Virus record (IMG/VR): IMGVR_UViG_3300033067_000713
Coordinates: 1-64,000 of that record
Length of the DNA stretch: 64,000 nucleotides
Reading direction: 5' to 3' (one strand)
Source: a virus
Shown here in pieces: positions 1-64,000 of the stretch (the stretch's first letter is position 1; the number at the start of each line of letters is the position of its first letter). The notes beneath the pieces are model-generated. The model was not told where the DNA came from. It made no database searches and saw only the letters and a list, made by a program, of their open reading frames with translations. The position numbers and the translations under genes were made by a program.

Positions 1-48
1 AATGTGGCGTGTGTGAGCCTAAGTATTAACACTTTTTAAACTATAAAC

Positions 49-423
49 ATGAATAAAGAATTAAAATTTAACGAAGAAGTATTTGGGTTTAAACAAGAAC
101 GAGACCCGAATCAAAGACACTTTATTTCTGATAGAAGCTATCAAACAGGAACGATACTTGTGCCATATAAAGGAACTATTGTGGGAATAAGAAATATGTT
201 GAATGGAGATGTTTTTTACACAATAGAGGCTAAAGAAATAAATATTTTTGAAAGAAATTTACCTATAAATAATTGGGAACATTTAAGGCAAATTGAAATA
301 AGTTCTACCGATATTTTCTTTTCTGAAAATGACCTTAAAAAAGGAATAATTAAAAAAGTAGATGAATTTCGTGATTGGGCAAAAATACAATTAGATAAAA
401 TAAACCTTAATAAAACCTCTTAA
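49..423 (+). CDS. hypothetical protein
   Basis: Complete ORF of 124 aa with an A-rich leader and no recognisable motifs. Confidence 0.5.
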   Translation: MNKELKFNEEVFGFKQERDPNQRHFISDRSYQTGTILVPYKGTIVGIRNMLNGDVFYTIEAKEINIFERNLPINNWEHLRQIEISSTDIFFSENDLKKGIIKKVDEFRDWAKIQLDKINLNKTS

Positions 424-647
424 AAATTTGAAAAATTTTATGAAGTGCGTGAGCCATTTTTTGTTTTATTACTTCCAATACTGTGTTAGCAAAGTGCGGA
501 AGGCTTTTGAGCGTAAGCCCGTTTTAATGTTTGCTAACGTTTTGCGGCTTTGCGTTCAGTTTTTGGCTTACTGAATTATTCAAGTTTACCACTAATCTAA
601 ATAGCCAAAAACTGACGCTAAGGTGCTGTTATAGCCAGTAGCGGATT

Positions 648-1103
648 ATGAATAGAAACTTAAATAATAAAACAATGATATTTACAATTGAAGAAATTAA
701 AAACTATTTGCTCACTAAACAAAATTTAGAAGAAACAATAGCTGAAATAACCAATGATGCGATAGTTGGTTGCAATCAATATCCTAAATCAATCCATTTT
801 GAAAGGAATGAGGATAATCTAAAAAAATATGAAATGCAAATTGGTTTGTGGAAACTAAAAGGAGAACAATTGCAATTAAGAAGACAAACCAATGGAACTA
901 AAGGTAAATATTGGATGGCTTTATCTCCAAAATGGATTGATGATAATAAAAAAGAAGCAACCAAAACAGAATATGAAATTAGCTATTGGGTAAATTATGG
1001 AGATAATAATACCTATGGATGGTTCACTGTTGAGCAAATAATTAAATGGCTAACAACACCTGAACTTCAATTGTCGGAACTTGGAGGAACGAAGGAACGG
1101 TAG
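648..1103 (+). CDS. hypothetical protein; the gene is flanked by imperfect inverted repeats
   Basis: ORF of 151 aa. An 18-bp imperfect inverted repeat brackets it: gctgttatagccagtagc at 624-641 and gctattggctataacgg at 1104-1120. Confidence 0.5.
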   Translation: MNRNLNNKTMIFTIEEIKNYLLTKQNLEETIAEITNDAIVGCNQYPKSIHFERNEDNLKKYEMQIGLWKLKGEQLQLRRQTNGTKGKYWMALSPKWIDDNKKEATKTEYEISYWVNYGDNNTYGWFTVEQIIKWLTTPELQLSELGGTKER

Positions 1104-1163
1104 CTATTGGCTATAACGGAACGCAGGTATATTTAGTGCCGACTTTAAAAAAGAAAATATAAC

Positions 1164-1535
1164 ATGAAACAAACAAATAGAAAATCAGATTATGTAACTA
1201 GTTTATTAACTGGTAGAATAGTAGGTAAAGAATTTTTACCAAATACATTGAATCCTTATCCAACATTAAATGAAGTAATGAGAAATAAAGATCTTACTAA
1301 ATATGAAGTTCTTGAAAAAGAAAATTTAGTACCTCCTCTAAAATCAGTAAATTATTCTGAATTTGAAAAAACAGAATTAGAGAAAAAAGCTTTAAAGAAA
1401 GTTAAATCTGATTATAAAAAAACTCTTATTTCTGATAAAGAAAGAAATGAGTTTTTGAAATTATTTAACAATAGATTACCAAGTTGGGGTGATTCATCTA
1501 TTGTTAAAATTAAGTTAAACTTTAAATTAAATTAA
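1164..1535 (+). CDS. hypothetical protein
   Basis: ORF of 123 aa that is rich in Lys and Glu. Confidence 0.5.
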   Translation: MKQTNRKSDYVTSLLTGRIVGKEFLPNTLNPYPTLNEVMRNKDLTKYEVLEKENLVPPLKSVNYSEFEKTELEKKALKKVKSDYKKTLISDKERNEFLKLFNNRLPSWGDSSIVKIKLNFKLN

Positions 1536-1674
1536 TATGAACTTATACTATATAAAAAATCCTAAAGGACAACAAAAACCTATATTGGCTGAATCTCTAT
1601 ATCATGCTATACAAAAATGTGTTGAACAAGATGGATTTTTATATAGTAATAGTGAATATGAAGAAGTTAAAAAA

Positions 1675-1748
1675 GGTTCTGTAGCTCAACTGGATAGAGC
1701 GTAGGTTTTCTAAACCTAAGGTTAGGAGTTCAAGCCTCTTCAGGATCA
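1675..1748 (+). tRNA. tRNA-Arg(TCT)
   Basis: Manual cloverleaf. Acceptor GGTTCTG pairs with CAGGATC (two G-U pairs). D arm GCTC/GAGC. Anticodon stem TAGGT/ACCTA with loop TTTCTAA, giving anticodon TCT. T arm AGGAG-TTCAAGC-CTCTT. Discriminator A. Length 74 nt. Confidence 0.7.
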
Positions 1749-2186
1749 CATAGGGGTAGCTGGGAATGACCTGGAAGAACTATTTATTAATAAGCATGTA
1801 ATGAGATGGTAACTATCATTTAAATCTATGTTATCAAGTCTTAACTGACAAATGTGTAATAACCAACGAAGTAGGTACTGCTGAAGATGTACTTGCTGTT
1901 GTAAAAAGAGCTAACTCAGCAAAAGTTGTGAATTTATTCACTTCACCTGTTTCTAAAACAGAATTGGCAGTAGCAGCCTAATAATTTAGAAAGTTTAGAG
2001 TATTGTACTTAACAATCTGTTGTATTTTGTTATTTTGAGCTATGGTATTGCCAAAAAATAACTATTTTGTATTAAAAGAAAATAATACTAAACATGTAGA
2101 AAATTAATAATAGCTTACAGGATACGGCGGTTCAACTCCGCCCTACTCCACAATATTTTCTTATTTTTTTTATAAAAATAAGTGAT

Positions 2187-2258
2187 TAGGTATAAGTTTG
2201 TATAGAGGAACAGCACACTGATAAAGTGCAGGTGTTGGTGCAAGTCCAACATACCTAA
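2187..2258 (+). tRNA. atypical tRNA, anticodon GAT (Ile) by best fold
   Basis: Perfect 7-bp acceptor TAGGTAT/ATACCTA. D stem GTTT/GAAC. Anticodon stem GCAC(A)/(A)GTGC with loop CTGATAA. T stem GTTGG/CCAAC with a non-canonical T loop TGCAAGT. Discriminator A. There is one mismatch in the anticodon stem and the T loop is unusual, so confidence is moderate. Confidence 0.4.
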
Positions 2259-2598
2259 CAAATTACAATTATTCCTAGATATAGGTGAGCAATAATCATT
2301 CAAAGAGAAAATGCATGAAAGTGATTATATCATGTACAGATATGTAAAAAGCTACTCTAATAATTGTAATCTCTAAATCCTAAAGTAACTTTTGTGATAT
2401 TAGGTAGTTTTCTTTGTTATCTTATAAACAAAGTGGTGGACATGTAAACCAGTGGTTATGTGGCTCATAAGTAGTAGGTTTGAAAGTAAAACTTGAGATA
2501 TAACAGGTTACTTCCTACTACTTATTTAAATGAAATATTATCAACATAATATATAAATACTACGTTTGGTTTGTGTGTAGTGTGTAGTGTGGTTAGTT

Positions 2599-2632
2599 AA
2601 AGAGAGGATTAATTTCCTCTCTTTTTCTTTTT
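2599..2632 (+). terminator. rho-independent terminator after the tRNA region
   Basis: Stem AGAGAGGA (2601-2608), loop TTAATT, stem TCCTCTCT (2615-2622), followed by TTTTCTTTTT. Confidence 0.6.
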
Positions 2633-2662
2633 AATTAATTAATAATAAAATAAATAAAATTT

Positions 2663-2884
2663 ATGAGTACTTTTTTAATAGCAATAACTATTTGGTTATT
2701 AGTTAGTTTAACAAACATTATTATCTTCAGGAAACAAATATTTTTAAAAGAATTAACATTAGTAAACAAAATAACTGGTATCTTTGTAATCTTGGTTTTA
2801 GGACCAATTTTTATACCTATATTTTTATTAATTATTAAATCAATACAAAATATACACTTTGAAGATGAAGAACATCTAAAGTAA
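2663..2884 (+). CDS. small membrane protein (two predicted transmembrane helices)
   Basis: ORF of 73 aa with two long hydrophobic stretches (IAITIWLLVSL and GIFVILVLGPIFIPIFLLII). It starts just after a terminator. Confidence 0.35.
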   Translation: MSTFLIAITIWLLVSLTNIIIFRKQIFLKELTLVNKITGIFVILVLGPIFIPIFLLIIKSIQNIHFEDEEHLK

Positions 2885-3031
2885 TTTAACTTTGATACAG
2901 AATTATAGTTTTTAAATAAAAATTAAACCTATTGTGGCGGTGGGAATCCGCCCTTTAGATGTTTATTAAAATATGAATGATTAATAGATTATATATAATT
3001 GTATTCCCAGATACAATAAAAACAAAACAAA

Positions 3032-3376
3032 ATGAAGTTTAAAGTAGGTGATTTAATTACTGGAACAGATAAAGCTTTAAGTAATTTTCAAGATATTGAT
3101 TTATCTGATCAAGCTGTTTTAGAAGTAACAGAAGTTGATGATGATGAATATTATTGTATAATTATTTCTAACCAAATTGATGATTCTAATGTAGGAGAAA
3201 CTGTTACGTTTTATGACTCTGATGAAAGATTCTTTGTTCATATAACACCAGAAGTATCTACTAAATATCATGTAGATTTAGGTACTTTTTCAGTAAATGA
3301 ATTTAAAAAACATCAAGAAAATACTAGTTCAGGATTATCTAGAGCTAAACTCTTAAAGGCTAAGGGTTTATTATAA
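3032..3376 (+). CDS. hypothetical protein
   Basis: Acidic ORF of 114 aa. Confidence 0.5.
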   Translation: MKFKVGDLITGTDKALSNFQDIDLSDQAVLEVTEVDDDEYYCIIISNQIDDSNVGETVTFYDSDERFFVHITPEVSTKYHVDLGTFSVNEFKKHQENTSSGLSRAKLLKAKGLL

Positions 3377-3412
3377 AATAATCTAAATTTTTAACAAAAC
3401 AAAATACAAAAA

Positions 3413-3691
3413 ATGGCAACATTATTAGAATTAGCAACAGCAGAATTAGGTAAAACACCAGAACAAAAAGCATTAGCTGCTTTATCAGAAAAAGTAGAAG
3501 ATAATAAAGTAGCATTTATTACTGATTTACATCATGCAAAGAAAGCAGTTAGTGCTGCTGAAAAAGTAGTCAATTATTTAGCTTCAAATCCAAGTGCATC
3601 TGCACGTCAAATTATTGATGCTGATGATGATTTTGCTGTAGCTAAAAAAGAAGTAGAGCAGATTAATGCTATTATGGCATCAAGATTCTAA
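3413..3691 (+). CDS. hypothetical small acidic, Ala-rich all-helical protein
   Basis: ORF of 92 aa. Its Ala/Glu/Lys-rich composition is atypical for this genome. Confidence 0.5.
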   Translation: MATLLELATAELGKTPEQKALAALSEKVEDNKVAFITDLHHAKKAVSAAEKVVNYLASNPSASARQIIDADDDFAVAKKEVEQINAIMASRF

Positions 3692-3740
3692 TTATTTAAA
3701 TATATAAATGGCGGAGTTAATAGCTCCGCCTATTTCTATT

Positions 3741-3980
3741 ATGAAAGAAAGAATTAAACAACTTATTATATCTAGATTAAATAGTACAGGATTAAATATT
3801 ATAGATTATCTTATAATTTATATATATTATAAAACAATGAAAGATGTTAAAATTACTTTAACACCAAATGATTTTCATAAACATTTAGATTTTTTAACTT
3901 ATAATGAACAATATGTAAAACAAGAATTTGAAATAAATTTATTATCTGATAAATATGGTCAACCTATATTATATTTATAA
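3741..3980 (+). CDS. hypothetical protein (the track ORF starts at 3708; the start is more likely the ATG at 3741)
   Basis: The 3708 ATG lies inside a GC-rich hairpin (GGCGGAG-TTAATAG-CTCCGCC, 3710-3730) that looks like the terminator of the upstream gene. The next in-frame ATG at 3741 is followed by MKERIKQL. Confidence 0.45.
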   Translation: MKERIKQLIISRLNSTGLNIIDYLIIYIYYKTMKDVKITLTPNDFHKHLDFLTYNEQYVKQEFEINLLSDKYGQPILYL

Positions 3981-4008
3981 TGATTTATTTTTTTTAACTT
4001 TCTTTTAA

Positions 4009-5919
4009 ATGATATACACAATAGGATGTCCTAGATTAATTACTACACAACAGTTTACAGAAGTAACAGTTGCATATTGTTTAGATTATTTTAAAAATCA
4101 TAAAAGTGTTCAATTAGATACTGAAACAAAAGGTAAAGATCCACATACTAAAAAGATATTAAGTTTACAACTAGGAGATTCTGATAATCAATTTGTAATT
4201 GATGTTAGAAGAATAAACATATTATTATTTAAAGAATTAATAGAAAGTAAAATAATTATAGGTCATAATTTAAAGTTTGATTATAAATTTTTAAAGAAAG
4301 CTGGTATAGTATTAAACAACTGTTGGGATACAATGCTTGCAGAATGTGTATTATATTGTGGTTATGAAAAATATGGATATGGCTTAGCTGCTGTAGCTCA
4401 AAGATATTTAAATATTACATTAGATAAATCTGTTAGAGGAGAATTTTTTAAATTAATAGATGAGCCTTTTAATGATGACCAAATATTATATGCTTCTAAA
4501 GATGTTAAATATTTAAATTTAATAGCTGAAAAACAATATCATAAGATTATAGAATTAGATTTATTATATTGTATTAATCTTGAAAATGAAGTATTAAAAG
4601 CTTTAGGAGATATAGAATATAATGGTATGATACTTAATAAAGAAAAATGGTTAGCTAATACTAATAAATTTAAAGAAGAGTTAGAAATAATAACTCAAAC
4701 TTTAGATAATATTGTAGAATCTGAACCTAAATTAAGTAAATATATTCCTAAATATATACAAAGTAATTTATTTGATTTTGAAGAAAGAAAATTAAAAATA
4801 AATTATTCTTCACCTTTACAAATTTATAAAATATGTAAAGATTTAGGATTTAATCCAGAATCTACTAATGATAGAGAATTAACTAAATTAGTTGATAAAC
4901 ATAAATTTTTTACTGTTTTACAAGATTATAGAGAAAAAGCTAAAATTATAAGTACTTATGGTGAAGGATTTTTAGAATATATTAATAAAACTACAGGAAA
5001 GGTTCATACATCTTTTTGGCAAGTATTAAATACAGGAAGAGTATCATCTGGTTCTAAAGATGATAATGCTCCTAATTTACAAAATATACCTGCTAAAAAT
5101 ATATTTAGAAATTGTTTTGAAGCTAGACCAAGATTTTTATGGGTTTCTATAGATTATAGTGGTCAAGAATTAAATTTAATGGCTGATGGTTCAGGAGAAG
5201 AAGGTTTTATAGATGTATTAAATAGAGGAGAAGATCTTCATTGTTATGCTGGTAGTATGATGTTTAAGAAAACTATTACTAAAGCTGATAAAGATTTAAG
5301 AAATAAAGCTAAAACTATTAATTTTGGTAAACCTTATGGAATGGGACCACCTAAATTAGCTGATACATTAAGTATTAGTATAGAAGAATCTGAACAATTA
5401 TTTAAAGAATATGCTGAAGCTTTTCCTAAATTAAATAAATGGTTGGAAAAACAAAGTAAATTTGCTAAAGAAAAAGGTTATTCAATGACTTTTGCTCCTT
5501 GTAAAAGAAAAAGATTTTATCCAGAAATAAATAAAGCTAAAGAATTAAGAGAAAAAGCTTCTAATTATATTAAAGGTTCTCCAGAATCTAAAGAATTATG
5601 GAAAGAAATATTTAAAATAGAAGGTCAAACTGAAAGAAATGGTGGTAATCAACCAATACAAGGTTCTGGTGCTGATATTACTAAAGAAGCTTTAGTAGAA
5701 GTTAGAAAACTTATTATAGAATATAATAAAGAATATAAAGAAGAAGTAGCATTTTTAATTTGTACTGTTCATGATGCTATTGATGTAGAAGTTAGAGAAG
5801 ATTTAGCTTTAGAATTTTCTAAGGAAATGGAACAAATAATGATAAATTGTGGTAATAAATATGTATCTAAAGTACAAATGAAAGTGGATACTACTATTAC
5901 TAAAGAGTGGATGAAATAG
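4009..5919 (+). CDS. DNA polymerase, family A (PolA-type) with 3'-5' proofreading exonuclease
   Basis: Exo I motif DTETKG and Exo III-like YASKD in the N-terminal part. Pol motif A DYSGQELNLMA, motif B RNKAKTINFGKPYGMG and motif C VHDAI. Confidence 0.85.
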   Translation: MIYTIGCPRLITTQQFTEVTVAYCLDYFKNHKSVQLDTETKGKDPHTKKILSLQLGDSDNQFVIDVRRINILLFKELIESKIIIGHNLKFDYKFLKKAGIVLNNCWDTMLAECVLYCGYEKYGYGLAAVAQRYLNITLDKSVRGEFFKLIDEPFNDDQILYASKDVKYLNLIAEKQYHKIIELDLLYCINLENEVLKALGDIEYNGMILNKEKWLANTNKFKEELEIITQTLDNIVESEPKLSKYIPKYIQSNLFDFEERKLKINYSSPLQIYKICKDLGFNPESTNDRELTKLVDKHKFFTVLQDYREKAKIISTYGEGFLEYINKTTGKVHTSFWQVLNTGRVSSGSKDDNAPNLQNIPAKNIFRNCFEARPRFLWVSIDYSGQELNLMADGSGEEGFIDVLNRGEDLHCYAGSMMFKKTITKADKDLRNKAKTINFGKPYGMGPPKLADTLSISIEESEQLFKEYAEAFPKLNKWLEKQSKFAKEKGYSMTFAPCKRKRFYPEINKAKELREKASNYIKGSPESKELWKEIFKIEGQTERNGGNQPIQGSGADITKEALVEVRKLIIEYNKEYKEEVAFLICTVHDAIDVEVREDLALEFSKEMEQIMINCGNKYVSKVQMKVDTTITKEWMK

Positions 5920-5935
5920 TTTAAAAATAATTATT

Positions 5936-6178
5936 ATGGAAAAAACAATTAAAAAAGTAGCACATATTTCAGATGAAAAATTATCTATAATGTTAAAATT
6001 TGTTACAGATAAACATCCTGAAGCTAAAAATAACTTTATGTTATTATCTTTAAAAATTCAAGAAAATTTTAATACATATTGTCCTTGTGGAAGAATAGAG
6101 GAATATATAGCTAAAATTTCTTTTATTGAAGATTTTGAATTAGAAGGAAGGAAAATAGAATATGGTCATAGAATGTAA
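5936..6178 (+). CDS. hypothetical protein
   Basis: ORF of 80 aa containing a C-x-C pair. Confidence 0.45.
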   Translation: MEKTIKKVAHISDEKLSIMLKFVTDKHPEAKNNFMLLSLKIQENFNTYCPCGRIEEYIAKISFIEDFELEGRKIEYGHRM

Positions 6179-6725
6179 TATTGATGAGTTAAATAAAGTA
6201 GGATTATCTCCTACTACTTATTGTTATCTTTATTATCTTTTTAAGAAACAAGTATATCCATTTGCAACTAGTATTCCAATATCTGTTATAAATAGTTTAG
6301 TTAAAGATGAATGGTTAATCAATCAAGAAGAACCAATTATAACTGAGAAATTTAGATTATTTATAGGAGAAAGAGAAAATACTAAAGATGTTAGTAAATG
6401 GATAGATGAATATAATCAATTATTTCCTACTGGTATTAGTAATGGTGGAAGACCTATAAGATCTAGTAGAACTAATTGTATTAAGAAAATGAATGCTTTT
6501 ATTAATGAGCATAAAAAGATTACTAAAGAAGATATAATTGAAGCAACTACTATTTATTTAAGAAAAAAAGCAAAAGAAAATTATGCTTATACAGTTAGTT
6601 CTGATTATTTTATATCTAAAGATGGTAATTCTTTATTATTATCTATAATAGAAGATAGTTCTGCAAGAGAATCTTACAGACAAAATAAAGAAGCAGGTGG
6701 AAGTGTTTTTCATAAACAAGTATAA
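6162..6725 (+). CDS. hypothetical protein
   Basis: ORF of 187 aa. Its stop overlaps the next start in a TAATG arrangement. Confidence 0.5.
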   Translation: MVIECNIDELNKVGLSPTTYCYLYYLFKKQVYPFATSIPISVINSLVKDEWLINQEEPIITEKFRLFIGERENTKDVSKWIDEYNQLFPTGISNGGRPIRSSRTNCIKKMNAFINEHKKITKEDIIEATTIYLRKKAKENYAYTVSSDYFISKDGNSLLLSIIEDSSARESYRQNKEAGGSVFHKQV

Positions 6726-6889
6726 TGAGTGAAGAAATAGTAAAAAGTAATAAGTTTGATAGTATTTTAAAATCAATTGATAACGGTAGAGCAGGTAATA
6801 ATAAAGGGATTCCAATATCATTTAACAGACTTAGACAATTTTTACCTAATATTCAGCAGAGTACATATTACTTATGCGGAGCGGGTACT
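6725..6889 (+). CDS. DnaB-family replicative helicase, exon 1 (N-terminal part up to the first half of Walker A)
   Basis: The translation ...KGIPISFNRLRQFLPNIQQSTYYLCGAGT aligns with the DnaB segment GVxTGFxxLDxxTxGLQPSDLIIVAARP that immediately precedes the P-loop. The reading frame runs into a stop at 6896 unless it is spliced. The 3' boundary is inferred. Confidence 0.5.
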
Positions 6890-6947
6890 AAGATTTAAAA
6901 ACAAAAAAGTATTTTATTTTGTGTTTGCTTTATTCAAATAATATTAT

Positions 6948-6955
6948 TATCTTTG
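6948..6955 (+). promoter_or_regulatory. Bacteroidota-type -7-like element TATCTTTG upstream of the GIY-YIG endonuclease gene
   Basis: TAnnTTTG consensus about 15 nt upstream of the ATG at 6970. The same TATCTTTGT word is reused upstream of the LAGLIDADG gene. Confidence 0.35.
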
Positions 6956-6969
6956 TATAAAATAATATT

Positions 6970-7794
6970 ATGAAATTAAGGCAAACTTGGAATAAAAAAA
7001 TAGGTATTTATTGTATAAAAAATAGTATTACAAATAAAAATTATGTTGGAAGTTCTATAAATATACTTGGAAGATTATATAAACATAGAGCTTTATTAAG
7101 ACATAACAAACATCAAAATAGTTATTTACAAAATTCTTGGAATAAATATAGTGAAGAATATTTTACTTGTTTTATTTTAGAAATTTGTAATATTGATGAA
7201 TTAATTGTAAAAGAACAATTTTGGATTGATAAATTAGGAGATTATAATTTAACTAAAGAAGTTATAAGATTAAAGTTATCAGATGAATCTAAACAAAAAA
7301 TGTCTTTTACAAGAAAAAATAAAATTGCATCTGGTGAAATACCTAAGTATGGAAGTAAAAAAATTAAAAAATATTTAAAAAATGGTGAATTTATTAAAGA
7401 ATACAATTCTATAACTGATGCTAGTAATGATAGTAATATTTCTACTTGTCAAATAAGTAGAGTATTAAAAAAAAGACATATTACAGCAGGAGGTTATCAA
7501 TGGAAATATTCAACTGATAATTCAGAAATTAAAATTTATAATGGTAGAGATCATAAAAAAGAAGCTTTAAAACGTAGAAAAGCTTTATTAGTTTTAGATA
7601 CTTATACTGGTATTTATTATAATTTTAATTCTTATAAAGAAACAGAACAATTTTTTAATGTAAAATTTCAAACAATATCAAGAGCAATTAAAAATACTAG
7701 AAATTTATACAAAAATAGATATTTAATACAACCAGATCTTATAAAACAGGAAGAATTGCTGGAAACTCCTAAAGCTTTATTAACTACAACATAA
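6970..7794 (+). CDS. GIY-YIG homing endonuclease (Seg/I-TevI-like) with a C-terminal NUMOD/IENR-type DNA-binding region
   Basis: N-terminal GIYCIKN...YVGSS...R...H...N motif set. C-terminal region ...ISTCQISRVLKKRHITAGGYQWKYS. A TATCTTTG -7-like motif (6948-6955) precedes it. Confidence 0.85.
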   Translation: MKLRQTWNKKIGIYCIKNSITNKNYVGSSINILGRLYKHRALLRHNKHQNSYLQNSWNKYSEEYFTCFILEICNIDELIVKEQFWIDKLGDYNLTKEVIRLKLSDESKQKMSFTRKNKIASGEIPKYGSKKIKKYLKNGEFIKEYNSITDASNDSNISTCQISRVLKKRHITAGGYQWKYSTDNSEIKIYNGRDHKKEALKRRKALLVLDTYTGIYYNFNSYKETEQFFNVKFQTISRAIKNTRNLYKNRYLIQPDLIKQEELLETPKALLTTT

Positions 7795-8018
7795 TCTGTA
7801 AAGATAAGTGTGAATGTTTGAAAATAATAAAGATGGCTAATGGACAATCAGCAGCCGAGCATCTTAGGAATGAGATGAAGGTTCAACGACTAATAGCATA
7901 CTACCAGAACGGTAATGAAGCTAACACGAGCATCCTGCACTAGAAATAGTGATGATATAGTCTAATCTATATGGAAACACATAGAATACTAAGATAAATA
8001 GCTTAGTAGTTAATATAA

Positions 8019-8990
8019 ATGGGAAAGACAAGTTTTGTTGATGATGTATTTCTTTATGGTTCTTTAGATTATATTTTATCTAATCCTGATAGTAATATTG
8101 AATTAGATATAGATTATTTTTCTTTTGAGATAGATAGTAAAACTAAATTAGTTAAAGGTGTAGCAAGAAGATTATGGCATGACTATAATATTATTGCTGA
8201 TGTAAACACTATTTTATCTAAAGGTGAACATTATTGTTCAGATGAATTATATAATATAGTTAAAGGTTATAGAAATTATTTTGAAAAAATAGAAGATTAT
8301 TTAACTGTTCATGATATGACTGATAATGCTACAGGTATTAATAAATATTTAATAGAAAAAGCTAAGAAAAGAGGTACTATTGAATTTAAAAATATTAATA
8401 AAGATCCTGAAGGTGAACCTATTATGAGATTTGATAAATATACTCCTAATAAAGATAATGTTTATTGGCTTATAATTATTGATCATATTGCATTATTAAG
8501 AGAAGAAAGAGGTTTTAATACTAAACAAAATATTGATAAAATGAGTCAGTATTTAGTAAGTATGAGAAATAATTTTGGTGCTACTCCTGTAGTTATACAA
8601 CAATTAACTTTTGATACTGATAATGATGAAAGATTTAAATCTAATAGATTAACACCTACTTTAAAAGATTTTGGAGATTCTAAATATACTACTAGAGATG
8701 CTAATGTTATTATGACTTTATATTCGCCATATAGACATGGTATAACACAATTTGAAGGTTATGATATTACAAAATTAGGTAATAAGTTTAGAAATTTAGA
8801 AATACTTGAAAACAGAGATGGTGAACCTAATGTAAATATTGGATTAAATTTTATAGATAAAGTAGGAACTTTTAGAGAATTACCTAAACCTAAAGATATG
8901 ACTCCTGAATCTTATAAATATGCATTTGATATGGAAAATAGAAAATCTTCTTATTTTAAAAATGAAAGTGGAGTATGGATAGAGAGATAG
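8019..8990 (+). CDS. DnaB-family replicative helicase, exon 2 (RecA-like ATPase domain from the second half of Walker A)
   Basis: It starts with MGKTSFV (DnaB has SMGKTAF). Walker B-like LIIIDHIALL, H3-like VVIQQLTFD and H4-like RDANVIMTLYSP match DnaB/T7 gp4 motifs. Confidence 0.75.
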   Translation: MGKTSFVDDVFLYGSLDYILSNPDSNIELDIDYFSFEIDSKTKLVKGVARRLWHDYNIIADVNTILSKGEHYCSDELYNIVKGYRNYFEKIEDYLTVHDMTDNATGINKYLIEKAKKRGTIEFKNINKDPEGEPIMRFDKYTPNKDNVYWLIIIDHIALLREERGFNTKQNIDKMSQYLVSMRNNFGATPVVIQQLTFDTDNDERFKSNRLTPTLKDFGDSKYTTRDANVIMTLYSPYRHGITQFEGYDITKLGNKFRNLEILENRDGEPNVNIGLNFIDKVGTFRELPKPKDMTPESYKYAFDMENRKSSYFKNESGVWIER

Positions 8991-9280
8991 GTAAAAAATA
9001 TGATGATGGAAAGATAGATTATAATTTAATACCTGTATTTGCTCTTGAAGGCATTGCAAAAGTATTAACTTATGGATCTATGAAATATGGACCTAATAAT
9101 TGGCAAGCTGTAAGACCTAAAGAAAGATATATAAGTGCTGCTTATAGACATTTAGAAGCTGTTAGAAAAGGTGAACACATAGACACTATAGAATCTGGTG
9201 GAAGTGGATTATTACATATAGATCATGCTATATGTAGTTTAATTATGTATAGAGAAATAACAAGAACAGAAAATGAGTAA
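8975..9280 (+). CDS. possible phage dATP/dGTP diphosphohydrolase N-domain-like protein
   Basis: The KYDDGKIDYNLIP...VLTYGSMKYGPNNW pattern resembles my recollection of the phage dATP/dGTP diphosphohydrolase N-terminal family. This is from memory only. Confidence 0.35.
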   Translation: MDREIGKKYDDGKIDYNLIPVFALEGIAKVLTYGSMKYGPNNWQAVRPKERYISAAYRHLEAVRKGEHIDTIESGGSGLLHIDHAICSLIMYREITRTENE

Positions 9281-9551
9281 TTTTATTAAATTAAATGATG
9301 AATTAACATCATTATTAGAGATAAGTAATGATGTTAAAGAAGAATTAAAAATAGCTAAACCTAAATTAATTGATATTAATAACAAACTTGAATTTATTAA
9401 ACAAGAAATACAAATTTGTAAAGATAAAGGTGATTTAGATGAAGGTGAATTTTTACAACAAAAAGGAGATGTAATTAATAGTATTAATCTTGAAATACAA
9501 GATAATAAGTTATTAATGGTTAAAATTGATACAATTTTAAAAGAACAATAA
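9273..9551 (+). CDS. hypothetical coiled-coil protein
   Basis: ORF of 92 aa that is rich in Glu, Lys and Leu. Confidence 0.45.
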   Translation: MSNFIKLNDELTSLLEISNDVKEELKIAKPKLIDINNKLEFIKQEIQICKDKGDLDEGEFLQQKGDVINSINLEIQDNKLLMVKIDTILKEQ

Positions 9552-10342
9552 TGTTACCAGAAATAAGAAAAGCAAGTGATAAGAAAGATCCAGCAGTATT
9601 TATATTATATGGACCACCTAAAGTAGGTAAAACTACTCTAATTAATTCATTAGATAATAATCTAATATTTGATTTAGAAGAAGGTACTAAATATTTAAAT
9701 GCTTTGAGTATCAATATAATTGGTATTAAAGCTCCTGCAAATGAATCTAATGAGTCTAAAGAAGAAAGATTAAGAAATAATAAATATTATTTAGCAGAAG
9801 CTGGTAGAGAAATAGTAGAAAAGAAATTAAAATATGATTTTATAACAATAGATACTGCTACAGAATTTGAAGAAATGTTAAAACCAATTGCTCTTGAACT
9901 TTATAAAGCTACACCTATGGGTGCAACTTTTACAGGTACAGATATTTTGGATTTAGCTAGAGGAGCAGGTTATTATTATATTAGAGAAGCATATAAAGAA
10001 TATATAGGAAAAATTAAAAAATTAACACCTAGATTAATATTAATAGGTCATTTAAAAGAGAATATAATCAATAAAGCAGGTAAAGAAGTAACAGCAAAAG
10101 ATTTAGATTTAACAGGTAAACTTAAAACTATAGCTTGTGCTGGAGCTGATGCGGTTGGTTATATTTATAGAGGTGAAGATTCTGAGTTAAGAATCAGTTT
10201 TAAAACATCTGATGAAGTAACTTGTGGAGCTAGACCTGATCATTTAAAAGGTCAAGATATTAAAATAGCCGATTATAATAAAGAAACAAATGATTTGGAA
10301 AATATTAATTGGTCATTAATATATCCAGAAATGTTTAGTTAA
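9551..10342 (+). CDS. P-loop ATPase (AAA_24 / Sak4-like phage ATPase)
   Basis: Walker A ILYGPPKVGKTT and Walker B-like FITIDTATE in a protein of about 260 aa, which is typical for this phage ATPase family. Confidence 0.6.
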   Translation: MLPEIRKASDKKDPAVFILYGPPKVGKTTLINSLDNNLIFDLEEGTKYLNALSINIIGIKAPANESNESKEERLRNNKYYLAEAGREIVEKKLKYDFITIDTATEFEEMLKPIALELYKATPMGATFTGTDILDLARGAGYYYIREAYKEYIGKIKKLTPRLILIGHLKENIINKAGKEVTAKDLDLTGKLKTIACAGADAVGYIYRGEDSELRISFKTSDEVTCGARPDHLKGQDIKIADYNKETNDLENINWSLIYPEMFS

Positions 10343-10343
10343 A

Positions 10344-10943
10344 ATGAATGAGTTTTCATGGAAAATTCCTAGAGGAAATGGAATATGGGAACAAATTATT
10401 CCTAATAATATATTATTCACTGGAACAAATATAAGTGATCACTTAAATAATACTCAGTTAGAAAAAATATTTTTAAATCCAGAAAATTATATTATGGGTA
10501 TAGATCCATATGAAAATAAAACAATAATAAAACAAAAAACTATGAGTGAAGTAGTAGAAACAAAAAAAGTAGATCAAATTGTAATGCCTACTGAACCTAT
10601 TAAAATATCTTTAAAAGGTATTATAGCAGATTTAGAGAATGGTTTAACAAGAACTAAAGAAGATACTAATTATAATGCAGAAGTTGGTTGTATTCAAGAT
10701 AAATACAATTTAACTAGTACTGATCTTAGAACATTATTTCAACATTCAATGTTAAAAGGGTTAAGAGTTAAACCTGTGAAGAAACCTGGATTTGAATTAA
10801 TTGAAGATGTAGAAACAGTAACATTAGATCCAGCAGTATCTAGTGAATCAGCTTTTGGTAAACCATCAGCAGCAACTTTAAAAGAATTAGCTAAAACTAG
10901 TTCTGAAGAATTAAAAACTGAAAGTGTAGATATACCTTTCTAA
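10344..10943 (+). CDS. hypothetical protein ending in an SSB-like DIPF tail
   Basis: The C-terminus is ...ESVDIPF, which resembles the SSB C-terminal protein-interaction tip (DDDIPF in E. coli SSB). Confidence 0.5.
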   Translation: MNEFSWKIPRGNGIWEQIIPNNILFTGTNISDHLNNTQLEKIFLNPENYIMGIDPYENKTIIKQKTMSEVVETKKVDQIVMPTEPIKISLKGIIADLENGLTRTKEDTNYNAEVGCIQDKYNLTSTDLRTLFQHSMLKGLRVKPVKKPGFELIEDVETVTLDPAVSSESAFGKPSAATLKELAKTSSEELKTESVDIPF

Positions 10944-10974
10944 TAATAAATAGTAATAAATAAAACAAATAAAT

Positions 10975-11556
10975 ATGAGTGGTTACGGATCAACAACAAC
11001 AAGTGAAGGTAAAGAGTTAACAGCAGATGGTAGAGCACCACAGTTAACAGGAGAAAGAGTAGTTGGTAATGAGTTAGTTTCTTTTGATTTTCCAAAAGAT
11101 AAAGAAACAGGAGAAACTATTACAAGTAGAGCAGAATTAAAGTTTAAACAATCAAATGGAGCAATTGTAAATATTGCATTTTTTGATAGTACTGAGGGTT
11201 GGGCAATTGATAAAACAAATGCACAATTACTTCATGTTTTCTCTAAAATTGTATCTAAAGAAGAATATTATGCAGCTATTAACAATCCTGCTAATTTTCA
11301 AGAGTTTGTAGGAAGAATCAGAGATAAAGTTGTACCTAAAGCTGCTGGTAAGAAATTTACATGTAAATTTGTATATCTTACAAGTAAAACTACAGGTAAA
11401 TCTAATATTGGTTTTCCTAATTTTCCTAATTTCTTTGAATTAGATGGTACTTCACCAAGTACATTATCTACTAATCCAAAGTATGATGTTTATATTAGAC
11501 CTGCACAATCAGAAGTAGCTAGTACAACTACTACTAATGATGATGTGCCATTCTAA
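10975..11556 (+). CDS. putative single-stranded DNA-binding protein
   Basis: The C-terminus is ...TTTNDDVPF, an acidic tail ending in D-V-P-F as in bacterial SSB. It sits in the replication cluster. The OB fold is not verifiable by eye. Confidence 0.45.
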   Translation: MSGYGSTTTSEGKELTADGRAPQLTGERVVGNELVSFDFPKDKETGETITSRAELKFKQSNGAIVNIAFFDSTEGWAIDKTNAQLLHVFSKIVSKEEYYAAINNPANFQEFVGRIRDKVVPKAAGKKFTCKFVYLTSKTTGKSNIGFPNFPNFFELDGTSPSTLSTNPKYDVYIRPAQSEVASTTTTNDDVPF

Positions 11557-11563
11557 ATAACTT

Positions 11564-12574
11564 ATGTACGGAGTAAAAATAGCCACTAAAGATAATATCT
11601 TATCTTTATTAACTGAATATGATATATTCAAATACTATATATTCTCTTTTAAAGAGATAGGTAAAGCTTTTTGTTCAGAAATAGAAAGAGATAAAAATCC
11701 TAGTTGTGTTATTTTTATGAAAGATGGTAAATTATATTATAAAGATTTTAGAGATACTGAAGCGTATAATTGCTTTAGTTATATAATGAAAAAATATAAT
11801 TTAACTTTTTATGAAGCACTTGATTTAATAAATAAAGATTTTAATTTAAAATTACAAAATAATACCTCAAAACAGTTTGTTCATTCATTTTTAGAAAAAG
11901 AAATATTGCTCTATGGAGATAATTATCTTCAATCAACAGAGGCTAAAAAAGAGATAAAAGTTGAACTAACAAACTGGAATACAGGTATTCACAAGAAGTA
12001 TTGGTATGACCAATATGGACTTGGTGTAAAAGATTTAAATTATTTTGATATTCATGCAATTAAATCATGGTGGGTAATACAAGAGGAAAATTATAAACAT
12101 TATATTTCTGAACCATTATCATTTGGTTATTATTTTGAAAAACCTAATAACTTAGAAACTTGGAAAATATATCAACCTTATGCAGGTAATAATGATATAA
12201 AATGGATGAGTAATACTCATTTAGATACTTTACAAGGATTTAAACAATTACGTTATAAATCTGATACTCTTATTATTACAAAATCTTTAAAAGATGTTGC
12301 AGTATTATACAAATTAAACTATGATTCTGTAGCTCCAAATGCAGAATCTTGTTTAATTGATGAAACTAAGATGTCTATACTTAAAGAAAAATATAAAAAT
12401 ATAGTAATAATATTTGATAATGATAAAGCAGGTATTAAAGGTTCTACTAAATTATCTGAAAAATATAATATACCAAATTTATTTTTACCTGAAGATACAG
12501 CAAAAGATGTATCTGATTATGTAGCAAGTTTTGGTTATGATAATCTTAAAAATCAATTAATAAATCTGATATAA
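11564..12574 (+). CDS. DNA primase (TOPRIM domain)
   Basis: TOPRIM DxD motif IIFDNDKAG near the C-terminus, a Cys/His-containing N-terminal region, and a position next to helicase and SSB. Confidence 0.55.
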   Translation: MYGVKIATKDNILSLLTEYDIFKYYIFSFKEIGKAFCSEIERDKNPSCVIFMKDGKLYYKDFRDTEAYNCFSYIMKKYNLTFYEALDLINKDFNLKLQNNTSKQFVHSFLEKEILLYGDNYLQSTEAKKEIKVELTNWNTGIHKKYWYDQYGLGVKDLNYFDIHAIKSWWVIQEENYKHYISEPLSFGYYFEKPNNLETWKIYQPYAGNNDIKWMSNTHLDTLQGFKQLRYKSDTLIITKSLKDVAVLYKLNYDSVAPNAESCLIDETKMSILKEKYKNIVIIFDNDKAGIKGSTKLSEKYNIPNLFLPEDTAKDVSDYVASFGYDNLKNQLINLI

Positions 12575-13167
12575 TGTATAAAGTAATAGTACCTGAATGG
12601 GAATACTATTTTGTAAAATCTAAAAAAACAAGTCCTAAATATTGGCTATATAAAGATAAAGATAAATTACCATTAAAACATAAAGCTGTTTTTAGAGATC
12701 AGCCTTTATTAATTAGTGGTAAAGCTTATTGTTGTGATAATGGAGGAAATAGAATGGTGAAAAATACAAAGAAAGTAGGAGCAGAGAATATCTGGGTACT
12801 TAACGGAAATGCACTTTATTCTGGAATACTTCATCATACAATGAGAAAGAAAGTAGCAGGTTATTATCATAATTACTTTAGTAAGTATATTAGAGAACAA
12901 CTTAAACCTATAATATTAACACCAGGTAATTATTTAAGTATATCGTGTGATATATATGAAATACCTAGAGGTAATATGCCTGATGTTAGTAATATGTGGT
13001 TACTAGAAAAATTCTTTGAAGATGCTTTACAAGAATGTGGTATAATTGAAGATGATGGTCCTAATATTGTATTAGAAAGTGGAAGAAAACGTTATCATTG
13101 GGTTAAACATCCAAAAGAAAGAAAATTAATCTTTAACATAAATATAACAACACATGAAACTATTTAA
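12574..13167 (+). CDS. hypothetical protein
   Basis: ORF of 197 aa that overlaps the upstream stop (ATAATG). Confidence 0.5.
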   Translation: MYKVIVPEWEYYFVKSKKTSPKYWLYKDKDKLPLKHKAVFRDQPLLISGKAYCCDNGGNRMVKNTKKVGAENIWVLNGNALYSGILHHTMRKKVAGYYHNYFSKYIREQLKPIILTPGNYLSISCDIYEIPRGNMPDVSNMWLLEKFFEDALQECGIIEDDGPNIVLESGRKRYHWVKHPKERKLIFNINITTHETI

Positions 13168-13768
13168 TATAACTATTAATAAGACTATTAAATCTATATT
13201 AGAAATATGTAGTATGATTATTTTAATAATTTATGCTTACATAGGAGCTTATAAAATTCATTATGAACAAACAGAACCAAGAATAATAGAAATACATGAT
13301 ACAATTTACAAAACAAATATAGATCTGGGAAATCTATATAATTTGTCTATTAATCATTTAAAAAGTAAAGAAGGATTATGTCTTAAACCTACTATTTCTT
13401 GTGATGGATTATTGACTATAGGTTATGGTCATGTAATTAAAAAAGATGAAACATTTATAGGTATCTCTGAAATAGAAGCAACTCTTTTATTAAAGAAAGA
13501 TTTACAAAAAGCAATAGATTTTGTAAAAAATAATACTAATTTAAAAGATAATAAAGCTCTAGCAATGGGGCTTTTATCTTTTAATATTGGTACAGGAAGA
13601 TTTCTTCAATATATGAAGAATGATTCATTATTAGTAGGTAATAATATCAATAAAATTATTAATTATTGTCATTATACTACTAAAAAAGATGGAAAAGATA
13701 TTACCATTACTTCAAAAACTCTCAAGGAAAGAAGAATTTTTGAATTAAAAATATATCATAGTTTTTAA
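13154..13768 (+). CDS. endolysin, T4 lysozyme-like (GH24) with an N-terminal signal-anchor (SAR type)
   Basis: KSKEGLCLKPTISCDGLLTIGYGH aligns with T4 lysozyme [21 protein letters not shown] (catalytic Glu, Asp, Thr). The N-terminal hydrophobic segment is SMIILIIYAYIGAY. Confidence 0.7.
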   Translation: MKLFNITINKTIKSILEICSMIILIIYAYIGAYKIHYEQTEPRIIEIHDTIYKTNIDLGNLYNLSINHLKSKEGLCLKPTISCDGLLTIGYGHVIKKDETFIGISEIEATLLLKKDLQKAIDFVKNNTNLKDNKALAMGLLSFNIGTGRFLQYMKNDSLLVGNNINKIINYCHYTTKKDGKDITITSKTLKERRIFELKIYHSF

Positions 13769-13785
13769 CAATAAACAAACAACAA

Positions 13786-14019
13786 ATGAGAACAATTAAA
13801 GTTTTTTCAACAGAAACTAGTACATTAAAAGAATTACAATCAAGTGCAACTACTTGGGGAGAATTAAAAACAGAATTAAAAGCTGCTAATATTGATCCTA
13901 GTAATATGAAAGGTATGATTAAAGAAAGTAAAACTACTTTAGAACATGATGGTGGAGTATTACCAACTGAAGGATTTACTTTGTTTCTTACACCTCAAAA
14001 AGTAAAGTCAGGTTTCTGA
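13786..14019 (+). CDS. small protein, candidate ubiquitin-like (beta-grasp) protein
   Basis: Its 77 aa match the size of ubiquitin and show a similar hydrophobic periodicity (MRTIKVF...TLKEL...ELKTELKAANIDP...KESKTTLEHDGGVL...FTLFLTPQKVKSGF). It sits directly upstream of the JAB-E1 operon. There is no terminal GG; it ends in SGF. Confidence 0.3.
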   Translation: MRTIKVFSTETSTLKELQSSATTWGELKTELKAANIDPSNMKGMIKESKTTLEHDGGVLPTEGFTLFLTPQKVKSGF

Positions 14020-14061
14020 TTATCAACTAGTTACAAAATAATTAACTAAAAAATAAATATT

Positions 14062-14211
14062 ATGTCTGCTGAAATACAAAAAGAAGATTTGGAAAATAAT
14101 ACTGTTCTCCAAAAAGAAACAGAAATGGAAAAAGAAATAGATGATTTCTTTGATATTTATTTTAAAAATGAACAATTTCAAAAAAGTTGTTTACAAGAAT
14201 TGGAATTTTAA
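14062..14211 (+). CDS. small ORF of 49 aa (below the track threshold)
   Basis: ATG at 14062 with an A-rich leader, ending in TAA at 14209-14211, immediately followed by a terminator hairpin. Confidence 0.3.
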   Translation: MSAEIQKEDLENNTVLQKETEMEKEIDDFFDIYFKNEQFQKSCLQELEF

Positions 14212-14213
14212 CT

Positions 14214-14243
14214 AAAAGGCTAGTGTAATAACTAGCCTTTTTA
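14214..14243 (+). terminator. intrinsic terminator-like hairpin
   Basis: AAAGGCTAG (14215-14223), an 8-nt loop, CTAGCCTTT (14232-14240), followed by TTAATAATT. Confidence 0.5.
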
Positions 14244-14254
14244 ATAATTAAATT

Positions 14255-15886
14255 ATGGATGAACAAAATTTTGATTTTGATGCTTGGGATAGCATAATGC
14301 AAGCTATAGAGCAAGGTAAATCTTTAAATTCTTTAGATAATAATCCTACTATATCAACTATACCTAATATTGAAGATTTAAATACTATTAATAAAATAAA
14401 TACAGAAGATCCTAGAAGTAAAATAACTAATTTTGATTATTTAAAATCTTTAAACTTACAATCAGAAACTACTACAGGTAAAATTATATTTAATCATAAA
14501 TTATATGGAATTTCATTATCTGGATCACAATCTGGTTATCAACAAAGAAATGTTACTTATAATTTTATTTTAACTAGAATAGATTTAGATCAACCTGTAT
14601 TATATATGGTTATATATAGAGAACATGAATTGATGTTCAGAGATATAAAGATATATGGTAGTATTTTTTCAAATGATTTAAATAATATTACTATAAATTT
14701 ATCAAAGTTATTAGATTTTTCTGACTTATGTTTTGATAAAGAAGTTTATGAAAAAGAATTATTAAAATATGAAGAAATGAAAAATAAAAATAATGATTTA
14801 AATGTTGAAAAATATCTAATTAAATTAGATAAAAATAGACAAACTAAATATAAACAAGAATTAGAAGTTTATGAAATAAAATTAAAATTAGCTACTATTG
14901 ATGATATATTTACTAAATGTTGTACAACTGTATTTGATGATAATTGGGATTTTGTTAGAAATATAGAATCAGATAGATTTACACCTGATAGATTATATAG
15001 AAATAGATTAACTATTCATTTTCCAGAAATAGAAATTAAAAATAGTAAAAAACAAAGTCATAAAATATATGATTTTTATTTAAGTTTATTTTTTAATGAT
15101 AATTTTAAAATATATTCTAATATTTACGGAAGAAGACAAACTTATAGTTTAGAAGAATTTGATAGATCTTATAGTCATTCTCATTGTAGTCCTGATAGGT
15201 ATCATTGGTCTAAAATGTGTTTAGGAGATGATACACCATTATCAGAATTAGTATATAGTATGGCTAGTAGTAATAATAGTTTTAATGAAAATAATTTAAT
15301 GAAATTATTATTATTAATTCAAGGTTATATTGGTTGGGAATCATTAGAAGGTGGACCTCATGTGAGAATGGAAACTATAGGTAATGCTAGAGGAACTGTT
15401 AATCAGAATTGGAGTACAGATTCTATTAAAGATTGTTATAGTACAATTAAAAATAATTTAAATGTTATTAATAGAGATAAATTAATAACATTTAGTAATA
15501 TTAATAAATTTAATAAATTTATAATAAATTCTGAATTATTAGAATCTTCATTAGGTAATTTATCATATAATAGTTCTAATTATATTTGTTTTAAATCTGG
15601 TGATGAATATTATACTAATAATATAAATGCTATAGATTATGAAAATAATATAGCTAGATATAATAGAGATATTCAAAATAATATTAATAATAGTAGAAAA
15701 ATTGAATATAAAGGCAAATTAATAACGCCTGAAATTAAACAAAATGTAAGTAATAATGCTGAAACAATTAAATGTTTAAATCCACATTTATTTAAATCAG
15801 TAATAAATATGTTACAAAAAGATATAAATAATTATTATTTAAAAACAAAAAATTATGAGTTTAGTAGAATCAAAGAGAGTGCATAG
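14255..15886 (+). CDS. large hypothetical protein, first gene of the JAB-E1 operon; possible E2-like segment
   Basis: ORF of 543 aa. The segment SYSHSHCSPDRYHWSKMCLGDD loosely recalls the HPN...C-L-D region of UBC/E2-like folds. This is weak. Confidence 0.5.
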   Translation: MDEQNFDFDAWDSIMQAIEQGKSLNSLDNNPTISTIPNIEDLNTINKINTEDPRSKITNFDYLKSLNLQSETTTGKIIFNHKLYGISLSGSQSGYQQRNVTYNFILTRIDLDQPVLYMVIYREHELMFRDIKIYGSIFSNDLNNITINLSKLLDFSDLCFDKEVYEKELLKYEEMKNKNNDLNVEKYLIKLDKNRQTKYKQELEVYEIKLKLATIDDIFTKCCTTVFDDNWDFVRNIESDRFTPDRLYRNRLTIHFPEIEIKNSKKQSHKIYDFYLSLFFNDNFKIYSNIYGRRQTYSLEEFDRSYSHSHCSPDRYHWSKMCLGDDTPLSELVYSMASSNNSFNENNLMKLLLLIQGYIGWESLEGGPHVRMETIGNARGTVNQNWSTDSIKDCYSTIKNNLNVINRDKLITFSNINKFNKFIINSELLESSLGNLSYNSSNYICFKSGDEYYTNNINAIDYENNIARYNRDIQNNINNSRKIEYKGKLITPEIKQNVSNNAETIKCLNPHLFKSVINMLQKDINNYYLKTKNYEFSRIKESA

Positions 15887-17222
15887 CAGACAATTAGTTG
15901 AACTTAAAGAAAAAGGTAAACTAATTATACCTAATTCTGTTATTGAAAAAATACAATTTTTACATCATAAAATTAAAGCTATAGAATGGAGTGCTATTCT
16001 TCTTTATAAAGTTGTAGAAGGTGAGATAGAGAAACCAGGTACTTTAGTATTAAGAGTTGAAGATTTTATATTAATGGATATAGGTAATGCTACTTATACA
16101 GAATATGAATTTTCTACTGATGATGAGTATAGTTTTGAAAAATATACAACTGCTTTAGAAAATGGTTTAAAAATAGGGCATTTACATACTCATCATAATA
16201 TGAGATGTTTCTTTAGTGGAACAGATACAGATGAATTATTTGATAATTCTGAAAAACATAATTATTATTTATCTTTAATTGTTAATTTTCAAAATATCAA
16301 TGAATGGTGTGCTGCTGTAGCAATGTGTTTAGATGAGAAAATTGAAGGTGAAATTAAAGAAATAGGTAATATTAAAGTTACTAGAACTTATAAAGGAGCT
16401 GATGGTCTTCAAACAATTGAAACTAATCAAGAAGTAAATAATGTAAAACCTATTGTATCTGATAAATCTATGATGTATAAAATCAATTTAGATTTAATTA
16501 GAGAAGGTGGTGGAGAAAATTTAGATGGTTTAGAAGAAAGAATTAAAAGTATTGAAGAATCTAAAAAACCTAAACATAATTATAAAGATTATGGTTATGC
16601 TCATACTAGTAGATCTTGGGATTGGGAAGATTTAAAGACTGGTCATGGAGGGACTAGTATAAAAAGTACATTTCAAGAAATTAACAAAGAAGCAGAAAAA
16701 ACAGCAAAAACACAAGATGAATTTGAAGAAATGGAAAAGAAGTTAAATTTAGCTGAAACTAAAGATAAAGGAAAAGGTAAAAAAGAACGTATTATTAGAG
16801 CTAAGAATTGTTATTCTCCAGGTAATGTAAGAGAAGCTTTAATATTTCTTATTGATGGTAATGAAAATATGACTCTTCAAACAGCTTTAATTAATTTTTC
16901 TACTAGTTTATCTAATGTACACATGAGAGATTATCAACTTGGTATGTTAGAAGAAAGATTTGCTTTAAAATGTGATAATATTTTAAATATTAACGGTGAA
17001 GATTTAGATTATCATTGTTTAGCAGTTAGTTTTACTGATTTATTACAGCCTTTTAAAGATAGTCCTAATTTAGGCGAAGTAACTAAATTATTGTTAGATG
17101 TTTTTGATATTTATATCTTACCAGAAAAAGATGTAAGTAATGCTTTAACTAAACATTTTACAGGTTTAGAATTTGAAAGTGATGATGATCAATTAGAAAT
17201 AAATTTTTTAAAAAATTATTAA
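15855..17222 (+). CDS. JAB/MPN+ (JAMM) metalloisopeptidase domain protein
   Basis: A perfect JAMM motif: upstream Glu (EWSAILLY) followed by H-T-H-HNMRCFF-S-GT-D, i.e. HxHx7Sx2D. This is followed by a C-terminal extension of about 280 aa. It overlaps the upstream gene by 32 nt. Confidence 0.7.
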   Translation: MSLVESKRVHSRQLVELKEKGKLIIPNSVIEKIQFLHHKIKAIEWSAILLYKVVEGEIEKPGTLVLRVEDFILMDIGNATYTEYEFSTDDEYSFEKYTTALENGLKIGHLHTHHNMRCFFSGTDTDELFDNSEKHNYYLSLIVNFQNINEWCAAVAMCLDEKIEGEIKEIGNIKVTRTYKGADGLQTIETNQEVNNVKPIVSDKSMMYKINLDLIREGGGENLDGLEERIKSIEESKKPKHNYKDYGYAHTSRSWDWEDLKTGHGGTSIKSTFQEINKEAEKTAKTQDEFEEMEKKLNLAETKDKGKGKKERIIRAKNCYSPGNVREALIFLIDGNENMTLQTALINFSTSLSNVHMRDYQLGMLEERFALKCDNILNINGEDLDYHCLAVSFTDLLQPFKDSPNLGEVTKLLLDVFDIYILPEKDVSNALTKHFTGLEFESDDDQLEINFLKNY

Positions 17223-17223
17223 T

Positions 17224-17949
17224 ATGAATGAACCAGAAATAAATATAAATAATAAACATGCTAGGTTTCAAGATGCTCAATGGTATGATGGTAAACCACT
17301 TGATATAATTGTAGGTGGAGCAGGTGGTATTGGATCATGGGCTAGTATGTTTCTTAGCAGAATAGGTCATACTTTATATATATTTGATAATGATATGATT
17401 GATGAAACCAATATGGCTGGTCAATTATATAGAGTTAATCAAATAGGTGTAAATAAAGCTGAAGCTACTAAACAAAATATAGAATTATTTACAGATAATA
17501 AAAATACTGAAGTATTTGGATTATACGATGATAATTCTCCTACTTCACCAATAGTATTTTCATGTTTTGATAATATGAAAGCTAGAAAACTTATGTTTCA
17601 AAAGTGGAAAGCTCAAGAAAATAGAGATGTTTTTATTGATGGTAGAATGCTTGCAGAAATAGGTATGGTATTTTGTGTTACTAAAGGTAAAGAAGCTGAG
17701 TATGAAGCAGAATTATTTGATGATTCTGAAGTAAGAGAAGCACCATGTTCTTTTAAAGCTACATCTCATTGTGGAGCATTAATAGGATCATTAATGGTAT
17801 CAGGATTGAATAATTTCATAGTAAATAAAAAATTAGGTGATGATTTTAGAGAATTGCCTTTTAAATTTACTTTTGAATTACCATTATTTAACTTTGAAAT
17901 ACCTATAATTAAATTAGAAGAACAATTAAAAATAAAAGAAAATGTTTAA
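17224..17949 (+). CDS. E1-like ubiquitin-activating enzyme (ThiF/MoeB family), minimal 241 aa
   Basis: Rossmann motif IVGGAGGIGS followed by IFDNDMIDETNMAGQLY, matching the ThiF/E1 pattern GxGGxGS...DxDxV[DE]xSNLxRQ. It starts 2 nt after the JAB gene stop. Confidence 0.75.
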   Translation: MNEPEININNKHARFQDAQWYDGKPLDIIVGGAGGIGSWASMFLSRIGHTLYIFDNDMIDETNMAGQLYRVNQIGVNKAEATKQNIELFTDNKNTEVFGLYDDNSPTSPIVFSCFDNMKARKLMFQKWKAQENRDVFIDGRMLAEIGMVFCVTKGKEAEYEAELFDDSEVREAPCSFKATSHCGALIGSLMVSGLNNFIVNKKLGDDFRELPFKFTFELPLFNFEIPIIKLEEQLKIKENV

Positions 17950-18784
17950 TTTTAATATAAGTAATAGATATAGTAAACATCCTGATTTTCAATTAAATAA
18001 TGATTATATTATAAAATTAAAAGAAAATACAGAATATGTTCCTTTATTTTTTATTAATAAAAATAGTTTTCATCAGAGTACCACACTTGCTTTTAAAGAG
18101 TTAGATAAAATTAATAGATATATTGATCCTATGACTTATATTCCAAATAAAATATATCAAAATAGAATTAATTATTTAATTAATACTAATAATGGTGGAT
18201 TAAATACTAGTAATCAAATATTAATTGATTCTAAAAATTATATTAAAAATTATTTAAAATATAATATACCAGAATTTAACAATCATATTGTTAATAATAT
18301 TATTACTTATGAAAATTTATTTGATATTTGTATTAATACTTCTGTTTTAAATAAAACTAATTTAAGAAGTAATACTTTTATAAATCATTTTGGATTTTTA
18401 GCTTTAAATACTAATACTTTTAAACCATTGTTTCAAGCAATGATTAAAAAAGAACATTTAAAGTATTTTAAATTATGTTATCTTACAAATACTCAACCTG
18501 ATTATTCTTTAGTAGAATTTTGGATAGATAATGAATTTTTAAATAATGATGATTACAAGAGTATTAAAATGGCTTTTAATAAAACATTAAAACCTAAATT
18601 AGATTCTAGAATTAAAATTGTTAAAGTTAATAATCTATTAGATTATAGTTTTGATTATATTAAAACACCTGTTTTTGCTACAATTAGTGATAAAAAACAA
18701 TTTGAAAATAGTGTTTTAAATGATTTTGTTCAGGATACTATATTAGAAAATCAATTAAATAGTAGAGTTTTAATAGAAGCTTAA
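17942..18784 (+). CDS. hypothetical protein (last gene of the tightly coupled JAB-E1 cluster)
   Basis: ORF of 280 aa that overlaps the E1 gene stop by 8 nt. It is rich in Asn and Ile and has no recognisable motifs. Confidence 0.5.
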   Translation: MFNFNISNRYSKHPDFQLNNDYIIKLKENTEYVPLFFINKNSFHQSTTLAFKELDKINRYIDPMTYIPNKIYQNRINYLINTNNGGLNTSNQILIDSKNYIKNYLKYNIPEFNNHIVNNIITYENLFDICINTSVLNKTNLRSNTFINHFGFLALNTNTFKPLFQAMIKKEHLKYFKLCYLTNTQPDYSLVEFWIDNEFLNNDDYKSIKMAFNKTLKPKLDSRIKIVKVNNLLDYSFDYIKTPVFATISDKKQFENSVLNDFVQDTILENQLNSRVLIEA

Positions 18785-19503
18785 TGAAGAATGAAAAACT
18801 TGCTTTAATAGATGCAGATTCTATATGTTATTTTTGTTCAAAAGATACATTAGAGGAAAGCAAAGAATTAGTAGATGAATTAATTAAGACTATATTATTT
18901 AAAGTAAATGTGAAAAAATGTGTTCTTTTTATATCTGAGGGTAAGTACTTTAGACATAGTATTTATCCTCAGTATAAAGAGAAAAGAAAACCAAGTACAA
19001 CTTTATTATTTTTAAGAGAATTAAAGTTATATTTAAAAGAAAGATACAAAGCATATTCTTTTAGTGGAGTAGAAGCAGATGATTTAGTATCTTATTATAA
19101 GCATAAAATGCCTAATAGTATTATTTGTTCAGCAGATAAAGATGTATTTTTACAGATTGCTGGTACTCATTATAATTATAAAAAACATGAATTTATAACT
19201 ACTAATGAAGAAGATGCTAAACATTTTCTTTGGTTTCAATGTATTATGGGCGATAGTACAGATAATATTAAAGGAATACCTGGAATAGGTGAAGCAAAAG
19301 CTGGAAAATATTTATTAGGTTCTACAAGTGCTGATTATCAATTAAGAACTTATAATGCATATCTTGAGTATTATAAAAATGCTCATTTAGCAATGCATTA
19401 TATGCAACTTAATTTTAAACTAGTATATTTACTTAAATATGAAGAAGATTTTAAATTATATTTTGAAGATCTTCCAAGTATAAAAGAAATATGCAGTTTA
19501 TAA
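18784..19503 (+). CDS. 5'-3' exonuclease / flap endonuclease (RNase H-like, FEN family)
   Basis: N-terminal LALIDADSICY (FEN-N-like), SADKD...LQI (the T/SxDKDxxQL motif) and the H3TH motif GIPGIGEAKAGKYLL. Confidence 0.75.
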   Translation: MKNEKLALIDADSICYFCSKDTLEESKELVDELIKTILFKVNVKKCVLFISEGKYFRHSIYPQYKEKRKPSTTLLFLRELKLYLKERYKAYSFSGVEADDLVSYYKHKMPNSIICSADKDVFLQIAGTHYNYKKHEFITTNEEDAKHFLWFQCIMGDSTDNIKGIPGIGEAKAGKYLLGSTSADYQLRTYNAYLEYYKNAHLAMHYMQLNFKLVYLLKYEEDFKLYFEDLPSIKEICSL

Positions 19504-19512
19504 ATTTGAATT

Positions 19513-20343
19513 ATGACAAATGAAATTATATCATTAAGTAATGGAAGTTCTGTTACTTTACAGGTGGAGAATGCTAGGATGATAGTAATCAATCCTATGC
19601 TAAATAGTGTGGAAAGAAGAAATGATGATAATAATATATGTGAATTAAATTATATTGATGAATTAAAATTTTCAATAGAAAAAGAATTACAGATAAAAAA
19701 ACAAATTTATAAACCTTTAGTTATTAGAAAAATAGACAATTCTAATGTTAAAAGTGGTTATTATTTATTTACTCATGAAATAAATAAATCAACTAATTTT
19801 ATTATGCCTTTATTAGCTCCTACAAGTGAAACTACAAGAGAACATTATAAGTGGAAAGACTTTTGTAATTGTTTTATAGGATCAGAGTATGATGCAGATT
19901 GGGCTGAATATATCTATTTATTATATAGATTTAATGTTAGTAAAGAATTTTTTAATTTAGAAGAATACTTTAAAAAAAGAGATGATTTTAATGAAAAAAT
20001 TATAGTAGATGATTTTCATGTACTATATAAATTTAACGTAAGTAAACATATTAAAGAAGATTATGATTTAATTATTAAAGGTAAATACTCTAAAATATCT
20101 GATATTAGTAAAGAAAAAATATTAAGATTTCATTTTTTACCAAATGATTCTCCTACATATAAAATTCTTCATAAGTGTGATACTAGAAGAAAAGAAATAA
20201 TAGATAGATTAGAAGTTATATTACCTGAAGGAATTGAATTATATGATAAATTTAAAGTAGATAATGAAATTTATTTAGAAAATTATAAAATTAAAACTAA
20301 GATAACAAATGGATTTAGAACAGAAAACTCAGACTATTGCTAA
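19513..20343 (+). CDS. hypothetical protein
   Basis: ORF of 276 aa. Confidence 0.5.
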   Translation: MTNEIISLSNGSSVTLQVENARMIVINPMLNSVERRNDDNNICELNYIDELKFSIEKELQIKKQIYKPLVIRKIDNSNVKSGYYLFTHEINKSTNFIMPLLAPTSETTREHYKWKDFCNCFIGSEYDADWAEYIYLLYRFNVSKEFFNLEEYFKKRDDFNEKIIVDDFHVLYKFNVSKHIKEDYDLIIKGKYSKISDISKEKILRFHFLPNDSPTYKILHKCDTRRKEIIDRLEVILPEGIELYDKFKVDNEIYLENYKIKTKITNGFRTENSDYC

Positions 20344-20512
20344 AGAAAAAGTAGCAGTAATACAATATATAAGTGGTAAATATTCTGTAGGTAGTACTAA
20401 AATGGGTATAATGGAATTTTGGAATGAAAAAGAATTATTTTCTTTTTTAAAAAGACATGATTTTATTTTTACTATTAGAGAAGCTACTAAAGAAGAAGAA
20501 AATATAGAATAA
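20309..20512 (+). CDS. hypothetical small protein
   Basis: ORF of 67 aa that overlaps the upstream gene. Confidence 0.4.
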   Translation: MDLEQKTQTIAKEKVAVIQYISGKYSVGSTKMGIMEFWNEKELFSFLKRHDFIFTIREATKEEENIE

Positions 20513-20513
20513 T

Positions 20514-20936
20514 ATGATAGTATTAAATAGATATATAAGTAAAATACAAATAGATTCTAATAGAATTACTCTAGATAATTCTTCTATGCAAAAAGATGAA
20601 ATTATGAATATTCTTAAAAATACTAATTTAGAAGAAGTCACTAATGAATTAGTAAAATTAAGTAATCAGAAATTTTATGATAATGATAGAAATGAAGAAA
20701 TTGTAGATATAAGTAATGTTAAAGAATATTTTATTAATAAAAGAATACCTACATTAATTGTAAGTATAGATGTTAGATATGATAATCAAGATGTTGATAG
20801 AAAAATTGATGTTTGGGATGATATTAATGGTCTATATACTGATGTTATTAATAAAATAAAAGAAAAGAATCAAACACTTTTAAAAATAAAAAATAAAAAA
20901 ATATTAAATGCAGAACAAGAACAATATATGGTTTAG
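20514..20936 (+). CDS. hypothetical protein
   Basis: ORF of 140 aa. Confidence 0.5.
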   Translation: MIVLNRYISKIQIDSNRITLDNSSMQKDEIMNILKNTNLEEVTNELVKLSNQKFYDNDRNEEIVDISNVKEYFINKRIPTLIVSIDVRYDNQDVDRKIDVWDDINGLYTDVINKIKEKNQTLLKIKNKKILNAEQEQYMV

Positions 20937-20951
20937 TTCAGATTTATTTTG

Positions 20952-20959
20952 TATCTTTG
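20952..20959 (+). promoter_or_regulatory. Bacteroidota-type -7-like element TATCTTTG upstream of the LAGLIDADG endonuclease gene
   Basis: Identical TATCTTTGT word 5 nt upstream of the ATG at 20964, preceded by ATTTTGT as in the other endonuclease promoter. Confidence 0.35.
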
Positions 20960-20963
20960 TTAA

Positions 20964-21170
20964 ATGAAAAAATGTAACTTAGAAAAATTATTAGAAAATT
21001 CATTAGAATCTTTTTATTAGATTGGTTTTATTTTAGCAGATGCTCATATAGATAATTCTAGAAGATTAGTTGTTAAATTAGCTAAAAAAGATAAAGATCA
21101 CTTAATAAAATTACAAAAATTTCTCAATATTGAAAATTTAAAAGAAGATAGACAAGTAGGTATATCTGCT
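20964..21170 (+). pseudogene. N-terminal part of a LAGLIDADG homing endonuclease, interrupted by an in-frame TAG at 21018-21020
   Basis: An ATG at 20964 is preceded by a TATCTTTG motif. The translation MKKCNLEKLLENSLESFY*IGFILADAHID... carries a degenerate first LAGLIDADG-like motif and is in frame with the downstream ORF at 21171. Confidence 0.4.
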
Positions 21171-21716
21171 ATGGATTCTAAAATATTAATACAATTTTGT
21201 AAAAAATTTGATATAAAATCTAATAAAACAGAATATCCACCAAATATAAAAATATTTAAAAATTTTGATAATAATTTATTAAAAGCTTTAATGGTAGGTT
21301 TTATAGATGGTGATGGACATATTTCTACTTTACATAATAGAAAAGATTTTAAAATATCTATAAAATGTCATAAAAGTTGGTTAGATTTTCTTAATTTATT
21401 ATCTAAATGTTTTAATACTGATAATACTGCTTATATTACTAATCAAGGATATTCTTTTATCTCTATAGGTAACTCTATTAAATGTAAAGAAATTAAAAGA
21501 TTTGTTTTAGATAATAATCTTCCAGTATTATTAAGAAAATGGAATTTTATAGATTTAAATTTTAAAGGAAGAAATGAAATTGCTATAGAAAAAGAAATTT
21601 TAGTAAGACAATTATATGAAAATAATTTTTCTCAAAAAGAAATATGTTCAAAAGTAAATTTAACAAAAGGTAGAATTAGTATAATGATAAAAAAATTAAA
21701 TAATGAAACAAAATAA
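21171..21716 (+). CDS. LAGLIDADG homing endonuclease (second motif intact)
   Basis: Motif LKALMVGFIDGDGHIS near the N-terminus of the 181-aa ORF. Confidence 0.7.
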   Translation: MDSKILIQFCKKFDIKSNKTEYPPNIKIFKNFDNNLLKALMVGFIDGDGHISTLHNRKDFKISIKCHKSWLDFLNLLSKCFNTDNTAYITNQGYSFISIGNSIKCKEIKRFVLDNNLPVLLRKWNFIDLNFKGRNEIAIEKEILVRQLYENNFSQKEICSKVNLTKGRISIMIKKLNNETK

Positions 21717-21743
21717 TAATAGTCCGAGGAATAGCCATAATAT

Positions 21744-22370
21744 ATGGTTTACCTCGGACACTTAACTCATTATAATCATAAAAATTTAGTATCAGGAGTT
21801 TCTAATTGGATTAGTAAAAATAGATGTAGAAAATTTGATACTTTAGAAGAACATAATGATAAACTAGTAAAAAATATAAATTCTTGTGTTGCTCCTAATG
21901 ATATATTATATTTTCTTGGAGATTGGTCTTTTGGTGGTTCTAAAGAAATTATGGAATTTAGAAGAAGATTAGTCTGTAAGAATATACATTTAATATTAGG
22001 TAATCATGATGAAACTATAATGTCAAAACAAAGAGAATTAATTGGTCAAGATAAATTTATTTCTATATCTCAGATAAAGAAAATAAAGATTGATGATCAA
22101 TTAATTATTCTTTGTCATTTTCCAATGAGAACTTGGGAAAAAGCTAATAAAGGTTCTTGGATGCTTCATGGGCATTGTCATGGAACTTTAGAAAAACATT
22201 ATAATTTTAAACAATTATTTAGTAAAATTTTTATTAGGTCTGAAATAGGAAAAACAATGGATGTAGGAATAGATACTCATCCGCAATTTAAGCCTTATAG
22301 TTATGAGGCTATTAAACAAATAATGGATAAAAGAGATATATTTAAAAATATAGATCATCATAATGATTAA
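21744..22370 (+). CDS. calcineurin-like metallophosphoesterase
   Basis: FLGDWSFGG (GDxxDRG-like) and LILGNHDE (GNHD/E) motifs. The start codon lies in the loop of a GC-rich hairpin. Confidence 0.65.
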   Translation: MVYLGHLTHYNHKNLVSGVSNWISKNRCRKFDTLEEHNDKLVKNINSCVAPNDILYFLGDWSFGGSKEIMEFRRRLVCKNIHLILGNHDETIMSKQRELIGQDKFISISQIKKIKIDDQLIILCHFPMRTWEKANKGSWMLHGHCHGTLEKHYNFKQLFSKIFIRSEIGKTMDVGIDTHPQFKPYSYEAIKQIMDKRDIFKNIDHHND

Positions 22371-22818
22371 TATGCAAGTAAAAATTAAAAAACTTAGAAA
22401 TAATGCTATAATTCCAAAATATGCTAAATCAGGTGATGCTGGTTTAGATTTAACAGCAACTGAAATAACATTTACAGCAGAACATATTGGAGATGATGTA
22501 TTTGTACAAATAGCTACAGTTAAATTTGGATTAGCTTTAGAAATACCAAAAGGTTATGTTGGATTAGTATTTCCAAGAAGTAGTATTTATAATAAAGGTT
22601 GTTTATTGACCAACGCAGTTGGAGTGATAGATAGTGGCTACCGAGGAGAAATTTCAGCTAAATTTGAAATATTATCTATAGCTTCTTTTGGATATAAAGT
22701 TGGAGATAAATGTGCACAATTAATCATTATGCCTTATCCTGAAATAGAATTAATTATAGCTGAAGAGTTATCAGATTCTGATAGAGGTGTAAGCGGATAT
22801 GGTTCTACAGGTAACTAA
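22363..22818 (+). CDS. dut: dUTP diphosphatase (dUTPase)
   Basis: All five dUTPase motifs are present: DAGLDL, PRSS, GVIDSGYRGE, GDKCAQLI and RGVSGYGSTG. Confidence 0.85.
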   Translation: MINMQVKIKKLRNNAIIPKYAKSGDAGLDLTATEITFTAEHIGDDVFVQIATVKFGLALEIPKGYVGLVFPRSSIYNKGCLLTNAVGVIDSGYRGEISAKFEILSIASFGYKVGDKCAQLIIMPYPEIELIIAEELSDSDRGVSGYGSTGN

Positions 22819-22929
22819 TAATATTACCTATTTAATGATTTAAATATCAATATTATATAATATAAACTAACAATGTGAAGTTGAATAAGGGATTATTTAA
22901 GTATCTTTATAGTCCTAAAAAGAAAAAAT

Positions 22930-24846
22930 ATGAGTGAAAGCGAACAAAAAAATGTTAGTACTCCTTGGGGAGAAATAGGTTATATTACTTTCAAAAGAAC
23001 TTATGCAAGAAGATTAGATGAAAATGATGTTAATTCTCCTACAGAAGAATTTAATCAAGTTATAGAAAGAGAAATAAAAGCTTGTAAAGAACAATTAAAT
23101 GTAGGTTTTACAGAAGAAGAAGAAGATTATTATTTTAAAACTAGAATGCAATTAAAGTGGTCTGTTGCAGGTAGATTTATGTGGCAATTAGGAACAAAAA
23201 CAGTTGATAAATTAGGATTACCTAGTTTACAAAATTGTGCTGGAACTGTTGTAGATGAACCTATTAGACCATTTACATGGACATTTGAAACTTTAATGTT
23301 AGGTGTTGGAGTAGGTTTTAATATTCAAAGAGAAAATGTAGATAAATTACCTGTTTTAAAAAATAAAATAGAGATAAAAAGATCTGAAGGTAATGATGTA
23401 GATTTTATAGTTCCTGATAATAGAGAAGGATGGGTTAAATTACTTGGAAAAGTACTTAAAGCTCATTTTTACTCTGGTAAAGGATTTACTTATGCTACAC
23501 ATTGTATTAGAGATAAAGGTTCTTTAATTAAAGGATTTGGTGGTGTAGCAAGTGGTTCTGAAGAATTAGTTAGAGGTATTCAATTAATTCATGATATATT
23601 AAATATTAGAGCAGGTCAAAAATTAAGACCTATAGATTGTTTAGATATAATGAATATTATAGGTATGGTAGTAGTATCTGGAAATGTTCGTAGATCTGCA
23701 CAACTAGCTGTTGGTGATTATGATGATATTGAATATTTACAAGCTAAAAGTTGGAATTTAGGTAATATACCTAATTGGAGAGCTATGAGTAATAATTCTG
23801 TTGCTTGTGATGATACTTCTAAATTACCTAAAGAATTTTGGGATACTTATGAAGAAGGTGAACCTTATGGATTAATTAATTTAAAATTATCCAGATTATG
23901 TGGTAGATTAGGAGAAACACAATATCCTGATACAAATATAATAGTATTTAATCCTTGTGCAGAACAATCTTTAGAAGATAAAGAAACATGTTGTTTAGGT
24001 GAAATTTACTTACCTAATATAACACATGAAGAAGAATTATTAAAAGTTCTTATAATGTGTTATAGAGTATGTAAACATAGTTTAAGATTACCTTGTAGTT
24101 TAGAAGATACTGAAAAAATTGTTCATAAAAACATGAGAATGGGTATTGGTATGACTGGTATTTTACAAGCTAATGATATACAAAGAAGTTGGTTAAAGAA
24201 AGCTTATGAATATTTAAGAAAATATGATGAATATTATTCTAAATTACATAATTTTCCAATTTCTATTAAACTAACAACTTGTAAACCAAGTGGAACATTA
24301 AGTTTATTACCTGGAGTAACACCTGGAATACATCCTAATCCTGCTGGTCCATATTATATTAGAAGAATAAGAATGGCTTCTAATTCTAATTTATTAGATT
24401 TATGTAAAAAACATGGTTATAATATAGAGTATCAAATTAACTTTGATGGTAGTGAAGATAAAACTACTAAAATCGTATCTTTTCCATGTAAATTACCTGA
24501 AACTACTCCTGTAGCAGCTAATTATAGTTGGAAAGAACAATTAGAAATGGTTAAATGGACACAAACTAATTGGTCTGATAATTCTGTTAGTTGTACTGTT
24601 TATTATAAAAAAGAAGATTTAGAAGATATTAAAGAATATTTAAAAAATAATTATTCTGATAATTTTAAAACTTTATCTTTTTTATTATATCATGGTCATG
24701 GATTTAAACAAGCTCCTTATGAAACTATAAGTAAAGAGCAATATGAAGAAATGATAAAAAATACTATTCCTATTACTTCTGTTGAAGTAAAAGAATCTGA
24801 TTATGATTTACAAGATTGTGATAATGGTGCTTGTCCTATAAAATAA
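22930..24846 (+). CDS. ribonucleotide reductase, class II (adenosylcobalamin-dependent)-like large protein
   Basis: Active-site-like segment FNPCAEQSL...ETCCLGEIYL resembles the NPCGEQ...SCNLGSINL region of monomeric class II RNRs. Length 638 aa. It lies next to dUTPase. Confidence 0.5.
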   Translation: MSESEQKNVSTPWGEIGYITFKRTYARRLDENDVNSPTEEFNQVIEREIKACKEQLNVGFTEEEEDYYFKTRMQLKWSVAGRFMWQLGTKTVDKLGLPSLQNCAGTVVDEPIRPFTWTFETLMLGVGVGFNIQRENVDKLPVLKNKIEIKRSEGNDVDFIVPDNREGWVKLLGKVLKAHFYSGKGFTYATHCIRDKGSLIKGFGGVASGSEELVRGIQLIHDILNIRAGQKLRPIDCLDIMNIIGMVVVSGNVRRSAQLAVGDYDDIEYLQAKSWNLGNIPNWRAMSNNSVACDDTSKLPKEFWDTYEEGEPYGLINLKLSRLCGRLGETQYPDTNIIVFNPCAEQSLEDKETCCLGEIYLPNITHEEELLKVLIMCYRVCKHSLRLPCSLEDTEKIVHKNMRMGIGMTGILQANDIQRSWLKKAYEYLRKYDEYYSKLHNFPISIKLTTCKPSGTLSLLPGVTPGIHPNPAGPYYIRRIRMASNSNLLDLCKKHGYNIEYQINFDGSEDKTTKIVSFPCKLPETTPVAANYSWKEQLEMVKWTQTNWSDNSVSCTVYYKKEDLEDIKEYLKNNYSDNFKTLSFLLYHGHGFKQAPYETISKEQYEEMIKNTIPITSVEVKESDYDLQDCDNGACPIK

Positions 24847-24904
24847 ATTTTTATTATTTAAAAATAATGATTATCTTAGCAGTATAATTGAAAAAACTGC
24901 TAAG

Positions 24905-25417
24905 ATGTTATTAAAAGAAAATGCTAAAGAAAAAATAAAATGCTATTTTGGACAAAATAATAAAAGTTATTATAAATATATTTTTGAATGTTCTGAATGT
25001 GGATGTGATATAAAAGCACAAACTCATTCATTAAAAACACATTCTGGTAAATGTATGAGTTGTACTCAAAAAGGTATTCCTTATAAACATATTTATAATG
25101 AATTAGTAAAAAATATTAGAAATTTAAATTTTGATTTATCATTTGAAGAATTTTTAAAATTTACAAATATTAAAAATTGTTATTATTGCAACGATACTAT
25201 AATTTTTAATAAACATTCTAAAGATAAAGGAAAATCTTTAAGTAGAGCTTATCAATTAGATAGAAAAGATAATAATAAAGGATATATTTTTGATAATTTA
25301 GTTGTATGTTGTTGGGAATGTAATAGATTAAAATCAAATAAATTTACATTTGAAGAATTTAATTTATTAAGTCCTATATTAAAACAAATATTAAAAAATA
25401 GAAATATAAAAAAATAA
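24905..25417 (+). CDS. HNH endonuclease (free-standing, homing-type)
   Basis: Cys-rich N-terminal part (CSECGCD, CMSCTQ) and an HNH core LDRKDNNKGYIFDNLVVCCWECNRLKSN. Confidence 0.75.
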   Translation: MLLKENAKEKIKCYFGQNNKSYYKYIFECSECGCDIKAQTHSLKTHSGKCMSCTQKGIPYKHIYNELVKNIRNLNFDLSFEEFLKFTNIKNCYYCNDTIIFNKHSKDKGKSLSRAYQLDRKDNNKGYIFDNLVVCCWECNRLKSNKFTFEEFNLLSPILKQILKNRNIKK

Positions 25418-25419
25418 AT

Positions 25420-25719
25420 ATGAATTTAACAAATGAATTTCAATCTATTAGAGATTGGGCAAAAGAAAAAGGAATTATTGATAAAGGTGATCAAAAAACA
25501 CAATTTGTTAAACTTCAAGAAGAAACTGGAGAATTAGCAAGGTCAATATTAAAAAATGATGATGAAGAATTTATTGATGCTATTGGTGATTGTGTTGTAG
25601 TTTTAACTAATTTAGCAGCAATAAGAGGTTATACTATTGAAGAATGCATAAATTCTGCTTATAATGTAATTGCTAAAAGAACAGGTAAAATGGTAGATGG
25701 AACATTCATCAAAGATTAA
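25420..25719 (+). CDS. MazG-like nucleotide pyrophosphohydrolase (candidate dCTPase or house-cleaning NTP-PPase)
   Basis: All-alpha NTP-PPase pattern FVKLQEETGELARSI...DAIGDCVVVLTNLAAIRGYTIEE...IAKRTGK. Confidence 0.7.
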   Translation: MNLTNEFQSIRDWAKEKGIIDKGDQKTQFVKLQEETGELARSILKNDDEEFIDAIGDCVVVLTNLAAIRGYTIEECINSAYNVIAKRTGKMVDGTFIKD

Positions 25720-26071
25720 AGATTATAATCCTAATTATTATGGTTCTCCATTAAACTATTTTGTAAAAGAACATTGTAGAAAAGATATGGTAGTAAATAA
25801 TATAGATTTAATTATTCATGATTATAAAAATAAAATTATAACAATAATTGAAAGTAAACATGAAAATGAATCTATTAGAACAGGACAACAACTTTTATTA
25901 ATAAAATTAAGAACATTAATACCTAAAGAAATTAGTAGGTATAAATTTCAAATTTTAATAGTAAAAGGTAATTATCCTTATAAATCTGCTGATCTATTAA
26001 ATGTAAATGGAAAAGTAATAAAAAGATTAACTACTGAACAATTAATTAAATTCTTAAATAATGACATTTAA
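25697..26071 (+). CDS. hypothetical protein
   Basis: ORF of 124 aa. Confidence 0.45.
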   Translation: MEHSSKIKDYNPNYYGSPLNYFVKEHCRKDMVVNNIDLIIHDYKNKIITIIESKHENESIRTGQQLLLIKLRTLIPKEISRYKFQILIVKGNYPYKSADLLNVNGKVIKRLTTEQLIKFLNNDI

Positions 26072-26702
26072 CAATGCTCAAGAAGCTTTTGAAACAATTT
26101 TTGATATTATCTTAATTAATGGTATTGAAAAAAATGGAACAAAAGCTATATTTAATTGTGGTTTTACTATCAATAATCCATTAGATAATGAAATTAATAC
26201 TTCATATAGAAAATGGAATAAAGAATATGCTGATATAGAATGGCAATGGTACTTATCTAAAAATAGATCTGTAAAAGAGCTTAAAAAAAGAGCTAAAATA
26301 TGGGATTCTATGCATAATGGAGATAACATTGTTAATTCTAATTATGGATACCAATGGGATAGAAATGATCAATTAAATAAAGTTATAGAAATTTTAAAAA
26401 ATGATAAAAATACTAGAAAAGCTTTAATTACAATTTATGATGGTAAAGAAATAAATGATTATAAATATGATACTCCTTGTACAATTGGTATAAGATTTTG
26501 GATATTAGATAATAAACTAAATATGGATGTTATGATGAGATCTAATGATTTAGTTTATGGATTTTGTAATGACCAATATTGTTTTAGTAAATTAATGCAA
26601 ATTGTTTCTGAAAAACTTAATATTTCTATAGGAAAATATCATCATTTTGTAAATGATTTACATATTTATCAAAAACATTATAATTTTAAAAACAAATGTT
26701 AA
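26061..26702 (+). CDS. deoxynucleotide 5-hydroxymethyltransferase of the thymidylate synthase superfamily; closest to T4 gp42 dCMP hydroxymethylase
   Basis: Segment-by-segment match to T4 gp42: IEWQWYLSKNRS vs ELEWYKSKS; KIWDSMHNGDNIVNSNYGYQW vs KIWQQVASSKGEINSNYGWAIW; DTPCTIGIRFW...MRSNDLVYGFCNDQYCF vs DFMCTNTVQYL...MRSNDVVFGFRNDYAW, including the Asp that specifies dCMP; DLHIYQKHY vs SLHVYSRHF. Catalytic Cys in TPC. Length 213 aa. Confidence 0.7.
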   Translation: MTFNNAQEAFETIFDIILINGIEKNGTKAIFNCGFTINNPLDNEINTSYRKWNKEYADIEWQWYLSKNRSVKELKKRAKIWDSMHNGDNIVNSNYGYQWDRNDQLNKVIEILKNDKNTRKALITIYDGKEINDYKYDTPCTIGIRFWILDNKLNMDVMMRSNDLVYGFCNDQYCFSKLMQIVSEKLNISIGKYHHFVNDLHIYQKHYNFKNKC

Positions 26703-26768
26703 CATATTTAGGAAAAGAAGATTGGATATATACTTTATATATCTTACAATTAAACAAAAACAAATAAA

Positions 26769-27020
26769 ATGAGAAAAGTGGAAGTAAAAAATGCTAAGAC
26801 TAAGTCTAAAGGCAAAAAAGGAAAAATGTGTAAAGTTGATTATAATGCAAAAGCTGTAGAATTTCTAGCTTCTAGAAAAGGTACAGTTATTCAAAAAGGC
26901 AACTTAGTATCTAGTATTGCTACAGCAGTAAAATGTTCTTCTAGAACAGCTTATAGAGTTGTAGATACGTTAATTGCTACTAATAAAGTATCAAAAGTAA
27001 ATTTGATCAAGATTAATTAA
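26769..27020 (+). CDS. hypothetical basic small protein
   Basis: ORF of 83 aa that is Lys-rich. Confidence 0.45.
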   Translation: MRKVEVKNAKTKSKGKKGKMCKVDYNAKAVEFLASRKGTVIQKGNLVSSIATAVKCSSRTAYRVVDTLIATNKVSKVNLIKIN

Positions 27021-27274
27021 TGGGAAAAATACTCCTAATTATCGTCATTATAGTTCTTGTAGTTCTTTTATTATTATTTTCAAAGAAAGATAATACAATC
27101 TTTCCTGAAGATCCTAAAAAAAAGAAATTACAAGAACTTGTTGATGATTTAAGAATTGAAATACTTGTACATAGAAGAGAAGCTAAGTCAGGTAAAGTAC
27201 AAGCATTAGTTGCTCTTGAAATATATGAAAAAGAGTTAAAAGATGCTGAAGAATTATTAGAAAAATATAACTAA
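27020..27274 (+). CDS. small membrane protein (N-terminal transmembrane helix)
   Basis: N-terminal ILLIIVIIVLVVLLLLF followed by a charged helical tail. It sits directly upstream of the SPFH gene. Confidence 0.45.
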   Translation: MGKILLIIVIIVLVVLLLLFSKKDNTIFPEDPKKKKLQELVDDLRIEILVHRREAKSGKVQALVALEIYEKELKDAEELLEKYN

Positions 27275-27294
27275 ATTAAATAAACTAAATTATT

Positions 27295-28515
27295 ATGAAT
27301 AAAAAATTAATTATGACCTTAGTAGGTCTTGCGCTTGCTATTATTGTATTTGTAGCTATTAATCCATTTTCTTGGAATGAAGCTGGTAATAGAACTATTG
27401 TAACTACAGCTAGTGGTAAACAATTTGTGCAATATGATGCAGGTATGTTTTATGCTGGATTTTTCTCTAAAAAAGTAGAATTTCCAAACCAAATTTCAGT
27501 ATCTTATAAAGAAGATAAGGCTGATTATGATTTAGAAGATAATACTATTGAAATAGGTAAAGTAAGTATTAGATTTAATGATGCAACTGTAGCTTCTGTT
27601 ACAGGTATTGTTCAATATGTATTACCTAGTGGAGAAAAAGAAATGTTAGATGTATATAATACTCATAAAACTCCTGAAGCTTTAGTAAAACGTAGATTAG
27701 CTCCTTATACACAAGAATGTTTACAATCATCTTCACAGCTTATGTCTAGTGAGATGCATTACTCAGGTGGTAGAGCACAAATGGTACAAGATTATCTTGA
27801 TCAATTAAAAAATGGTGCTTTTTTGTTAAAAATATCTGAAGCTAATATATTTGATAGTATAGAAAAAACTAATAAAAAAGTTTATGCTACTATTATGCAA
27901 GTTGATAAAAATGGTACACCTAAACGTAAATTTAGTTCTATTAAAGAATATGAAATTAGTGTAGGTGATGCTCAAGTAACAGATGTTGATTATGAAGAAA
28001 AAGTAGATCAGATGTTAGCTAAGAAAATTGATGCTGCAACTAAAGCATCTATATCTAAACAAGAATTAATGACTGCTCAACAAAATCAATTAACAGCAGA
28101 AGCTAAAGGTAAAGCTAATTTAGTTACTATTGAATATCAACAAAAGCAAGAGCAAACTAAACAAGTTGTAGCTGCACAAACTCAAGTAGAGTTAGCTAAA
28201 CAAGATTTAGATAGACAAGCTATAATGGAAAAAGCTGCTTTAAAAGAAGCTTCTAAAATTAAAATTCTTGCAGATGCTAATGCTTATGAAAAACAAAGAG
28301 ATATACAAGCCAATGGAGCTTTAGAACAAAAATTAGAAGCATTAGTTGCTATTAATACTGTTTGGGCTAATAATTTTGGTAAATATACTGGAAATATTGT
28401 ACCTACTTGGATGAGTGGAGGTTCTGGTGGAACTAGTAATGGTTTTCAAGATCAAATGAATCTTATGAATCTCAAAATTATGAGAGATTTAAATGTAGAT
28501 TTAAAAAATAAATAA
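27295..28515 (+). CDS. SPFH/band-7 (stomatin/HflK/C-like) membrane protein
   Basis: N-terminal transmembrane helix (LVGLALAIIVFVAI), a central SPFH-like region, and a long Ala/Glu/Gln/Lys-rich coiled coil (AEAKGKANLV...QVELAKQDLDRQAIMEKAALKEA) typical of HflK/C. Confidence 0.65.
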   Translation: MNKKLIMTLVGLALAIIVFVAINPFSWNEAGNRTIVTTASGKQFVQYDAGMFYAGFFSKKVEFPNQISVSYKEDKADYDLEDNTIEIGKVSIRFNDATVASVTGIVQYVLPSGEKEMLDVYNTHKTPEALVKRRLAPYTQECLQSSSQLMSSEMHYSGGRAQMVQDYLDQLKNGAFLLKISEANIFDSIEKTNKKVYATIMQVDKNGTPKRKFSSIKEYEISVGDAQVTDVDYEEKVDQMLAKKIDAATKASISKQELMTAQQNQLTAEAKGKANLVTIEYQQKQEQTKQVVAAQTQVELAKQDLDRQAIMEKAALKEASKIKILADANAYEKQRDIQANGALEQKLEALVAINTVWANNFGKYTGNIVPTWMSGGSGGTSNGFQDQMNLMNLKIMRDLNVDLKNK

Positions 28516-28713
28516 TTACTTTTGTAAAAAATTGTACCAACAAACCTCTGTATATGTTTAAATGTTGAGTGCCCTGTATAAGAGCTAGACGAACTACAGG
28601 TAGCTATATAAGATTATTTTAAAATTGCAAGACACTGAAAGTTGGATTATTAGTGTACCAACTGCAATATAATGCTTATATTAATCCAAGAAGCTCAAGT
28701 CGCTTGGTATTTT

Positions 28714-28786
28714 GTACTTATATCTTAATTGGTAAAGAACTATGCTCATAACATAGGATATTTAGGTTCAAGTCCTAATAAGTACA
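28714..28786 (+). tRNA. tRNA-Met(CAT) (or Ile2 if lysidinylated)
   Basis: Manual cloverleaf. Acceptor GTACTTA/TAAGTAC. D arm TCTT-AATTGGTA-AAGA. Anticodon stem CTATG/CATAG with loop CTCATAA (anticodon CAT). T arm TTAGG-TTCAAGT-CCTAA. Discriminator A. Confidence 0.7.
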
Positions 28787-28880
28787 CTAAAAATAAATAA
28801 AATGGGAAGAATATTAGTAATTTAACATTTTGTATTAGTAATATTACATGGAACATAGTATATTTGTATAAAATATAATT

Positions 28881-28982
28881 ATGAATATACAAGTAATTAA
28901 AGGCACTCTTTTAGGAGATGCTTGGATACAAAAACATAAAAATAGAAGCAATGAATACTTACAATTTAAAATTAACAGATGA
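28881..28982 (+). pseudogene. 33-aa remnant of a LAGLIDADG homing endonuclease N-terminus
   Basis: MNIQVIKGTLLGDAWIQKHKNRSNEYLQFKINR: the GTLLGDAWI segment matches the first LAGLIDADG helix pattern. It ends in a TGA that overlaps the next gene start. Confidence 0.3.
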
Positions 28983-29782
28983 ACAAAGAAAATTTAGAAA
29001 TAATAAATACAAGTAATAAACCAAAAAGAACTTTATGTGCTGGTGATTTGCATGGAGGACATAAAGCATTAGTTCAGGTTTTAGAAAGAAGTAATTTTAA
29101 TTATGAAGAAGATTTATTAATACAATTAGGAGATGTAGTTGATGGATATTCAGAATCTTATGAAGTAATTGAAGAACTTTTAAAAATTCAAAATAAGTGT
29201 AAATTTAAACCTATATTTATATTAGGTAATCATGATGAATGGATGTTACAACATATTGATTTTAATCAACATGGTAGTAATTGGCATCAAGGAGCAGAAG
29301 CCACTAGACAATCTTATATTGATAATATAGGTGATTTAAATATACCAGAATCTCATCAAAAATTCTTTAAAAATCTTAAAAAATATTATAAAGATGAAGA
29401 TAATAATATATTTGTTCATGGTGGATTTAATAGACATCTTTTATTAACTGAACAACAAATTCCGTATATATATTATTGGGATAGAGATCTTTGGATGCAA
29501 GCAATGTATTCTAAAAATTTACAAGATATTGAAGAAGAAATGTTACCTCTTAATAGAAAAATAATTAAACTTAATATTAAAGAGAAATGTAAAGAAATAT
29601 TTATTGGTCATACTACTACTTTAATGTGGAAAACTGATTATCCGATGAATGCTTGTAATATTTGGAATCTTGATACAGGTTGTGGATATAATGGAAAATT
29701 AAGTTTAATAGATATTGATACTAAAGAAGTATTTCAAAGTGATAATTTAAGAGAATTATATCCAAATGAGTCAGGAAGATAA
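28979..29782 (+). CDS. Ser/Thr-phosphatase / ApaH-like metallophosphatase (calcineurin-like)
   Basis: Motifs LCAGDLHGG, LIQLGDVVDGY and ILGNHDEWM (GDxHG / GDxxDRG / GNHE pattern). Confidence 0.75.
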   Translation: MNKENLEIINTSNKPKRTLCAGDLHGGHKALVQVLERSNFNYEEDLLIQLGDVVDGYSESYEVIEELLKIQNKCKFKPIFILGNHDEWMLQHIDFNQHGSNWHQGAEATRQSYIDNIGDLNIPESHQKFFKNLKKYYKDEDNNIFVHGGFNRHLLLTEQQIPYIYYWDRDLWMQAMYSKNLQDIEEEMLPLNRKIIKLNIKEKCKEIFIGHTTTLMWKTDYPMNACNIWNLDTGCGYNGKLSLIDIDTKEVFQSDNLRELYPNESGR

Positions 29783-29999
29783 TGTAAATAAATTAATAGT
29801 ATTCTTAATAAGAATGCAAAAAATAGGTATTAATATAGAATTAATGGGTAATTATCCGTGGATTTATATTTATTCTATAAATGGTAAAAGAGTAAAAGAA
29901 AAATTCTTAGCAGAACATGGTTTTACAATTATGTTTCAAAATACTAAAGAATTTACTGATATTAATGAAATATTTAAATTAATAAGAAAGTACAAATGA
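29766..29999 (+). CDS. hypothetical protein
   Basis: ORF of 77 aa. Confidence 0.45.
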   Translation: MSQEDNVNKLIVFLIRMQKIGINIELMGNYPWIYIYSINGKRVKEKFLAEHGFTIMFQNTKEFTDINEIFKLIRKYK

Positions 30000-30709
30000 A
30001 AACAATAGAAGAATTTAACACAAAATATAAAGATTATCTTGAAACTGGTCATTATGGTTTAGATATAGGAGATGTAACTATTATAGAATATTTAGATAAA
30101 CAATTTGAAGATTTAATTAAAATACCAGGATTTAAATATTCTCAAATTAAACTTAAATTTAATAGTTGTAGATTTTATAATAATTTACATGATATATTAC
30201 CTACTATTGGTAGTGAAATCAGTAATAAAATTGAAAAATATATTAGTAATTATTTTTTAATTTTAGATAAAAAAGTTGAAGATAAAAAAGAAAAAATTAA
30301 AGATTTAAGAATAGTTCTTAATAGAATTAAAACTCCAGATGGTACAATATTAACTAGTTTTGGAACTCATGATTATGTAGAACATCATGATGCTAATGGT
30401 AAATATTATGCTGTAGATGGTGGTAATAGTTATTTAAAAAGAGTATATGATATTGCAGATTATGAAGAATTATCTGTGTATGAAAATGATACTTTTGAAA
30501 AAATAAGAGAATCTTTTCATAGAGGTGGAAGAGGTAAAATAGGTGATGAAGCATTAACTTGGATTCCTATGAATAAAATGAATAATAACTGGTTACAAGC
30601 TTGTATTGTTTATAATGCTGAAAGAGGATTAAAAGATAGTTTTGCTAGTCAAATGTATCAAAAAGAGTTAGATTATAGAAAAGAGAATAATATTTTTATA
30701 AATGAGTAG
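29996..30709 (+). CDS. hypothetical protein
   Basis: ORF of 237 aa. Confidence 0.5.
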   Translation: MKTIEEFNTKYKDYLETGHYGLDIGDVTIIEYLDKQFEDLIKIPGFKYSQIKLKFNSCRFYNNLHDILPTIGSEISNKIEKYISNYFLILDKKVEDKKEKIKDLRIVLNRIKTPDGTILTSFGTHDYVEHHDANGKYYAVDGGNSYLKRVYDIADYEELSVYENDTFEKIRESFHRGGRGKIGDEALTWIPMNKMNNNWLQACIVYNAERGLKDSFASQMYQKELDYRKENNIFINE

Positions 30710-30938
30710 AAGTTTTAAAAAACATTCTATTTATCGTGATCATAATAGATATTTCTTTAAACTTGCTAATAGAATAATTAGACATATTACTAAACAAAAA
30801 TTAAAAACTGAAGAAGATCCTATGTTACCTATTAGTAAATCTGAAGTAGTTAATGATTATAATGTGTCTGATTATTCTGTTTATGATTTAGATGGTAAAT
30901 GGTTTGGTAAAGGTAAATTAAAAAAATTTTTTAAATAA
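30702..30938 (+). CDS. hypothetical basic protein
   Basis: ORF of 78 aa. Confidence 0.45.
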   Translation: MSRSFKKHSIYRDHNRYFFKLANRIIRHITKQKLKTEEDPMLPISKSEVVNDYNVSDYSVYDLDGKWFGKGKLKKFFK

Positions 30939-32044
30939 TGGAAAATGAAAATAGTGTCTGTTATGTAAACAGAATAAATAAAATAGAACCTATAGAAGGT
31001 GCTGATAAAATAGAATTATGTTTTGTTAATGGATGGTCTTCTATTACACAAAAAGGTATTCATAAAGTAGGAGAATTAGTAGTTTGTATTACTACAGATG
31101 CTGTTATTCCTGAAAATTTAGCTTATGAATTTGGAATTATTAATTATTTAAGAAATAAATCTAGAGTAAGAACAGTTAAATTAAAAGGAGTTTATAGTGA
31201 ATGTATATTAGTACCACAAATTAAAATTAAAAGAACTTTAAATCAAGGAGATGATTTAATGGAATTTTTAAATATTTATAAATATGAACCACCAGTAAGA
31301 CAGGTAAATTTAGCTGGAGGTAGAAAAGTTAAATATAAAGATAATCCTAATTTTAAAGTATATTATAAATTTCCTAATCAGAAAAATGTACCTAATATGT
31401 TTAATGAGGAAGATTATGTAGTTATTACTCGTAAAATGCATGGAACTAATGCTAGGTATGGAATTGTTAAAAAACATAAATTATCTATCATAGATAAAAT
31501 TAAAAAGTTTTTTGGTAATAAATGGATAGAATTTGAGTATGTTTATGGCTCACATAACGTAGAAAAAGGTTCTGATTCACAAGGATTTTATTCTACTGAT
31601 ATTTGGAAAGAAATAGCTGATAAATATAGTATTAAAGAAAAATTATGGAAACTATTTAAAACAATAGATTCTAATGAAGATATTATAATTTATGGTGAAA
31701 TATTTGGACCAGGTGTACAAAAGAATTATGATTATAATTTATCTGAATTAAAATTTGAAATATTTGATATTTATGTAGGTTATGATTATTTAGGAGATTT
31801 ATTTTATAAAGGTATGATACAAGAACTTAATATAGCTGGTAGTGTAGAAGAGCTTTATCAAGGTAAATGGTCTAAAGAAATTCAAGATAGATTTGTATTT
31901 AATAATTATATAGAAAATACTAAAATTCCTCATGAAGGAGTAGTAGTAAAATGTGTTTCTGGTGATAGAAAAAGAGTAAGTAAAGTTATAAATCCTGATT
32001 ATTTAACTTATGGAGAAAAACATGGTACAACTGATAGTCATTAA
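30938..32044 (+). CDS. RNA ligase (Rnl2 family) with an N-terminal tRNA-binding OB domain (Trbp111/EMAP-II type)
   Basis: Nucleotidyltransferase motif I ITRKMHGTNARYG (T4 Rnl2 has KIHGTN). The N-terminal 100 aa INKIEPIEGADKIELCFVNGWSSITQKGIHKVGELVVCITTDAVIP match the tRNA-binding domain pattern. Confidence 0.65.
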   Translation: MENENSVCYVNRINKIEPIEGADKIELCFVNGWSSITQKGIHKVGELVVCITTDAVIPENLAYEFGIINYLRNKSRVRTVKLKGVYSECILVPQIKIKRTLNQGDDLMEFLNIYKYEPPVRQVNLAGGRKVKYKDNPNFKVYYKFPNQKNVPNMFNEEDYVVITRKMHGTNARYGIVKKHKLSIIDKIKKFFGNKWIEFEYVYGSHNVEKGSDSQGFYSTDIWKEIADKYSIKEKLWKLFKTIDSNEDIIIYGEIFGPGVQKNYDYNLSELKFEIFDIYVGYDYLGDLFYKGMIQELNIAGSVEELYQGKWSKEIQDRFVFNNYIENTKIPHEGVVVKCVSGDRKRVSKVINPDYLTYGEKHGTTDSH

Positions 32045-32142
32045 AATATATTAATAGTAAACCAGCTTCTGTGTTTGAAACTATTGATAAAGAATTAAAT
32101 GTTAATGATTTAATTAATACTTTAGTAAAAAAGTTACAATAA

Positions 32143-32173
32143 AAAGAAAAGCCACTTAATTGTGGCTTTTTTT
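32143..32173. terminator. bidirectional intrinsic terminator at the strand switch
   Basis: An A-run, then GCCAC (32151-32155), loop TTAATT, GTGGC (32162-32166), then TTTTTTT. It lies between convergent gene blocks. Confidence 0.6.
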
Positions 32174-32183
32174 AAACTTTCTG

Positions 32184-35100
32184 TTATCTTGTTTGTTGAT
32201 TATATTTTTCTACCATATTAATATCAAGTTGTTTAATACCTCCACCAAAAGTTTTAATAAATTTACGTTTTAATTTATTTTCACCTGCTCTTACACCTGT
32301 TGTATATTCTTCTGTAGGATCAAATGTTTGTATTATTAATTCAGATAATTGTTCAGCAGTAGATAATACTATAGCTGGAGATTTAAATGTTCTTAATGTT
32401 TCTTTTGGATTAGCATAAGTAAACATTTCACTATATAATCTTCTAGAAAAATAAGCTGCTACTAATAAACTAACATCTTTTTCTTCATCATCATCATACA
32501 TATTTTTTAAAGCTGTAGCTAACATTAATGCACATATAATTATAGTTGCTTCAGCAAGAGCTTTATGAATATTAGCTTTTTCTTCAATAGAAAGTTTATT
32601 CCAGTTTTCAGGAGCAGCAGATATACCTAAAGTTTTTAAATCTTTATACATACTCACTAAAAATCTAGTACCAGTAGTATATAAACCTTCTTCAAAAGTA
32701 CCTTTATCATAATTATATTCTAATTGTGCTAAAGTTAAATCTTCAGATTTTACTCCTACTTTAGTTATACCTTTAAATCTTTTTTCAAAACCTGGTATTA
32801 ACCAACTTCTCATTTGGAATACTAAATGACCTATAATAGTTCTTTGAGCTATAGATTTAGTTTTAGAATCACCATTACCAAATAATTCTCTACTTACTTT
32901 AGAATAATATTTAGATAATTTTCTTATATCATCAGTTTTTATATTATCAGTTCTTTCTGTTTTAACTACTTTTTTATTTAAAACTAATTTACCATTTTCA
33001 ACTGTATATGCAGAATCTACACCAATAGCTTTATTTCTATCTTTAGTAGGTTTAAAATCTTTATCTAAAAAATCACCATTTTCATCTAATACTTTAATAT
33101 TATCTAATACAGAATACATTAAAATAGTTTGTAAATGAGTTTCACCAGCATTATTCATAAATTGTAATGTACCATTAACACCTACTTTTTTAACAATATT
33201 ATTTTCTATGAATTTTTTATCATTAGGAGTAAATAATTTACCTATTTGAAATTCTCTTGCTAATAAATAAGATTTAGATGTAGGTACATTTTTAGTTGCA
33301 TCCATCATCATATTAGGTAAATCTAATGAGTATTTTTGATAAGCATTCATTCTATTTATTCTACCAAATGCTCCTGTTTTACCACCAATAGATTCTACCC
33401 ATTCCATTGCTATACCTTGAGTAAAGTTAGCTCCAGCAGATATTGGATTTAATGCTAAATGTGAAAAACTTGTTAAAGATTTAGCAGCATTTAATATTTT
33501 AAGAGTTTGTGGATTACCATCAACACTTATTCCATATACATTATGTTGTAATAAATTATGAAGATTTTTATAAATATTACTTTCAATACCTTTTTTAGGT
33601 GCTAAAGTACCATCTTTATTTGTTTTTAACCTGCCTTTCCAATCTCTTTGTATAATATCAGCACTACCTACAGTTTCTTTTAATAAAGAAATAGCAATTT
33701 CAACTTGTAATTTTTCACTATAATTTTTTACACTATTTAAATCAAGCATCATAATACCTAATAAATCATAAGATTGTGTTTTAGGATCTATTTTACCTCT
33801 AAAATGAACAGGTATATTTTGTTTTTCTCTACCAAATTCATCAGTAATAATTTCTACAGTATGATTATTTTTTTGTGCTTTTTTTCTTTCATCTAAATCT
33901 CCAAATTCTGTATCAGTATTATTTACTTTAAAGAAATCTACTATACTATTACTTGTTGTTTTTAATACATTTTCAGAATAAATTCTTTCTATAAGTTTTT
34001 TATTCATTGTAGGTAATCTATATCCTAATCTTAAACCATTAGTAATCATTTTATCTTTTTCTCTTTGTAATTTAACTATTTCATCATATAGTTTTTCAAC
34101 TGCTGTGTTTTTATATTTCCCTTCTTTTAAAGCTTTATATTGAACAGGGCTAGTAGCCATATTAACAATAAAACCTGTTAAATTACCTAATGAATCTTTT
34201 TCTAATAATGGTTCATATAATTCTTCCATATTAGATTTATTACCCATTTGAGCAATATATTCTTTATATAAAGGATCAAATATTTCAGCTTGTTCATTAA
34301 TTCTTTTAGTAGTATTAAAATCAGCTTTATTAATTAAATCTACAGCATAAGCTATTATAGGATTATTAATATCACTAGGATTACTTAATGTACTAACTAA
34401 ATAAGGAATATCTTCTATATTAACTAAAATATTATTTAAAAAATCTCTTTTCTCTGCTGTTATAAGACCTTTATTATCATTAATATAATTATTAATATAA
34501 TCTTTTCTAGCTTCTTTTAAAACATCTCCTTTTAATTTTTTAGCAGTATCAGAACCATTAAATTCTTTTTCTGCTTTTCTTTTATGATTTTCAGTAACTA
34601 CTTCAGCATAAGGTTCTAATTTCTTAACTGTTATATTTCTAGATATAATTTTAGTTCTTAAAAGAATATCATTTTGATGAGCTATTAAAGTATTTAAAGT
34701 AGGTATTAAATTTTTAAATTCTGGATTATTAATAGTATCTTTTTGTATATGTTTTAATACTTCAAATACACCAATGTATTCCATTGTATTATTTAAACTT
34801 TTTTGTGTATAATCTACAGATACTTTACCATTTCTAAAATCTTTCTCTATTTCATCTATACTATTTAATCCTGAATTTATAATTTGTTCAGACATTTTTA
34901 TAAATTCTATAATAGCATCATCAACTTGTAAATTTTTTAGATTTTCTAATAATTCAGCATATTTTTTAATATAAGCTTCTTTAGTTTCTCTAGCTTCTAA
35001 TTTACCTATCTTTTTTTCAATAAAAGATATAGCTTTTTCTATTACTTTTTGTTTATCTAATATTTCTCTACTAATTTCTTCAGAATAATGACCTTCACTA

Positions 35101-35267
35101 ACTGTTTTAGTATTAACTTTTGCTAATATATGATCAGGATATTTATTACCATTTTCTACCCATATTCTATGAGCATCTACCTCTGCTGTAAGAGGATGAG
35201 GCATTTCTTTTAATAATTCTAAATGTTCAGCACTTTCATAAGGTGGACAATCTTGTACTTTTCCCAT
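32184..35267 (-). CDS. large hypothetical protein (1027 aa), probable virion or injected protein
   Basis: Long ORF at the start of the minus-strand block with no recognisable catalytic motif. Confidence 0.55.
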   Translation of the reverse strand: MGKVQDCPPYESAEHLELLKEMPHPLTAEVDAHRIWVENGNKYPDHILAKVNTKTVSEGHYSEEISREILDKQKVIEKAISFIEKKIGKLEARETKEAYIKKYAELLENLKNLQVDDAIIEFIKMSEQIINSGLNSIDEIEKDFRNGKVSVDYTQKSLNNTMEYIGVFEVLKHIQKDTINNPEFKNLIPTLNTLIAHQNDILLRTKIISRNITVKKLEPYAEVVTENHKRKAEKEFNGSDTAKKLKGDVLKEARKDYINNYINDNKGLITAEKRDFLNNILVNIEDIPYLVSTLSNPSDINNPIIAYAVDLINKADFNTTKRINEQAEIFDPLYKEYIAQMGNKSNMEELYEPLLEKDSLGNLTGFIVNMATSPVQYKALKEGKYKNTAVEKLYDEIVKLQREKDKMITNGLRLGYRLPTMNKKLIERIYSENVLKTTSNSIVDFFKVNNTDTEFGDLDERKKAQKNNHTVEIITDEFGREKQNIPVHFRGKIDPKTQSYDLLGIMMLDLNSVKNYSEKLQVEIAISLLKETVGSADIIQRDWKGRLKTNKDGTLAPKKGIESNIYKNLHNLLQHNVYGISVDGNPQTLKILNAAKSLTSFSHLALNPISAGANFTQGIAMEWVESIGGKTGAFGRINRMNAYQKYSLDLPNMMMDATKNVPTSKSYLLAREFQIGKLFTPNDKKFIENNIVKKVGVNGTLQFMNNAGETHLQTILMYSVLDNIKVLDENGDFLDKDFKPTKDRNKAIGVDSAYTVENGKLVLNKKVVKTERTDNIKTDDIRKLSKYYSKVSRELFGNGDSKTKSIAQRTIIGHLVFQMRSWLIPGFEKRFKGITKVGVKSEDLTLAQLEYNYDKGTFEEGLYTTGTRFLVSMYKDLKTLGISAAPENWNKLSIEEKANIHKALAEATIIICALMLATALKNMYDDDEEKDVSLLVAAYFSRRLYSEMFTYANPKETLRTFKSPAIVLSTAEQLSELIIQTFDPTEEYTTGVRAGENKLKRKFIKTFGGGIKQLDINMVEKYNQQTR

Positions 35268-35273
35268 AATATT

Positions 35274-38200
35274 TTATTTTATTGCACAGAATATTGGATC
35301 ATTTTCATCCATTTCATCATCTTTTTTAAATGATTTATCAATAGGTGAATTTAATATCTGTATTGGTTTTGGATCTGTTTTCTTTAAACTATCTACAAAA
35401 GTTTTTACATTAGCAGGTAACATAGTAATATTTTCACTAAATATACTTGCTTTTTCATTACCATATTCTCTAACATAACCTAATTTTGTTTTTGAACCTA
35501 ATGGACTTATTACTTTATACAATAATGTTTTAATAGGTTTACCTTCAGAATCTAAAGTATTAATATAACCTTGTAATTCATACATTGTACTTTTTTTAGT
35601 ATCATTCATTTCATCTACAATAGTTCTTTTTATATATTTTTTATATTCTTTTTCATCTTCATTATTAGTACCTATTTCTAAATTATTAGCATTAAATACA
35701 GGTATAGTTAAATAAAATTGTCTTGGAACTATATCACCTAAAGGTGATATAAATTCTGTTACAATTTTATCAGATATAGTAGGAACTATTCTATCATCTT
35801 TATGTAAATGCCTCATAACTTGTCTTTGCAAATGTAATAAATTAGTATGAGATTCATTTAAAGATTGTAATTTTTCATTCATAAAATCATTTAAACCTTT
35901 TTTAACTAACCAATTAGTTGGTATATGTTCAAAGAATGCTCCAAAATTATTAGATAATCCTGATGCATAAAATGAATATTTAATTAAATCTTCAGCTAAT
36001 TTTTCATCTTTATTTAATAAATCTTCCCAATACAAATATAATGTATTTTTTGCATCTTTATTTAAATTTTTACTATTTAAACCTATTGTAGAAGGTTTAC
36101 CATTCATATAAGGATTAACATCAACAAGTAAAGATTTTAAAAATAAATTATCTGGATATGTAATTTGAGCATCTGATACTCTTTGTGCTAGATTTTTCTG
36201 AGATTTTAAATACTGTAATTTCTTTAAATAAGGACTCATAACACTCATTCTCTCAACATCTGTTAATATTCTACCTTCATTCTCTAATAGTGCCTTATTT
36301 TGGTTATTAACCTCTATAGCCATTTGCTGATTAGTTCTTTGTATTAACTCATTAGGACCAATTACATTTAATTGTAATTCTTCTATAGTATCAAATGATA
36401 GTATCTTAGATTCTTCTATAAAAGAAGCAAATAATTCTTGTTCTATTAAAGTTATAATCTCAGCATGTTTTTTACTTTTTAATTCAGAATAACCTGCATA
36501 ATTAGCAATAGTATATGCTGCATGTTTAAATGAATCACTACTTGTAATAAATTGTTCTTTAGAAATCTTTTTAAAGAATTGTACTGAGTTTTTATGAAAT
36601 GTTCCTATATATTTAGTATCATCAATTTTTATCTCACCATTTTCTTCTTTAGAATAACCTAATACTTTTTCTAAACCTGTAAATGTATTATTATTAATAA
36701 CAGCATGAAACAAATTATCTCTCATAGTAGCAGTAATATCATTTTTAGTTGCTCCATCAGTATCAGCACTCATAATAGTCATTAAATCAGATAATTTCCA
36801 GGAAACATCTTGAAATTCAAAAAATTGCTTTAATACTTTTAATTGCATTGCAGGATTAGGATTATCTAATTGTCTTTTTAAATCTTCAAAAGTAGTTTTA
36901 ATATCACCTTCTTTATTTTTTAAATTATCTTTAGTTAAATCAGATTTAAAATCAGCACCTGTTAATTGAGAACCATATTTTTTTAATATAACATCTAAAG
37001 CTTTATTAGTTTCACCTTTTTCATCTCTAGATATTTCAGATATTCTACTTTCTGATATATTCATTTGTTTAACTAGATCAACCATAATAGGTTGTACCAT
37101 AAAAGCAGAAATCCAATTTCTACTAACACCTGCTCTAGCTAACATAAATGCAATACCACCAGTAAATAAATTAATATTACCTTTTACAATATATGGATCT
37201 TTAACACCATCCACAATAGCATTCATATAACCTGTTAATGTTTCTTCAACACTATTACCATCTTCATCTATATCTGTAGATACTAATGATTCTTTTCTAC
37301 TAGTAGTTATAGTTCTTTTATTAGATTGTTGTGTAGATTGTCCTACGGCTGTTTTTTGACTTTCTGTATTATTAAATGTTTTTTTATAAACATCTTTAAT
37401 AGCTTGTTTACCAGATTCATTTATTTTTCTAGTACCAATACCAGCATATTTAGGTGTTAATACAGGTATTGAAGCACTTTGTTCAAAACCATAAAAATTA
37501 CCATCTTCAGTATATTTAGCTTCATACCATCTTTTATCTTCTTGATTAAAAATATGAACAGGTTTATTCATATATGTAGCCATCATTGTAGCATAAGCAG
37601 TACCACCTTTAGGTAAATTATTATTATCAAAACCTTCTACAATAGCAAATATAGAATCAGCGGCTTTTGCTTGTAAATAATTTCTTCTCACAAGTTTAGC
37701 TCCGTAAGCTTTTTTAGGATCAGAATCAGTTAAACTTAATTCTTTTCTATTTAATTCTTTTACAACTTTTTTATAAGCATTTTCTACTTCTTCTTTTTGA
37801 ATATCTGATAATTTATCATAAGTATTAGCAACAAAATTAACTTGTTTACCTATTCCATATTCCTTACCTATAGTTTCCCATTCAGTATCAGAACCTTCAG
37901 CAGCTCCTGAATAATTAGTAAATTCTTTAGGATTATTTGTAGTAGTTTTATTATCTTGTTTAGATTCTTCTTGTTTTGGTAAAATTTTTAATTCTTGTGA
38001 TTCTGGATTTTTTTCAGAAACCATTACTAATTTATTCTTAGGTCTAGAAACAGCCACATATAATGATTGATTTTTAGATTTAATAGAACCACCATTAGAA
38101 GGTCCTAAAATATTATCTTCCATTACATATACATTATTATATGTAGAACCTTGAGCTTTATGTGAAGTTATAGCATAACCATATTCTAAATCAGCAAATT

Positions 38201-40298
38201 GTTTAGATAAAGCAAGAGCTAATTGTGTATCAGATTTCCATAATTTAGCAAGATCTTCTCTATATTTTTCCTTACTTTCAGCAGCAATTACAGGGATTTC
38301 ATGTTCTATAATTTCTCCTTCATCATTTTTTAATGTTAAAATTTTAACATTATATGAATAATTAAATGTTCTATTACCTTTAACTTTAGAATAAACTGAT
38401 ACAAAATCATTAACAGTTGAAGATCTTATACTATCTATTATAAAATCTTCTGAATTTTCTAAAAGAATTTTATCTACTTCTCTTCCTTCATCTATACTAA
38501 AACGTGAATAAGCAGTAAGTAATTCTCCTGGTAAAAATTGTTCTTTAGATCTTTCACCATATAATTTTTCTCTTACTTGTTCATTTAAATTTTTAACACT
38601 TTGTAAATTATTATGATTTTGATTATTAAAAGTAACAATTTTAACATTATTTACATCAGTAGGATTATTTTTAAAATCTGATACAAAATTATCTAATGCT
38701 TTATCTAAATTTTTCTCCCATATAATAGAAGAACCACTTGTTTCATCATATATATCTTGTCTATCAGTATTATCAATAATATTTAATTTTCTATTTTCAT
38801 CAGATGTTTCTACATTTGCTGCTACTTTAGTTCCTATATTTATAATAGGAGAAGTTTTAGCTTGACGCATTTTTTCTGTAAGTTCATAATAATCAACAGT
38901 ATCAAATACTTTACTATCAGTTTCTTGTCCTACAGGAGGTAATTGTGCTTTATCTCCCATATATATAATCTTAGCATCAGCTCTCATGAATTTTTTTATT
39001 TCTGCTAATAATTTATCAGAAACCATAGAACCTTCATCTAAAACTATATATTTATATTTTGTAATAGGAATATTACCTTTTTTTCTAGCATATTCATCAG
39101 GTTCAAAAAATCCTGTATTTTCATTTAATTTAATAGCTAAAGCAGATTCTAACGTAGAAGTATTATATTTTTTTGTGTCTGTATTAATAGATTTCCTTAG
39201 TACTTTTTTAGCTTTATGAGAAGGGGCTAATCCCAATACGTCATTTTTAGGTAAATTTTCTAAAATTTTCTTTATAATAGTTGTTTTACCTGTTCCACCT
39301 TTACCCATTAATAAAAATTCAGATTTAGGTGAATTTATAAAATTGGTTAATTTATCTATAGCTATTTTTTGTCCTTCATTAGCAAATACTCCAGGAAATA
39401 ATTCATATTTAGAAGTCTGTATTTCTGAAGGTTTTTCCATAATAGGATTTTCAACAACAGTTATTTCTTCTTCAATAGTCTTAAACATACCTAATCCTAA
39501 ATAAGTATTAGTATAAGTTATACCATCATGTTTAATAGCATTATGATTAGTCATATTTTTAGCAATAGGACCAACTAATGTTTTAGTATTATCAAATTCT
39601 GCTTTATTAAATGTTTGAGTAACACCAGTCCAAAAATTTAAATCTTGAACTGTTTTATTTATTTTAATTAAAGGTTCAATATTTTTATCTTTATTTCCTA
39701 ATATTAATGTTTTTGCCCAATCAGTATCTAATGGTTTCATTAATTGTGGATACTTCTTAGGATTAGATAACATTAAATTAGATAATCTTAATCTTTCATT
39801 TTGTAAACCTTTTTTACTATCATCTTTAATAGTTGAAAATCTTCCAGTTTCTTTATCATATATAAAATTAGGTAACATAACATAAGCTTTATCAATATCA
39901 AAATCACTACCTGTTTTAGTAGTAATTTCTTTAAAAGCTATAATAGTATCACCTGCATTTTCAGGTAATATACCTACAATCTCAAAAGCATCATTAGATG
40001 CTGCTGCTTGGTTAGGAATACGATAAGCTAAACCTTCTAATACATCAGGATCAATCATATCTTTTAATTGTTGATGTGTTAATTTAGTATGATCTATACC
40101 TGCTTCTTTCAATGCTTTTACAATAGTATAAGGCATTAATATTTGAGCTTTTTTAAATTCAATAGGTACTAATTTAGAAATATCTTCTGGAATAGTTCCA
40201 TTAAGTTTATTCCATAAATAATTAGCCTTATCTTCTCCAAATTTAGCTTTTAACTTTTTATACTCTTCAGATGTTATATTTGCACAATTAATACTCAT
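35274..40298 (-). CDS. giant multidomain protein (1674 aa) with an embedded RecD-like SF1 helicase domain
   Basis: Walker A LLMGKGGTGKTT (plus-strand coords about 39283-39309), Walker B YIVLDEGSMV, and the UvrD_C/RecD motif AITSHKAQGSTYNNVYV (about 38148-38180). Large N- and C-terminal extensions. Confidence 0.65.
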   Translation of the reverse strand: MSINCANITSEEYKKLKAKFGEDKANYLWNKLNGTIPEDISKLVPIEFKKAQILMPYTIVKALKEAGIDHTKLTHQQLKDMIDPDVLEGLAYRIPNQAAASNDAFEIVGILPENAGDTIIAFKEITTKTGSDFDIDKAYVMLPNFIYDKETGRFSTIKDDSKKGLQNERLRLSNLMLSNPKKYPQLMKPLDTDWAKTLILGNKDKNIEPLIKINKTVQDLNFWTGVTQTFNKAEFDNTKTLVGPIAKNMTNHNAIKHDGITYTNTYLGLGMFKTIEEEITVVENPIMEKPSEIQTSKYELFPGVFANEGQKIAIDKLTNFINSPKSEFLLMGKGGTGKTTIIKKILENLPKNDVLGLAPSHKAKKVLRKSINTDTKKYNTSTLESALAIKLNENTGFFEPDEYARKKGNIPITKYKYIVLDEGSMVSDKLLAEIKKFMRADAKIIYMGDKAQLPPVGQETDSKVFDTVDYYELTEKMRQAKTSPIINIGTKVAANVETSDENRKLNIIDNTDRQDIYDETSGSSIIWEKNLDKALDNFVSDFKNNPTDVNNVKIVTFNNQNHNNLQSVKNLNEQVREKLYGERSKEQFLPGELLTAYSRFSIDEGREVDKILLENSEDFIIDSIRSSTVNDFVSVYSKVKGNRTFNYSYNVKILTLKNDEGEIIEHEIPVIAAESKEKYREDLAKLWKSDTQLALALSKQFADLEYGYAITSHKAQGSTYNNVYVMEDNILGPSNGGSIKSKNQSLYVAVSRPKNKLVMVSEKNPESQELKILPKQEESKQDNKTTTNNPKEFTNYSGAAEGSDTEWETIGKEYGIGKQVNFVANTYDKLSDIQKEEVENAYKKVVKELNRKELSLTDSDPKKAYGAKLVRRNYLQAKAADSIFAIVEGFDNNNLPKGGTAYATMMATYMNKPVHIFNQEDKRWYEAKYTEDGNFYGFEQSASIPVLTPKYAGIGTRKINESGKQAIKDVYKKTFNNTESQKTAVGQSTQQSNKRTITTSRKESLVSTDIDEDGNSVEETLTGYMNAIVDGVKDPYIVKGNINLFTGGIAFMLARAGVSRNWISAFMVQPIMVDLVKQMNISESRISEISRDEKGETNKALDVILKKYGSQLTGADFKSDLTKDNLKNKEGDIKTTFEDLKRQLDNPNPAMQLKVLKQFFEFQDVSWKLSDLMTIMSADTDGATKNDITATMRDNLFHAVINNNTFTGLEKVLGYSKEENGEIKIDDTKYIGTFHKNSVQFFKKISKEQFITSSDSFKHAAYTIANYAGYSELKSKKHAEIITLIEQELFASFIEESKILSFDTIEELQLNVIGPNELIQRTNQQMAIEVNNQNKALLENEGRILTDVERMSVMSPYLKKLQYLKSQKNLAQRVSDAQITYPDNLFLKSLLVDVNPYMNGKPSTIGLNSKNLNKDAKNTLYLYWEDLLNKDEKLAEDLIKYSFYASGLSNNFGAFFEHIPTNWLVKKGLNDFMNEKLQSLNESHTNLLHLQRQVMRHLHKDDRIVPTISDKIVTEFISPLGDIVPRQFYLTIPVFNANNLEIGTNNEDEKEYKKYIKRTIVDEMNDTKKSTMYELQGYINTLDSEGKPIKTLLYKVISPLGSKTKLGYVREYGNEKASIFSENITMLPANVKTFVDSLKKTDPKPIQILNSPIDKSFKKDDEMDENDPIFCAIK

Positions 40299-40299
40299 A

Positions 40300-43200
40300 T
40301 TATTTACAATGTACTTTAATTAATAATCCAAGATTATCTGTAGTAGGTTCTAATTCTTTAATATTTTTACCTTTTAATAAATCTTGTTGTTCTTTTGTTA
40401 ACTCACCTTCCGTAAGATCTTTTTGTAATTCTACAAAGATACTATTTTCTTCTGAATTTAAAGCAGTATTTTCAACTAATCTTGCAGGATTTAACTCTTC
40501 ACTAGGTTTTTTAAACCAAATAATTCCATTTTCAACAATTTTATCTGTTAATTTAACTGTAGTATTTTCCATACCAAAGTTAGATGTATAAATCATAGAA
40601 CCACCTGGTTGTTTTTGTTTAACAGATGCTCTTGTAATCATAGCACCTAATTTATTTTGAAACTTATTTTTAAATTGAAATAAAGTATTGATATTCAAAT
40701 TATTAATTAAACCATTAGTAATATTATCAGAAGCTACATCTTTAATAGCTTTAGCCATTTCTTTATTAAATTTAGGTTTATCAGTTATTCTATCTTCTGT
40801 TTCATTATAACCTATTTTATCTTGAAATTCTATTAATCCTAAATCTGATAATTTACCTATAGTTTGATTATATTTACCATATAATTCAATACCACTCATA
40901 CCTTCATAATCATCAGTTAATACTAACATAGATAATACATTTTTAACCATTTGAGAACCTATTAAAGTATCTTTAAGACCTTTATGAGGTAAATCTTGTT
41001 GTAAAAATAAAAACTTATTAGATAATATTGTAGGATGTAATTTTATTTGATCAGTAGGTAATAATTCATTAGTTTCTTTATTTATAATTTGAGCTACACC
41101 TCTAGCACCTGTTTTCTTACCATCTAATGTAATAATATGATCAATTTTTTGATTTATCATAGCATCTAAAATATTTTGCATTTTAGTACCTTTTACTATA
41201 TTAGGTAATAATACAGCTTCTGATTGTTTATTGTATTGTATAGTAGCTACACCGTTTAAAATAACTATTTCAGAATGTACAGTTTTTAAAGGTTGTGCAA
41301 ATAATAAATTATCTTCAAATGTATCATCACCTGCTTTAATTCTTTTAAAAACTTCTTCAAGATCAGCATTCCATTTACCAAAACCTAACATTCTTTCTCT
41401 GTATAAATCAATAGTAATCCAAGCTTGAGCATCTGTTTGGTTTACTTTACCATAAGCTCCTAATTTATTTTCTCTCCATTCATTACCTAAAAATATATCT
41501 TTAATTTCATCTTCAGATATTTCAGTAGCTAAACTAATAGCTTTAATATTCTTAGGATCAGTAAAATAAGCAGAAGGTGTTTCTATATTTTGTATTACAG
41601 CAGAATTATAAGATTCTTTTACTTTATATTCACCTTCATCAAATATTCTTTGTAATTTACCTGATGCAGTAATTAAAGGAATACGTTTTTTGAAATCTTC
41701 AAATATATCTCCTTTATTCTTAAATAATGCAGGATCTTGAGTAAACAATTTAGTAAACTCAACATTAGCTATAATAGAATTTAAAGTATAATCACCTACA
41801 GCATGAATAACATTACCTTGATATTTAGTTGATAATATTTCACTATCAAGAGTTATATTATTAAATTGACCATTATTATAATTAATAATCTTATATTCAT
41901 TTAATACTTTAACATCATTTTGAACAGCTTTAATAAATTGTTCTTTAATATATTTTTGTATTTCAATAACTTGCTCAGGTTTTAAAGTTTCAATAGCATT
42001 TACAGCAAGTATAGTTTTACCATCAACTTTACTACGATTAATAATACCCATAACTTCTAAATCCATATTAGGAAATAGATATGAAGTTTTCCAATTACCA
42101 TCATTATCACCTGGTGTTTTAGCATAATGATAATAGATAATTTTATCTTCATCTTTTAATCTTTGATTTGTTTCTTTATTATATAATTGATTATGAGCTA
42201 CTACCATTCTAGCTACCTCATCTCTAAAATATTTATAAAGAATATTTACAGCATTATTACCAGATGTATCTACTTGACCATCTTTAAATAATACTTGTGA
42301 ATTTTCAGTATCAAATCCTTCAATATAAAATTGTTGAGATTTATCAGCTTCAGCTAAACCTACATAAATACCTTTTAAATATTTATTAATATTATCATTT
42401 AATTGATCAGGTTCTTTTAAATCTTTAGCTTTATTACCAGCATCATTTTTCTTTTCTATTTTATAATTATTATAATTTACTAATCTAACTTTATCTCTTG
42501 TTTCAGATTTAGTTAATAAATCATTAATCCACTTAGAAGATCTGTTAAACGGTAATTTAGATAATTTTTCTAATAAACTTAAATCACCTAATTTAACTTG
42601 ATTTAATATAATAGACATTAAAGAGTGGTCTTGAGAAATCCATTTAGTAGTACCATCAGGACCAGGAATAGTATTCTCTCCTTGTATTTCTACAAATTCT
42701 GCTTCTGCTTCTGCTAATATTTCTTTAAAGAATTTTTGATCCAATATATGATTATTTTCTTCAGTTAATTCACCTGATTTAGCTTTAGAATTTTTAGTAG
42801 CTATTAAACTATTATAATTAGCAGAAGATACTAAAGCTTTATTTAAATGTATAAATAAATTATCATATGCTTTTAATGTATTTTCATTTTCATTATCTGT
42901 TTTCTTTATTTTATCTTTTTCATCATTAATAACTTTTGTAAGAGCTTGTTCTGATAAATTAATACCTAATAAATTTAATTCTTCTTTAAATAAATTAATA
43001 GTATTAGCACTAACTTTTTTATTTCTTTTATCATTTAACAAACTCATGTTAAATTCATTATGTATAGCTGTTAATTTTTGTAAAGACTCTGGATTATGAA
43101 CTAATTTACCATCTGAAGACATTATACCAAAATTCTCAACAAATTTATTAGACCAAACTTTTGCAAAATTACTTGCAGCATTTAATACATCTGCATTAGC

Positions 43201-46200
43201 ATGTTTGTAAGTAAAATTACCAGATGTTCCAGATATTAAAGTATCTACATAAATACCATTATATCTTGAGAAAGCAACTGCAAATTCACTTTTTGTAAAT
43301 GTATCTGCTGTTGATAATTTATTTTTAAGATAAGCTAAACTAGTATGATATTTACCCATAGTAGTTAATTTTTCCATTATTAAATCAAATGTAGAAATCT
43401 CTATACCATTTCTATTAATAGGAACAGTTCCTGTTAAATGTTTTTCTAATCTATTCCATACAGAATTAAAGTTTTCAAATTTAGGTAATCCTAAATAAGT
43501 ATTTAAATCAGGTTTTCTGTTTTTAAAATCATTAATATCATAAGTTTTAAATTTTGGAATTAAAGCAATCATTAATTTAACCTTCTGTGTAGCACCATCT
43601 TTACCAGATATTTCATAAGAGGGTTTATAAATAACATTACCATCAGAATCTTCACCTTGACTTTCTATATCTTGACTTAAACCTAAAGATTCAATATAAT
43701 TTGTAGTTAAATAATAAAAATCTGTTAAATTATCATATACTTTTTTAGCTCTATGGCTTAATTCAGTATTACCTAATTTATGATTTCTAGCCATAGTTTT
43801 TAATAGCTCATCTTTTATAGCTTTAATTTCTAATTTTTTACCTATTTCTCTTGCTTCTTTTTTATTAGTAGCTTTTACTTCAGGATATTTACTAGTTAAG
43901 ATTATAAAAGATAATTGTCTTACAATATCTGGTACATCTTGAGGATCAAAACCTTCACCAGTTTTTTTCATTTTGTATAAACCACCTTCTATAGTTTTAT
44001 AAGCTACACCTCTTGATAATCTTACTGGTTTATTTTTATATTTACCTGTAGATATATCATTAAATAATTTTCTTCTAGTAATATTATTTAAGAAAACATT
44101 ATTTAACCAATCTAATAATCTTTGAAATAATCCTTGAATACCTTTAGAATAACTAAATTTATTAGGTTCTTTCATAAAGTCCATAAAATCATCAGCCATT
44201 TGCTCTTCATAAAAGATTTCAATAGCATCTTGTCTTTGTACTTGATGTTCTACCATTAAATTCTTAATATCTTCTTCAGTATATTTTACATAAGCTTTAG
44301 AAGCTTCTTTATATAAAGATTTTTGTTCATCATAAGATAACATAGTTCTATATACAGCATGAAATGCCTCATGATAAGCTGTACCTTCAAAAGATTTCTT
44401 AGAAAGATAAATCATATTATCTTTAAATAAACCAATAGCTAATCTACCATTCTTTAATACTTTAACATAATCATCAGATAATTTAATAGCAATAGCTTTA
44501 GGTAACAAACTTCTTATATGAGTTACTTCTCTATTAAATGTATCATAATTAGGAGTATGTTCTTGATAACTTTTTACATCTGTTGTTTTAAAACTTTCAA
44601 ATATACTACCACCTTCTTCTTCATTTAATTTTTCTCCTTGTTTTATAAGTTCTTCTAAATCTGATTCTTCTTTAGGATCTTCTGTAGCTTTACTAGCTTC
44701 TTCAGGAGTAATAGGTTTTTCACTAGGAAGAGTTTCATTAAAAGTAAAATCAATAAATGAACCACCTTCTTCTTCATAATCTTCTGTTTCTGTAACAATA
44801 GGATTCTCTATAGATTCTCTTTCTTGTTTAAAAGCATCCATTATTACAGGTCCAGTTATTTTAGGTTCAGATAAAGCTTCAGGTTGTTTTTCAACTTTAG
44901 TTTCTATCTTTTCAGGAGTGTTAAATACTTGATCTATTAAATCATTATATTTTTTAATTATATCATCTTCTGAAAGTTCATTTAATTCGTTAAAATCTTT
45001 TTTAAAACTTCTAGCTCTTCTATCATTTAATTCTTTTTCTTTTTCTTTATTTAAATCAGCTATTTTTTGAACATTAGATCTTGTATCAACTACAGGTGTA
45101 ATTGTAACTATAGGTTTTACTGTTTTTTGATTTTCTAATTCTTTTAAAGCTAAATCTTTCTTTTTACTTGCTTCTGATAATAATTTATTTTTTTGATTAC
45201 TATTTAAATATTTAGTATAACTAACTACATGATCATATTCATCATTGATTTCTTCATTACTTTTAAATTCTGTTATAGGTTCATTTTTTATATCTTCAAG
45301 CATTTGCTTATAAGATGCAGCATGTCTATCAATAGTTTCATCAGAAACAGCAGCTCTTTTAGTAATTACTTTAAATTCTACCGCATTAGCACTATTAGTA
45401 TGTTTTTTTAATTTTTCTAAACCTTCTTCTGTCCAACCTTCTTTATACCAAGTAGCATCATCATAACCTTTAACTATTTTTGTAATTTTTACTATTACAT
45501 TTTTAGTATTCCCAAATTGGTCTTTTCCAAACATTTTTATATAAGACCCTACTTTAATATTATATTTTTCAAGTTCTTTATCTGTTCTTGTTGTACGAGT
45601 TCTAATACCTTTTTCTATAAGTTCAATAGAAGTAACATTTTTACCTAATACTTTTTGAGCTTCTTTATTTGCGTATTGTAAAGTACCATATTGTTCAACA
45701 CCACTCTGTAAATTTTGTGGAATGTTAGTGGTGGATGGTCTTGCATTAGCTTCTTCTACTGCTTTATTATATTCTTCTAATTGAGCTTTAATTCTTTGTT
45801 TAGCTAATTCAGGGTTTAATTCCATTAGCTTATATTGAATATTAGCAGTAGGTATTGCTTTTTTAATAGCTTCTATAAAAGGTAATCTTTTATCTTTAGT
45901 AAGATTAGTAGTATCAAATACAACTTGCTTACCTTGTTTAATAGCTTGTATAGCTCTATTTGCAGCTTCAATATAAATTTCTTTATCCTTAGATTTATTA
46001 TTTATATCACCTGTAAATTCAACTCTCATTGCATCAGGTTCAATTACTACTAAATTTTCTTGAGGTAAAGATTTTATAAATGTAGATTTACCGCTTCCAC
46101 TTGTTCCAATAGGAAGTATAACTTTTGGTTCAGTTAATTCTTCTTGTCTTCTTTTTTCTATATCAGTTTTTTTAGCTTCTAAATCATTAGATGTTGTAGT

Positions 46201-49200
46201 AGTTTTTGTTACATTTTCTTCTTTTTTTGTAACAACTGTTGGTTTACTAATATTAAAATTATTATTATAAGTTAATAAAGGTTGAACAAATAATCTTTTA
46301 TTATCAGTAGGTACAGCATTAGTAGTTAATATACCATTTGTAACAACATATTTTTTAAAATTCTCATTACTTAAATATTTAACAGAAATTTGTCTTCTTC
46401 TATTTTCAGTTAAAAACTTTACAACTTTAGTTCTAGATTCTTCAGTATCTATTACACCACCTAAAATAGTTACATCACCAATAACTAAATCATTACTAAT
46501 AGTATGAAATAATTTATTATCTTTAGCATGTTGTGTTTTAGTTTTACCATTAAATACTAAATGATCTAATAATTCTTGATTAGTAATATTACTTAAATCA
46601 AGATAAGTATTCATATCTTTTATTCTAGTATCTTGATTATTATTAATAAAATCAATTAATTTTTGACTTATACTTTGTTTATAAGTTCCAGGATTTTTTA
46701 ATATATCTACATATATAGCATGAATTAAATTAGCTTCTGGTACTGATAAATTTTCTACATTAGCTCTTAAACCAAATGTATTATTATTAGCAGTTCTAAC
46801 AGTTAAATAAACAGCTCCATCAGTAGTTTTATTACCAATAGAATCATCTACTTGTTTAGTACTAGGATCTATTCTTCTACCATTACTACCTATTGTAAAT
46901 ACTACATCTTTTATATCAGGAAATATTTCTGTTATAGGTCTTTTATCAAATTTATTAGTTTCTTTATTTTTAGAAGTTCTTAAATGACCATTATTTTTTT
47001 CATTTAATGTTGTAGAAACTACATTTCCTTTTAATAAATTTTCTACAATAATAGTTTTTTGTTTTATTATTTCTTCTCTTAATAAAGGATCTGAAAATTT
47101 AGTATAATCACTTCTATGAATATAAGTTTCCATTATATGATTATTATATCTTACAATTTTACCATCTTTATAAAAAGTAGCTTTAATAGGAACTAATCCT
47201 ATATTTTCAGGAATTTTATTATTTCTAATAGCGTTAGCCATTTCTCCTATTGAAACATTACCTTTATAATTTTTAGTAAAAGCTTCATTATTATAATCTA
47301 TAGAAAATCTTATTTCTAATCCTTTTAAATTTATTAAAGGATTTTCTACAAAATTAGCAAATGCTTTATTTTGTTCTGTAAAATCTTTTTTTTCTGCTTG
47401 AGTATTATTAAAAGATTTCCAAGCAAGTGCTGATGCAGTACTTAATAAAATAGTTTGATTACTATCTGTAAATACACTATTTTCCATATTAGCTGAAGGA
47501 CCTTCAATTATTTCTTCTTCAGAATTAACAGGAGTTTCTACTTCTTCTATATTAGAAGCAAATGTAATAGTTTCTTTACCTTTAGTTTTATCTTCTTTAG
47601 TTACATTATTATCTAAATCAATATCTATAAAAGATCCTCCTTCATTTTCTTCAGAATTATCTTCTGTAGTTGTTGTATTAGAAGTAGGTTTACCACTTTT
47701 ATAATCTTCCCAAATTTGTTTAGCTTTAGGATTTGACATTATTTGCTCTTCAGTTATTCTACCTTCAGCAATATATTTCTCAAAAGTAGGACCATCCATT
47801 TCAATTGTAGTATCTTCAGTAGCAGCAGCTTCATTAGCTAATTCTGCTTCTTCAGTTGTTGTTTGGTCTTGTTTTTTATTTTGAGTTTTCTTTATAGTTT
47901 CTTCTTTCTGTTTTCTTAATTGTTCTTGACCTGCTTTAGAAGTTAAGAAAGTTAATTCATCAGATAAATTTTTAATTCTTAAATCATAAGAATCATTTAT
48001 AATTTTAGCTTTTAAAACATTTTGACCAAATTTACTATCTAAATTAGCCATCACTAACTGATCAGCTTCATTTAAATTTTTATAAATTTCTTCTTTTTGT
48101 TTAAGAGATTCATTATTTAATTCAATAGCTTTATTTAATATTTCAACATTTTTTTCCTGAGTTTTTCTTTCCTCAGAAGTCATTTCTCCAGTTTTTAAAT
48201 AATGCTCTATAACTAATTTATTTTGATGTAATGAAGCTAATTTCATTGTTTCATCAATTAATTTTCTACCTTCAATAGTAGTTTCACTATATCTAGGTAA
48301 TTTAGTTACAGCTTCACCATATTCTTTTCTTATTCTAGGTAAGTCTTCATTTAATTTTTCTAAATGATATTCTCTATATGTAATAGATTCTGATATATCT
48401 GAACCATATCTATTAGTATTTTCAGTATACATTTCAGCAGCTTTAATAATATTCTTAGAATATCTATCTATATTTTTTACAAAATGATCATCAATACCAT
48501 TAGCTTCTCTTTCTTCTTTAGATAAGTTTTTTAGATTTTTAAATCTATCTAACATATAATCTAAAGTTTGGTTTTTTGCTGATGTTGTTCCTAATACCAA
48601 AGCCATATCATTTTCAGCATGAAGAATAGCTTCTGGACTACCAGATTCTTTAGCTTCACCTAAAGCTTTAGAAGCTTGTAATGCTCTTGTATGTTGTGAT
48701 TTTAAATCTTCTATTCTTATTTGTTGTTCTGTTAATCCTTTTTCAGCACCTGTTACTAATCTATTTACTCCACCAATAAGTTTATTACCAAATTTATGAA
48801 ATACAGCTCCACCTACTCCACCAAAGAAAGCAGAAGTCCATAATTCACCATCTTTAGAGTATTTAAGCATCTTATCTCCAAATGATTCTTCTTCTGTTAA
48901 TCCTGCTTTAATATCAGCTATATATTTACCTTCTTGTGTAATTATATGTTGATAAGCTTCTTCTCCACCTTCAAATAAAAATTGTTTAGCATAATCTTTA
49001 GCTAAATTAATTCTACCTACTTTTTTAGATAATCCAGCAGCTTCTGCTTCAACGCCACCAATAACTCCTTTAGTTAATGCTGGTCCAGTTTTTAATAATA
49101 ACATTTGTTGCATAAATTCTGTAGCAAAATTTGCCCAGTTTGCTCTATAAACAAATGCTCCAGTTTCTCCAGCTAATTTTTTAGCTTCAAGATCACTCAT

Positions 49201-50043
49201 TCCAGAATTTAAAAGTTTTTGATATTCTTCTTTATAAGCTCCTACAGATTCCATACCTGCTTCTATATGTGTAGATACAGCAGCTCTATGAAGTCCTTCT
49301 ATAGTTAATTTAGCTCCATTACTTAAACCTTTTTCAGTAAGTCTAAATGCATCTATTGTTTTATCTAATATATTAGCAACAGTTTTTGCGCTTTTTCCCA
49401 TTTTACCAAGTTGTGCTAAACCTTTAGTAGCTTTAATACCTTGTCCTATTAATGATATAGCTTTAGCTTCACCTGCTACAGGAATTAATATAGTAAAAGC
49501 AGAAACAACTGAAGGTAAATTACTAAACCACCATTCATGACTTCCCATATCAATAATTTTAGCTTGAACATCAGGATCTACATATATAGGAGTTTTTTCT
49601 TTAGACCAATCTCTAATATCATTACCTATTTCAGATAACCAACTACCATACGAAGTTTCTCCTTTTCTTAAAGTATCTACTTGATCCCAATCAAATAAAA
49701 ATCCAACTGCATCTATAGTACCTCCAACTAATTCACCTATTACAGTTTGATTAAGAAAAGCTGCTGCTTCACCTAAAAAACCTTGATCTTCTGCTTTCTT
49801 TTTAGCTTCTTGATAAGCTTTAGTTTTAATAGCATTATCTAAATTTTGATTAAATATACCAGAACCAAAACCAGGTCTATTATTATCTCCTAATAATGTT
49901 CCTGCTTTTTCTAAAGATATATCACCTGTAGTACCAGGATCATATGTACTTTTTACATTATCTTTATTTTGATAAGCTTCTTTAGCTATATCTGCTAATG
50001 AAGGTATAGGTTTTTTGTTGGGATCGTTATTTTTGTTATCCAT
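40300..50043 (-). CDS. giant protein (3247 aa) with an embedded polynucleotide kinase-like P-loop domain and a zincin HExxH motif
   Basis: ILPIGTSGSGKSTFIKSL...VVFDTTNLTKDKRLPFIEAI aligns with T4 Pnk kinase ILTIGCPGSGKSTWAREF...VIISDTNLNPERRLAW (about 45780-46120). TAYHEAFHAV sits at about 44359-44373. There are three EEGGS(F)I(D) repeats. Confidence 0.65.
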   Translation of the reverse strand: MDNKNNDPNKKPIPSLADIAKEAYQNKDNVKSTYDPGTTGDISLEKAGTLLGDNNRPGFGSGIFNQNLDNAIKTKAYQEAKKKAEDQGFLGEAAAFLNQTVIGELVGGTIDAVGFLFDWDQVDTLRKGETSYGSWLSEIGNDIRDWSKEKTPIYVDPDVQAKIIDMGSHEWWFSNLPSVVSAFTILIPVAGEAKAISLIGQGIKATKGLAQLGKMGKSAKTVANILDKTIDAFRLTEKGLSNGAKLTIEGLHRAAVSTHIEAGMESVGAYKEEYQKLLNSGMSDLEAKKLAGETGAFVYRANWANFATEFMQQMLLLKTGPALTKGVIGGVEAEAAGLSKKVGRINLAKDYAKQFLFEGGEEAYQHIITQEGKYIADIKAGLTEEESFGDKMLKYSKDGELWTSAFFGGVGGAVFHKFGNKLIGGVNRLVTGAEKGLTEQQIRIEDLKSQHTRALQASKALGEAKESGSPEAILHAENDMALVLGTTSAKNQTLDYMLDRFKNLKNLSKEEREANGIDDHFVKNIDRYSKNIIKAAEMYTENTNRYGSDISESITYREYHLEKLNEDLPRIRKEYGEAVTKLPRYSETTIEGRKLIDETMKLASLHQNKLVIEHYLKTGEMTSEERKTQEKNVEILNKAIELNNESLKQKEEIYKNLNEADQLVMANLDSKFGQNVLKAKIINDSYDLRIKNLSDELTFLTSKAGQEQLRKQKEETIKKTQNKKQDQTTTEEAELANEAAATEDTTIEMDGPTFEKYIAEGRITEEQIMSNPKAKQIWEDYKSGKPTSNTTTTEDNSEENEGGSFIDIDLDNNVTKEDKTKGKETITFASNIEEVETPVNSEEEIIEGPSANMENSVFTDSNQTILLSTASALAWKSFNNTQAEKKDFTEQNKAFANFVENPLINLKGLEIRFSIDYNNEAFTKNYKGNVSIGEMANAIRNNKIPENIGLVPIKATFYKDGKIVRYNNHIMETYIHRSDYTKFSDPLLREEIIKQKTIIVENLLKGNVVSTTLNEKNNGHLRTSKNKETNKFDKRPITEIFPDIKDVVFTIGSNGRRIDPSTKQVDDSIGNKTTDGAVYLTVRTANNNTFGLRANVENLSVPEANLIHAIYVDILKNPGTYKQSISQKLIDFINNNQDTRIKDMNTYLDLSNITNQELLDHLVFNGKTKTQHAKDNKLFHTISNDLVIGDVTILGGVIDTEESRTKVVKFLTENRRRQISVKYLSNENFKKYVVTNGILTTNAVPTDNKRLFVQPLLTYNNNFNISKPTVVTKKEENVTKTTTTSNDLEAKKTDIEKRRQEELTEPKVILPIGTSGSGKSTFIKSLPQENLVVIEPDAMRVEFTGDINNKSKDKEIYIEAANRAIQAIKQGKQVVFDTTNLTKDKRLPFIEAIKKAIPTANIQYKLMELNPELAKQRIKAQLEEYNKAVEEANARPSTTNIPQNLQSGVEQYGTLQYANKEAQKVLGKNVTSIELIEKGIRTRTTRTDKELEKYNIKVGSYIKMFGKDQFGNTKNVIVKITKIVKGYDDATWYKEGWTEEGLEKLKKHTNSANAVEFKVITKRAAVSDETIDRHAASYKQMLEDIKNEPITEFKSNEEINDEYDHVVSYTKYLNSNQKNKLLSEASKKKDLALKELENQKTVKPIVTITPVVDTRSNVQKIADLNKEKEKELNDRRARSFKKDFNELNELSEDDIIKKYNDLIDQVFNTPEKIETKVEKQPEALSEPKITGPVIMDAFKQERESIENPIVTETEDYEEEGGSFIDFTFNETLPSEKPITPEEASKATEDPKEESDLEELIKQGEKLNEEEGGSIFESFKTTDVKSYQEHTPNYDTFNREVTHIRSLLPKAIAIKLSDDYVKVLKNGRLAIGLFKDNMIYLSKKSFEGTAYHEAFHAVYRTMLSYDEQKSLYKEASKAYVKYTEEDIKNLMVEHQVQRQDAIEIFYEEQMADDFMDFMKEPNKFSYSKGIQGLFQRLLDWLNNVFLNNITRRKLFNDISTGKYKNKPVRLSRGVAYKTIEGGLYKMKKTGEGFDPQDVPDIVRQLSFIILTSKYPEVKATNKKEAREIGKKLEIKAIKDELLKTMARNHKLGNTELSHRAKKVYDNLTDFYYLTTNYIESLGLSQDIESQGEDSDGNVIYKPSYEISGKDGATQKVKLMIALIPKFKTYDINDFKNRKPDLNTYLGLPKFENFNSVWNRLEKHLTGTVPINRNGIEISTFDLIMEKLTTMGKYHTSLAYLKNKLSTADTFTKSEFAVAFSRYNGIYVDTLISGTSGNFTYKHANADVLNAASNFAKVWSNKFVENFGIMSSDGKLVHNPESLQKLTAIHNEFNMSLLNDKRNKKVSANTINLFKEELNLLGINLSEQALTKVINDEKDKIKKTDNENENTLKAYDNLFIHLNKALVSSANYNSLIATKNSKAKSGELTEENNHILDQKFFKEILAEAEAEFVEIQGENTIPGPDGTTKWISQDHSLMSIILNQVKLGDLSLLEKLSKLPFNRSSKWINDLLTKSETRDKVRLVNYNNYKIEKKNDAGNKAKDLKEPDQLNDNINKYLKGIYVGLAEADKSQQFYIEGFDTENSQVLFKDGQVDTSGNNAVNILYKYFRDEVARMVVAHNQLYNKETNQRLKDEDKIIYYHYAKTPGDNDGNWKTSYLFPNMDLEVMGIINRSKVDGKTILAVNAIETLKPEQVIEIQKYIKEQFIKAVQNDVKVLNEYKIINYNNGQFNNITLDSEILSTKYQGNVIHAVGDYTLNSIIANVEFTKLFTQDPALFKNKGDIFEDFKKRIPLITASGKLQRIFDEGEYKVKESYNSAVIQNIETPSAYFTDPKNIKAISLATEISEDEIKDIFLGNEWRENKLGAYGKVNQTDAQAWITIDLYRERMLGFGKWNADLEEVFKRIKAGDDTFEDNLLFAQPLKTVHSEIVILNGVATIQYNKQSEAVLLPNIVKGTKMQNILDAMINQKIDHIITLDGKKTGARGVAQIINKETNELLPTDQIKLHPTILSNKFLFLQQDLPHKGLKDTLIGSQMVKNVLSMLVLTDDYEGMSGIELYGKYNQTIGKLSDLGLIEFQDKIGYNETEDRITDKPKFNKEMAKAIKDVASDNITNGLINNLNINTLFQFKNKFQNKLGAMITRASVKQKQPGGSMIYTSNFGMENTTVKLTDKIVENGIIWFKKPSEELNPARLVENTALNSEENSIFVELQKDLTEGELTKEQQDLLKGKNIKELEPTTDNLGLLIKVHCK

Positions 50044-50077
50044 ATTAGTTTCTTCCTTTGTGCAAATATACTAAAAA

Positions 50078-52777
50078 TTAATGATTCATTGGATTATTAA
50101 GTAACCATCCTTTATTTTTTCTATTTTTATCATATTGTTCTTGAGATATATATTTACGTTTATATTTTTTTGTATCAGGATCTACTACTATGTTATTATT
50201 TGCTTCTATACCTTTTGCAAATCCTTCATATAATGCAGAATAAATACTTTTTTCATCTTCAATATCTTTTGTTATTTCTGCTGCATTACCTGTATAACCA
50301 GAAGCTTTAGCTTGTTCTACTCTAGCTTCACTATCTTCTTTAATAGCTTTTACATAATTATTAAAATCTTCTATACTATTAAATTTTAATTTTTCAGTAA
50401 TAGCATTACCATTATGATCTTTTATAGTAGCTAAAATATTACCATTATTAGATGATGATTTTTCTGTTTCTATAATATGTGGAGTTTCTTTTAATAAACC
50501 AGTATTAAAGAATTTAACATCCATATATGCTTTTTGACCTATAGGTGTATTAAGTACTTTAGATAATTGTCTATAATAATCTGGATCATTAAACATTTCT
50601 GCATCTACATAGGATTGTTGCCCTGTAAATGAATTTTTATTAGCAAAATAATTAGATCTATTTTCTCTTACTTTAGCATCAGTATAAGTTTTAGTAGCTA
50701 CTCCTTGGGCAATTATTTTATAATTCTTTTGTACAGCACCTTTAACAGTTATAGGTTCTTTTTTACCATCTAATTTCATAGTACTGTATTTAGATTCTAT
50801 AGCAGATACATTTAAACCTATTTTAGTTCCAGTAAGTTTACCATTTTGCATATCTCTATAAACTTCTTTATCTACAGAAGCTAATTTAATAGATGCAGGA
50901 TCAGGATATTCAGGATTAGGTACTTGTACTCCATTAACTGGAATAGTAGGTTGTATTACTTTTCCTGTATAATCCATAACAACAAATTGTGATAAGTTAT
51001 TATTTAACATATCTTGCATTACTTTATCAGCAGTTTTAGCTTTACCTTTTATTTTACCATTTTCATCAAATTGTGTATATTCATCAAATTGTGCAACTTG
51101 TGCTTTAGGTGTATATTGTTTAGATAAATTATTATAAGCTTCTATAGTATTTTTAGAAAGTTCAATTGTATTTTCACTATTAGCAATCTCTTTAAAATAA
51201 TAATTTTTAGCTAATAATGAATTATAATATTTAGTTGCTGTATTAATTATTTGTCCCATTTTAGGATTATTATCTTTCTTTTGTTTTTCACCCATAACTA
51301 CAATAGATTTATAAAGAATATTTAAAGCATTTTTAGGATCTTTATCTTTTATAGTTGCATATAAAGCTAACACTTGTTTCATTTTAGGATCATTTTCTAT
51401 TTCAGTAATATTATCATGAGCTTCTTTATAAGTTAAATCATTATATTTTTTACTTCCTGTACTTATATCTACTGCAAGAGCATATTTATCTTCTATTTCT
51501 TTTAATCTAATATTATTATCTTGAAGTTTTACCATCTCAGCAGTTTGAGTATTATTTAAATATTTTAACATATTTTGTTTTTCTTGATCACTTATTGGCT
51601 TACCATTCATAAAGTTTTGTCCACCTGGTAAACCTTCTAACATTGCTTTTTGTTCATTAGTAAACGCAAAAGGTTTACCTGAATTAACTGCATCAATAAC
51701 TTGTTTATATTGATTTATACTATGTTGAGCATTTTTTACATTATTTTGATATTCAGTAAATAAACTTGGTTTACCATCTTTCATAGCAAAAGTATTTTTA
51801 AAACTTGCATCACCTCTATATACAGGTAACCCATCTACTGTTATATTAGGTTGTTGTACAACAGTTCTTTCTAATGCATTTTGTTGATTTTCAATATCAT
51901 CTAAATTAGTTTTAAATGTATTATGTTCAAATTCTCCACTAACATCTTTTAAATATTTTAATACATAATTTTTAGCATTTACATTATATTCATCTTTTTG
52001 TTCTTTAGTCATATTTTGTAATTGAATACTAGGAACTTCAGTACCAAATATATCTTTATTATATCTTTCTATTAATTGTCTTCCTCCTGGTCCATCAATA
52101 AAATGATCTAACATAGCTAAAGTTCTTTTATCTAAAGTTGTTTCACTTACTCCTGATGAACTTGTTTTATATGAAAAATCTTTAAACTTTTTTACATTAT
52201 CACTACCTGATTCTTTAATATCATCATATAATTTTTTACCTAAAGCATCTATATCATTACCTGTTTTAATATTTTCATCACCTAATTGTATATCTCCTGT
52301 AAATCCTTTACCATTTTCAGCAGTATATTTATTATATCTAGTAATATATTCATTAGCTAATTCTTCAGCAGCAGCATAAGTATCTTTATCTTGTTTTAAA
52401 GCATTATAACGTAATAAAAAAGCATCATGTTTATCAACAGCAGCTTGTACAGCTTTTAAACCTTCATCAGATTTAAATTTCTTCATATAATCTCTATATT
52501 GTCTTTGAAATTCAGGAGAAGTAAAATCTTTACCTATACTTTCATTTATAAAGTTTTCATGTTTTTGTTTCCATTCTTTAATATATTTAGTATCATAACC
52601 AGCTAATGATCTTTGATTCCAATCACCTAATTCTGTTTGTATAGCTTGATCTACTAAATCATATTGTTTTTGTTTTTGTTGTAAAGCACCTAACATTAAA
52701 TCTGTAGGTAATTCTTCAGGCACGAACTGGCTTAAATATTGACCACGTTGTGGTGAAAAAAATCTGTTGGTCGCCAT
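50078..52777 (-). CDS. hypothetical large protein (899 aa)
   Basis: Long ORF with no diagnostic motif. Confidence 0.55.
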   Translation of the reverse strand: MATNRFFSPQRGQYLSQFVPEELPTDLMLGALQQKQKQYDLVDQAIQTELGDWNQRSLAGYDTKYIKEWKQKHENFINESIGKDFTSPEFQRQYRDYMKKFKSDEGLKAVQAAVDKHDAFLLRYNALKQDKDTYAAAEELANEYITRYNKYTAENGKGFTGDIQLGDENIKTGNDIDALGKKLYDDIKESGSDNVKKFKDFSYKTSSSGVSETTLDKRTLAMLDHFIDGPGGRQLIERYNKDIFGTEVPSIQLQNMTKEQKDEYNVNAKNYVLKYLKDVSGEFEHNTFKTNLDDIENQQNALERTVVQQPNITVDGLPVYRGDASFKNTFAMKDGKPSLFTEYQNNVKNAQHSINQYKQVIDAVNSGKPFAFTNEQKAMLEGLPGGQNFMNGKPISDQEKQNMLKYLNNTQTAEMVKLQDNNIRLKEIEDKYALAVDISTGSKKYNDLTYKEAHDNITEIENDPKMKQVLALYATIKDKDPKNALNILYKSIVVMGEKQKKDNNPKMGQIINTATKYYNSLLAKNYYFKEIANSENTIELSKNTIEAYNNLSKQYTPKAQVAQFDEYTQFDENGKIKGKAKTADKVMQDMLNNNLSQFVVMDYTGKVIQPTIPVNGVQVPNPEYPDPASIKLASVDKEVYRDMQNGKLTGTKIGLNVSAIESKYSTMKLDGKKEPITVKGAVQKNYKIIAQGVATKTYTDAKVRENRSNYFANKNSFTGQQSYVDAEMFNDPDYYRQLSKVLNTPIGQKAYMDVKFFNTGLLKETPHIIETEKSSSNNGNILATIKDHNGNAITEKLKFNSIEDFNNYVKAIKEDSEARVEQAKASGYTGNAAEITKDIEDEKSIYSALYEGFAKGIEANNNIVVDPDTKKYKRKYISQEQYDKNRKNKGWLLNNPMNH

Positions 52778-52831
52778 AATTAATTCTTTTTAGTTATACT
52801 TGTTTTTGTTTTTTTATTACCTGATTTAGTA

Positions 52832-55039
52832 TCAGTTGTTTGTTGTAGTACTTTTAGCATTAGATTTAGTAGCTTTATTAGAAGTACCTGTATAAGCTCC
52901 TAATCCACCTGTACCACCAAATGATTGTACATATTCTAATACCATTTTATCATTTTCTGGATCAATACCCCATTTATAATTAGGAAATAAAGAGTTCATA
53001 GCATCTAATTTCATTTTATTAGATTTATCATTAGCTCTATTTAATTCTTTATCTCTTAAATAACCTTGAGCATTATTAGATAAATCAGATAATCCTAATG
53101 ATTTAAGAGAATCACTCATTGCTTTATTTTGTTCATTAGCTACTATCTCTTCATTATTAATAGAATTATTTCTAACTAAGAAATCATTTAATGTAGTTAC
53201 ATTAGCTAAGTGTTCTCTTTGATAACTATCAGATAAACCTTTCATTTTACTATCATTAATAGCACTTGATTGTGCGGCTAATGCTGCTAATGCTGTTCCT
53301 GATCCACCACCAATATTTCTAACATTCTCATTAGCTATTAATCTTGCTTTACCTGCTTCTCTTCTTAAATTTTCTCTTTCTGATTCTAAATTAACTAAAT
53401 TAGGATTCATATTTTGAAAATTAGTTACATCAGGTTTCCAACCTTTAGCTACATTATATAATCCAGGCAACATAGATAAACCTAAAGCCATTTCTTCATT
53501 ACCTATTTTAGATTTATTTTTAGTATTATTTGTAGTAGTAGAATTATCTTCTATATTAGTTTTATATTTATCTTGTGTAGTTTTCCAAGCTTCATAATCA
53601 AATGTAGGTATTACTTCTGATTGAAGATTATTAACTGGTTGTGGAAAATTAAAATCAGAATTTAATTGTGATTGATTATTTAAATAAGATCTTTTATACA
53701 TATCAGGTAAAGAACCTTCACCTACATTATAATCTACAAATGAATTATCATTTTCCATATCTGGAAATACACCAGGTGATTTTTTATCTTTTTTATTTCC
53801 ACCTAATTTAAATTTTTGCATAATTCCTTGTAATTCTTGAGCATGAGCTTGTTTTTTTTCTTCAATAGCTTTTACCATCTCATTTTGTTGCATATATTCT
53901 GTTAATGCTTGTTCTTTAGCTCTTTCAGAATATTGATCATTTTCTCTGCCTTTATATTTAGCTTCTATTCTTTTAGTAGCTTGAGCAAATGTAATCTTCT
54001 TTCCAGGTACTTTTAAAGTATCAGAAAATACATAATCTTTATAAGATGTTTCTCCACCTTCTACTTCAGCACCTTCTGTTAATTTTATACCACCATTTTC
54101 ATGAGATTCTCCATTAAAGTTATTTACTGATTTATCTCCACCCATTTCAAATTTATTTAAAATTGGTTTTTGCATTTCTTGTTTAATATTTTCAGATTGT
54201 GAACCTCTTTCTTGTTGTACATTATTAGGTTTTATATTATAATATTCATTATAATAATTAACTAATTCTGTTCTATTTATATCTTTATTATCCCAACCCC
54301 ACTCATTTTCTGAAGCTAACCCTCCTCTTTGACTTCCATAACCACTCATTTTTCTCATATTATCTTCAACAGAAAAAGGGTCAAATCCATTATCTAACAT
54401 ACTCCAAAAAACATTTTTTACTTGTTGTTTTCTTTTAATAGGGTCTTCTATATATTTTCCATATTTTAAATCTTTTATATTTTCTTCCCAAGCATCATTT
54501 ATAGCTTTTTTCTCTGAAGTTTTAAAACCTCCATCAACCATTTTATATGGATTAGCACTTGTTATATTAGGAAGTCCTGCATAATAATTACCTAAATCAT
54601 CAGCTACTTCTTTATTTGCAACTTTAGTTTTTTTATTATTTATACCTGCTGATATGAACCCTGCACCTATACCTACACCAGCAGCTACAAGAGGATTACC
54701 TGTTGCTTTAAAAGCTTTTGTTCCCCATTCTACACCTGCACCTATTCCACTATTAATAGCAGATTTTTTAGTATTTTGAATACCTCTATCATCAGTAACA
54801 TTTGTTAATCGATTTAATCCAGTTGTAATATCAGAACCTTCTAAATCCATACCTAATAAAGATTTTATATCAAAACCTTTTCCAGTATCTAACTTTAAAT
54901 TAGGATCAATTGCTGTATCTGATACTTCAGGAATATCTGATAAATAACTTGGAGTAGCACTTAATTCTCCACCTAAATCAAATAATGAAATATAAGGATT
55001 TAATGTTCTAGCAGTTGTGTTTTTAGTTTTCTTTGCCAT
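52832..55039 (-). CDS. hypothetical large protein (735 aa), Gly/Asn/Ser-rich
   Basis: Long ORF. Confidence 0.55.
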   Translation of the reverse strand: MAKKTKNTTARTLNPYISLFDLGGELSATPSYLSDIPEVSDTAIDPNLKLDTGKGFDIKSLLGMDLEGSDITTGLNRLTNVTDDRGIQNTKKSAINSGIGAGVEWGTKAFKATGNPLVAAGVGIGAGFISAGINNKKTKVANKEVADDLGNYYAGLPNITSANPYKMVDGGFKTSEKKAINDAWEENIKDLKYGKYIEDPIKRKQQVKNVFWSMLDNGFDPFSVEDNMRKMSGYGSQRGGLASENEWGWDNKDINRTELVNYYNEYYNIKPNNVQQERGSQSENIKQEMQKPILNKFEMGGDKSVNNFNGESHENGGIKLTEGAEVEGGETSYKDYVFSDTLKVPGKKITFAQATKRIEAKYKGRENDQYSERAKEQALTEYMQQNEMVKAIEEKKQAHAQELQGIMQKFKLGGNKKDKKSPGVFPDMENDNSFVDYNVGEGSLPDMYKRSYLNNQSQLNSDFNFPQPVNNLQSEVIPTFDYEAWKTTQDKYKTNIEDNSTTTNNTKNKSKIGNEEMALGLSMLPGLYNVAKGWKPDVTNFQNMNPNLVNLESERENLRREAGKARLIANENVRNIGGGSGTALAALAAQSSAINDSKMKGLSDSYQREHLANVTTLNDFLVRNNSINNEEIVANEQNKAMSDSLKSLGLSDLSNNAQGYLRDKELNRANDKSNKMKLDAMNSLFPNYKWGIDPENDKMVLEYVQSFGGTGGLGAYTGTSNKATKSNAKSTTTNN

Positions 55040-55140
55040 AGTAAAATAGGTTATTCAAAGATAATTAAATTATAATTATCCAAGAAACATTAATTGTATT
55101 TATTTGTAATAAGTTAAGTTAAAATTTGTAATAGAAATTA

Positions 55141-58100
55141 TTACATAGGTGCAGGAGTATAATTATATCCTAATTCATGAAGTACAAAACGTTGATTAGC
55201 AGCATTTTGATATTCAATAGTAAGTTCTGCCCAAGGATTTCTTATTCTACTTTTACCATCTGTATTATCTCTAGGAATTTGTAATCTCCAAGTTCTCATT
55301 CTTCTTTTAATATTATTATTATTAGTTAAAGAAATTAAACCTGTATCTTGATATTCATTTCTTACTCTAAATTTATTTATAGTATTAGTATAAAGATCTA
55401 AATTATTAGTATCATAAGCTTCTGATAAAAACATAAGATTATTAAATATCTTAGTAATATTACCATTATCTCCTAAGAAAGTAATTAATCTTGATATAGT
55501 TTCTGGTTGATTATAAAAGAAACAATAATCACCTTCATTATGAATATAAGCTTCTTTAGAATCATTAGGATTAACTGAGAGTAATCTTCTACCATATTGT
55601 AAGTATATACCAGGTAAATAAGAATAAAAGCTTTCAAAAGCATCTATAACTTCATTATAAGATATAGTATATCTTGGTTGGTAATCTGTTAGAATAGTTA
55701 CATCATATTCTGTAATATCTGGTTCAATACCAAAATCAAAAGTAAAATCAGAATTAACTAAATAATAAATTCCTCCAGTATAAATTATATTACCTGTAAT
55801 AAAATCAAATATACCAGTTAAATCTGTAAAATAAGGCATTAAGAAAGTATATAATATTCTATTATATCTATAATCTGCTTCACCATGAACACCTGTTGGA
55901 CCACCATCTATTTGTCTTAAAGTAAAATCTTCTTTATTAATAGAACCTGTAATTTTATTATCAAAGAAAGAACTCATACCTTTCATATCAGATATAGGCA
56001 TTACTCCTTCACTAGTTTTAAATAATTTTCTTAATCTAGCATCATAATGATATAACCCATTTTCAGTTGCTACTACAGCAAACTGATGATAACATCCTGT
56101 TATAACAGATAAATATTGATAATCTGGAAATATTCCACCAGTACCTAATACTGCTTGTTGTCCTGAAGCATCAGTAATAATACTTCTTTCATTAATAGAA
56201 GCAATACCAATAGCCATATCTTGATAATAGAATAATCTATCTTTATAATTTATAATTCTATTAATTGGACCATAAGTACCTGTTACTTCTGTTTTATTAG
56301 CAGGTTTAAAAATTCTCCATTTATCTAATAATTCACCATTAATTTTAGGTTCTGATGCCCATAATTGAAATGGATTTTCTTCATTAGTTTCTATTAAAAA
56401 ATCTTTAGCAAAAAACTTTTGTTCTGCTATAGGTTGTTGAGAAAATATATGATTATAAACATATTGATTACTTTGGTAATCTCCCATAGAATAACCTCCT
56501 GATGTTCCTCTATTAGCTGCCCAATGAACACCTGATCTATAATTTGTATTACAAGGACTCTCAGTAAAGAAACAAACAGCTACAGATAATTTGTTAACAT
56601 CTGGAACTTTATAAGGTTCTCCAAAAGCACCATCTTGGTTTTGGTATCTTTCTATTTGTTCATCATCATAATAATTAACAAATACATCTCCACCATAAAC
56701 TTCTGGAGTAATAATATCAGGAATAGTATCACTAATTACTTGATAATGATTAGTTGATATATATTGATTTTTACTTCTATCAGCAAATGTATTTCCACCA
56801 TATTGAGATAATACATATCTACAATAATGTACTTCTTTAAAATAAACATATCCAGAAGTATCTGTACCTCCAAAATTAATACCTCTAAAATCTCCTCCTA
56901 AATGCCAAGATTGTGTTGCTCCATCTACAGTATGAATTACTCCAGTACCTGATTTTAATAACATTAACATTTTAGGACTTCCTATACCAAGAGGATGTTC
57001 TTCTTTAGCATCAGATACTAATATAGTAGCTTCTCTTGAGTAAGAACTATTCATTAAATTCTCTCCTGTATAACCAGATAATATTCCACCAGCAGGATAA
57101 TATTGTCCTATATTCATTATTTCTTGAGCACCTATTTCATGCCATTCTCTTCCATGAGTATAAGGAATAAATAATTTAGTTTTATAATAAAAACCATAAT
57201 CTTTATCTGTATCAGGATCAGTTGTAGCACTATTTAAATAATATTTATTACAAGTAGCTCTTTGATAACCTGTTGTTTTAATAAAATCACCTGGTTTAAA
57301 ATCTACAGGATATAATTGTCCTATTGGAGATATTAAATAAGTTAATCTTTTAGTATCACTAGAATTAAATTGAGGATCATTAAATCCTGGTTTATCAGAT
57401 AAATGTAATATATTATTTACAGTTGAACCATAGATTTCAGTATCATCTGATATTTTAAAAGGATTACTAGGACCTGGTGCTCCATCATTAGAAGCTTCCC
57501 ACCTATGTAATAAAGTAGTTTCATAAGATTCATCTTGTTGATCAAAACACATTAAAAGTCCAGTACCTAATTTTGTTTTATCAGATAACTCTCTATTAAC
57601 TCTTACTATTCTACAACCATCTATTTTATCTCTTATAGAAGAAATATCTATAGTAAATTTAATACCAATAGAATACATATATTCTAATCCACCAATTTCA
57701 GTACCTATAGGAAAACCATCTTCTACATCAGGTATTCTAATATCACCAATCCAACTTACAAAAGAAGAAGAGCCAGCTTTATCATAAAATACTATACCAA
57801 ATCTATATGTTTCTCCTCTACTATAACCTCTAAAATAACCATGATTATAAATATTAGAATTATCTTTAAATTGATCAGAATTTTCTATTGTAAATGTAGT
57901 ACCATCAGCATTTAATTGTCCTACCATTATATCATCACCATCAGTAGTTGCCCATCTATTAACTTCTATATGAGAAGGATGATCAGTTAAACTTTGTTGA
58001 AAATTAGCTGCAATTTCTTTTTTAGTAAATTCATAAGAAATATTAGGACCACTTCCTCCAATAGTTACACCATCAGATTTATATTTATATTGTTGTGAAA

Positions 58101-59388
58101 ACCAATTAGTATTACTTTCTTGATTATAAGGATTAATAGCATCATGTTCTTTATCTACTTCTGTCCAAGAATTACCTATACCTGGTCCACTTGTTATAAC
58201 TAAAGAAGGAGCATTTATAGTAATATCTCCTTTAATACTATCTTGTATTAAACTATTTTTAGTACTATCAAATCTATAAACTCTAGTATCATATTCAGGT
58301 AACTCTAATATATTTGTTTTAATATTAGCAGCAATTAATCTATCATCTTTTACTTCAATATCTTTACAAATATCAAAACCAGAAGATAATAAATTTAATT
58401 CAAGTGTTGTAAGTTCTATTGCAGAATCTAAATCACTACAAGTAACAGTTACTTCTCCTGAAGAAGGAATAGGTTGCTCATCAAATTTATAAACAGTAAA
58501 AACATCTAAAGATGTATATAATATAGCAATATGCTCTATAGTAGTATAATCAGTATCTATATCTTTTATTTCATAAGTTACAGACCTTGTTTTAGTACTA
58601 GTATCTCCTATACCTTTAAAATCTTTATAAGCTGTTGTATATATATTTAAATTAGGTAAAGCACATAATGCTGATAAAGGACTAATTAAAGATTCTACTC
58701 CACTATCATCTAATAATCTATAACCAAATTGTATTTCACATCCAGTTGGTAAATTACCTGAACCTAATGTTTGTATTACTGGTTGTGAAAAAGTAACACT
58801 TGGTTTTAATGAAATATTATCTAATGGTATATTTAAAGTATCTTCATCTGCTATATTTAAAGATCTTACTGAATTGTAAAAATCTGTCCAATAAATTCTT
58901 TGTATTTTTTCTGTTTCATATCTTCCTATAGCTCTTCCTATTCTATGATAAGAAGAGAAATTCATTTGTTGATTATAAACTAAATGATTAGCAACAGTTA
59001 ATTCACCAGCAGTTAATCCTATAATTTCTCCTGATGTTTCACTAAATTGCATTTTCCAAATTTGTCCATAAGAACCATTAGGAACAAGTGCTGTTTCATT
59101 AGTAGTAAATATAATAATAGTATCTATCATTGTACACCAACCAATTATTTGTAAATTAGTTTGTGCAGGTATAATAGTACCATCAGTTAAAGTCATTTGT
59201 GCTAAATCAGGTACTTTAAAAGCAATTTTAGTACCTCTTTCATTTTCAAGAGATCCTGTGGATTTACCTTTATCTGTAATTATTCTAAAATCTTGTGCTA
59301 AAAAATAAGAAGATTGATTTTCTTTATTTTTAGCTCCATCTTGGTTCATACCATTAATGTAACCTTTAATTCCTTCCATAATTAACAA
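55141..59388 (-). CDS. hypothetical large protein (1415 aa), possibly a fiber or receptor-binding protein
   Basis: Long ORF rich in Thr, Ser, Gly and Asn, consistent with a beta-rich structural protein. No motif. Confidence 0.5.
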   Translation of the reverse strand: MLIMEGIKGYINGMNQDGAKNKENQSSYFLAQDFRIITDKGKSTGSLENERGTKIAFKVPDLAQMTLTDGTIIPAQTNLQIIGWCTMIDTIIIFTTNETALVPNGSYGQIWKMQFSETSGEIIGLTAGELTVANHLVYNQQMNFSSYHRIGRAIGRYETEKIQRIYWTDFYNSVRSLNIADEDTLNIPLDNISLKPSVTFSQPVIQTLGSGNLPTGCEIQFGYRLLDDSGVESLISPLSALCALPNLNIYTTAYKDFKGIGDTSTKTRSVTYEIKDIDTDYTTIEHIAILYTSLDVFTVYKFDEQPIPSSGEVTVTCSDLDSAIELTTLELNLLSSGFDICKDIEVKDDRLIAANIKTNILELPEYDTRVYRFDSTKNSLIQDSIKGDITINAPSLVITSGPGIGNSWTEVDKEHDAINPYNQESNTNWFSQQYKYKSDGVTIGGSGPNISYEFTKKEIAANFQQSLTDHPSHIEVNRWATTDGDDIMVGQLNADGTTFTIENSDQFKDNSNIYNHGYFRGYSRGETYRFGIVFYDKAGSSSFVSWIGDIRIPDVEDGFPIGTEIGGLEYMYSIGIKFTIDISSIRDKIDGCRIVRVNRELSDKTKLGTGLLMCFDQQDESYETTLLHRWEASNDGAPGPSNPFKISDDTEIYGSTVNNILHLSDKPGFNDPQFNSSDTKRLTYLISPIGQLYPVDFKPGDFIKTTGYQRATCNKYYLNSATTDPDTDKDYGFYYKTKLFIPYTHGREWHEIGAQEIMNIGQYYPAGGILSGYTGENLMNSSYSREATILVSDAKEEHPLGIGSPKMLMLLKSGTGVIHTVDGATQSWHLGGDFRGINFGGTDTSGYVYFKEVHYCRYVLSQYGGNTFADRSKNQYISTNHYQVISDTIPDIITPEVYGGDVFVNYYDDEQIERYQNQDGAFGEPYKVPDVNKLSVAVCFFTESPCNTNYRSGVHWAANRGTSGGYSMGDYQSNQYVYNHIFSQQPIAEQKFFAKDFLIETNEENPFQLWASEPKINGELLDKWRIFKPANKTEVTGTYGPINRIINYKDRLFYYQDMAIGIASINERSIITDASGQQAVLGTGGIFPDYQYLSVITGCYHQFAVVATENGLYHYDARLRKLFKTSEGVMPISDMKGMSSFFDNKITGSINKEDFTLRQIDGGPTGVHGEADYRYNRILYTFLMPYFTDLTGIFDFITGNIIYTGGIYYLVNSDFTFDFGIEPDITEYDVTILTDYQPRYTISYNEVIDAFESFYSYLPGIYLQYGRRLLSVNPNDSKEAYIHNEGDYCFFYNQPETISRLITFLGDNGNITKIFNNLMFLSEAYDTNNLDLYTNTINKFRVRNEYQDTGLISLTNNNNIKRRMRTWRLQIPRDNTDGKSRIRNPWAELTIEYQNAANQRFVLHELGYNYTPAPM

Positions 59389-60209
59389 TTATTTGTAGTA
59401 TCTTCAGTTCCATTTATATTAAAAAATGTAGGAACATCTGATTGATTTGTATTACTTCCACCATTTGTTATATTAGCAGAATTATGTGTATATCTTTCTT
59501 CTTGGTGTCCAGCATTTTTAAAGCCATCACCGTGTTGGTTAATTTTTTTAATAAGTCTAATCCAATTATTTTTAATACTTTCCATCATATCTGGATTAGG
59601 AGTATTACCTCTTGTTTGTGCTGCTCCTAAATACCAATCTCTATCTGCTTGTATTCTATCATAAACACCTACAGCAATTTTACCACTCATCATTTTAATA
59701 AATGCTAATTTCCACATTATATGATAACTTACAGCATTTTTAAATTTAACATCATCTGGTATTAAAGGAAAACCAAATTCATCTACTGGAATAGCTTTAT
59801 AAGATATTCTTACAGTACCTTCATCAAAATTAACAAACATATAATCATCATTAACTTTATAAGTTAAATCTGAATTACAATTTTTATCTTGACATTCAGA
59901 ACAGAACATGTGATACGCATCTGTAGAATATCTCATTTGTATAAATCTTTTAGCACATTTACAATCTTGATTAGGTGCTGCTCCTGAAGTAATTAATAAA
60001 TGCATATCAATAGGTAATTTACCTTTTCTATGTTTAATTTCTATTAATCCTACTCTTTCTCTTAAAGTCATAGGTGCTCCTATTAGTTCAATAGCTTCAC
60101 CTGCCCATTCAACAGCATTACCAAGATCTAATTGATCTATCATATTCATATCTCTATATACTTTTTCTATAATAGAGTTTACAGATACATATTTACCGTT
60201 CCAAATCAT
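59382..60209 (-). CDS. hypothetical protein with a Cys cluster
   Basis: ORF of 275 aa containing CKCAKR...CSECQDKNC. Confidence 0.5.
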   Translation of the reverse strand: MIWNGKYVSVNSIIEKVYRDMNMIDQLDLGNAVEWAGEAIELIGAPMTLRERVGLIEIKHRKGKLPIDMHLLITSGAAPNQDCKCAKRFIQMRYSTDAYHMFCSECQDKNCNSDLTYKVNDDYMFVNFDEGTVRISYKAIPVDEFGFPLIPDDVKFKNAVSYHIMWKLAFIKMMSGKIAVGVYDRIQADRDWYLGAAQTRGNTPNPDMMESIKNNWIRLIKKINQHGDGFKNAGHQEERYTHNSANITNGGSNTNQSDVPTFFNINGTEDTTNNC

Positions 60210-60212
60210 TTA

Positions 60213-60506
60213 TTATAATTTTAAATTATTTAAAGCATTATTTAAAGATTCTTTAAAAGATTCTTTTTTCTCTACTTCACCTGGTTCTTCTAACGGATCT
60301 GTTTTACTAATATAAACTTTTTCATGATCAACCCATTTTTCATTACCTTTTTCTTTTTTATAACCACATTCTCTAACAGTTACTACATAACCATTTTCTA
60401 CTTTTTTAACTTCAATAGAAGTAGTTATACCATCTTGTTCTAATGATTTTCTAGTAACAGATTCTTCAGTACCTTTAATCATTAATTTTTCTGTTGTTTT
60501 AGCCAT
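60213..60506 (-). CDS. hypothetical protein
   Basis: ORF of 97 aa. Confidence 0.45.
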   Translation of the reverse strand: MAKTTEKLMIKGTEESVTRKSLEQDGITTSIEVKKVENGYVVTVRECGYKKEKGNEKWVDHEKVYISKTDPLEEPGEVEKKESFKESLNNALNNLKL

Positions 60507-60507
60507 T

Positions 60508-61056
60508 TTATTTTTCTTTTAAGAAGTAATCAATTGTTCTATCTTCATCTTGAAATATTCTAGCTAATCCTTGAGTAGCTGTTCTACAAGGTTTAAAACA
60601 ATAAGCACTTTTATTTTTAAAATTACTTTGTATAGTTTTCCATACAAATTTACCTACATATTGATTAGAATGTTCATTATGAAATCTTATAAATTTTTTA
60701 TCTTCTTTAGCTTTAATATTTTCTTTCCAAAGCTTTCTAGTTTCTTTCCAATTTATAGGCATTCTATTTATTAATATACCATTCTCATCTATTCTTAATT
60801 CTGGTTTTTGCTTTCTAATACATATAATACCAAGTCTAGCAGGTAATATACAATCTAAAGGATCTTTTAATATAGCATCTAATACTTTTAAATTACATTG
60901 TTCTAGTACTTTAGTATATTGAGATTTAGTTAAATAATATTTACTATCAAAATATACTTTAGTTTTATTATTGATTTTTTCTTTAAAATGCATTGATGCA
61001 TAATATTTGTAAAAATCAACACTAGTAATATGTATTTTATGTTTTAACTTAGGCAT
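60508..61056 (-). CDS. hypothetical basic protein
   Basis: ORF of 182 aa. Confidence 0.5.
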   Translation of the reverse strand: MPKLKHKIHITSVDFYKYYASMHFKEKINNKTKVYFDSKYYLTKSQYTKVLEQCNLKVLDAILKDPLDCILPARLGIICIRKQKPELRIDENGILINRMPINWKETRKLWKENIKAKEDKKFIRFHNEHSNQYVGKFVWKTIQSNFKNKSAYCFKPCRTATQGLARIFQDEDRTIDYFLKEK

Positions 61057-61757
61057 TAGCTTTTATTATTAGCATCTACATTATCTTTAGCATCATTAGA
61101 AGTATCTTTAGGTATTTGTAAAGAACCTAATAATTGCCTCATTACTCTATCTTTTATAATAGGTATCATCCATCCATGAATGGGATAAGTTTGATCATTA
61201 GAATAACATACTTCATTAGTATCACATCTATTATATCTTTTAGCATCTGTAGGATCTTCTAATACGCCTGCTAAATTAAATACTCCTAATAATTCATTTG
61301 CTGGATCATTAGATTTAAAATAGATATAACCATTATATAATGTAGAAAATATCATATTTTTATTATATTTACTTTCTCCACTATATACAAATTGAGTATA
61401 AGGTACAAATGAAAAAGGTCTGCTAAGTTTTTTAACAGGACCTATTCTTGTAATACCATTACCACCATCTGTTTCTATAAATTGAGGTACTTTATCTACT
61501 GTTCTTAATACATAACAATCAGTATCTACATCACAACATTCTGAAGCTTCTACTTCTGTTATCTCTATACAACCTAAATCTTGTATTAATTGAGTATCTA
61601 ATTTACCTCCATTTTTTAGCATTTCTCTAATGATTAATGCTCTTTGAGTATTTACATGAAATTGTACTTGTCTTTCATCAATATCCATATCATCAGATAA
61701 TTGATAACCTTTTAACAATTCTAAAATATCAAATGTAATATTATTTAAACTTATCAT
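61056..61757 (-). CDS. hypothetical protein
   Basis: ORF of 233 aa. Confidence 0.5.
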   Translation of the reverse strand: MISLNNITFDILELLKGYQLSDDMDIDERQVQFHVNTQRALIIREMLKNGGKLDTQLIQDLGCIEITEVEASECCDVDTDCYVLRTVDKVPQFIETDGGNGITRIGPVKKLSRPFSFVPYTQFVYSGESKYNKNMIFSTLYNGYIYFKSNDPANELLGVFNLAGVLEDPTDAKRYNRCDTNEVCYSNDQTYPIHGWMIPIIKDRVMRQLLGSLQIPKDTSNDAKDNVDANNKS

Positions 61758-61767
61758 TTTAATTTAT

Positions 61768-62700
61768 TTAAAGATCCATAGGAAGTAATATTGGTAATGT
61801 TCCTTTATTTAATACAACTGAACAACCTATTACTGGTTTAGGACCATTTTTACCATAAGCAAAAGCAAAACTATTTCTATCAATACCACAACCTGTTTGT
61901 AATCCAAATACTTTATGTCTAGCACCTACTCCATAATGAATATAAAATTTACTATGAAGATGTCCTTGTACTTGTGATATTAATTCTGTAGTCATTCTTT
62001 TAGAAGCTTCACCAGCTTCACCATGATTATAACATACATTATTCATTACTATTTCCATTACAAAATCCACATTAGGAGTATCTAATGCTTCAGAATAAGA
62101 TTTTAACCATCTATCTGATATACCACCTGATTTTGCTTTTCTAGATACCATTCTATCATGATTACCTATACAAACATAAGCTTTTGGAAAAGTATAATAC
62201 CATTCTTTAATTCTACTTTTTGCTAAATCAAATTCTTTATTTGGACCATCAGTATCTAATTCACTTTCATGATAAGAAGAATAATGATTATCAATTATAT
62301 CTCCTATAAATACTACTGTTCCACAATTATATTCTTCTTGTTTTTTTCTACAAAATTCTAAATATTCAGATAAACAAAAAGGTTCATGAAGATCACCTAT
62401 TACTAAAACATTATCTTTATTTCCTGTTAAAAAAGGTTCAATTTTTCTCTTCTTTTTAGAAGTTAAATCTTCTCTTTCTTGTTTAAATTTTTTCCACTCT
62501 AAAAATTCTTGATATTCAGCATTAATAATTTTTTCTTCATTTTTTAATGTAGGTATATATACTACATTTTTATTTGTTTTTCTGGCTTCTATTAAAGCAT
62601 TTTTAGCTACTTTAAAAGATACACCAAATGTATCTGCAATTTTATTAGGTCCACACTTCAAGTAACCTGGTTTTTTTAATAATTCTTGTACTAAATTCAT
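61768..62700 (-). CDS. calcineurin-like metallophosphoesterase
   Basis: Motifs VIGDLHEPF, FIGDIIDNH and CIGNHDRMV. Confidence 0.65.
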   Translation of the reverse strand: MNLVQELLKKPGYLKCGPNKIADTFGVSFKVAKNALIEARKTNKNVVYIPTLKNEEKIINAEYQEFLEWKKFKQEREDLTSKKKRKIEPFLTGNKDNVLVIGDLHEPFCLSEYLEFCRKKQEEYNCGTVVFIGDIIDNHYSSYHESELDTDGPNKEFDLAKSRIKEWYYTFPKAYVCIGNHDRMVSRKAKSGGISDRWLKSYSEALDTPNVDFVMEIVMNNVCYNHGEAGEASKRMTTELISQVQGHLHSKFYIHYGVGARHKVFGLQTGCGIDRNSFAFAYGKNGPKPVIGCSVVLNKGTLPILLPMDL

Positions 62701-62755
62701 TAGTGATTATTTAAGTTAAACTTCCTCTTCCTAGTGCAAAGATACAAATAAAATT

Positions 62756-63304
62756 TTATTTATTACGTCTTATTTCTTTTAATTCTTTAGATTTATCTTC
62801 AGAACCTTTAGAAGTACCTCTATGAAATTGTAAAGAAATCATAAATACTGCTGTAATAGTACCATAAATTGATAACACAGCAGTCATATCAGCATTACTA
62901 TCTATAATTTTAAAAGCTTTAGCAACTATAAATACAGTAACTGTACCCCAAATAGCTCCTAAAAATAAATCTAAAATATAACCTACATTTTTAGATAACC
63001 AAGAAGCTTTATCTGATTCTTGTATTTTAGTATTATTCATTCTAGCATCTTGAGTATCAGCTAGATAAGCTTTCTCTCTATCTATTTCTACTTTTAATTT
63101 TTCAATAGCTATCTCTTCAACTCTTTCTTCATGAGCCATTATTTTCTCTTGTAATAAAGCCTCAATTTCTGATTTTTTATTTTCAAGTATAGCTTTTTCT
63201 TCTTTGCTAGTAAAAAGATTATCTAAACCATCTCCTACTGCTTTAACTAATTCTGGACCTTTACCAGAAATTACACCTTTTAATGCTGTTAATATTCCTG
63301 GCAT
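62756..63304 (-). CDS. membrane protein (coiled coil plus two C-terminal transmembrane helices)
   Basis: ORF of 182 aa containing ILDLFLGAIWGTVTVFIVA and AVLSIYGTITAVFMISL. Confidence 0.5.
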   Translation of the reverse strand: MPGILTALKGVISGKGPELVKAVGDGLDNLFTSKEEKAILENKKSEIEALLQEKIMAHEERVEEIAIEKLKVEIDREKAYLADTQDARMNNTKIQESDKASWLSKNVGYILDLFLGAIWGTVTVFIVAKAFKIIDSNADMTAVLSIYGTITAVFMISLQFHRGTSKGSEDKSKELKEIRRNK

Positions 63305-63305
63305 A

Positions 63306-63548
63306 TTATTTAATTTTACAGAATTTTTTAACTTTTTTCTTTATATCCTCCCAATTTAATACTAAAAATATAGTAAAAGATAATATAGAACAAATTTTTA
63401 CAATTGGTGAGAGTAATACATCTATATCTTTTAACTTATCATTAAAGTTAACAGATATAAATCCTAAAAATGAAGTTATTACTGTTAACATAAAGTTAAT
63501 TATTGTGTTACTATGTAGTGAATTATTATCTATTGTATTATGTTCCAT
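63306..63548 (-). CDS. small two-transmembrane membrane protein (holin-like candidate)
   Basis: An 80-aa ORF with two hydrophobic segments and a Lys-rich C-terminus. It is contiguous with the upstream minus-strand gene. The overlapping plus-strand ORF is judged spurious. Confidence 0.35.
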   Translation of the reverse strand: MEHNTIDNNSLHSNTIINFMLTVITSFLGFISVNFNDKLKDIDVLLSPIVKICSILSFTIFLVLNWEDIKKKVKKFCKIK

Positions 63549-63558
63549 TTAATATTTA

Positions 63559-63882
63559 TTATAAATTTATTATATATTCAACAAAGTCTATGATATTTTT
63601 ATCATAAAATCCCCAATTAGCTTTTTTAATTTTATTTTTAATAAAATCTAAATCTGCATCTTCTACTTCAAGAGATTCTTTTGTTTTATCACAAACAGTT
63701 TCAATTCTAGTTATTTGTTTAATCTCTTCATAAGAAAAACCTTTTTCAGGATTATTAGGTGTTTTACAATGATCAAAAATAATTTCTGAATATTTTTTTT
63801 CTAAAGGTTTTTGAACAAAACCTTCTTTAGGTATAAAAACATCTGTTAAAAATGTAATTGTTTTGTTTTTTATTGATTTCAT
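63559..63882 (-). CDS. hypothetical protein
   Basis: ORF of 107 aa. Confidence 0.45.
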   Translation of the reverse strand: MKSIKNKTITFLTDVFIPKEGFVQKPLEKKYSEIIFDHCKTPNNPEKGFSYEEIKQITRIETVCDKTKESLEVEDADLDFIKNKIKKANWGFYDKNIIDFVEYIINL

Positions 63883-64000
63883 ATAAATAATTTTTTTTTG
63901 TAAAGATAATTAAATTTTATTTAATAAAAAACAATTTTCTAGATTTATAAATCTTTCATAATCTTGTGGAAAAGCTACTCTTAATTTTTTAAATGATTCT

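Follow-up and report, generated by a model that had tools for sequence, protein, structure and literature searches.

A candidate mobile group I intron encoding a GIY-YIG endonuclease within the Walker A codons of a crAss-like phage helicase gene

Group I introns with GIY-YIG endonucleases have been known in phage replication genes since T4. Homing elements as a rule settle in the best conserved stretch of a gene that is essential, and the Walker A site of DnaB fits this rule. In T4 the td intron with its endonuclease I-TevI, like the introns in nrdB and nrdD, interrupts a gene of DNA metabolism where a catalytic site is highly conserved. The intron ORFs of T4 emerge as loops from peripheral helices (P6a in the case of td), and a short local hairpin serves as P1, with P2 following. 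Inteins, typically with LAGLIDADG or HNH endonuclease domains, are known in the P-loop of bacterial DnaB helicases, and the nuclear rDNA intron of Physarum that encodes I-PpoI has its ORF in P1. In crAss-like phages self-splicing group I introns with endonuclease ORFs have been described in core genes, the alpha-gamma genomes studied earlier being free of such insertions (Yutin et al. 2021, PMC7886860), and in the literature on the introns of these phages we found no description of one in the helicase P-loop.

The stretch of 64,000 nt analyzed here (the window) comes from a divergent crAss-like phage with a G+C content of 25%, and its replication module shows 30–35% identity to Crassvirales genomes. 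Its DnaB-family helicase gene (6725–8990) is very probably split within the Walker A codons by a mobile group I intron encoding a GIY-YIG endonuclease. This had been proposed in a preliminary description of the DNA and now finds support in an Rfam match of 56 bits, in Pfam and in intronless relatives. What the sequence supports directly is the intron family match, the positions of the splice sites, the pairing of P1 and core with its covariation, the endonuclease family and the patchy distribution. As in T4, the intron lies at a highly conserved catalytic site of a DNA-metabolism gene, the in-frame stop follows almost directly after the 5' splice site, and the endonuclease is of the GIY-YIG type with a catalytic domain that aligns with I-TevI (PDB 1MK0). 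In contrast to T4, the P1 loop is taken up by the ORF, whose coding sequence includes the guide sequence and P3–P5, P2 is missing, and the interrupted gene encodes a helicase. The DnaB inteins are likewise selfish splicing elements that occupy Walker A of DnaB-family helicases, but they splice as protein, whereas the element described here would splice as RNA and its endonuclease is a separate GIY-YIG protein. The Physarum-type rDNA introns also have their endonuclease ORF placed ahead of the catalytic core, within the loop or extension of P1, yet they reside in eukaryotic nuclear rDNA, encode a His-Cys box enzyme and are evolutionarily unrelated. The intron is an ordinary selfish element of phages and opens no new mechanism; new are its splice sites, which could be pinned down. 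The features of the locus are as follows.

6725–6895, plus strand: helicase exon 1, 57 codons, ending …LPNIQQSTYYLCGAGTKI at U6895, the U of the 5' splice site (ORF list and ungapped alignments)
6896–8021, plus strand: group I intron, 1126 nt, Rfam RF00028 (boundaries from protein alignments, P1 pairing and covariation)
6896–6969, plus strand: AT-rich 5' leader of the intron (12% G+C), upstream of the endonuclease gene
6948–6955, plus strand: Bacteroidota-type −7-like motif TATCTTTG (pattern TAnnTTTG), upstream of the endonuclease ATG
6970–7794, plus strand: gene of a GIY-YIG homing endonuclease of 274 aa, with an I-TevI-like catalytic domain at the N-terminus and a putative NUMOD-like DNA-binding region
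7735–7741, plus strand: internal guide sequence GAUCUUA (3' strand of P1), pairing with UAAGAUU of exon 1 (6889–6895)
7747–7962, plus strand: catalytic core (Rfam alignment, helix check in the window and in locus L031, pair counts, blastn)
7747–7753/7931–7937, plus strand: P3 (Rfam alignment)
7757–7762/7848–7853, plus strand: P4 (Rfam alignment)
7766–7845, plus strand: P5 with a long extension, containing the stop codon of the endonuclease ORF
7854–7882, plus strand: P6/P6a (Rfam alignment)
7883–7892, plus strand: J6/7 and 5' strand of P7
about 7902–7914, plus strand: P7.1-like hairpin, UACC…GGUA (found by inspection)
about 7920–7930, plus strand: P7.2-like hairpin, GCU…AGC (found by inspection)
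7938–7951, plus strand: P8
7958–7962, plus strand: 3' strand of P7
7967–8021, plus strand: peripheral 3' elements, then the tail ending with G8021
7967–7984, plus strand: P9 with a GAAA loop
7987–8008, plus strand: P9.1-like hairpin whose loop AUAAAUAG is conserved; of its 7 pairs 5 are compensatory
8022–8990, plus strand: helicase exon 2, 322 codons and stop (8988–8990), beginning GGA AAG ACA, the GKT of Walker A

The ATG of exon 1 overlaps the stop of the upstream gene (TAATG), and its ORF reads …YYLCGAGTKI before it ends with TAA (6896–6898), which is also the first intron triplet. The start at 6725 had been placed correctly before, but the ORF has 57 codons and not 55. The downstream ORF (8019–8990) indeed begins with MGKTSF and by itself matches Pfam DnaB_C (PF03796) with 36.9 bits, and for the predicted spliced protein of 379 aa and about 44 kDa the match rises to 46.7 bits, above the Pfam cut-off of 27. 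A Walker A motif ([AG]xxxxGK[ST]) with DnaB spacing is intact only after splicing (GAGTKIGKT). The alignment of the joined exon product, suggested earlier as a check, is ungapped over the junction both with intronless crAss-like helicases and with G40P (PDB 3BH0, a weak match; AARPSMGKTAF versus GAGTKIGKTSF), and the identity to 'replicative DNA helicase' genes of the crAss001 type is 30–34%. Since a Pfam scan of the 379 aa gave DnaB_C only, the N-terminal, primase-interacting domain of DnaB being absent, and since the part ahead of Walker A is limited to about 45 residues, a trait of other crAss-like helicases as well, the protein would be a DnaB_C-only helicase and not a full-length DnaB.

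Among the IMG/VR relatives checked (51–68% identity) the helicase gene is uninterrupted in 31 of 32, with a continuous …YYLIGAGTKVGKTSFADD…. In these, as in the five phages named next, the sequence is …GAGTKVGKTSF…, and its alignment with the predicted ligation product needs no gap. The orthologues of five cultured or reference Steigviridae phages with an uninterrupted gene (crAss001, cr85_1, cr108_1, DAC15 and IAS virus) align ungapped only with the U6895/G8022 junction, K56 and K59 being invariant. An in-frame ligation that matches the intronless relatives is given only by U6895 joined to G8022. The ligation product is thus predicted to be …GAGTKI/GKTSF…, with exon 1 ending at U6895, exon 2 beginning at G8022 and the terminal guanosine G8021 as last intron base. 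The predicted ligated RNA would read …ACU AAG AUU/GGA AAG ACA… (in letters of the window …GGTACTAAGATT joined to GGAAAGACAAG…), the cDNA …GCGGGTACTAAGATT/GGAAAGACAAGTTTT…, and the fused-exon sequence of the window is TATTACTTATGCGGAGCGGGTACTAAGATTGGAAAGACAAGTTTTGTTGATG. Other registers (5' site at U6894 or U6896; terminal G8022 or G8023) were tried and rejected, as they bring in a stop codon, lose or add a residue, or let the intron end on a base other than G.

The guide sequence, 5 nt upstream of P3, pairs with the end of exon 1 in 7 of 7 positions, including the canonical U·G wobble at the 5' splice site (U6895·G7735). GAUCUUA occurs in the intron as the sole such 7-mer (chance expectation 0.09 per intron, and 0.0025 within 30 nt of P3). 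If wobbles are allowed, 52% of shuffled introns hold some 7-mer that could pair with the end of the exon, and therefore a bare 7-mer match is not significant; the assignment rests on the strict match, the position adjoining P3 and the covariation. At two further loci, L031 and L123, a homologous intron with a homologous endonuclease occupies the same site. Their exon ends differ from that of the window, and in both the guide compensates exactly (exon UAAGGUU and guide GACCUUA in L031, exon CGGGGAU and guide GUCCCCG in L123), so that 5 of the 7 pairs are altered on both sides while the U·G pair is invariant. Other positions of the guide were also considered. In the 74-nt leader (6896–6969) every G precedes U or C, which allows no P1 containing a U·G pair. 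AAUCU around 7795, which would place a U-A pair at the splice site, was rejected, as it is a GUAA hairpin in the P5 extension. By eye, no convincing P10 pairing was found between the guide region and exon 2, A7734 facing G8022.

A search of the stretch 7690–8040 with RF00028, as had been suggested at the outset, gave a match of 56.0 bits (E 8.6e-14) on 7696–7984, above the gathering score of 50 bits. Whether the intron is seen depends on how the region is cut: with only 7780–8040, which cuts off the 5' part of the core, the score is 36 bits, 6000–9500 as one stretch gives no group I match, and a scan of the whole window at gathering thresholds gives tRNAs only. Loci L001, L002 and L008, searched whole, likewise gave no Rfam match. 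The match appears only in tighter cuts because the ribozyme core begins inside the endonuclease ORF, and the long ORF insert together with the speed filters hides the intron, and therefore the searches were restricted to the core. The Rfam alignment shows P7 (GACUA/UAGUC), J8/7, P3, P4 and P6 in agreement with the consensus. Also the P7 elements noticed before hold, as the R-like TCAACGACTA (7883) and the S-like GATATAGTC (7954) are the sole such elements in the 64 kb. The ribozyme had been located in a GC-richer segment of about 220 nt; 7795–8021 does have 34% G+C, but the guide and P3–P5 lie upstream of it inside the ORF (from 7735). By blastn, 7740–7895 is similar to introns of Staphylococcus, Lactococcus, Flavobacterium, Listeria and other phages. 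In an ORF-deleted alignment of three sequences, from which the tested structure had itself been derived, 97.8% of the cells are paired compared to 29–42% with the partners slid, and 14 pairs are changed on both sides. Compensatory changes are found in P1, P9 and P9.1 and point to ongoing selection, and the P9.1-like loop GAUAAAGAGC is present across the wider intron family, of which roughly 30 members were found in addition to the window, L031 and L123. Hairpins P7.1 and P7.2 between the 5' strand of P7 and the 3' strand of P3 mark subgroup IA, to which the intron probably belongs, the two P7.1- and P7.2-like hairpins having been found by inspection only and P2 being absent between guide and P3, which is unusual among phage introns of this subgroup.

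The endonuclease gene recognized in the preliminary description is an intact ORF of low G+C content (21%) that matches Pfam GIY-YIG (PF01541) with 31.8 bits (cut-off 22.6) and the catalytic domain of I-TevI (PDB 1MK0, E 5.9e-9; 1MK0/1LN0, E about 6e-9). In the alignment with I-TevI the catalytic positions correspond to GIY, YVG, the Arg of GRLYKH and the Glu of KEQFW, none of which varies among five homologues, and homologues are found at the same helicase site in L031, L001, L002, L008 and L123. In the C-terminal region the Pfam matches stay below threshold (PF22083 I-HmuI_NUMOD-like, 25.8 bits with cut-off 27; NUMOD1, 17.1 with cut-off 22.8). As the guide and P3–P5 lie inside the 3' end of the ORF, from 7735 onwards, the ORF occupies the P1 loop of about 840 nt, and its last ~20 codons overlap the guide and P3–P5. 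In L031 and L123 the endonuclease ORFs read through most of the core, to P7' and P8. Because of this overlap, ribosomes on the endonuclease message could interfere with folding. The promoter-like motif reported upstream of the gene is present (6948–6955), and by eye we found it also upstream of the homologous genes in L031, L001 and L002. However, TAnnTTTG is not enriched in the AT-rich window (114 found versus 123 expected), and therefore we suggest a promoter role only tentatively.

The distribution of the intron is patchy, as only 1 of the 32 IMG/VR relatives checked carries it, which would indirectly agree with homing. The helicase of L031 is 57% identical and its endonuclease 64%, whereas the closest helicase relatives of the window are without the intron. 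A search of IMG/VR for close relatives of the endonuclease brought up no more than distant ones, whose identity reached 46% at best and covered part of the protein, and a scan for the guide-P3-P4 pattern gave nothing in metagenome contigs and, in viral contigs, the contig of L031 only. Homologous GIY-YIG endonucleases (37–42% identity to that of the window over the full length) also lie between two helicase fragments in Kolpuevirus 'frurule' (OQ198718), cr112_1 (NC_055881) and cr111_1 (NC_055880). Read by eye, the helicases of these three phages are broken within 1 nt of the P-loop site of the window, and manual reading places, as in the window, a U at the exon end, a G at the intron end and the ORF upstream of the guide. 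The insert of Kolpuevirus, the only one of the three to be scanned on its own, matches the group I intron family of Rfam with 42 bits (E 1e-9), which is below the gathering score. Compared to the window, the ribozyme core of the three loci is much more diverged, with a P2 hairpin carrying a GUAA loop and a short P1 of about GCC/GGU in our manual reading. In the Kolpuevirus type P3 is CACCUG/CAGGUG, covarying to UCCCUG/CAGGGA in cr111_1; ACCU of Kolpuevirus, tried as a guide with a U-A pair at the splice site, was rejected, as it is the 5' strand of this P3.

We infer self-splicing, the activity and target of the endonuclease and the use of the promoter from these patterns, and the following model is proposed. 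The primary transcript would contain exon 1 (6725–6895), the intron (6896–8021) and exon 2 (8022–8990) in this order, and the ribozyme would fold by pairing GAUCUUA (7735–7741) with the last seven bases of exon 1, presenting the U6895·G7735 wobble for the attack of exogenous guanosine. Docking of the terminal G8021 would then allow ligation of the exons, restoring the P-loop GAGTKIGKT and giving the helicase of 379 aa, while on unspliced RNA translation would halt at TAA, the first intron triplet. From its gene in the P1 loop, possibly with its own promoter, the endonuclease would be made and presumably cut intronless helicase alleles near the P-loop codons in mixed infections, so that repair may copy the intron in.

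The arrangement of the ORFs could also be explained by insertion of a free-standing endonuclease gene, the two helicase halves (57 aa, and 323 aa from the ATG at 8019) being translated separately and reassembling, with the ribozyme-like RNA as a relic; NrdA of Aeromonas phage Aeh1, split by mobE, is a precedent. Exon 1 is in fact a closed ORF with its own stop, an in-frame ATG lies exactly at 8019, and GenBank annotators handled the homologous loci as separate helicase fragments. However, the break lies inside the P-loop (GAGTKI / GKT) and leaves neither piece with a nucleotide-binding loop, the ATG at 8019 is not conserved (CUG in the RNA of L031, corresponding to CTG in its DNA, and AAG-A in L123), and cr112_1 and Kolpuevirus have no in-frame start ahead of Walker A. 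None of the relatives encodes a stand-alone protein beginning with MGKT, an arrangement that had been taken beforehand as speaking against an intron. As the intact core and the covariation of P1 with the exon are sensible only if splicing is under selection, separately translated halves seem extremely improbable to us. We also regard it as very unlikely that the intron is decaying and dead for splicing, with the helicase being a pseudogene and the phage relying on a host or other helicase. The missing P2, the lack of a clear P10, the very long P1 loop and an Rfam score only modestly over the threshold would agree with decay, but all elements of the catalytic core fit the consensus, both exons are intact ORFs with conserved motifs and 51–68% identity to intact relatives, the endonuclease ORF is unbroken and retains the catalytic residues, and the compensatory changes in P1, P9 and P9.1 argue for ongoing selection.

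For a real intron, the preliminary description had placed the junction differently, either at t6889/a8019 or with t6889 joined after G8021. Arithmetically the former does give LCGAGTMGKTSF, and its product GAGTMGKT also meets the generic GxxxxGK[ST]; the latter would give GAGTGKT. Both drop one or two residues compared to every uninterrupted relative, all of which keep Lys and one residue before GK[ST], and the guide pairs through U6895, with the G·U pair there and not at U6889, a register that L031 and L123 confirm. The t6889/a8019 junction would moreover make A the last base of the intron, as had been remarked, but in the 'ATG' at 8019 both A and U belong to the intron, as its last bases ahead of the terminal G8021. 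With the 5' site after U6895 and the intron end at G8021 the spacing is that of GAGTKVGKT in the relatives and ARPSMGKT in G40P, and a junction at t6889 appears hardly credible at all.

If the gene is indeed spliced from U6895 to G8022, as we prefer, it would have to be annotated as one helicase of 379 aa produced after RNA splicing, and not as a stub of 57 aa followed by a P-loop-less fragment of 323 aa. The P-loop of the replicative helicase would then join the list of homing sites of group I introns in crAss-like phages, and the intron offers a clean, covariation-supported example of an endonuclease gene in the P1 loop that overlaps the ribozyme core. It is conceivable, though rather unlikely in our opinion, that on each RNA the ribozyme cannot fold while the endonuclease is being translated, and vice versa, giving a built-in switch that couples helicase production and replication timing to endonuclease expression, and that one endonuclease lineage has stayed with the helicase P-loop as its site over very distant crAss-like lineages, from gut Steigviridae to this phage with 25% G+C, on strongly diverged ribozyme backbones. 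The same correction of annotation would apply to the public records of the cultured Bacteroides phage Kolpuevirus 'frurule', cr112_1 and cr111_1, which annotate helicase fragments only and no intron. The phase of the insertion differs between these loci, being codon phase 2 in cr112_1 and cr111_1 and phase 0 in the window.

The preliminary description had interpreted the region as a DnaB-like helicase gene split by a group I intron that encodes a GIY-YIG homing endonuclease, and this interpretation proved to be right, with the splice sites now resolved. The helicase region sits in a replication module of co-directional genes.

Genes in and around the interrupted helicase
4009–5919, family A DNA polymerase of the replication module
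two small ORFs, after the polymerase and before the 57-codon ORF
6725–6898, 57-codon ORF
6970–7794, 274-codon ORF, GIY-YIG endonuclease
8019–8990, 323-codon ORF, DnaB_C helicase starting with MGKTSF
8975–9280, gene with a dATP/dGTP diphosphohydrolase N-terminal domain (Pfam dGTP_diPhyd_N, E 1e-24)
9551–10342, ORF with the P-loop motif GPPKVGKT, in the slot where Steigviridae records annotate a Sak4-like ATPase

The earlier assignments of the middle ORF (Pfam 31.8 bits; I-TevI catalytic domain 1MK0, E 6e-9) and of the helicase ORF at 8019 both stood, and the GC-richer segment 3' of the endonuclease ORF (34% G+C) carries group I R-like and S-like elements, the only ones in 64 kb. The Rfam scan for group I models, which had been proposed as a check, gave tRNAs only for the whole window at gathering thresholds and no match for 6000–9500 as a single stretch. 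With 7780–8040 the group I catalytic intron family RF00028 scored 36 bits and with 7690–8040 it reached 56 bits (E 8.6e-14, match 7696–7984), above its gathering score of 50 bits, because the core starts inside the ORF and not after it. P3, P4 and P5 (5' strand) fall within the last ~15 endonuclease codons, and the stop codon (7792–7794) is located in a long P5 extension. Using blastn, 7740–7895 was found to be similar to intron sequences of many Staphylococcus, Lactococcus, Flavobacterium, Listeria and other phages, and a pattern scan revealed a large intron family in IMG/VR sharing AAACAGGnnGAAUUGCUGG … GAUAUAGUC … GAUAAAGAGC. Judged from its sequence, the element belongs to a well-known kind, the phage group I introns that encode a GIY-YIG homing endonuclease, and is mildly unusual in that the ORF is placed in the P1 loop and overlaps the ribozyme core.

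For the splice sites we aligned the uninterrupted helicases of crAss001, cr85_1, cr108_1, DAC15 and IAS virus. A gap-free alignment to these five was obtained only when AAG AUU, the final two codons of exon 1, are retained and exon 2 begins at GGA, and the ligated product GAGTKI/GKTSF then compares with, e.g., SANSKIGKTQ, both lysines being invariant. Closer IMG/VR relatives (51–68% identity), which we regard as decisive for placing the predicted junction, read straight through in 31 of the 32 cases checked (…LPNIQQSTYYLIGAGTKVGKTSFADD…), and the SPP1 helicase G40P is also ungapped across it (AARPSMGKTAF vs GAGTKIGKTSF). From these protein alignments the 5' splice site is placed after U6895 and the intron end at G8021, so that the predicted sites resolve to U6895 and G8021-G8022 with canonical U and G. 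The intron is then 1126 nt long, TAA 6896–6898 is its first triplet, and the 'ATG' at 8019 is formed by two intron bases and the terminal G; its counterpart is CUG in L031, an IMG/VR locus with a homologous intron, and is absent from the other homologues. The junctions proposed before, GAGTMGKT and GAGTGKT, have to be given up, as each shortens the loop relative to every relative.

The leader (6896–6969, 74 nt, 12% G+C) is unable to supply a guide sequence. GAUCUUA at 7735–7741, within the endonuclease ORF and five bases upstream of P3, is the only intron 7-mer able to pair with the end of the exon while setting a G opposite U6895. The expected number of strict matches is 0.09 per intron and 0.0025 for the 30 nt next to P3; a wobble-allowed match anywhere in the intron is present in 52% of shuffles and hence not significant. 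L031 and L123 (a second IMG/VR locus with a homologous intron) are interrupted at the helicase site used in the window. In all three sequences P1 is 7/7 paired, has its U·G pair at the splice site, and lies 5 nt from P3.

Exon 1 ends and guide sequences, with endonuclease identity to the window
Window; exon 1 end UAAGAUU; guide GAUCUUA
L031 (IMGVR_UViG_3300033120_000804), 64%; exon 1 end UAAGGUU; guide GACCUUA
L123 (IMGVR_UViG_3300020036_001034), 42%; exon 1 end CGGGGAU; guide GUCCCCG

When the three ORF-deleted introns were aligned, the P1–P9.1 structure, itself derived from these three sequences only, was 97.8% paired with 14 pairs changing on both sides, among them five of the seven P1 pairs, and sliding the partners by 1–3 columns as a control reduced pairing to 29–42%. 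We take the covariation of P1 with the exon end, seen in three sequences, as proof of the predicted U6895 junction. It is unlikely that the helicase is instead encoded by genes in pieces, as the interruption cuts the P-loop in two, homologues do not conserve the downstream ATG and P1 changes along with the exon sequence. Nor is the intron likely to be dead, since its core agrees with the consensus, the two exons are intact, as is the endonuclease ORF, and compensatory changes occur in several helices.

In the predicted group I intron the endonuclease gene is placed in the P1 loop because the guide sequence lies within the ORF, and this loop spans ~840 nt from splice site to guide. No P2 was found in the window intron, and a search for P10 gave no convincing pairing. 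The stretch separating the 5' strand of P7 from the 3' strand of P3 holds two small hairpins, a position which we take to be typical of subgroup IA. The endonuclease ORF extends in frame across the greater part of the core, reaching the P7 3' strand (P7') in L031 (ORF 1946–2944) and entering P8 in L123 (ORF 6725 to about 7516). The RNA-constrained core sequence of both loci is translated as a conserved tail, …KQ.ELL..PITV.EDNQQPSL…EGSTTNSQIQT…. A TAnnTTTG motif, not enriched in the AT-rich window, precedes the endonuclease ATG there and, by eye, also in L031, Kolpuevirus and cr112_1, and might be an autonomous endonuclease promoter.

The distribution of the intron is patchy, as the nearest helicase relatives of the window are without it and the more distant L031 helicase (57% identity) carries it. 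Helicases of Kolpuevirus 'frurule' (OQ198718.1, 3823–6116), cr112_1 (NC_055881.1, about 3733–5897) and cr111_1 (NC_055880.1, about 1930–4023) are also interrupted by homologous endonucleases (37–42% full-length identity), by manual reading in phase 0 in Kolpuevirus and in phase 2, one nucleotide upstream, in the other two. Rfam gave no match when these three loci were searched whole; the more diverged Kolpuevirus ribozyme, the only insert searched separately, scored 42 bits with RF00028 (E 1e-9), and by manual reading each of the three introns has a P2 capped by GUAA and a P3 that covaries. In our own reading exon 1 ends in AAGGU and the intron in UAAG or UAUG, and splicing would restore TKGGKS or QKVGKS. 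In GenBank these helicases appear as separate 'replicative DNA helicase' fragments on either side of a GIY-YIG or 'homing endonuclease' gene, no intron feature being given, and the inserts appear to be group I introns that were left unannotated at this same P-loop site. Yutin et al. (2021, PMC7886860), who treat group I introns with endonuclease ORFs in core genes of crAss-like phages, state that insertions of this kind are lacking from the alpha-gamma genomes analysed before; our literature search turned up no description of an intron at a helicase P-loop.

L123 (6637–7595) combines a helicase only 28% identical to that of the window with the same intron family and a 42%-identical GIY-YIG ORF, the insertion in the P-loop being shifted one nucleotide upstream, to codon phase 2. 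The related helicase of L187 (IMGVR_UViG_3300012533_000071, about 4733–5814; 29% identity) has an intact P-loop and is broken near residues aligning with window positions about 284–289 (RDANV region) by an insert of about 1.1 kb holding a core of the window's intron family, which would give these helicases a second intron site.

Because the best annotated relatives of the polymerase and helicase are crAss-like phages (Steigviridae) at only 30–35% identity, the window (25% G+C) is assigned by similarity to a divergent crAss-like phage. The dGTP_diPhyd_N domain is linked to phage modified-base or nucleotide-pool functions; its gene lies directly 3' of the helicase and overlaps the final helicase codons (8975–8990). 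Rfam and ARAGORN both identified tRNA-Arg(TCT) and tRNA-Met(CAT) (1675–1749 and 28714–28787), a third match at 2187–2258 was given by Rfam (42.6 bits) and not called by ARAGORN, and no suppressor tRNA was seen within the window. The best tblastn match to the DNA polymerase, in Leptolyngbya phage Lbo-JY46 (PP438436.1, 37018–39930), is in two pieces, and the features under this match include a LAGLIDADG endonuclease gene, suggesting that a related polymerase also carries an intron or intein.

Follow-up and report, generated by a model that had tools for sequence, protein, structure and literature searches.

The window analysed here, a stretch of 64 kb in all, comes from an environmental crAss-like phage, to go by its Pfam matches to crAss muzzle, cargo-1, ring-1, and ring-2 families and by a muzzle protein ∼26% identical to the muzzles of phi14:2 and gut crAss phages. 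A block of replication and nucleotide-metabolism genes ends with a gene for an ATP-dependent RNA ligase of 368 amino acids (30938-32044, + strand; phrog_968, 1e-52), which stands alone there. Together with phosphoesterase genes, tRNA genes, and a kinase domain within a giant 3247-aa protein, this gene had been put forward as part of a dispersed tRNA repair set. The genes named in that original prediction are all present, but several were mis-classified.

The ligase does carry the expected KMHGTN motif I and N-terminal OB domain, the latter recognized by Pfam as PF21189 (aa 10-93, 1e-13) and followed by the NTase/RNA_ligase domain PF09414 (aa 160-350, 5e-14). Its core had been taken for an Rnl2-type ligase, an assignment that is rejected because the Rnl5 profile, sequence, and Foldseek matches are far better. 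NgrRnl (5cot) is matched at 3e-16 by sequence, at 3e-23 by profile, and at 1e-21 by Foldseek with the ligase model (TM ∼0.7), against 0.02 and 1e-6 for Rnl2. An end-to-end match to TIGR02306 (9e-29) scores 100 bits, below the 151-bit cut-off. Like DraRnl and NgrRnl (5cot; TIGR02306), the enzyme places an OB-like domain before the NTase domain and lacks a C-terminal appendage, and its AF2 model superposes on full-length NgrRnl. All of the Rnl5 motifs I, III, IV, and V are kept (T164-R-K166-M-H-G within TRKMHGTN; YGEI with E254; EGVVVK with E333; K349), and the catalytic Lys/Glu/Lys columns are invariant across 16 homologues. The identity to NgrRnl is only ∼20–22%, and, unlike NgrRnl and DraRnl, the phage ligase has an extra insertion at ∼aa 205-220, for which the confidence of prediction is low. 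By its motifs and layout, the enzyme is an intact, canonical nick-sealing RNA ligase of the Rnl5 family (DraRnl/NgrRnl type), whose phage members have already been remarked upon in the literature.

The OB domain had also been interpreted as a tRNA-binding module of the Trbp111/EMAP-II type, which would make the protein a special tRNA-dedicated fusion. This was rejected as well, as OB plus NTase is the defining Rnl5 layout, and Pfam tRNA_bind does not match the ligase even at E ≤ 10. In fold, the N domain weakly resembles Trbp111, PheRS-beta, and MetRS-C (Foldseek E 1e-3 to 1e-2), as was also noticed in the Rnl5 literature (PMC1807946). That resemblance favors a complete T4-like repair of anticodon-loop breaks in tRNA, comprising the ligase fusion, a lambda-like phosphatase, a virion-delivered kinase, and back-up tRNAs, and every one of these components is present. 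Such a system is nevertheless improbable here. In Rnl5 enzymes the N domain plays an important part in sealing nicks and in adenylylation of the ligase (PMC1807946, PMC4408790), and those characterized act on duplex 3'-OH/5'-PO4 nicks, sealing them where RNA provides the 3'-OH strand; in the literature, no experiment ties the Rnl5 family to tRNA or to a substrate found in nature (PMC4408790, PMC5397189).

The tRNA genes also argue against T4-like repair. The predicted tRNA-Arg(UCU) and tRNA(CAU) both exist, as tRNA-Arg(TCT) at 1675-1749 and tRNA(CAT) at 28714-28787, and Rfam detects a third tRNA at 2187-2258. AGA accounts for 93% of the phage's Arg codons and ATA for 48% of its Ile codons. Since the tRNAs decode the dominant AGA, ATA, and ATT codons of the phage itself, no anticodon-nuclease explanation is needed. 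A tmRNA-like gene (1753-2153, Rfam) turned up in passing.

The genomic company of the ligase was surveyed in 92 loci carrying ligase homologues, with partners counted within a few kb. An AAA_33/Pnk-type kinase accompanies the ligase in 71 of these loci and a homologue of the calcineurin-like phosphoesterase annotated at 21744 in 67, while HAD_SAK_2 occurs in 26 and RlaP in two. When the loci are dereplicated at 75% ligase identity, a kinase lies no more than 2.5 kb from the ligase in 13 of the resulting 22 clusters and the 21744-type phosphoesterase no more than 5 kb from it in 12, in varying gene orders. Ligase-kinase-(RlaP)-phosphoesterase orders occur in the crAss-like relatives L113, L115, and L014, and in L113 the ligase has a kinase, RlaP, and all three of the phosphoesterase types encoded by the phage studied here no more than 7 kb away. 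Near the ligase genes of several close relatives (L001, L013, L017, and L114), neither a kinase nor a phosphoesterase is present. The strong, rearrangement-tolerant co-occurrence of ligase, kinase, and phosphoesterase argues that the ligase and at least the phosphoesterase belong to one pathway. A conserved ligase-kinase-phosphoesterase cassette, with or without RlaP and HAD, is thus well supported by gene linkage as the putative RNA heal-and-seal system of this ligase family.

Ligase, kinase, phosphoesterase, and RlaP together form the established comparative-genomic model of phage RNA repair (PMC7824862). The sets described by Iyer et al. 2021 join a ligase and a polynucleotide kinase to a HAD, calcineurin-like, or HD phosphoesterase and RlaP (PMC7824862), and the cassettes of L113, L115, L014, and L005 fit them, RlaP and HAD_SAK_2 included. 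That survey dealt with jumbo phages and mainly with Rnl1, Rnl2, and RtcB (PMC7824862), whereas the ligase here is an Rnl5 and the carriers include crAss-like phages of ∼90 kb. The relatives' cassettes also share the logic of T4 Pnkp with Rnl1/Rnl2, of Pnkp-Hen1, and of Pnkp1-Rnl-Hen1, in which a P-loop 5'-kinase, a 3' phosphoesterase, and an ATP-dependent ligase are encoded together. They differ from these T4 and bacterial systems in that the ligase belongs to Rnl5 rather than Rnl1, Rnl2, or Rnl4, the kinase is unfused to a phosphatase, and Hen1 is absent. In the phage studied here, moreover, the parts are non-adjacent, one is disrupted, and the kinase sits inside a giant cargo-block protein.

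The disrupted part is the cassette-type phosphoesterase, which lies 9 kb upstream of the ligase (21702-22370, + strand; annotated ORF 21744-22370; phrog_547, 1e-42). A 5-nt insertion, GAC ACT [TAACT] CAT, splits its metal-binding motif I and is identical in an independent assembly. The short ORF 21702-21764 encodes MKQNNNSPRNSHNIWFTSDT*, and the annotated ORF lacks the motif-I Asp and retains intact GD, GNHD, and GHCH motifs. Upstream, a duplicate of the first 12 codons of the gene (MQNKNNIWFSSD; 20907-20942, +) and the disrupted gene flank a LAGLIDADG homing-endonuclease ORF (21171-21716, +; PF00961, 8e-5). A further calcineurin-like phosphoesterase is encoded in the tail-gene block (61768-62700, − strand; phrog_221, 5e-47); this type is near the ligase in three of the 92 loci and just upstream of it in L113. 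Both phosphoesterases had been listed as healing enzymes and both are there, but the first is frame-disrupted.

Closer to the ligase is a 267-aa metallophosphatase of the lambda-phosphatase/NinI/ApaH type (28979-29782, +; Metallophos 1.8e-13; phrog_246, 4e-39), with the motifs GDLHG, GDVVDGY (missing the Arg of DRG), and GNHD. It matches 1g5b (1e-6) and also ApaH models. A 2',3'-cyclic phosphodiesterase activity is described for lambda phosphatase, whose superfamily also includes the phosphatase domain of CthPnkp (PMC2190708), and members of the NinI-like family are fused to Pnk kinases in phrog_246 and Atu_ph07 gp253. These relationships speak for T4-like repair and make the enzyme a possible 3'-end-healing phosphatase. 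Its homologues, however, are near the ligase in only four of the 92 loci, which tells against T4-like repair and against the partnership with the ligase that had been proposed for it. Between the two genes lie a 77-aa protein (29766-29999, +; phrog_38683), which may have an accessory role in the module, as its homologues are near the ligase in 38 of the 92 loci, and a DUF7695 protein (29996-30709, +; Pfam); in L115, too, a DUF7695 gene immediately precedes the ligase.

No cassette kinase is found within the 64-kb window or adjoining the ligase, though one may be encoded in the ∼30 kb of genome that the window does not cover. The T4-Pnk-like kinase that had been predicted at ∼45780-46120 is confirmed as the only Pnk-type kinase in the window, a P-loop 5'-kinase core at aa 1302-1429 of the 3247-aa protein (45757-46140, −; Pfam AAA_33 at aa 1308-1430), with the motifs GTSGSGKST, EPDAMR (Asp/Arg, D-x-x-R), and DTTNLTKDKR. 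It matches the C. thermocellum Pnk kinase 4jst at 1.3e-6, with the catalytic Asp/Arg aligned, and TIGR04075 (bacter_Pnkp) at 2e-7. CthPnk (27% identity, rmsd 2.4 Å), Pnkp1, T4 Pnkp, and PNKP are its top Foldseek matches. A ∼125-aa insertion within the kinase domain (aa 1437-1560; 45364-45735, −), modeled by AF2 with low confidence, has no counterpart in any aligned homologue; a different giant protein, from the relative L010, contains a segment with 44% identity to it. The insertion is followed by a conserved C-terminal kinase segment (aa 1563-1594, RAAVSDETIDRH...YKQMLEDIK; 45262-45357, −). Among cultured phages, the closest homologues of the domain are fusions of the kinase with HD or Metallophos, one of which adjoins an Rnl1-type ligase, and the cassette kinase of L115 is also homologous (27% identity, E 2.5e-10). 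Sequence and model comparisons support the view that this domain is most like the polynucleotide kinases of RNA-repair systems.

The giant protein is a mosaic of the polyvalent type (40300-50043, −), with the kinase at mid-length and a HEAFH zincin-like motif near aa 1891. Its gene stands in a crAss cargo-gene block between muzzle/cargo-1 genes and homologues of crAss001 gp50 and gp49, with a gp44 homologue also in the surroundings. As crAss001 gp45–gp50 were found in virions by mass spectrometry (PMC10172136), the giant protein is probably packed into the virion. The original prediction called a kinase in a virion protein unusual; the placement is indeed so, and the packaging is predicted only by synteny with the crAss001 cargo genes. 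The kinase domain is 83–95% identical over 21 viral contigs, in ORFs of 1097 to >6339 aa, with identities by codon position (0.89/0.95/0.73) in the pattern of purifying selection. It has 95 representatives at E ≤ 1e-30, and 55 of the 133 retrieved matches are kinase-bearing sequences of at least 1000 aa; within the phage clade it turns up in dozens of giant proteins that otherwise have little in common, and its position along the protein varies. No ligase is present within 10 kb of the kinase at any of the 21 loci.

As a giant mosaic in the virion-cargo block, the protein resembles the polyvalent proteins of phages and conjugative elements (Iyer et al. 2017, PMC5512222) and the virion cargo proteins gp45–gp50 of crAss001. 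The likeness to polyvalent proteins extends to an ART-PolyVal domain beside the kinase in some relatives (a helicase domain in others), to the HExxH region shared by some giants, and to the shuffling of domains among relatives. No ligase, phosphoesterase, HAD, or RlaP domain is detectable in the kinase-bearing giants with the queries used. Given these neighbors and the missing repair domains, the kinase may have no connection with the ligase and act instead as an injected effector.

Extended to all components, this leads to a doubtful alternative in which each has a role of its own. The ligase, which lies among replication and nucleotide-metabolism genes, would seal RNA-containing nicks in replication or repair, for example in RNA-primed or ribonucleotide-containing DNA, consistent with the sensitivity of Deinococcus to ionizing radiation upon loss of DraRnl (PMC5397189). 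The NinI-like enzyme, with its ApaH matches, would be a protein phosphatase or a hydrolase of Ap4A or nucleotide signals, and the 21744 gene, its motif I broken, a decaying pseudogene. The kinase may phosphorylate 5'-OH RNA ends to speed decay, T4 PNK being described as a stimulator of mRNA decay (PMC9409239, in a passage citing Durand 2012). It may otherwise be a sugar-nucleotide kinase of the zeta-toxin kind and weaken the cell wall during entry: P-loop kinases of polyvalent proteins are zeta-toxin-like and read as kinases of cell-wall precursors (PMC5512222), and Pfam Zeta_toxin matches the domain at 26.3 bits, above its 22.3 cut-off. Yet AAA_33 reaches 50 bits, and in both sequence and fold the domain is matched best by polynucleotide kinases rather than by zeta toxins; unlike its polyvalent counterpart, it looks like a polynucleotide kinase. 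The linkage of ligase, kinase, and phosphoesterase in relatives likewise opposes wholly separate roles.

The reading preferred here, at a probability of roughly 0.55, is that the phage carries a scattered, partly eroded version of the ligase-centered RNA end-healing-and-sealing cassette, even though the disrupted phosphoesterase, the rarity of the NinI-like gene near ligases, the kinase loci devoid of ligase, the close ligase relatives that lack both partners, the kinase-bearing giants devoid of repair domains, and the Zeta_toxin match count against it. In the relatives' cassette, the small Pnk/AAA_33-type kinase would make the 5'-phosphate and the 21744-type phosphoesterase would remove the 3'- or 2',3'-cyclic phosphate, joined in some by the RlaP nucleotidyltransferase or a HAD phosphatase. 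In this phage, 5' phosphorylation would come from the kinase of the giant protein, while 3' healing would fall to the NinI-like phosphatase or to a recoded product of the 21744 gene, after which the Rnl5 ligase would seal nicks within duplexes, for example in the stems of tRNA or rRNA. Of the heal-and-seal set first proposed, the gene linkage survives at the level of the family, but not a complete, dedicated tRNA set in this phage, and a role devoted to anticodon-loop tRNA repair is not indicated. The RNA-repair kit is otherwise of a known kind, and its unusual part is the placement of the kinase.

The 368-aa product of the gene at 30938-32044 (+) is, by sequence profile and predicted structure, an intact but divergent member of the Rnl5 family of RNA ligases (DraRnl/NgrRnl), and not of Rnl2, to which the original prediction had assigned its core. 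Its best solved relative is the Naegleria gruberi RNA ligase, NgrRnl (3e-16 by sequence, 3e-23 with a 16-sequence profile), and a Foldseek search with the AF2 model (pLDDT 78) matches NgrRnl over the whole chain (1e-21, TM ~0.7). T4 Rnl2 (PDB 2hvq) is found at a sequence E of 0.02 and, by Foldseek, at 1e-6 and TM 0.40 over the NTase core only. The NCBIfam model of the DRB0094/DraRnl family, TIGR02306, aligns over model positions 6-340 of 341 with 100.4 bits, under its cut-off of 151.15, and homologues with 60% identity to the ligase carry the JGI label 'RNA ligase (TIGR02306 family)'. TIGR02307 does not place the protein in Rnl2, reaching 24 bits against a cut-off of 197 in the NTase part only. 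No deposited phage protein is as much as 30% identical. The predicted motif I, TRKMHGTN, is indeed present; TRKMHG (K166), YGEI (E254), EGVVVK (E333, K338) and K349 are invariant in 16 homologues, and E254 and E333 align to E227 and E312 of NgrRnl. The chain ends 19 residues past motif V, without a C-terminal domain appended to the NTase.

The N-terminal domain had been read as a Trbp111/EMAP-II-type OB domain, and the architecture as that of a dedicated tRNA-sealing enzyme. Pfam assigns residues 10-93 to PF21189 (PHA02142 OB-fold, 1e-13) and residues 160-350 to RNA_ligase, while the NgrRnl N domain aligns to residues 10-128 (2e-13 by sequence, 2e-18 by profile). A weak likeness of fold to tRNA-binding proteins does exist in Foldseek (PheRS beta, 2e-4; tRNA-binding protein 3bu2, 1e-3; Trbp111 3ers, 2e-3, and 8vtz, 1e-2; MetRS-C, 1e-2). 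A search of the N domain alone against Pfam at E<=10 returned PF21189 and no tRNA_bind match. The resemblance of the DraRnl N domain to the B2 OB fold of PheRS-beta has been pointed out before by Shuman's group (PMC1807946), and the OB domain of DraRnl and NgrRnl is required for ligase adenylylation and nick sealing (PMC1807946, PMC4408790). An OB domain preceding the NTase is the module that defines Rnl5, and the window ligase shares it. Since this is the usual layout of the family and no tRNA_bind match accompanies it, the architecture alone is no sign of an enzyme dedicated to tRNA. The Rnl5 enzymes characterised so far seal nicks with 3'-OH and 5'-PO4 ends when RNA provides the 3'-OH strand (PMC4408790).

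The physiological setting of the ligase is better seen in its relatives. All ORFs of 91 loci with ligase homologues (57-67% identity), together with the window, were searched by phmmer. Close to the ligase, an AAA_33/Pnk-type kinase is encoded in 71 of the 92 loci and a calcineurin-like phosphoesterase of phrog_547, the family of the window gene at 21744-22370 (+), in 67; a HAD_SAK_2 phosphatase is present in 26 and RlaP in two, counts that include many partner-less loci ending prematurely on one side. After dereplication at 75% ligase identity, the kinase lies within 2.5 kb in 13 of 22 clusters and the phosphoesterase within 5 kb in 12. Gene order varies, as do the offsets from the ligase (-8.5 to +1.8 kb for the kinase, -8.1 to +5.4 kb for the phosphoesterase), so the linkage of the ligase to its partners is more than inherited synteny. 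In the 93-kb crAss-like relative L113, the order is a phosphoesterase of the type found at 61768 in the window, ligase, kinase, RlaP, the phrog_547 phosphoesterase, four further genes and a NinI-like phosphatase, with the repair genes spanning no more than 7 kb. Another crAss-like relative, L014, is arranged similarly, and a third, L115, carries DUF7695, ligase, Pnk-type kinase and phrog_547 phosphoesterase in succession. These cassettes agree with the published comparative genomics of phage RNA repair, in which ligase, polynucleotide kinase, phosphoesterase and RlaP occur together (PMC7824862). A conserved ligase-kinase-phosphoesterase cassette is thus evident in the relatives at the level of sequence, and RNA heal-and-seal is a well-supported predicted role for the ligase family and its cassette. 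In 38 of the 92 loci a homologue of the 77-aa protein at 29766-29999 (+) (phrog_38683) also precedes the ligase by up to ~3 kb; this protein may belong to the cassette as an accessory that has escaped notice.

In this phage the cassette is dispersed and damaged. Cassette kinases of the type seen in the relatives L005 or L113/L115, RlaP and HAD_SAK_2 were not found elsewhere in the 64-kb window by tblastn, nor by Pfam on 39 of the 54 window ORFs of at least 77 aa. About 30 kb of genome lies beyond the window, so a cassette kinase could possibly be encoded there. The cassette phosphoesterase gene is 9 kb upstream of the ligase, and its 5' end is broken. Relatives begin M..IWFTSDTHFGHKN; here a 20-codon ORF at 21702-21764 encodes MKQNNNSPRNSHNIWFTSDT and then stops, and the annotated ORF resumes in a different frame as MVYLGHLTHYNHKN. 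A 5-nt insertion, GAC ACT [TAACT] CAT, splits metal-binding motif I, so that the annotated ORF reads GHLTH where relatives have SDTH and lacks the D-x-H of this motif; GD59, GNHD86 and GHCH143 are kept. An assembly error was rejected as the source of the insertion, an independent Logan assembly being identical over 2547 nt. The first 12 codons (MQNKNNIWFSSD) recur ~800 nt upstream at 20907-20942, with a LAGLIDADG endonuclease ORF (21171-21716 (+)) between the two 5' copies. Joining 20942 to 21767, and so dropping 20943-21766, yields a perfect consensus N-terminus, as the removal of an intron would. A group I intron with the LAGLIDADG ORF inside it is unsupported: no Rfam match was obtained at E<=1 or E<=10, and of the in-frame junctions just one recovers the consensus, with A instead of G at its 3' boundary. 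With motif I broken, the assembly confirmed and no intron in Rfam, the gene is therefore either inactivated or requires recoding. The window provides an example of an Rnl5 cassette decaying within one genome.

Two other metallophosphatases had been proposed to join the set. The NinI-like protein three genes upstream of the ligase (28979-29782 (+), 267 aa) is present as described and probably belongs to the lambda-phosphatase superfamily (lambda PP 1g5b, 1e-6; phrog_246, 4e-39). It contains GDLHG and GNHD; the second motif reads GDVVDGY and lacks the Arg of GDxxDRG, which is likewise missing from the L113 homologue. The lambda-phosphatase superfamily includes the healing domain of CthPnkp, and lambda phosphatase itself can act as a 2',3'-cyclic phosphodiesterase (PMC2190708). 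Fusions of Pnk kinases to relatives of the NinI-like family exist, gp253 of Atu_ph07 being an example. As a healing partner of the ligase it fares less well, being close to the ligase in only 4 of the 92 loci; with this weak neighbourhood signal, the protein is possibly a 3'-healing enzyme. The metallophosphoesterase at 61768-62700 (-) (phrog_221) has a 70-aa N-terminal extension and lies within the tail-ring gene block; its family is found close to the ligase in 3 of the 92 loci, and its L113 homologue adjoins the ligase in the replication block.

By its Pfam matches to the muzzle protein (55141-59388, 3.5e-154), cargo protein 1 (52832-55039) and ring proteins 1 and 2, the window comes from a crAss-like phage. 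The muzzle protein is ~26% identical to its counterparts in Cellulophaga phage phi14:2 and gut crAss phages, and neither near-identical DNA nor a deposited phage sharing DNA with the window was found in the GenBank phage collection. The G+C content is ~25%. Genes run on the + strand as far as 32044 and on the - strand from 32184 on. The + block is devoted to replication and nucleotide metabolism (PolA, DnaB-like helicase, primase, FEN, dUTPase, RNR, MazG, ThyA), includes two homing-endonuclease genes and closes with the ligase, after which it has no further gene. It also encodes a ThiF-family (E1-like adenylyltransferase) protein at 17224-17949 (+). A GIY-YIG homing endonuclease gene (6970-7794 (+)) stands directly 5' of the DnaB-like helicase gene (8019-8990 (+)), and in the relative L001 the helicase homologue is in two pieces, 9553-9870 and 11000-11647, ~1.1 kb apart around a homologue of the endonuclease gene, which suggests mobile-endonuclease traffic at this site.

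The phage tRNAs had been cited in connection with the reversal of host anticodon-nuclease attack. The window encodes tRNAs with Arg-UCU, CAU and Ile-GAU, and in its own codon usage AGA makes up 93% of Arg codons and ATA and ATT 48% and 49% of Ile codons. The tRNAs fit the dominant codons of the phage, so no anticodon nuclease is needed to explain their presence. The third of them, at 2187-2258 (+), scores 42.6 bits in Rfam and was missed by ARAGORN; its anticodon loop, CUGAUAA, gives GAU (Ile), and the anticodon stem has an A:A mismatch at its base. Between two tRNA genes lies a full-length tmRNA-like gene (1753-2153 (+)), for which ARAGORN made no call. It matches Rfam RF00023 over model positions 1-374 with 43.7 bits (gathering score 47) and E 6e-16, has the acceptor GGGGUAG...CUACUCCAC and the T-arm GGCGGUUCAACUCCGCC, and its in-frame tag ends ...SKTELAVAA before two stop codons.

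The Pnk-like kinase domain reported inside the 3247-aa giant protein (40300-50043 (-)) is real. A P-loop kinase occupies residues 1302-1429 and 1563-1594, with its core at nt 45757-46140 (Pfam AAA_33, 5e-13), and by its motifs and closest folds it is classed as a Pnk-type kinase. GTSGSGKST is followed by EPDAMR, aligned to SSDFCR of CthPnk, and by DTTNLTKDKR, aligned to DATNVQESAR; across 17 homologues G30, G33, K36, R57, D94, T96, N97 and R103 of the domain never vary, while D54 is kept in at least 90%. Among solved structures, the kinase domain of Clostridium thermocellum Pnkp (1.3e-6, with Asp-x-x-Arg and TN...R aligned), Pnkp1 from the Pnkp1-Rnl-Hen1 repair complex and PNKP of mammals are the best matches, and the top NCBIfam model is bacterial Pnkp. 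The AF2 core is confident, with 10-residue block means mostly of 84-96, and the top 11 PDB matches in Foldseek are CthPnk (27% identity, rmsd 2.4 A), Pnkp1, T4 Pnkp and mammalian PNKP, ahead of PFKFB and gluconate kinase. A zeta toxin/PezT-type UDP-GlcNAc kinase is not the best family match: Zeta_toxin PF06414 gives 26.3 bits (cut-off 22.3) against 50 for AAA_33, and no zeta toxin or PezT chain appears among PDB sequence matches at E<=1 or in the Foldseek top 50. The nearest homologues from cultured phages are kinase-HD fusions adjoining an Rnl1-type ligase and one kinase-metallophosphoesterase fusion, and the cassette kinase of L115 is homologous to the domain (E 2.5e-10). T4 Pnkp (HAD) and CthPnkp (metallophosphoesterase) have a 3'-phosphatase fused or adjacent; for the giant-protein kinase, in contrast, none was found, neither in the 3247-aa protein nor in the 550 aa flanking the domain on each side in 8 relatives. 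The domain is interrupted at residues 1437-1560 (45364-45735 (-)) by a 125-aa insertion that none of the other aligned homologues shares, has no Pfam match and is modelled by AF2 with low confidence. A segment of another giant protein, in the relative L010, is 44% identical to it, which suggests a small module moving among giant proteins.

Sequence comparison further indicates that this kinase is a selected module within mosaic proteins. It is 83-95% identical across 21 viral contigs, in ORFs of 1097 to >6339 aa and at very different offsets, with identities by codon position of 0.89, 0.95 and 0.73, as purifying selection would produce. At E<=1e-30 the domain was matched in 95 representatives of a library clustered at 50% identity; among 133 retrieved matches, 55 have at least 1000 aa, and the domain may lie anywhere from N to C terminus of proteins of up to 5234 aa. 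The flanks of the kinase differ for the most part between giant proteins and show no relationship, and in one lineage the kinase is a stand-alone 219-aa gene wedged amid giant genes. ART-PolyVal is directly upstream of the kinase in the relatives L104 and L096, UvrD_C is near it in L106, and HExxH occurs in the window protein, all hallmarks of 'polyvalent proteins' (PMC5512222). An L115 giant protein (18576-21128 (-)) contains His_Phos_1. The window gene is flanked on one side by the muzzle and cargo-1 genes and on the other by homologues of crAss001 gp50 (4.6e-21, with DFDID) and gp49 (7.5e-34). The giant protein is accordingly assigned, by sequence, to the polyvalent/cargo-block type, whose effector domains are shuffled among relatives. 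The gp50 homologue, a 1674-aa protein at 35274-40298 (-), has DFDID at residue 132 in a segment homologous to the gp50 RNA-polymerase region, and also contains an SF1 helicase resembling Dda (phrog_325, 2.5e-77) and a DprA-like segment; it would be a piece of virion RNA polymerase fused to a helicase. A search with this helicase/RNAP protein for relatives spanning ligase and kinase in one locus retrieved no relatives. In crAss001, gp45-gp50 were detected in virions by mass spectrometry (PMC10172136), and phmmer revealed no direct similarity of the giant protein to gp47. From gene position only, and by analogy with crAss001, we infer that the giant protein would be packaged. The idea of a kinase within a virion protein is upheld to that extent, as a Pnk-type domain in a cargo-block giant protein, but partner enzymes do not travel with it: ligase, MPE, HAD and RlaP domains were not detectable with the queries used in the 133 kinase-bearing representative-library proteins.

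The heal-and-seal set that was originally predicted therefore holds well for the ligase family and its cassette, but as a joint pathway in this phage, where the cassette is scattered and damaged, it is inferred. Together with the Rnl5 ligase, the kinase of the giant protein and the NinI-like phosphatase could make up a full repair pathway. Against this, the kinase has its own, independent genomic context: no ligase lies within 10 kb at any of the 21 kinase loci. The domain could also serve other ends. Zeta-toxin-like kinases of polyvalent proteins have been read as cell-wall effectors (PMC5512222), and the Zeta_toxin model does pass its cut-off on this domain, though at 26 versus 50 bits for AAA_33. 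For T4 PNK, a second role is known, the promotion of mRNA decay (PMC9409239). A tentative proposal, to which we give about one chance in four, is that the Pnk-type domain enters the host in a virion-packaged polyvalent protein and 5'-phosphorylates broken RNA or other 5'-OH nucleic-acid ends at the onset of infection, before phage expression; here it may replace the lost ligase-adjacent kinase.

Phage RNA repair by kinase, phosphatase and ligase is an established counter-defence, and precedents exist for such repair sets, for Rnl5 homologues encoded by phages and for crAss-phage Pnk genes (crAss001 gp61). What is added is the tight link between Rnl5 and its phosphoesterase, a case of cassette erosion, and a Pnk-type module that is conserved in giant proteins of the cargo block. 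The association of Rnl5 with a Pnk-type kinase and one specific calcineurin-like phosphoesterase family is a clear genomic link that tolerates rearrangement and reaches crAss-like phages, and it offers a testable physiological context for Rnl5. Within an environmental crAss-like clade, the Pnk-type module is strongly conserved despite its hypervariable giant-protein setting. Should the giant proteins be packaged and nucleic-acid ends be the substrate of the domain, it would constitute an injected end-modifying enzyme, of a kind not described for crassviruses.
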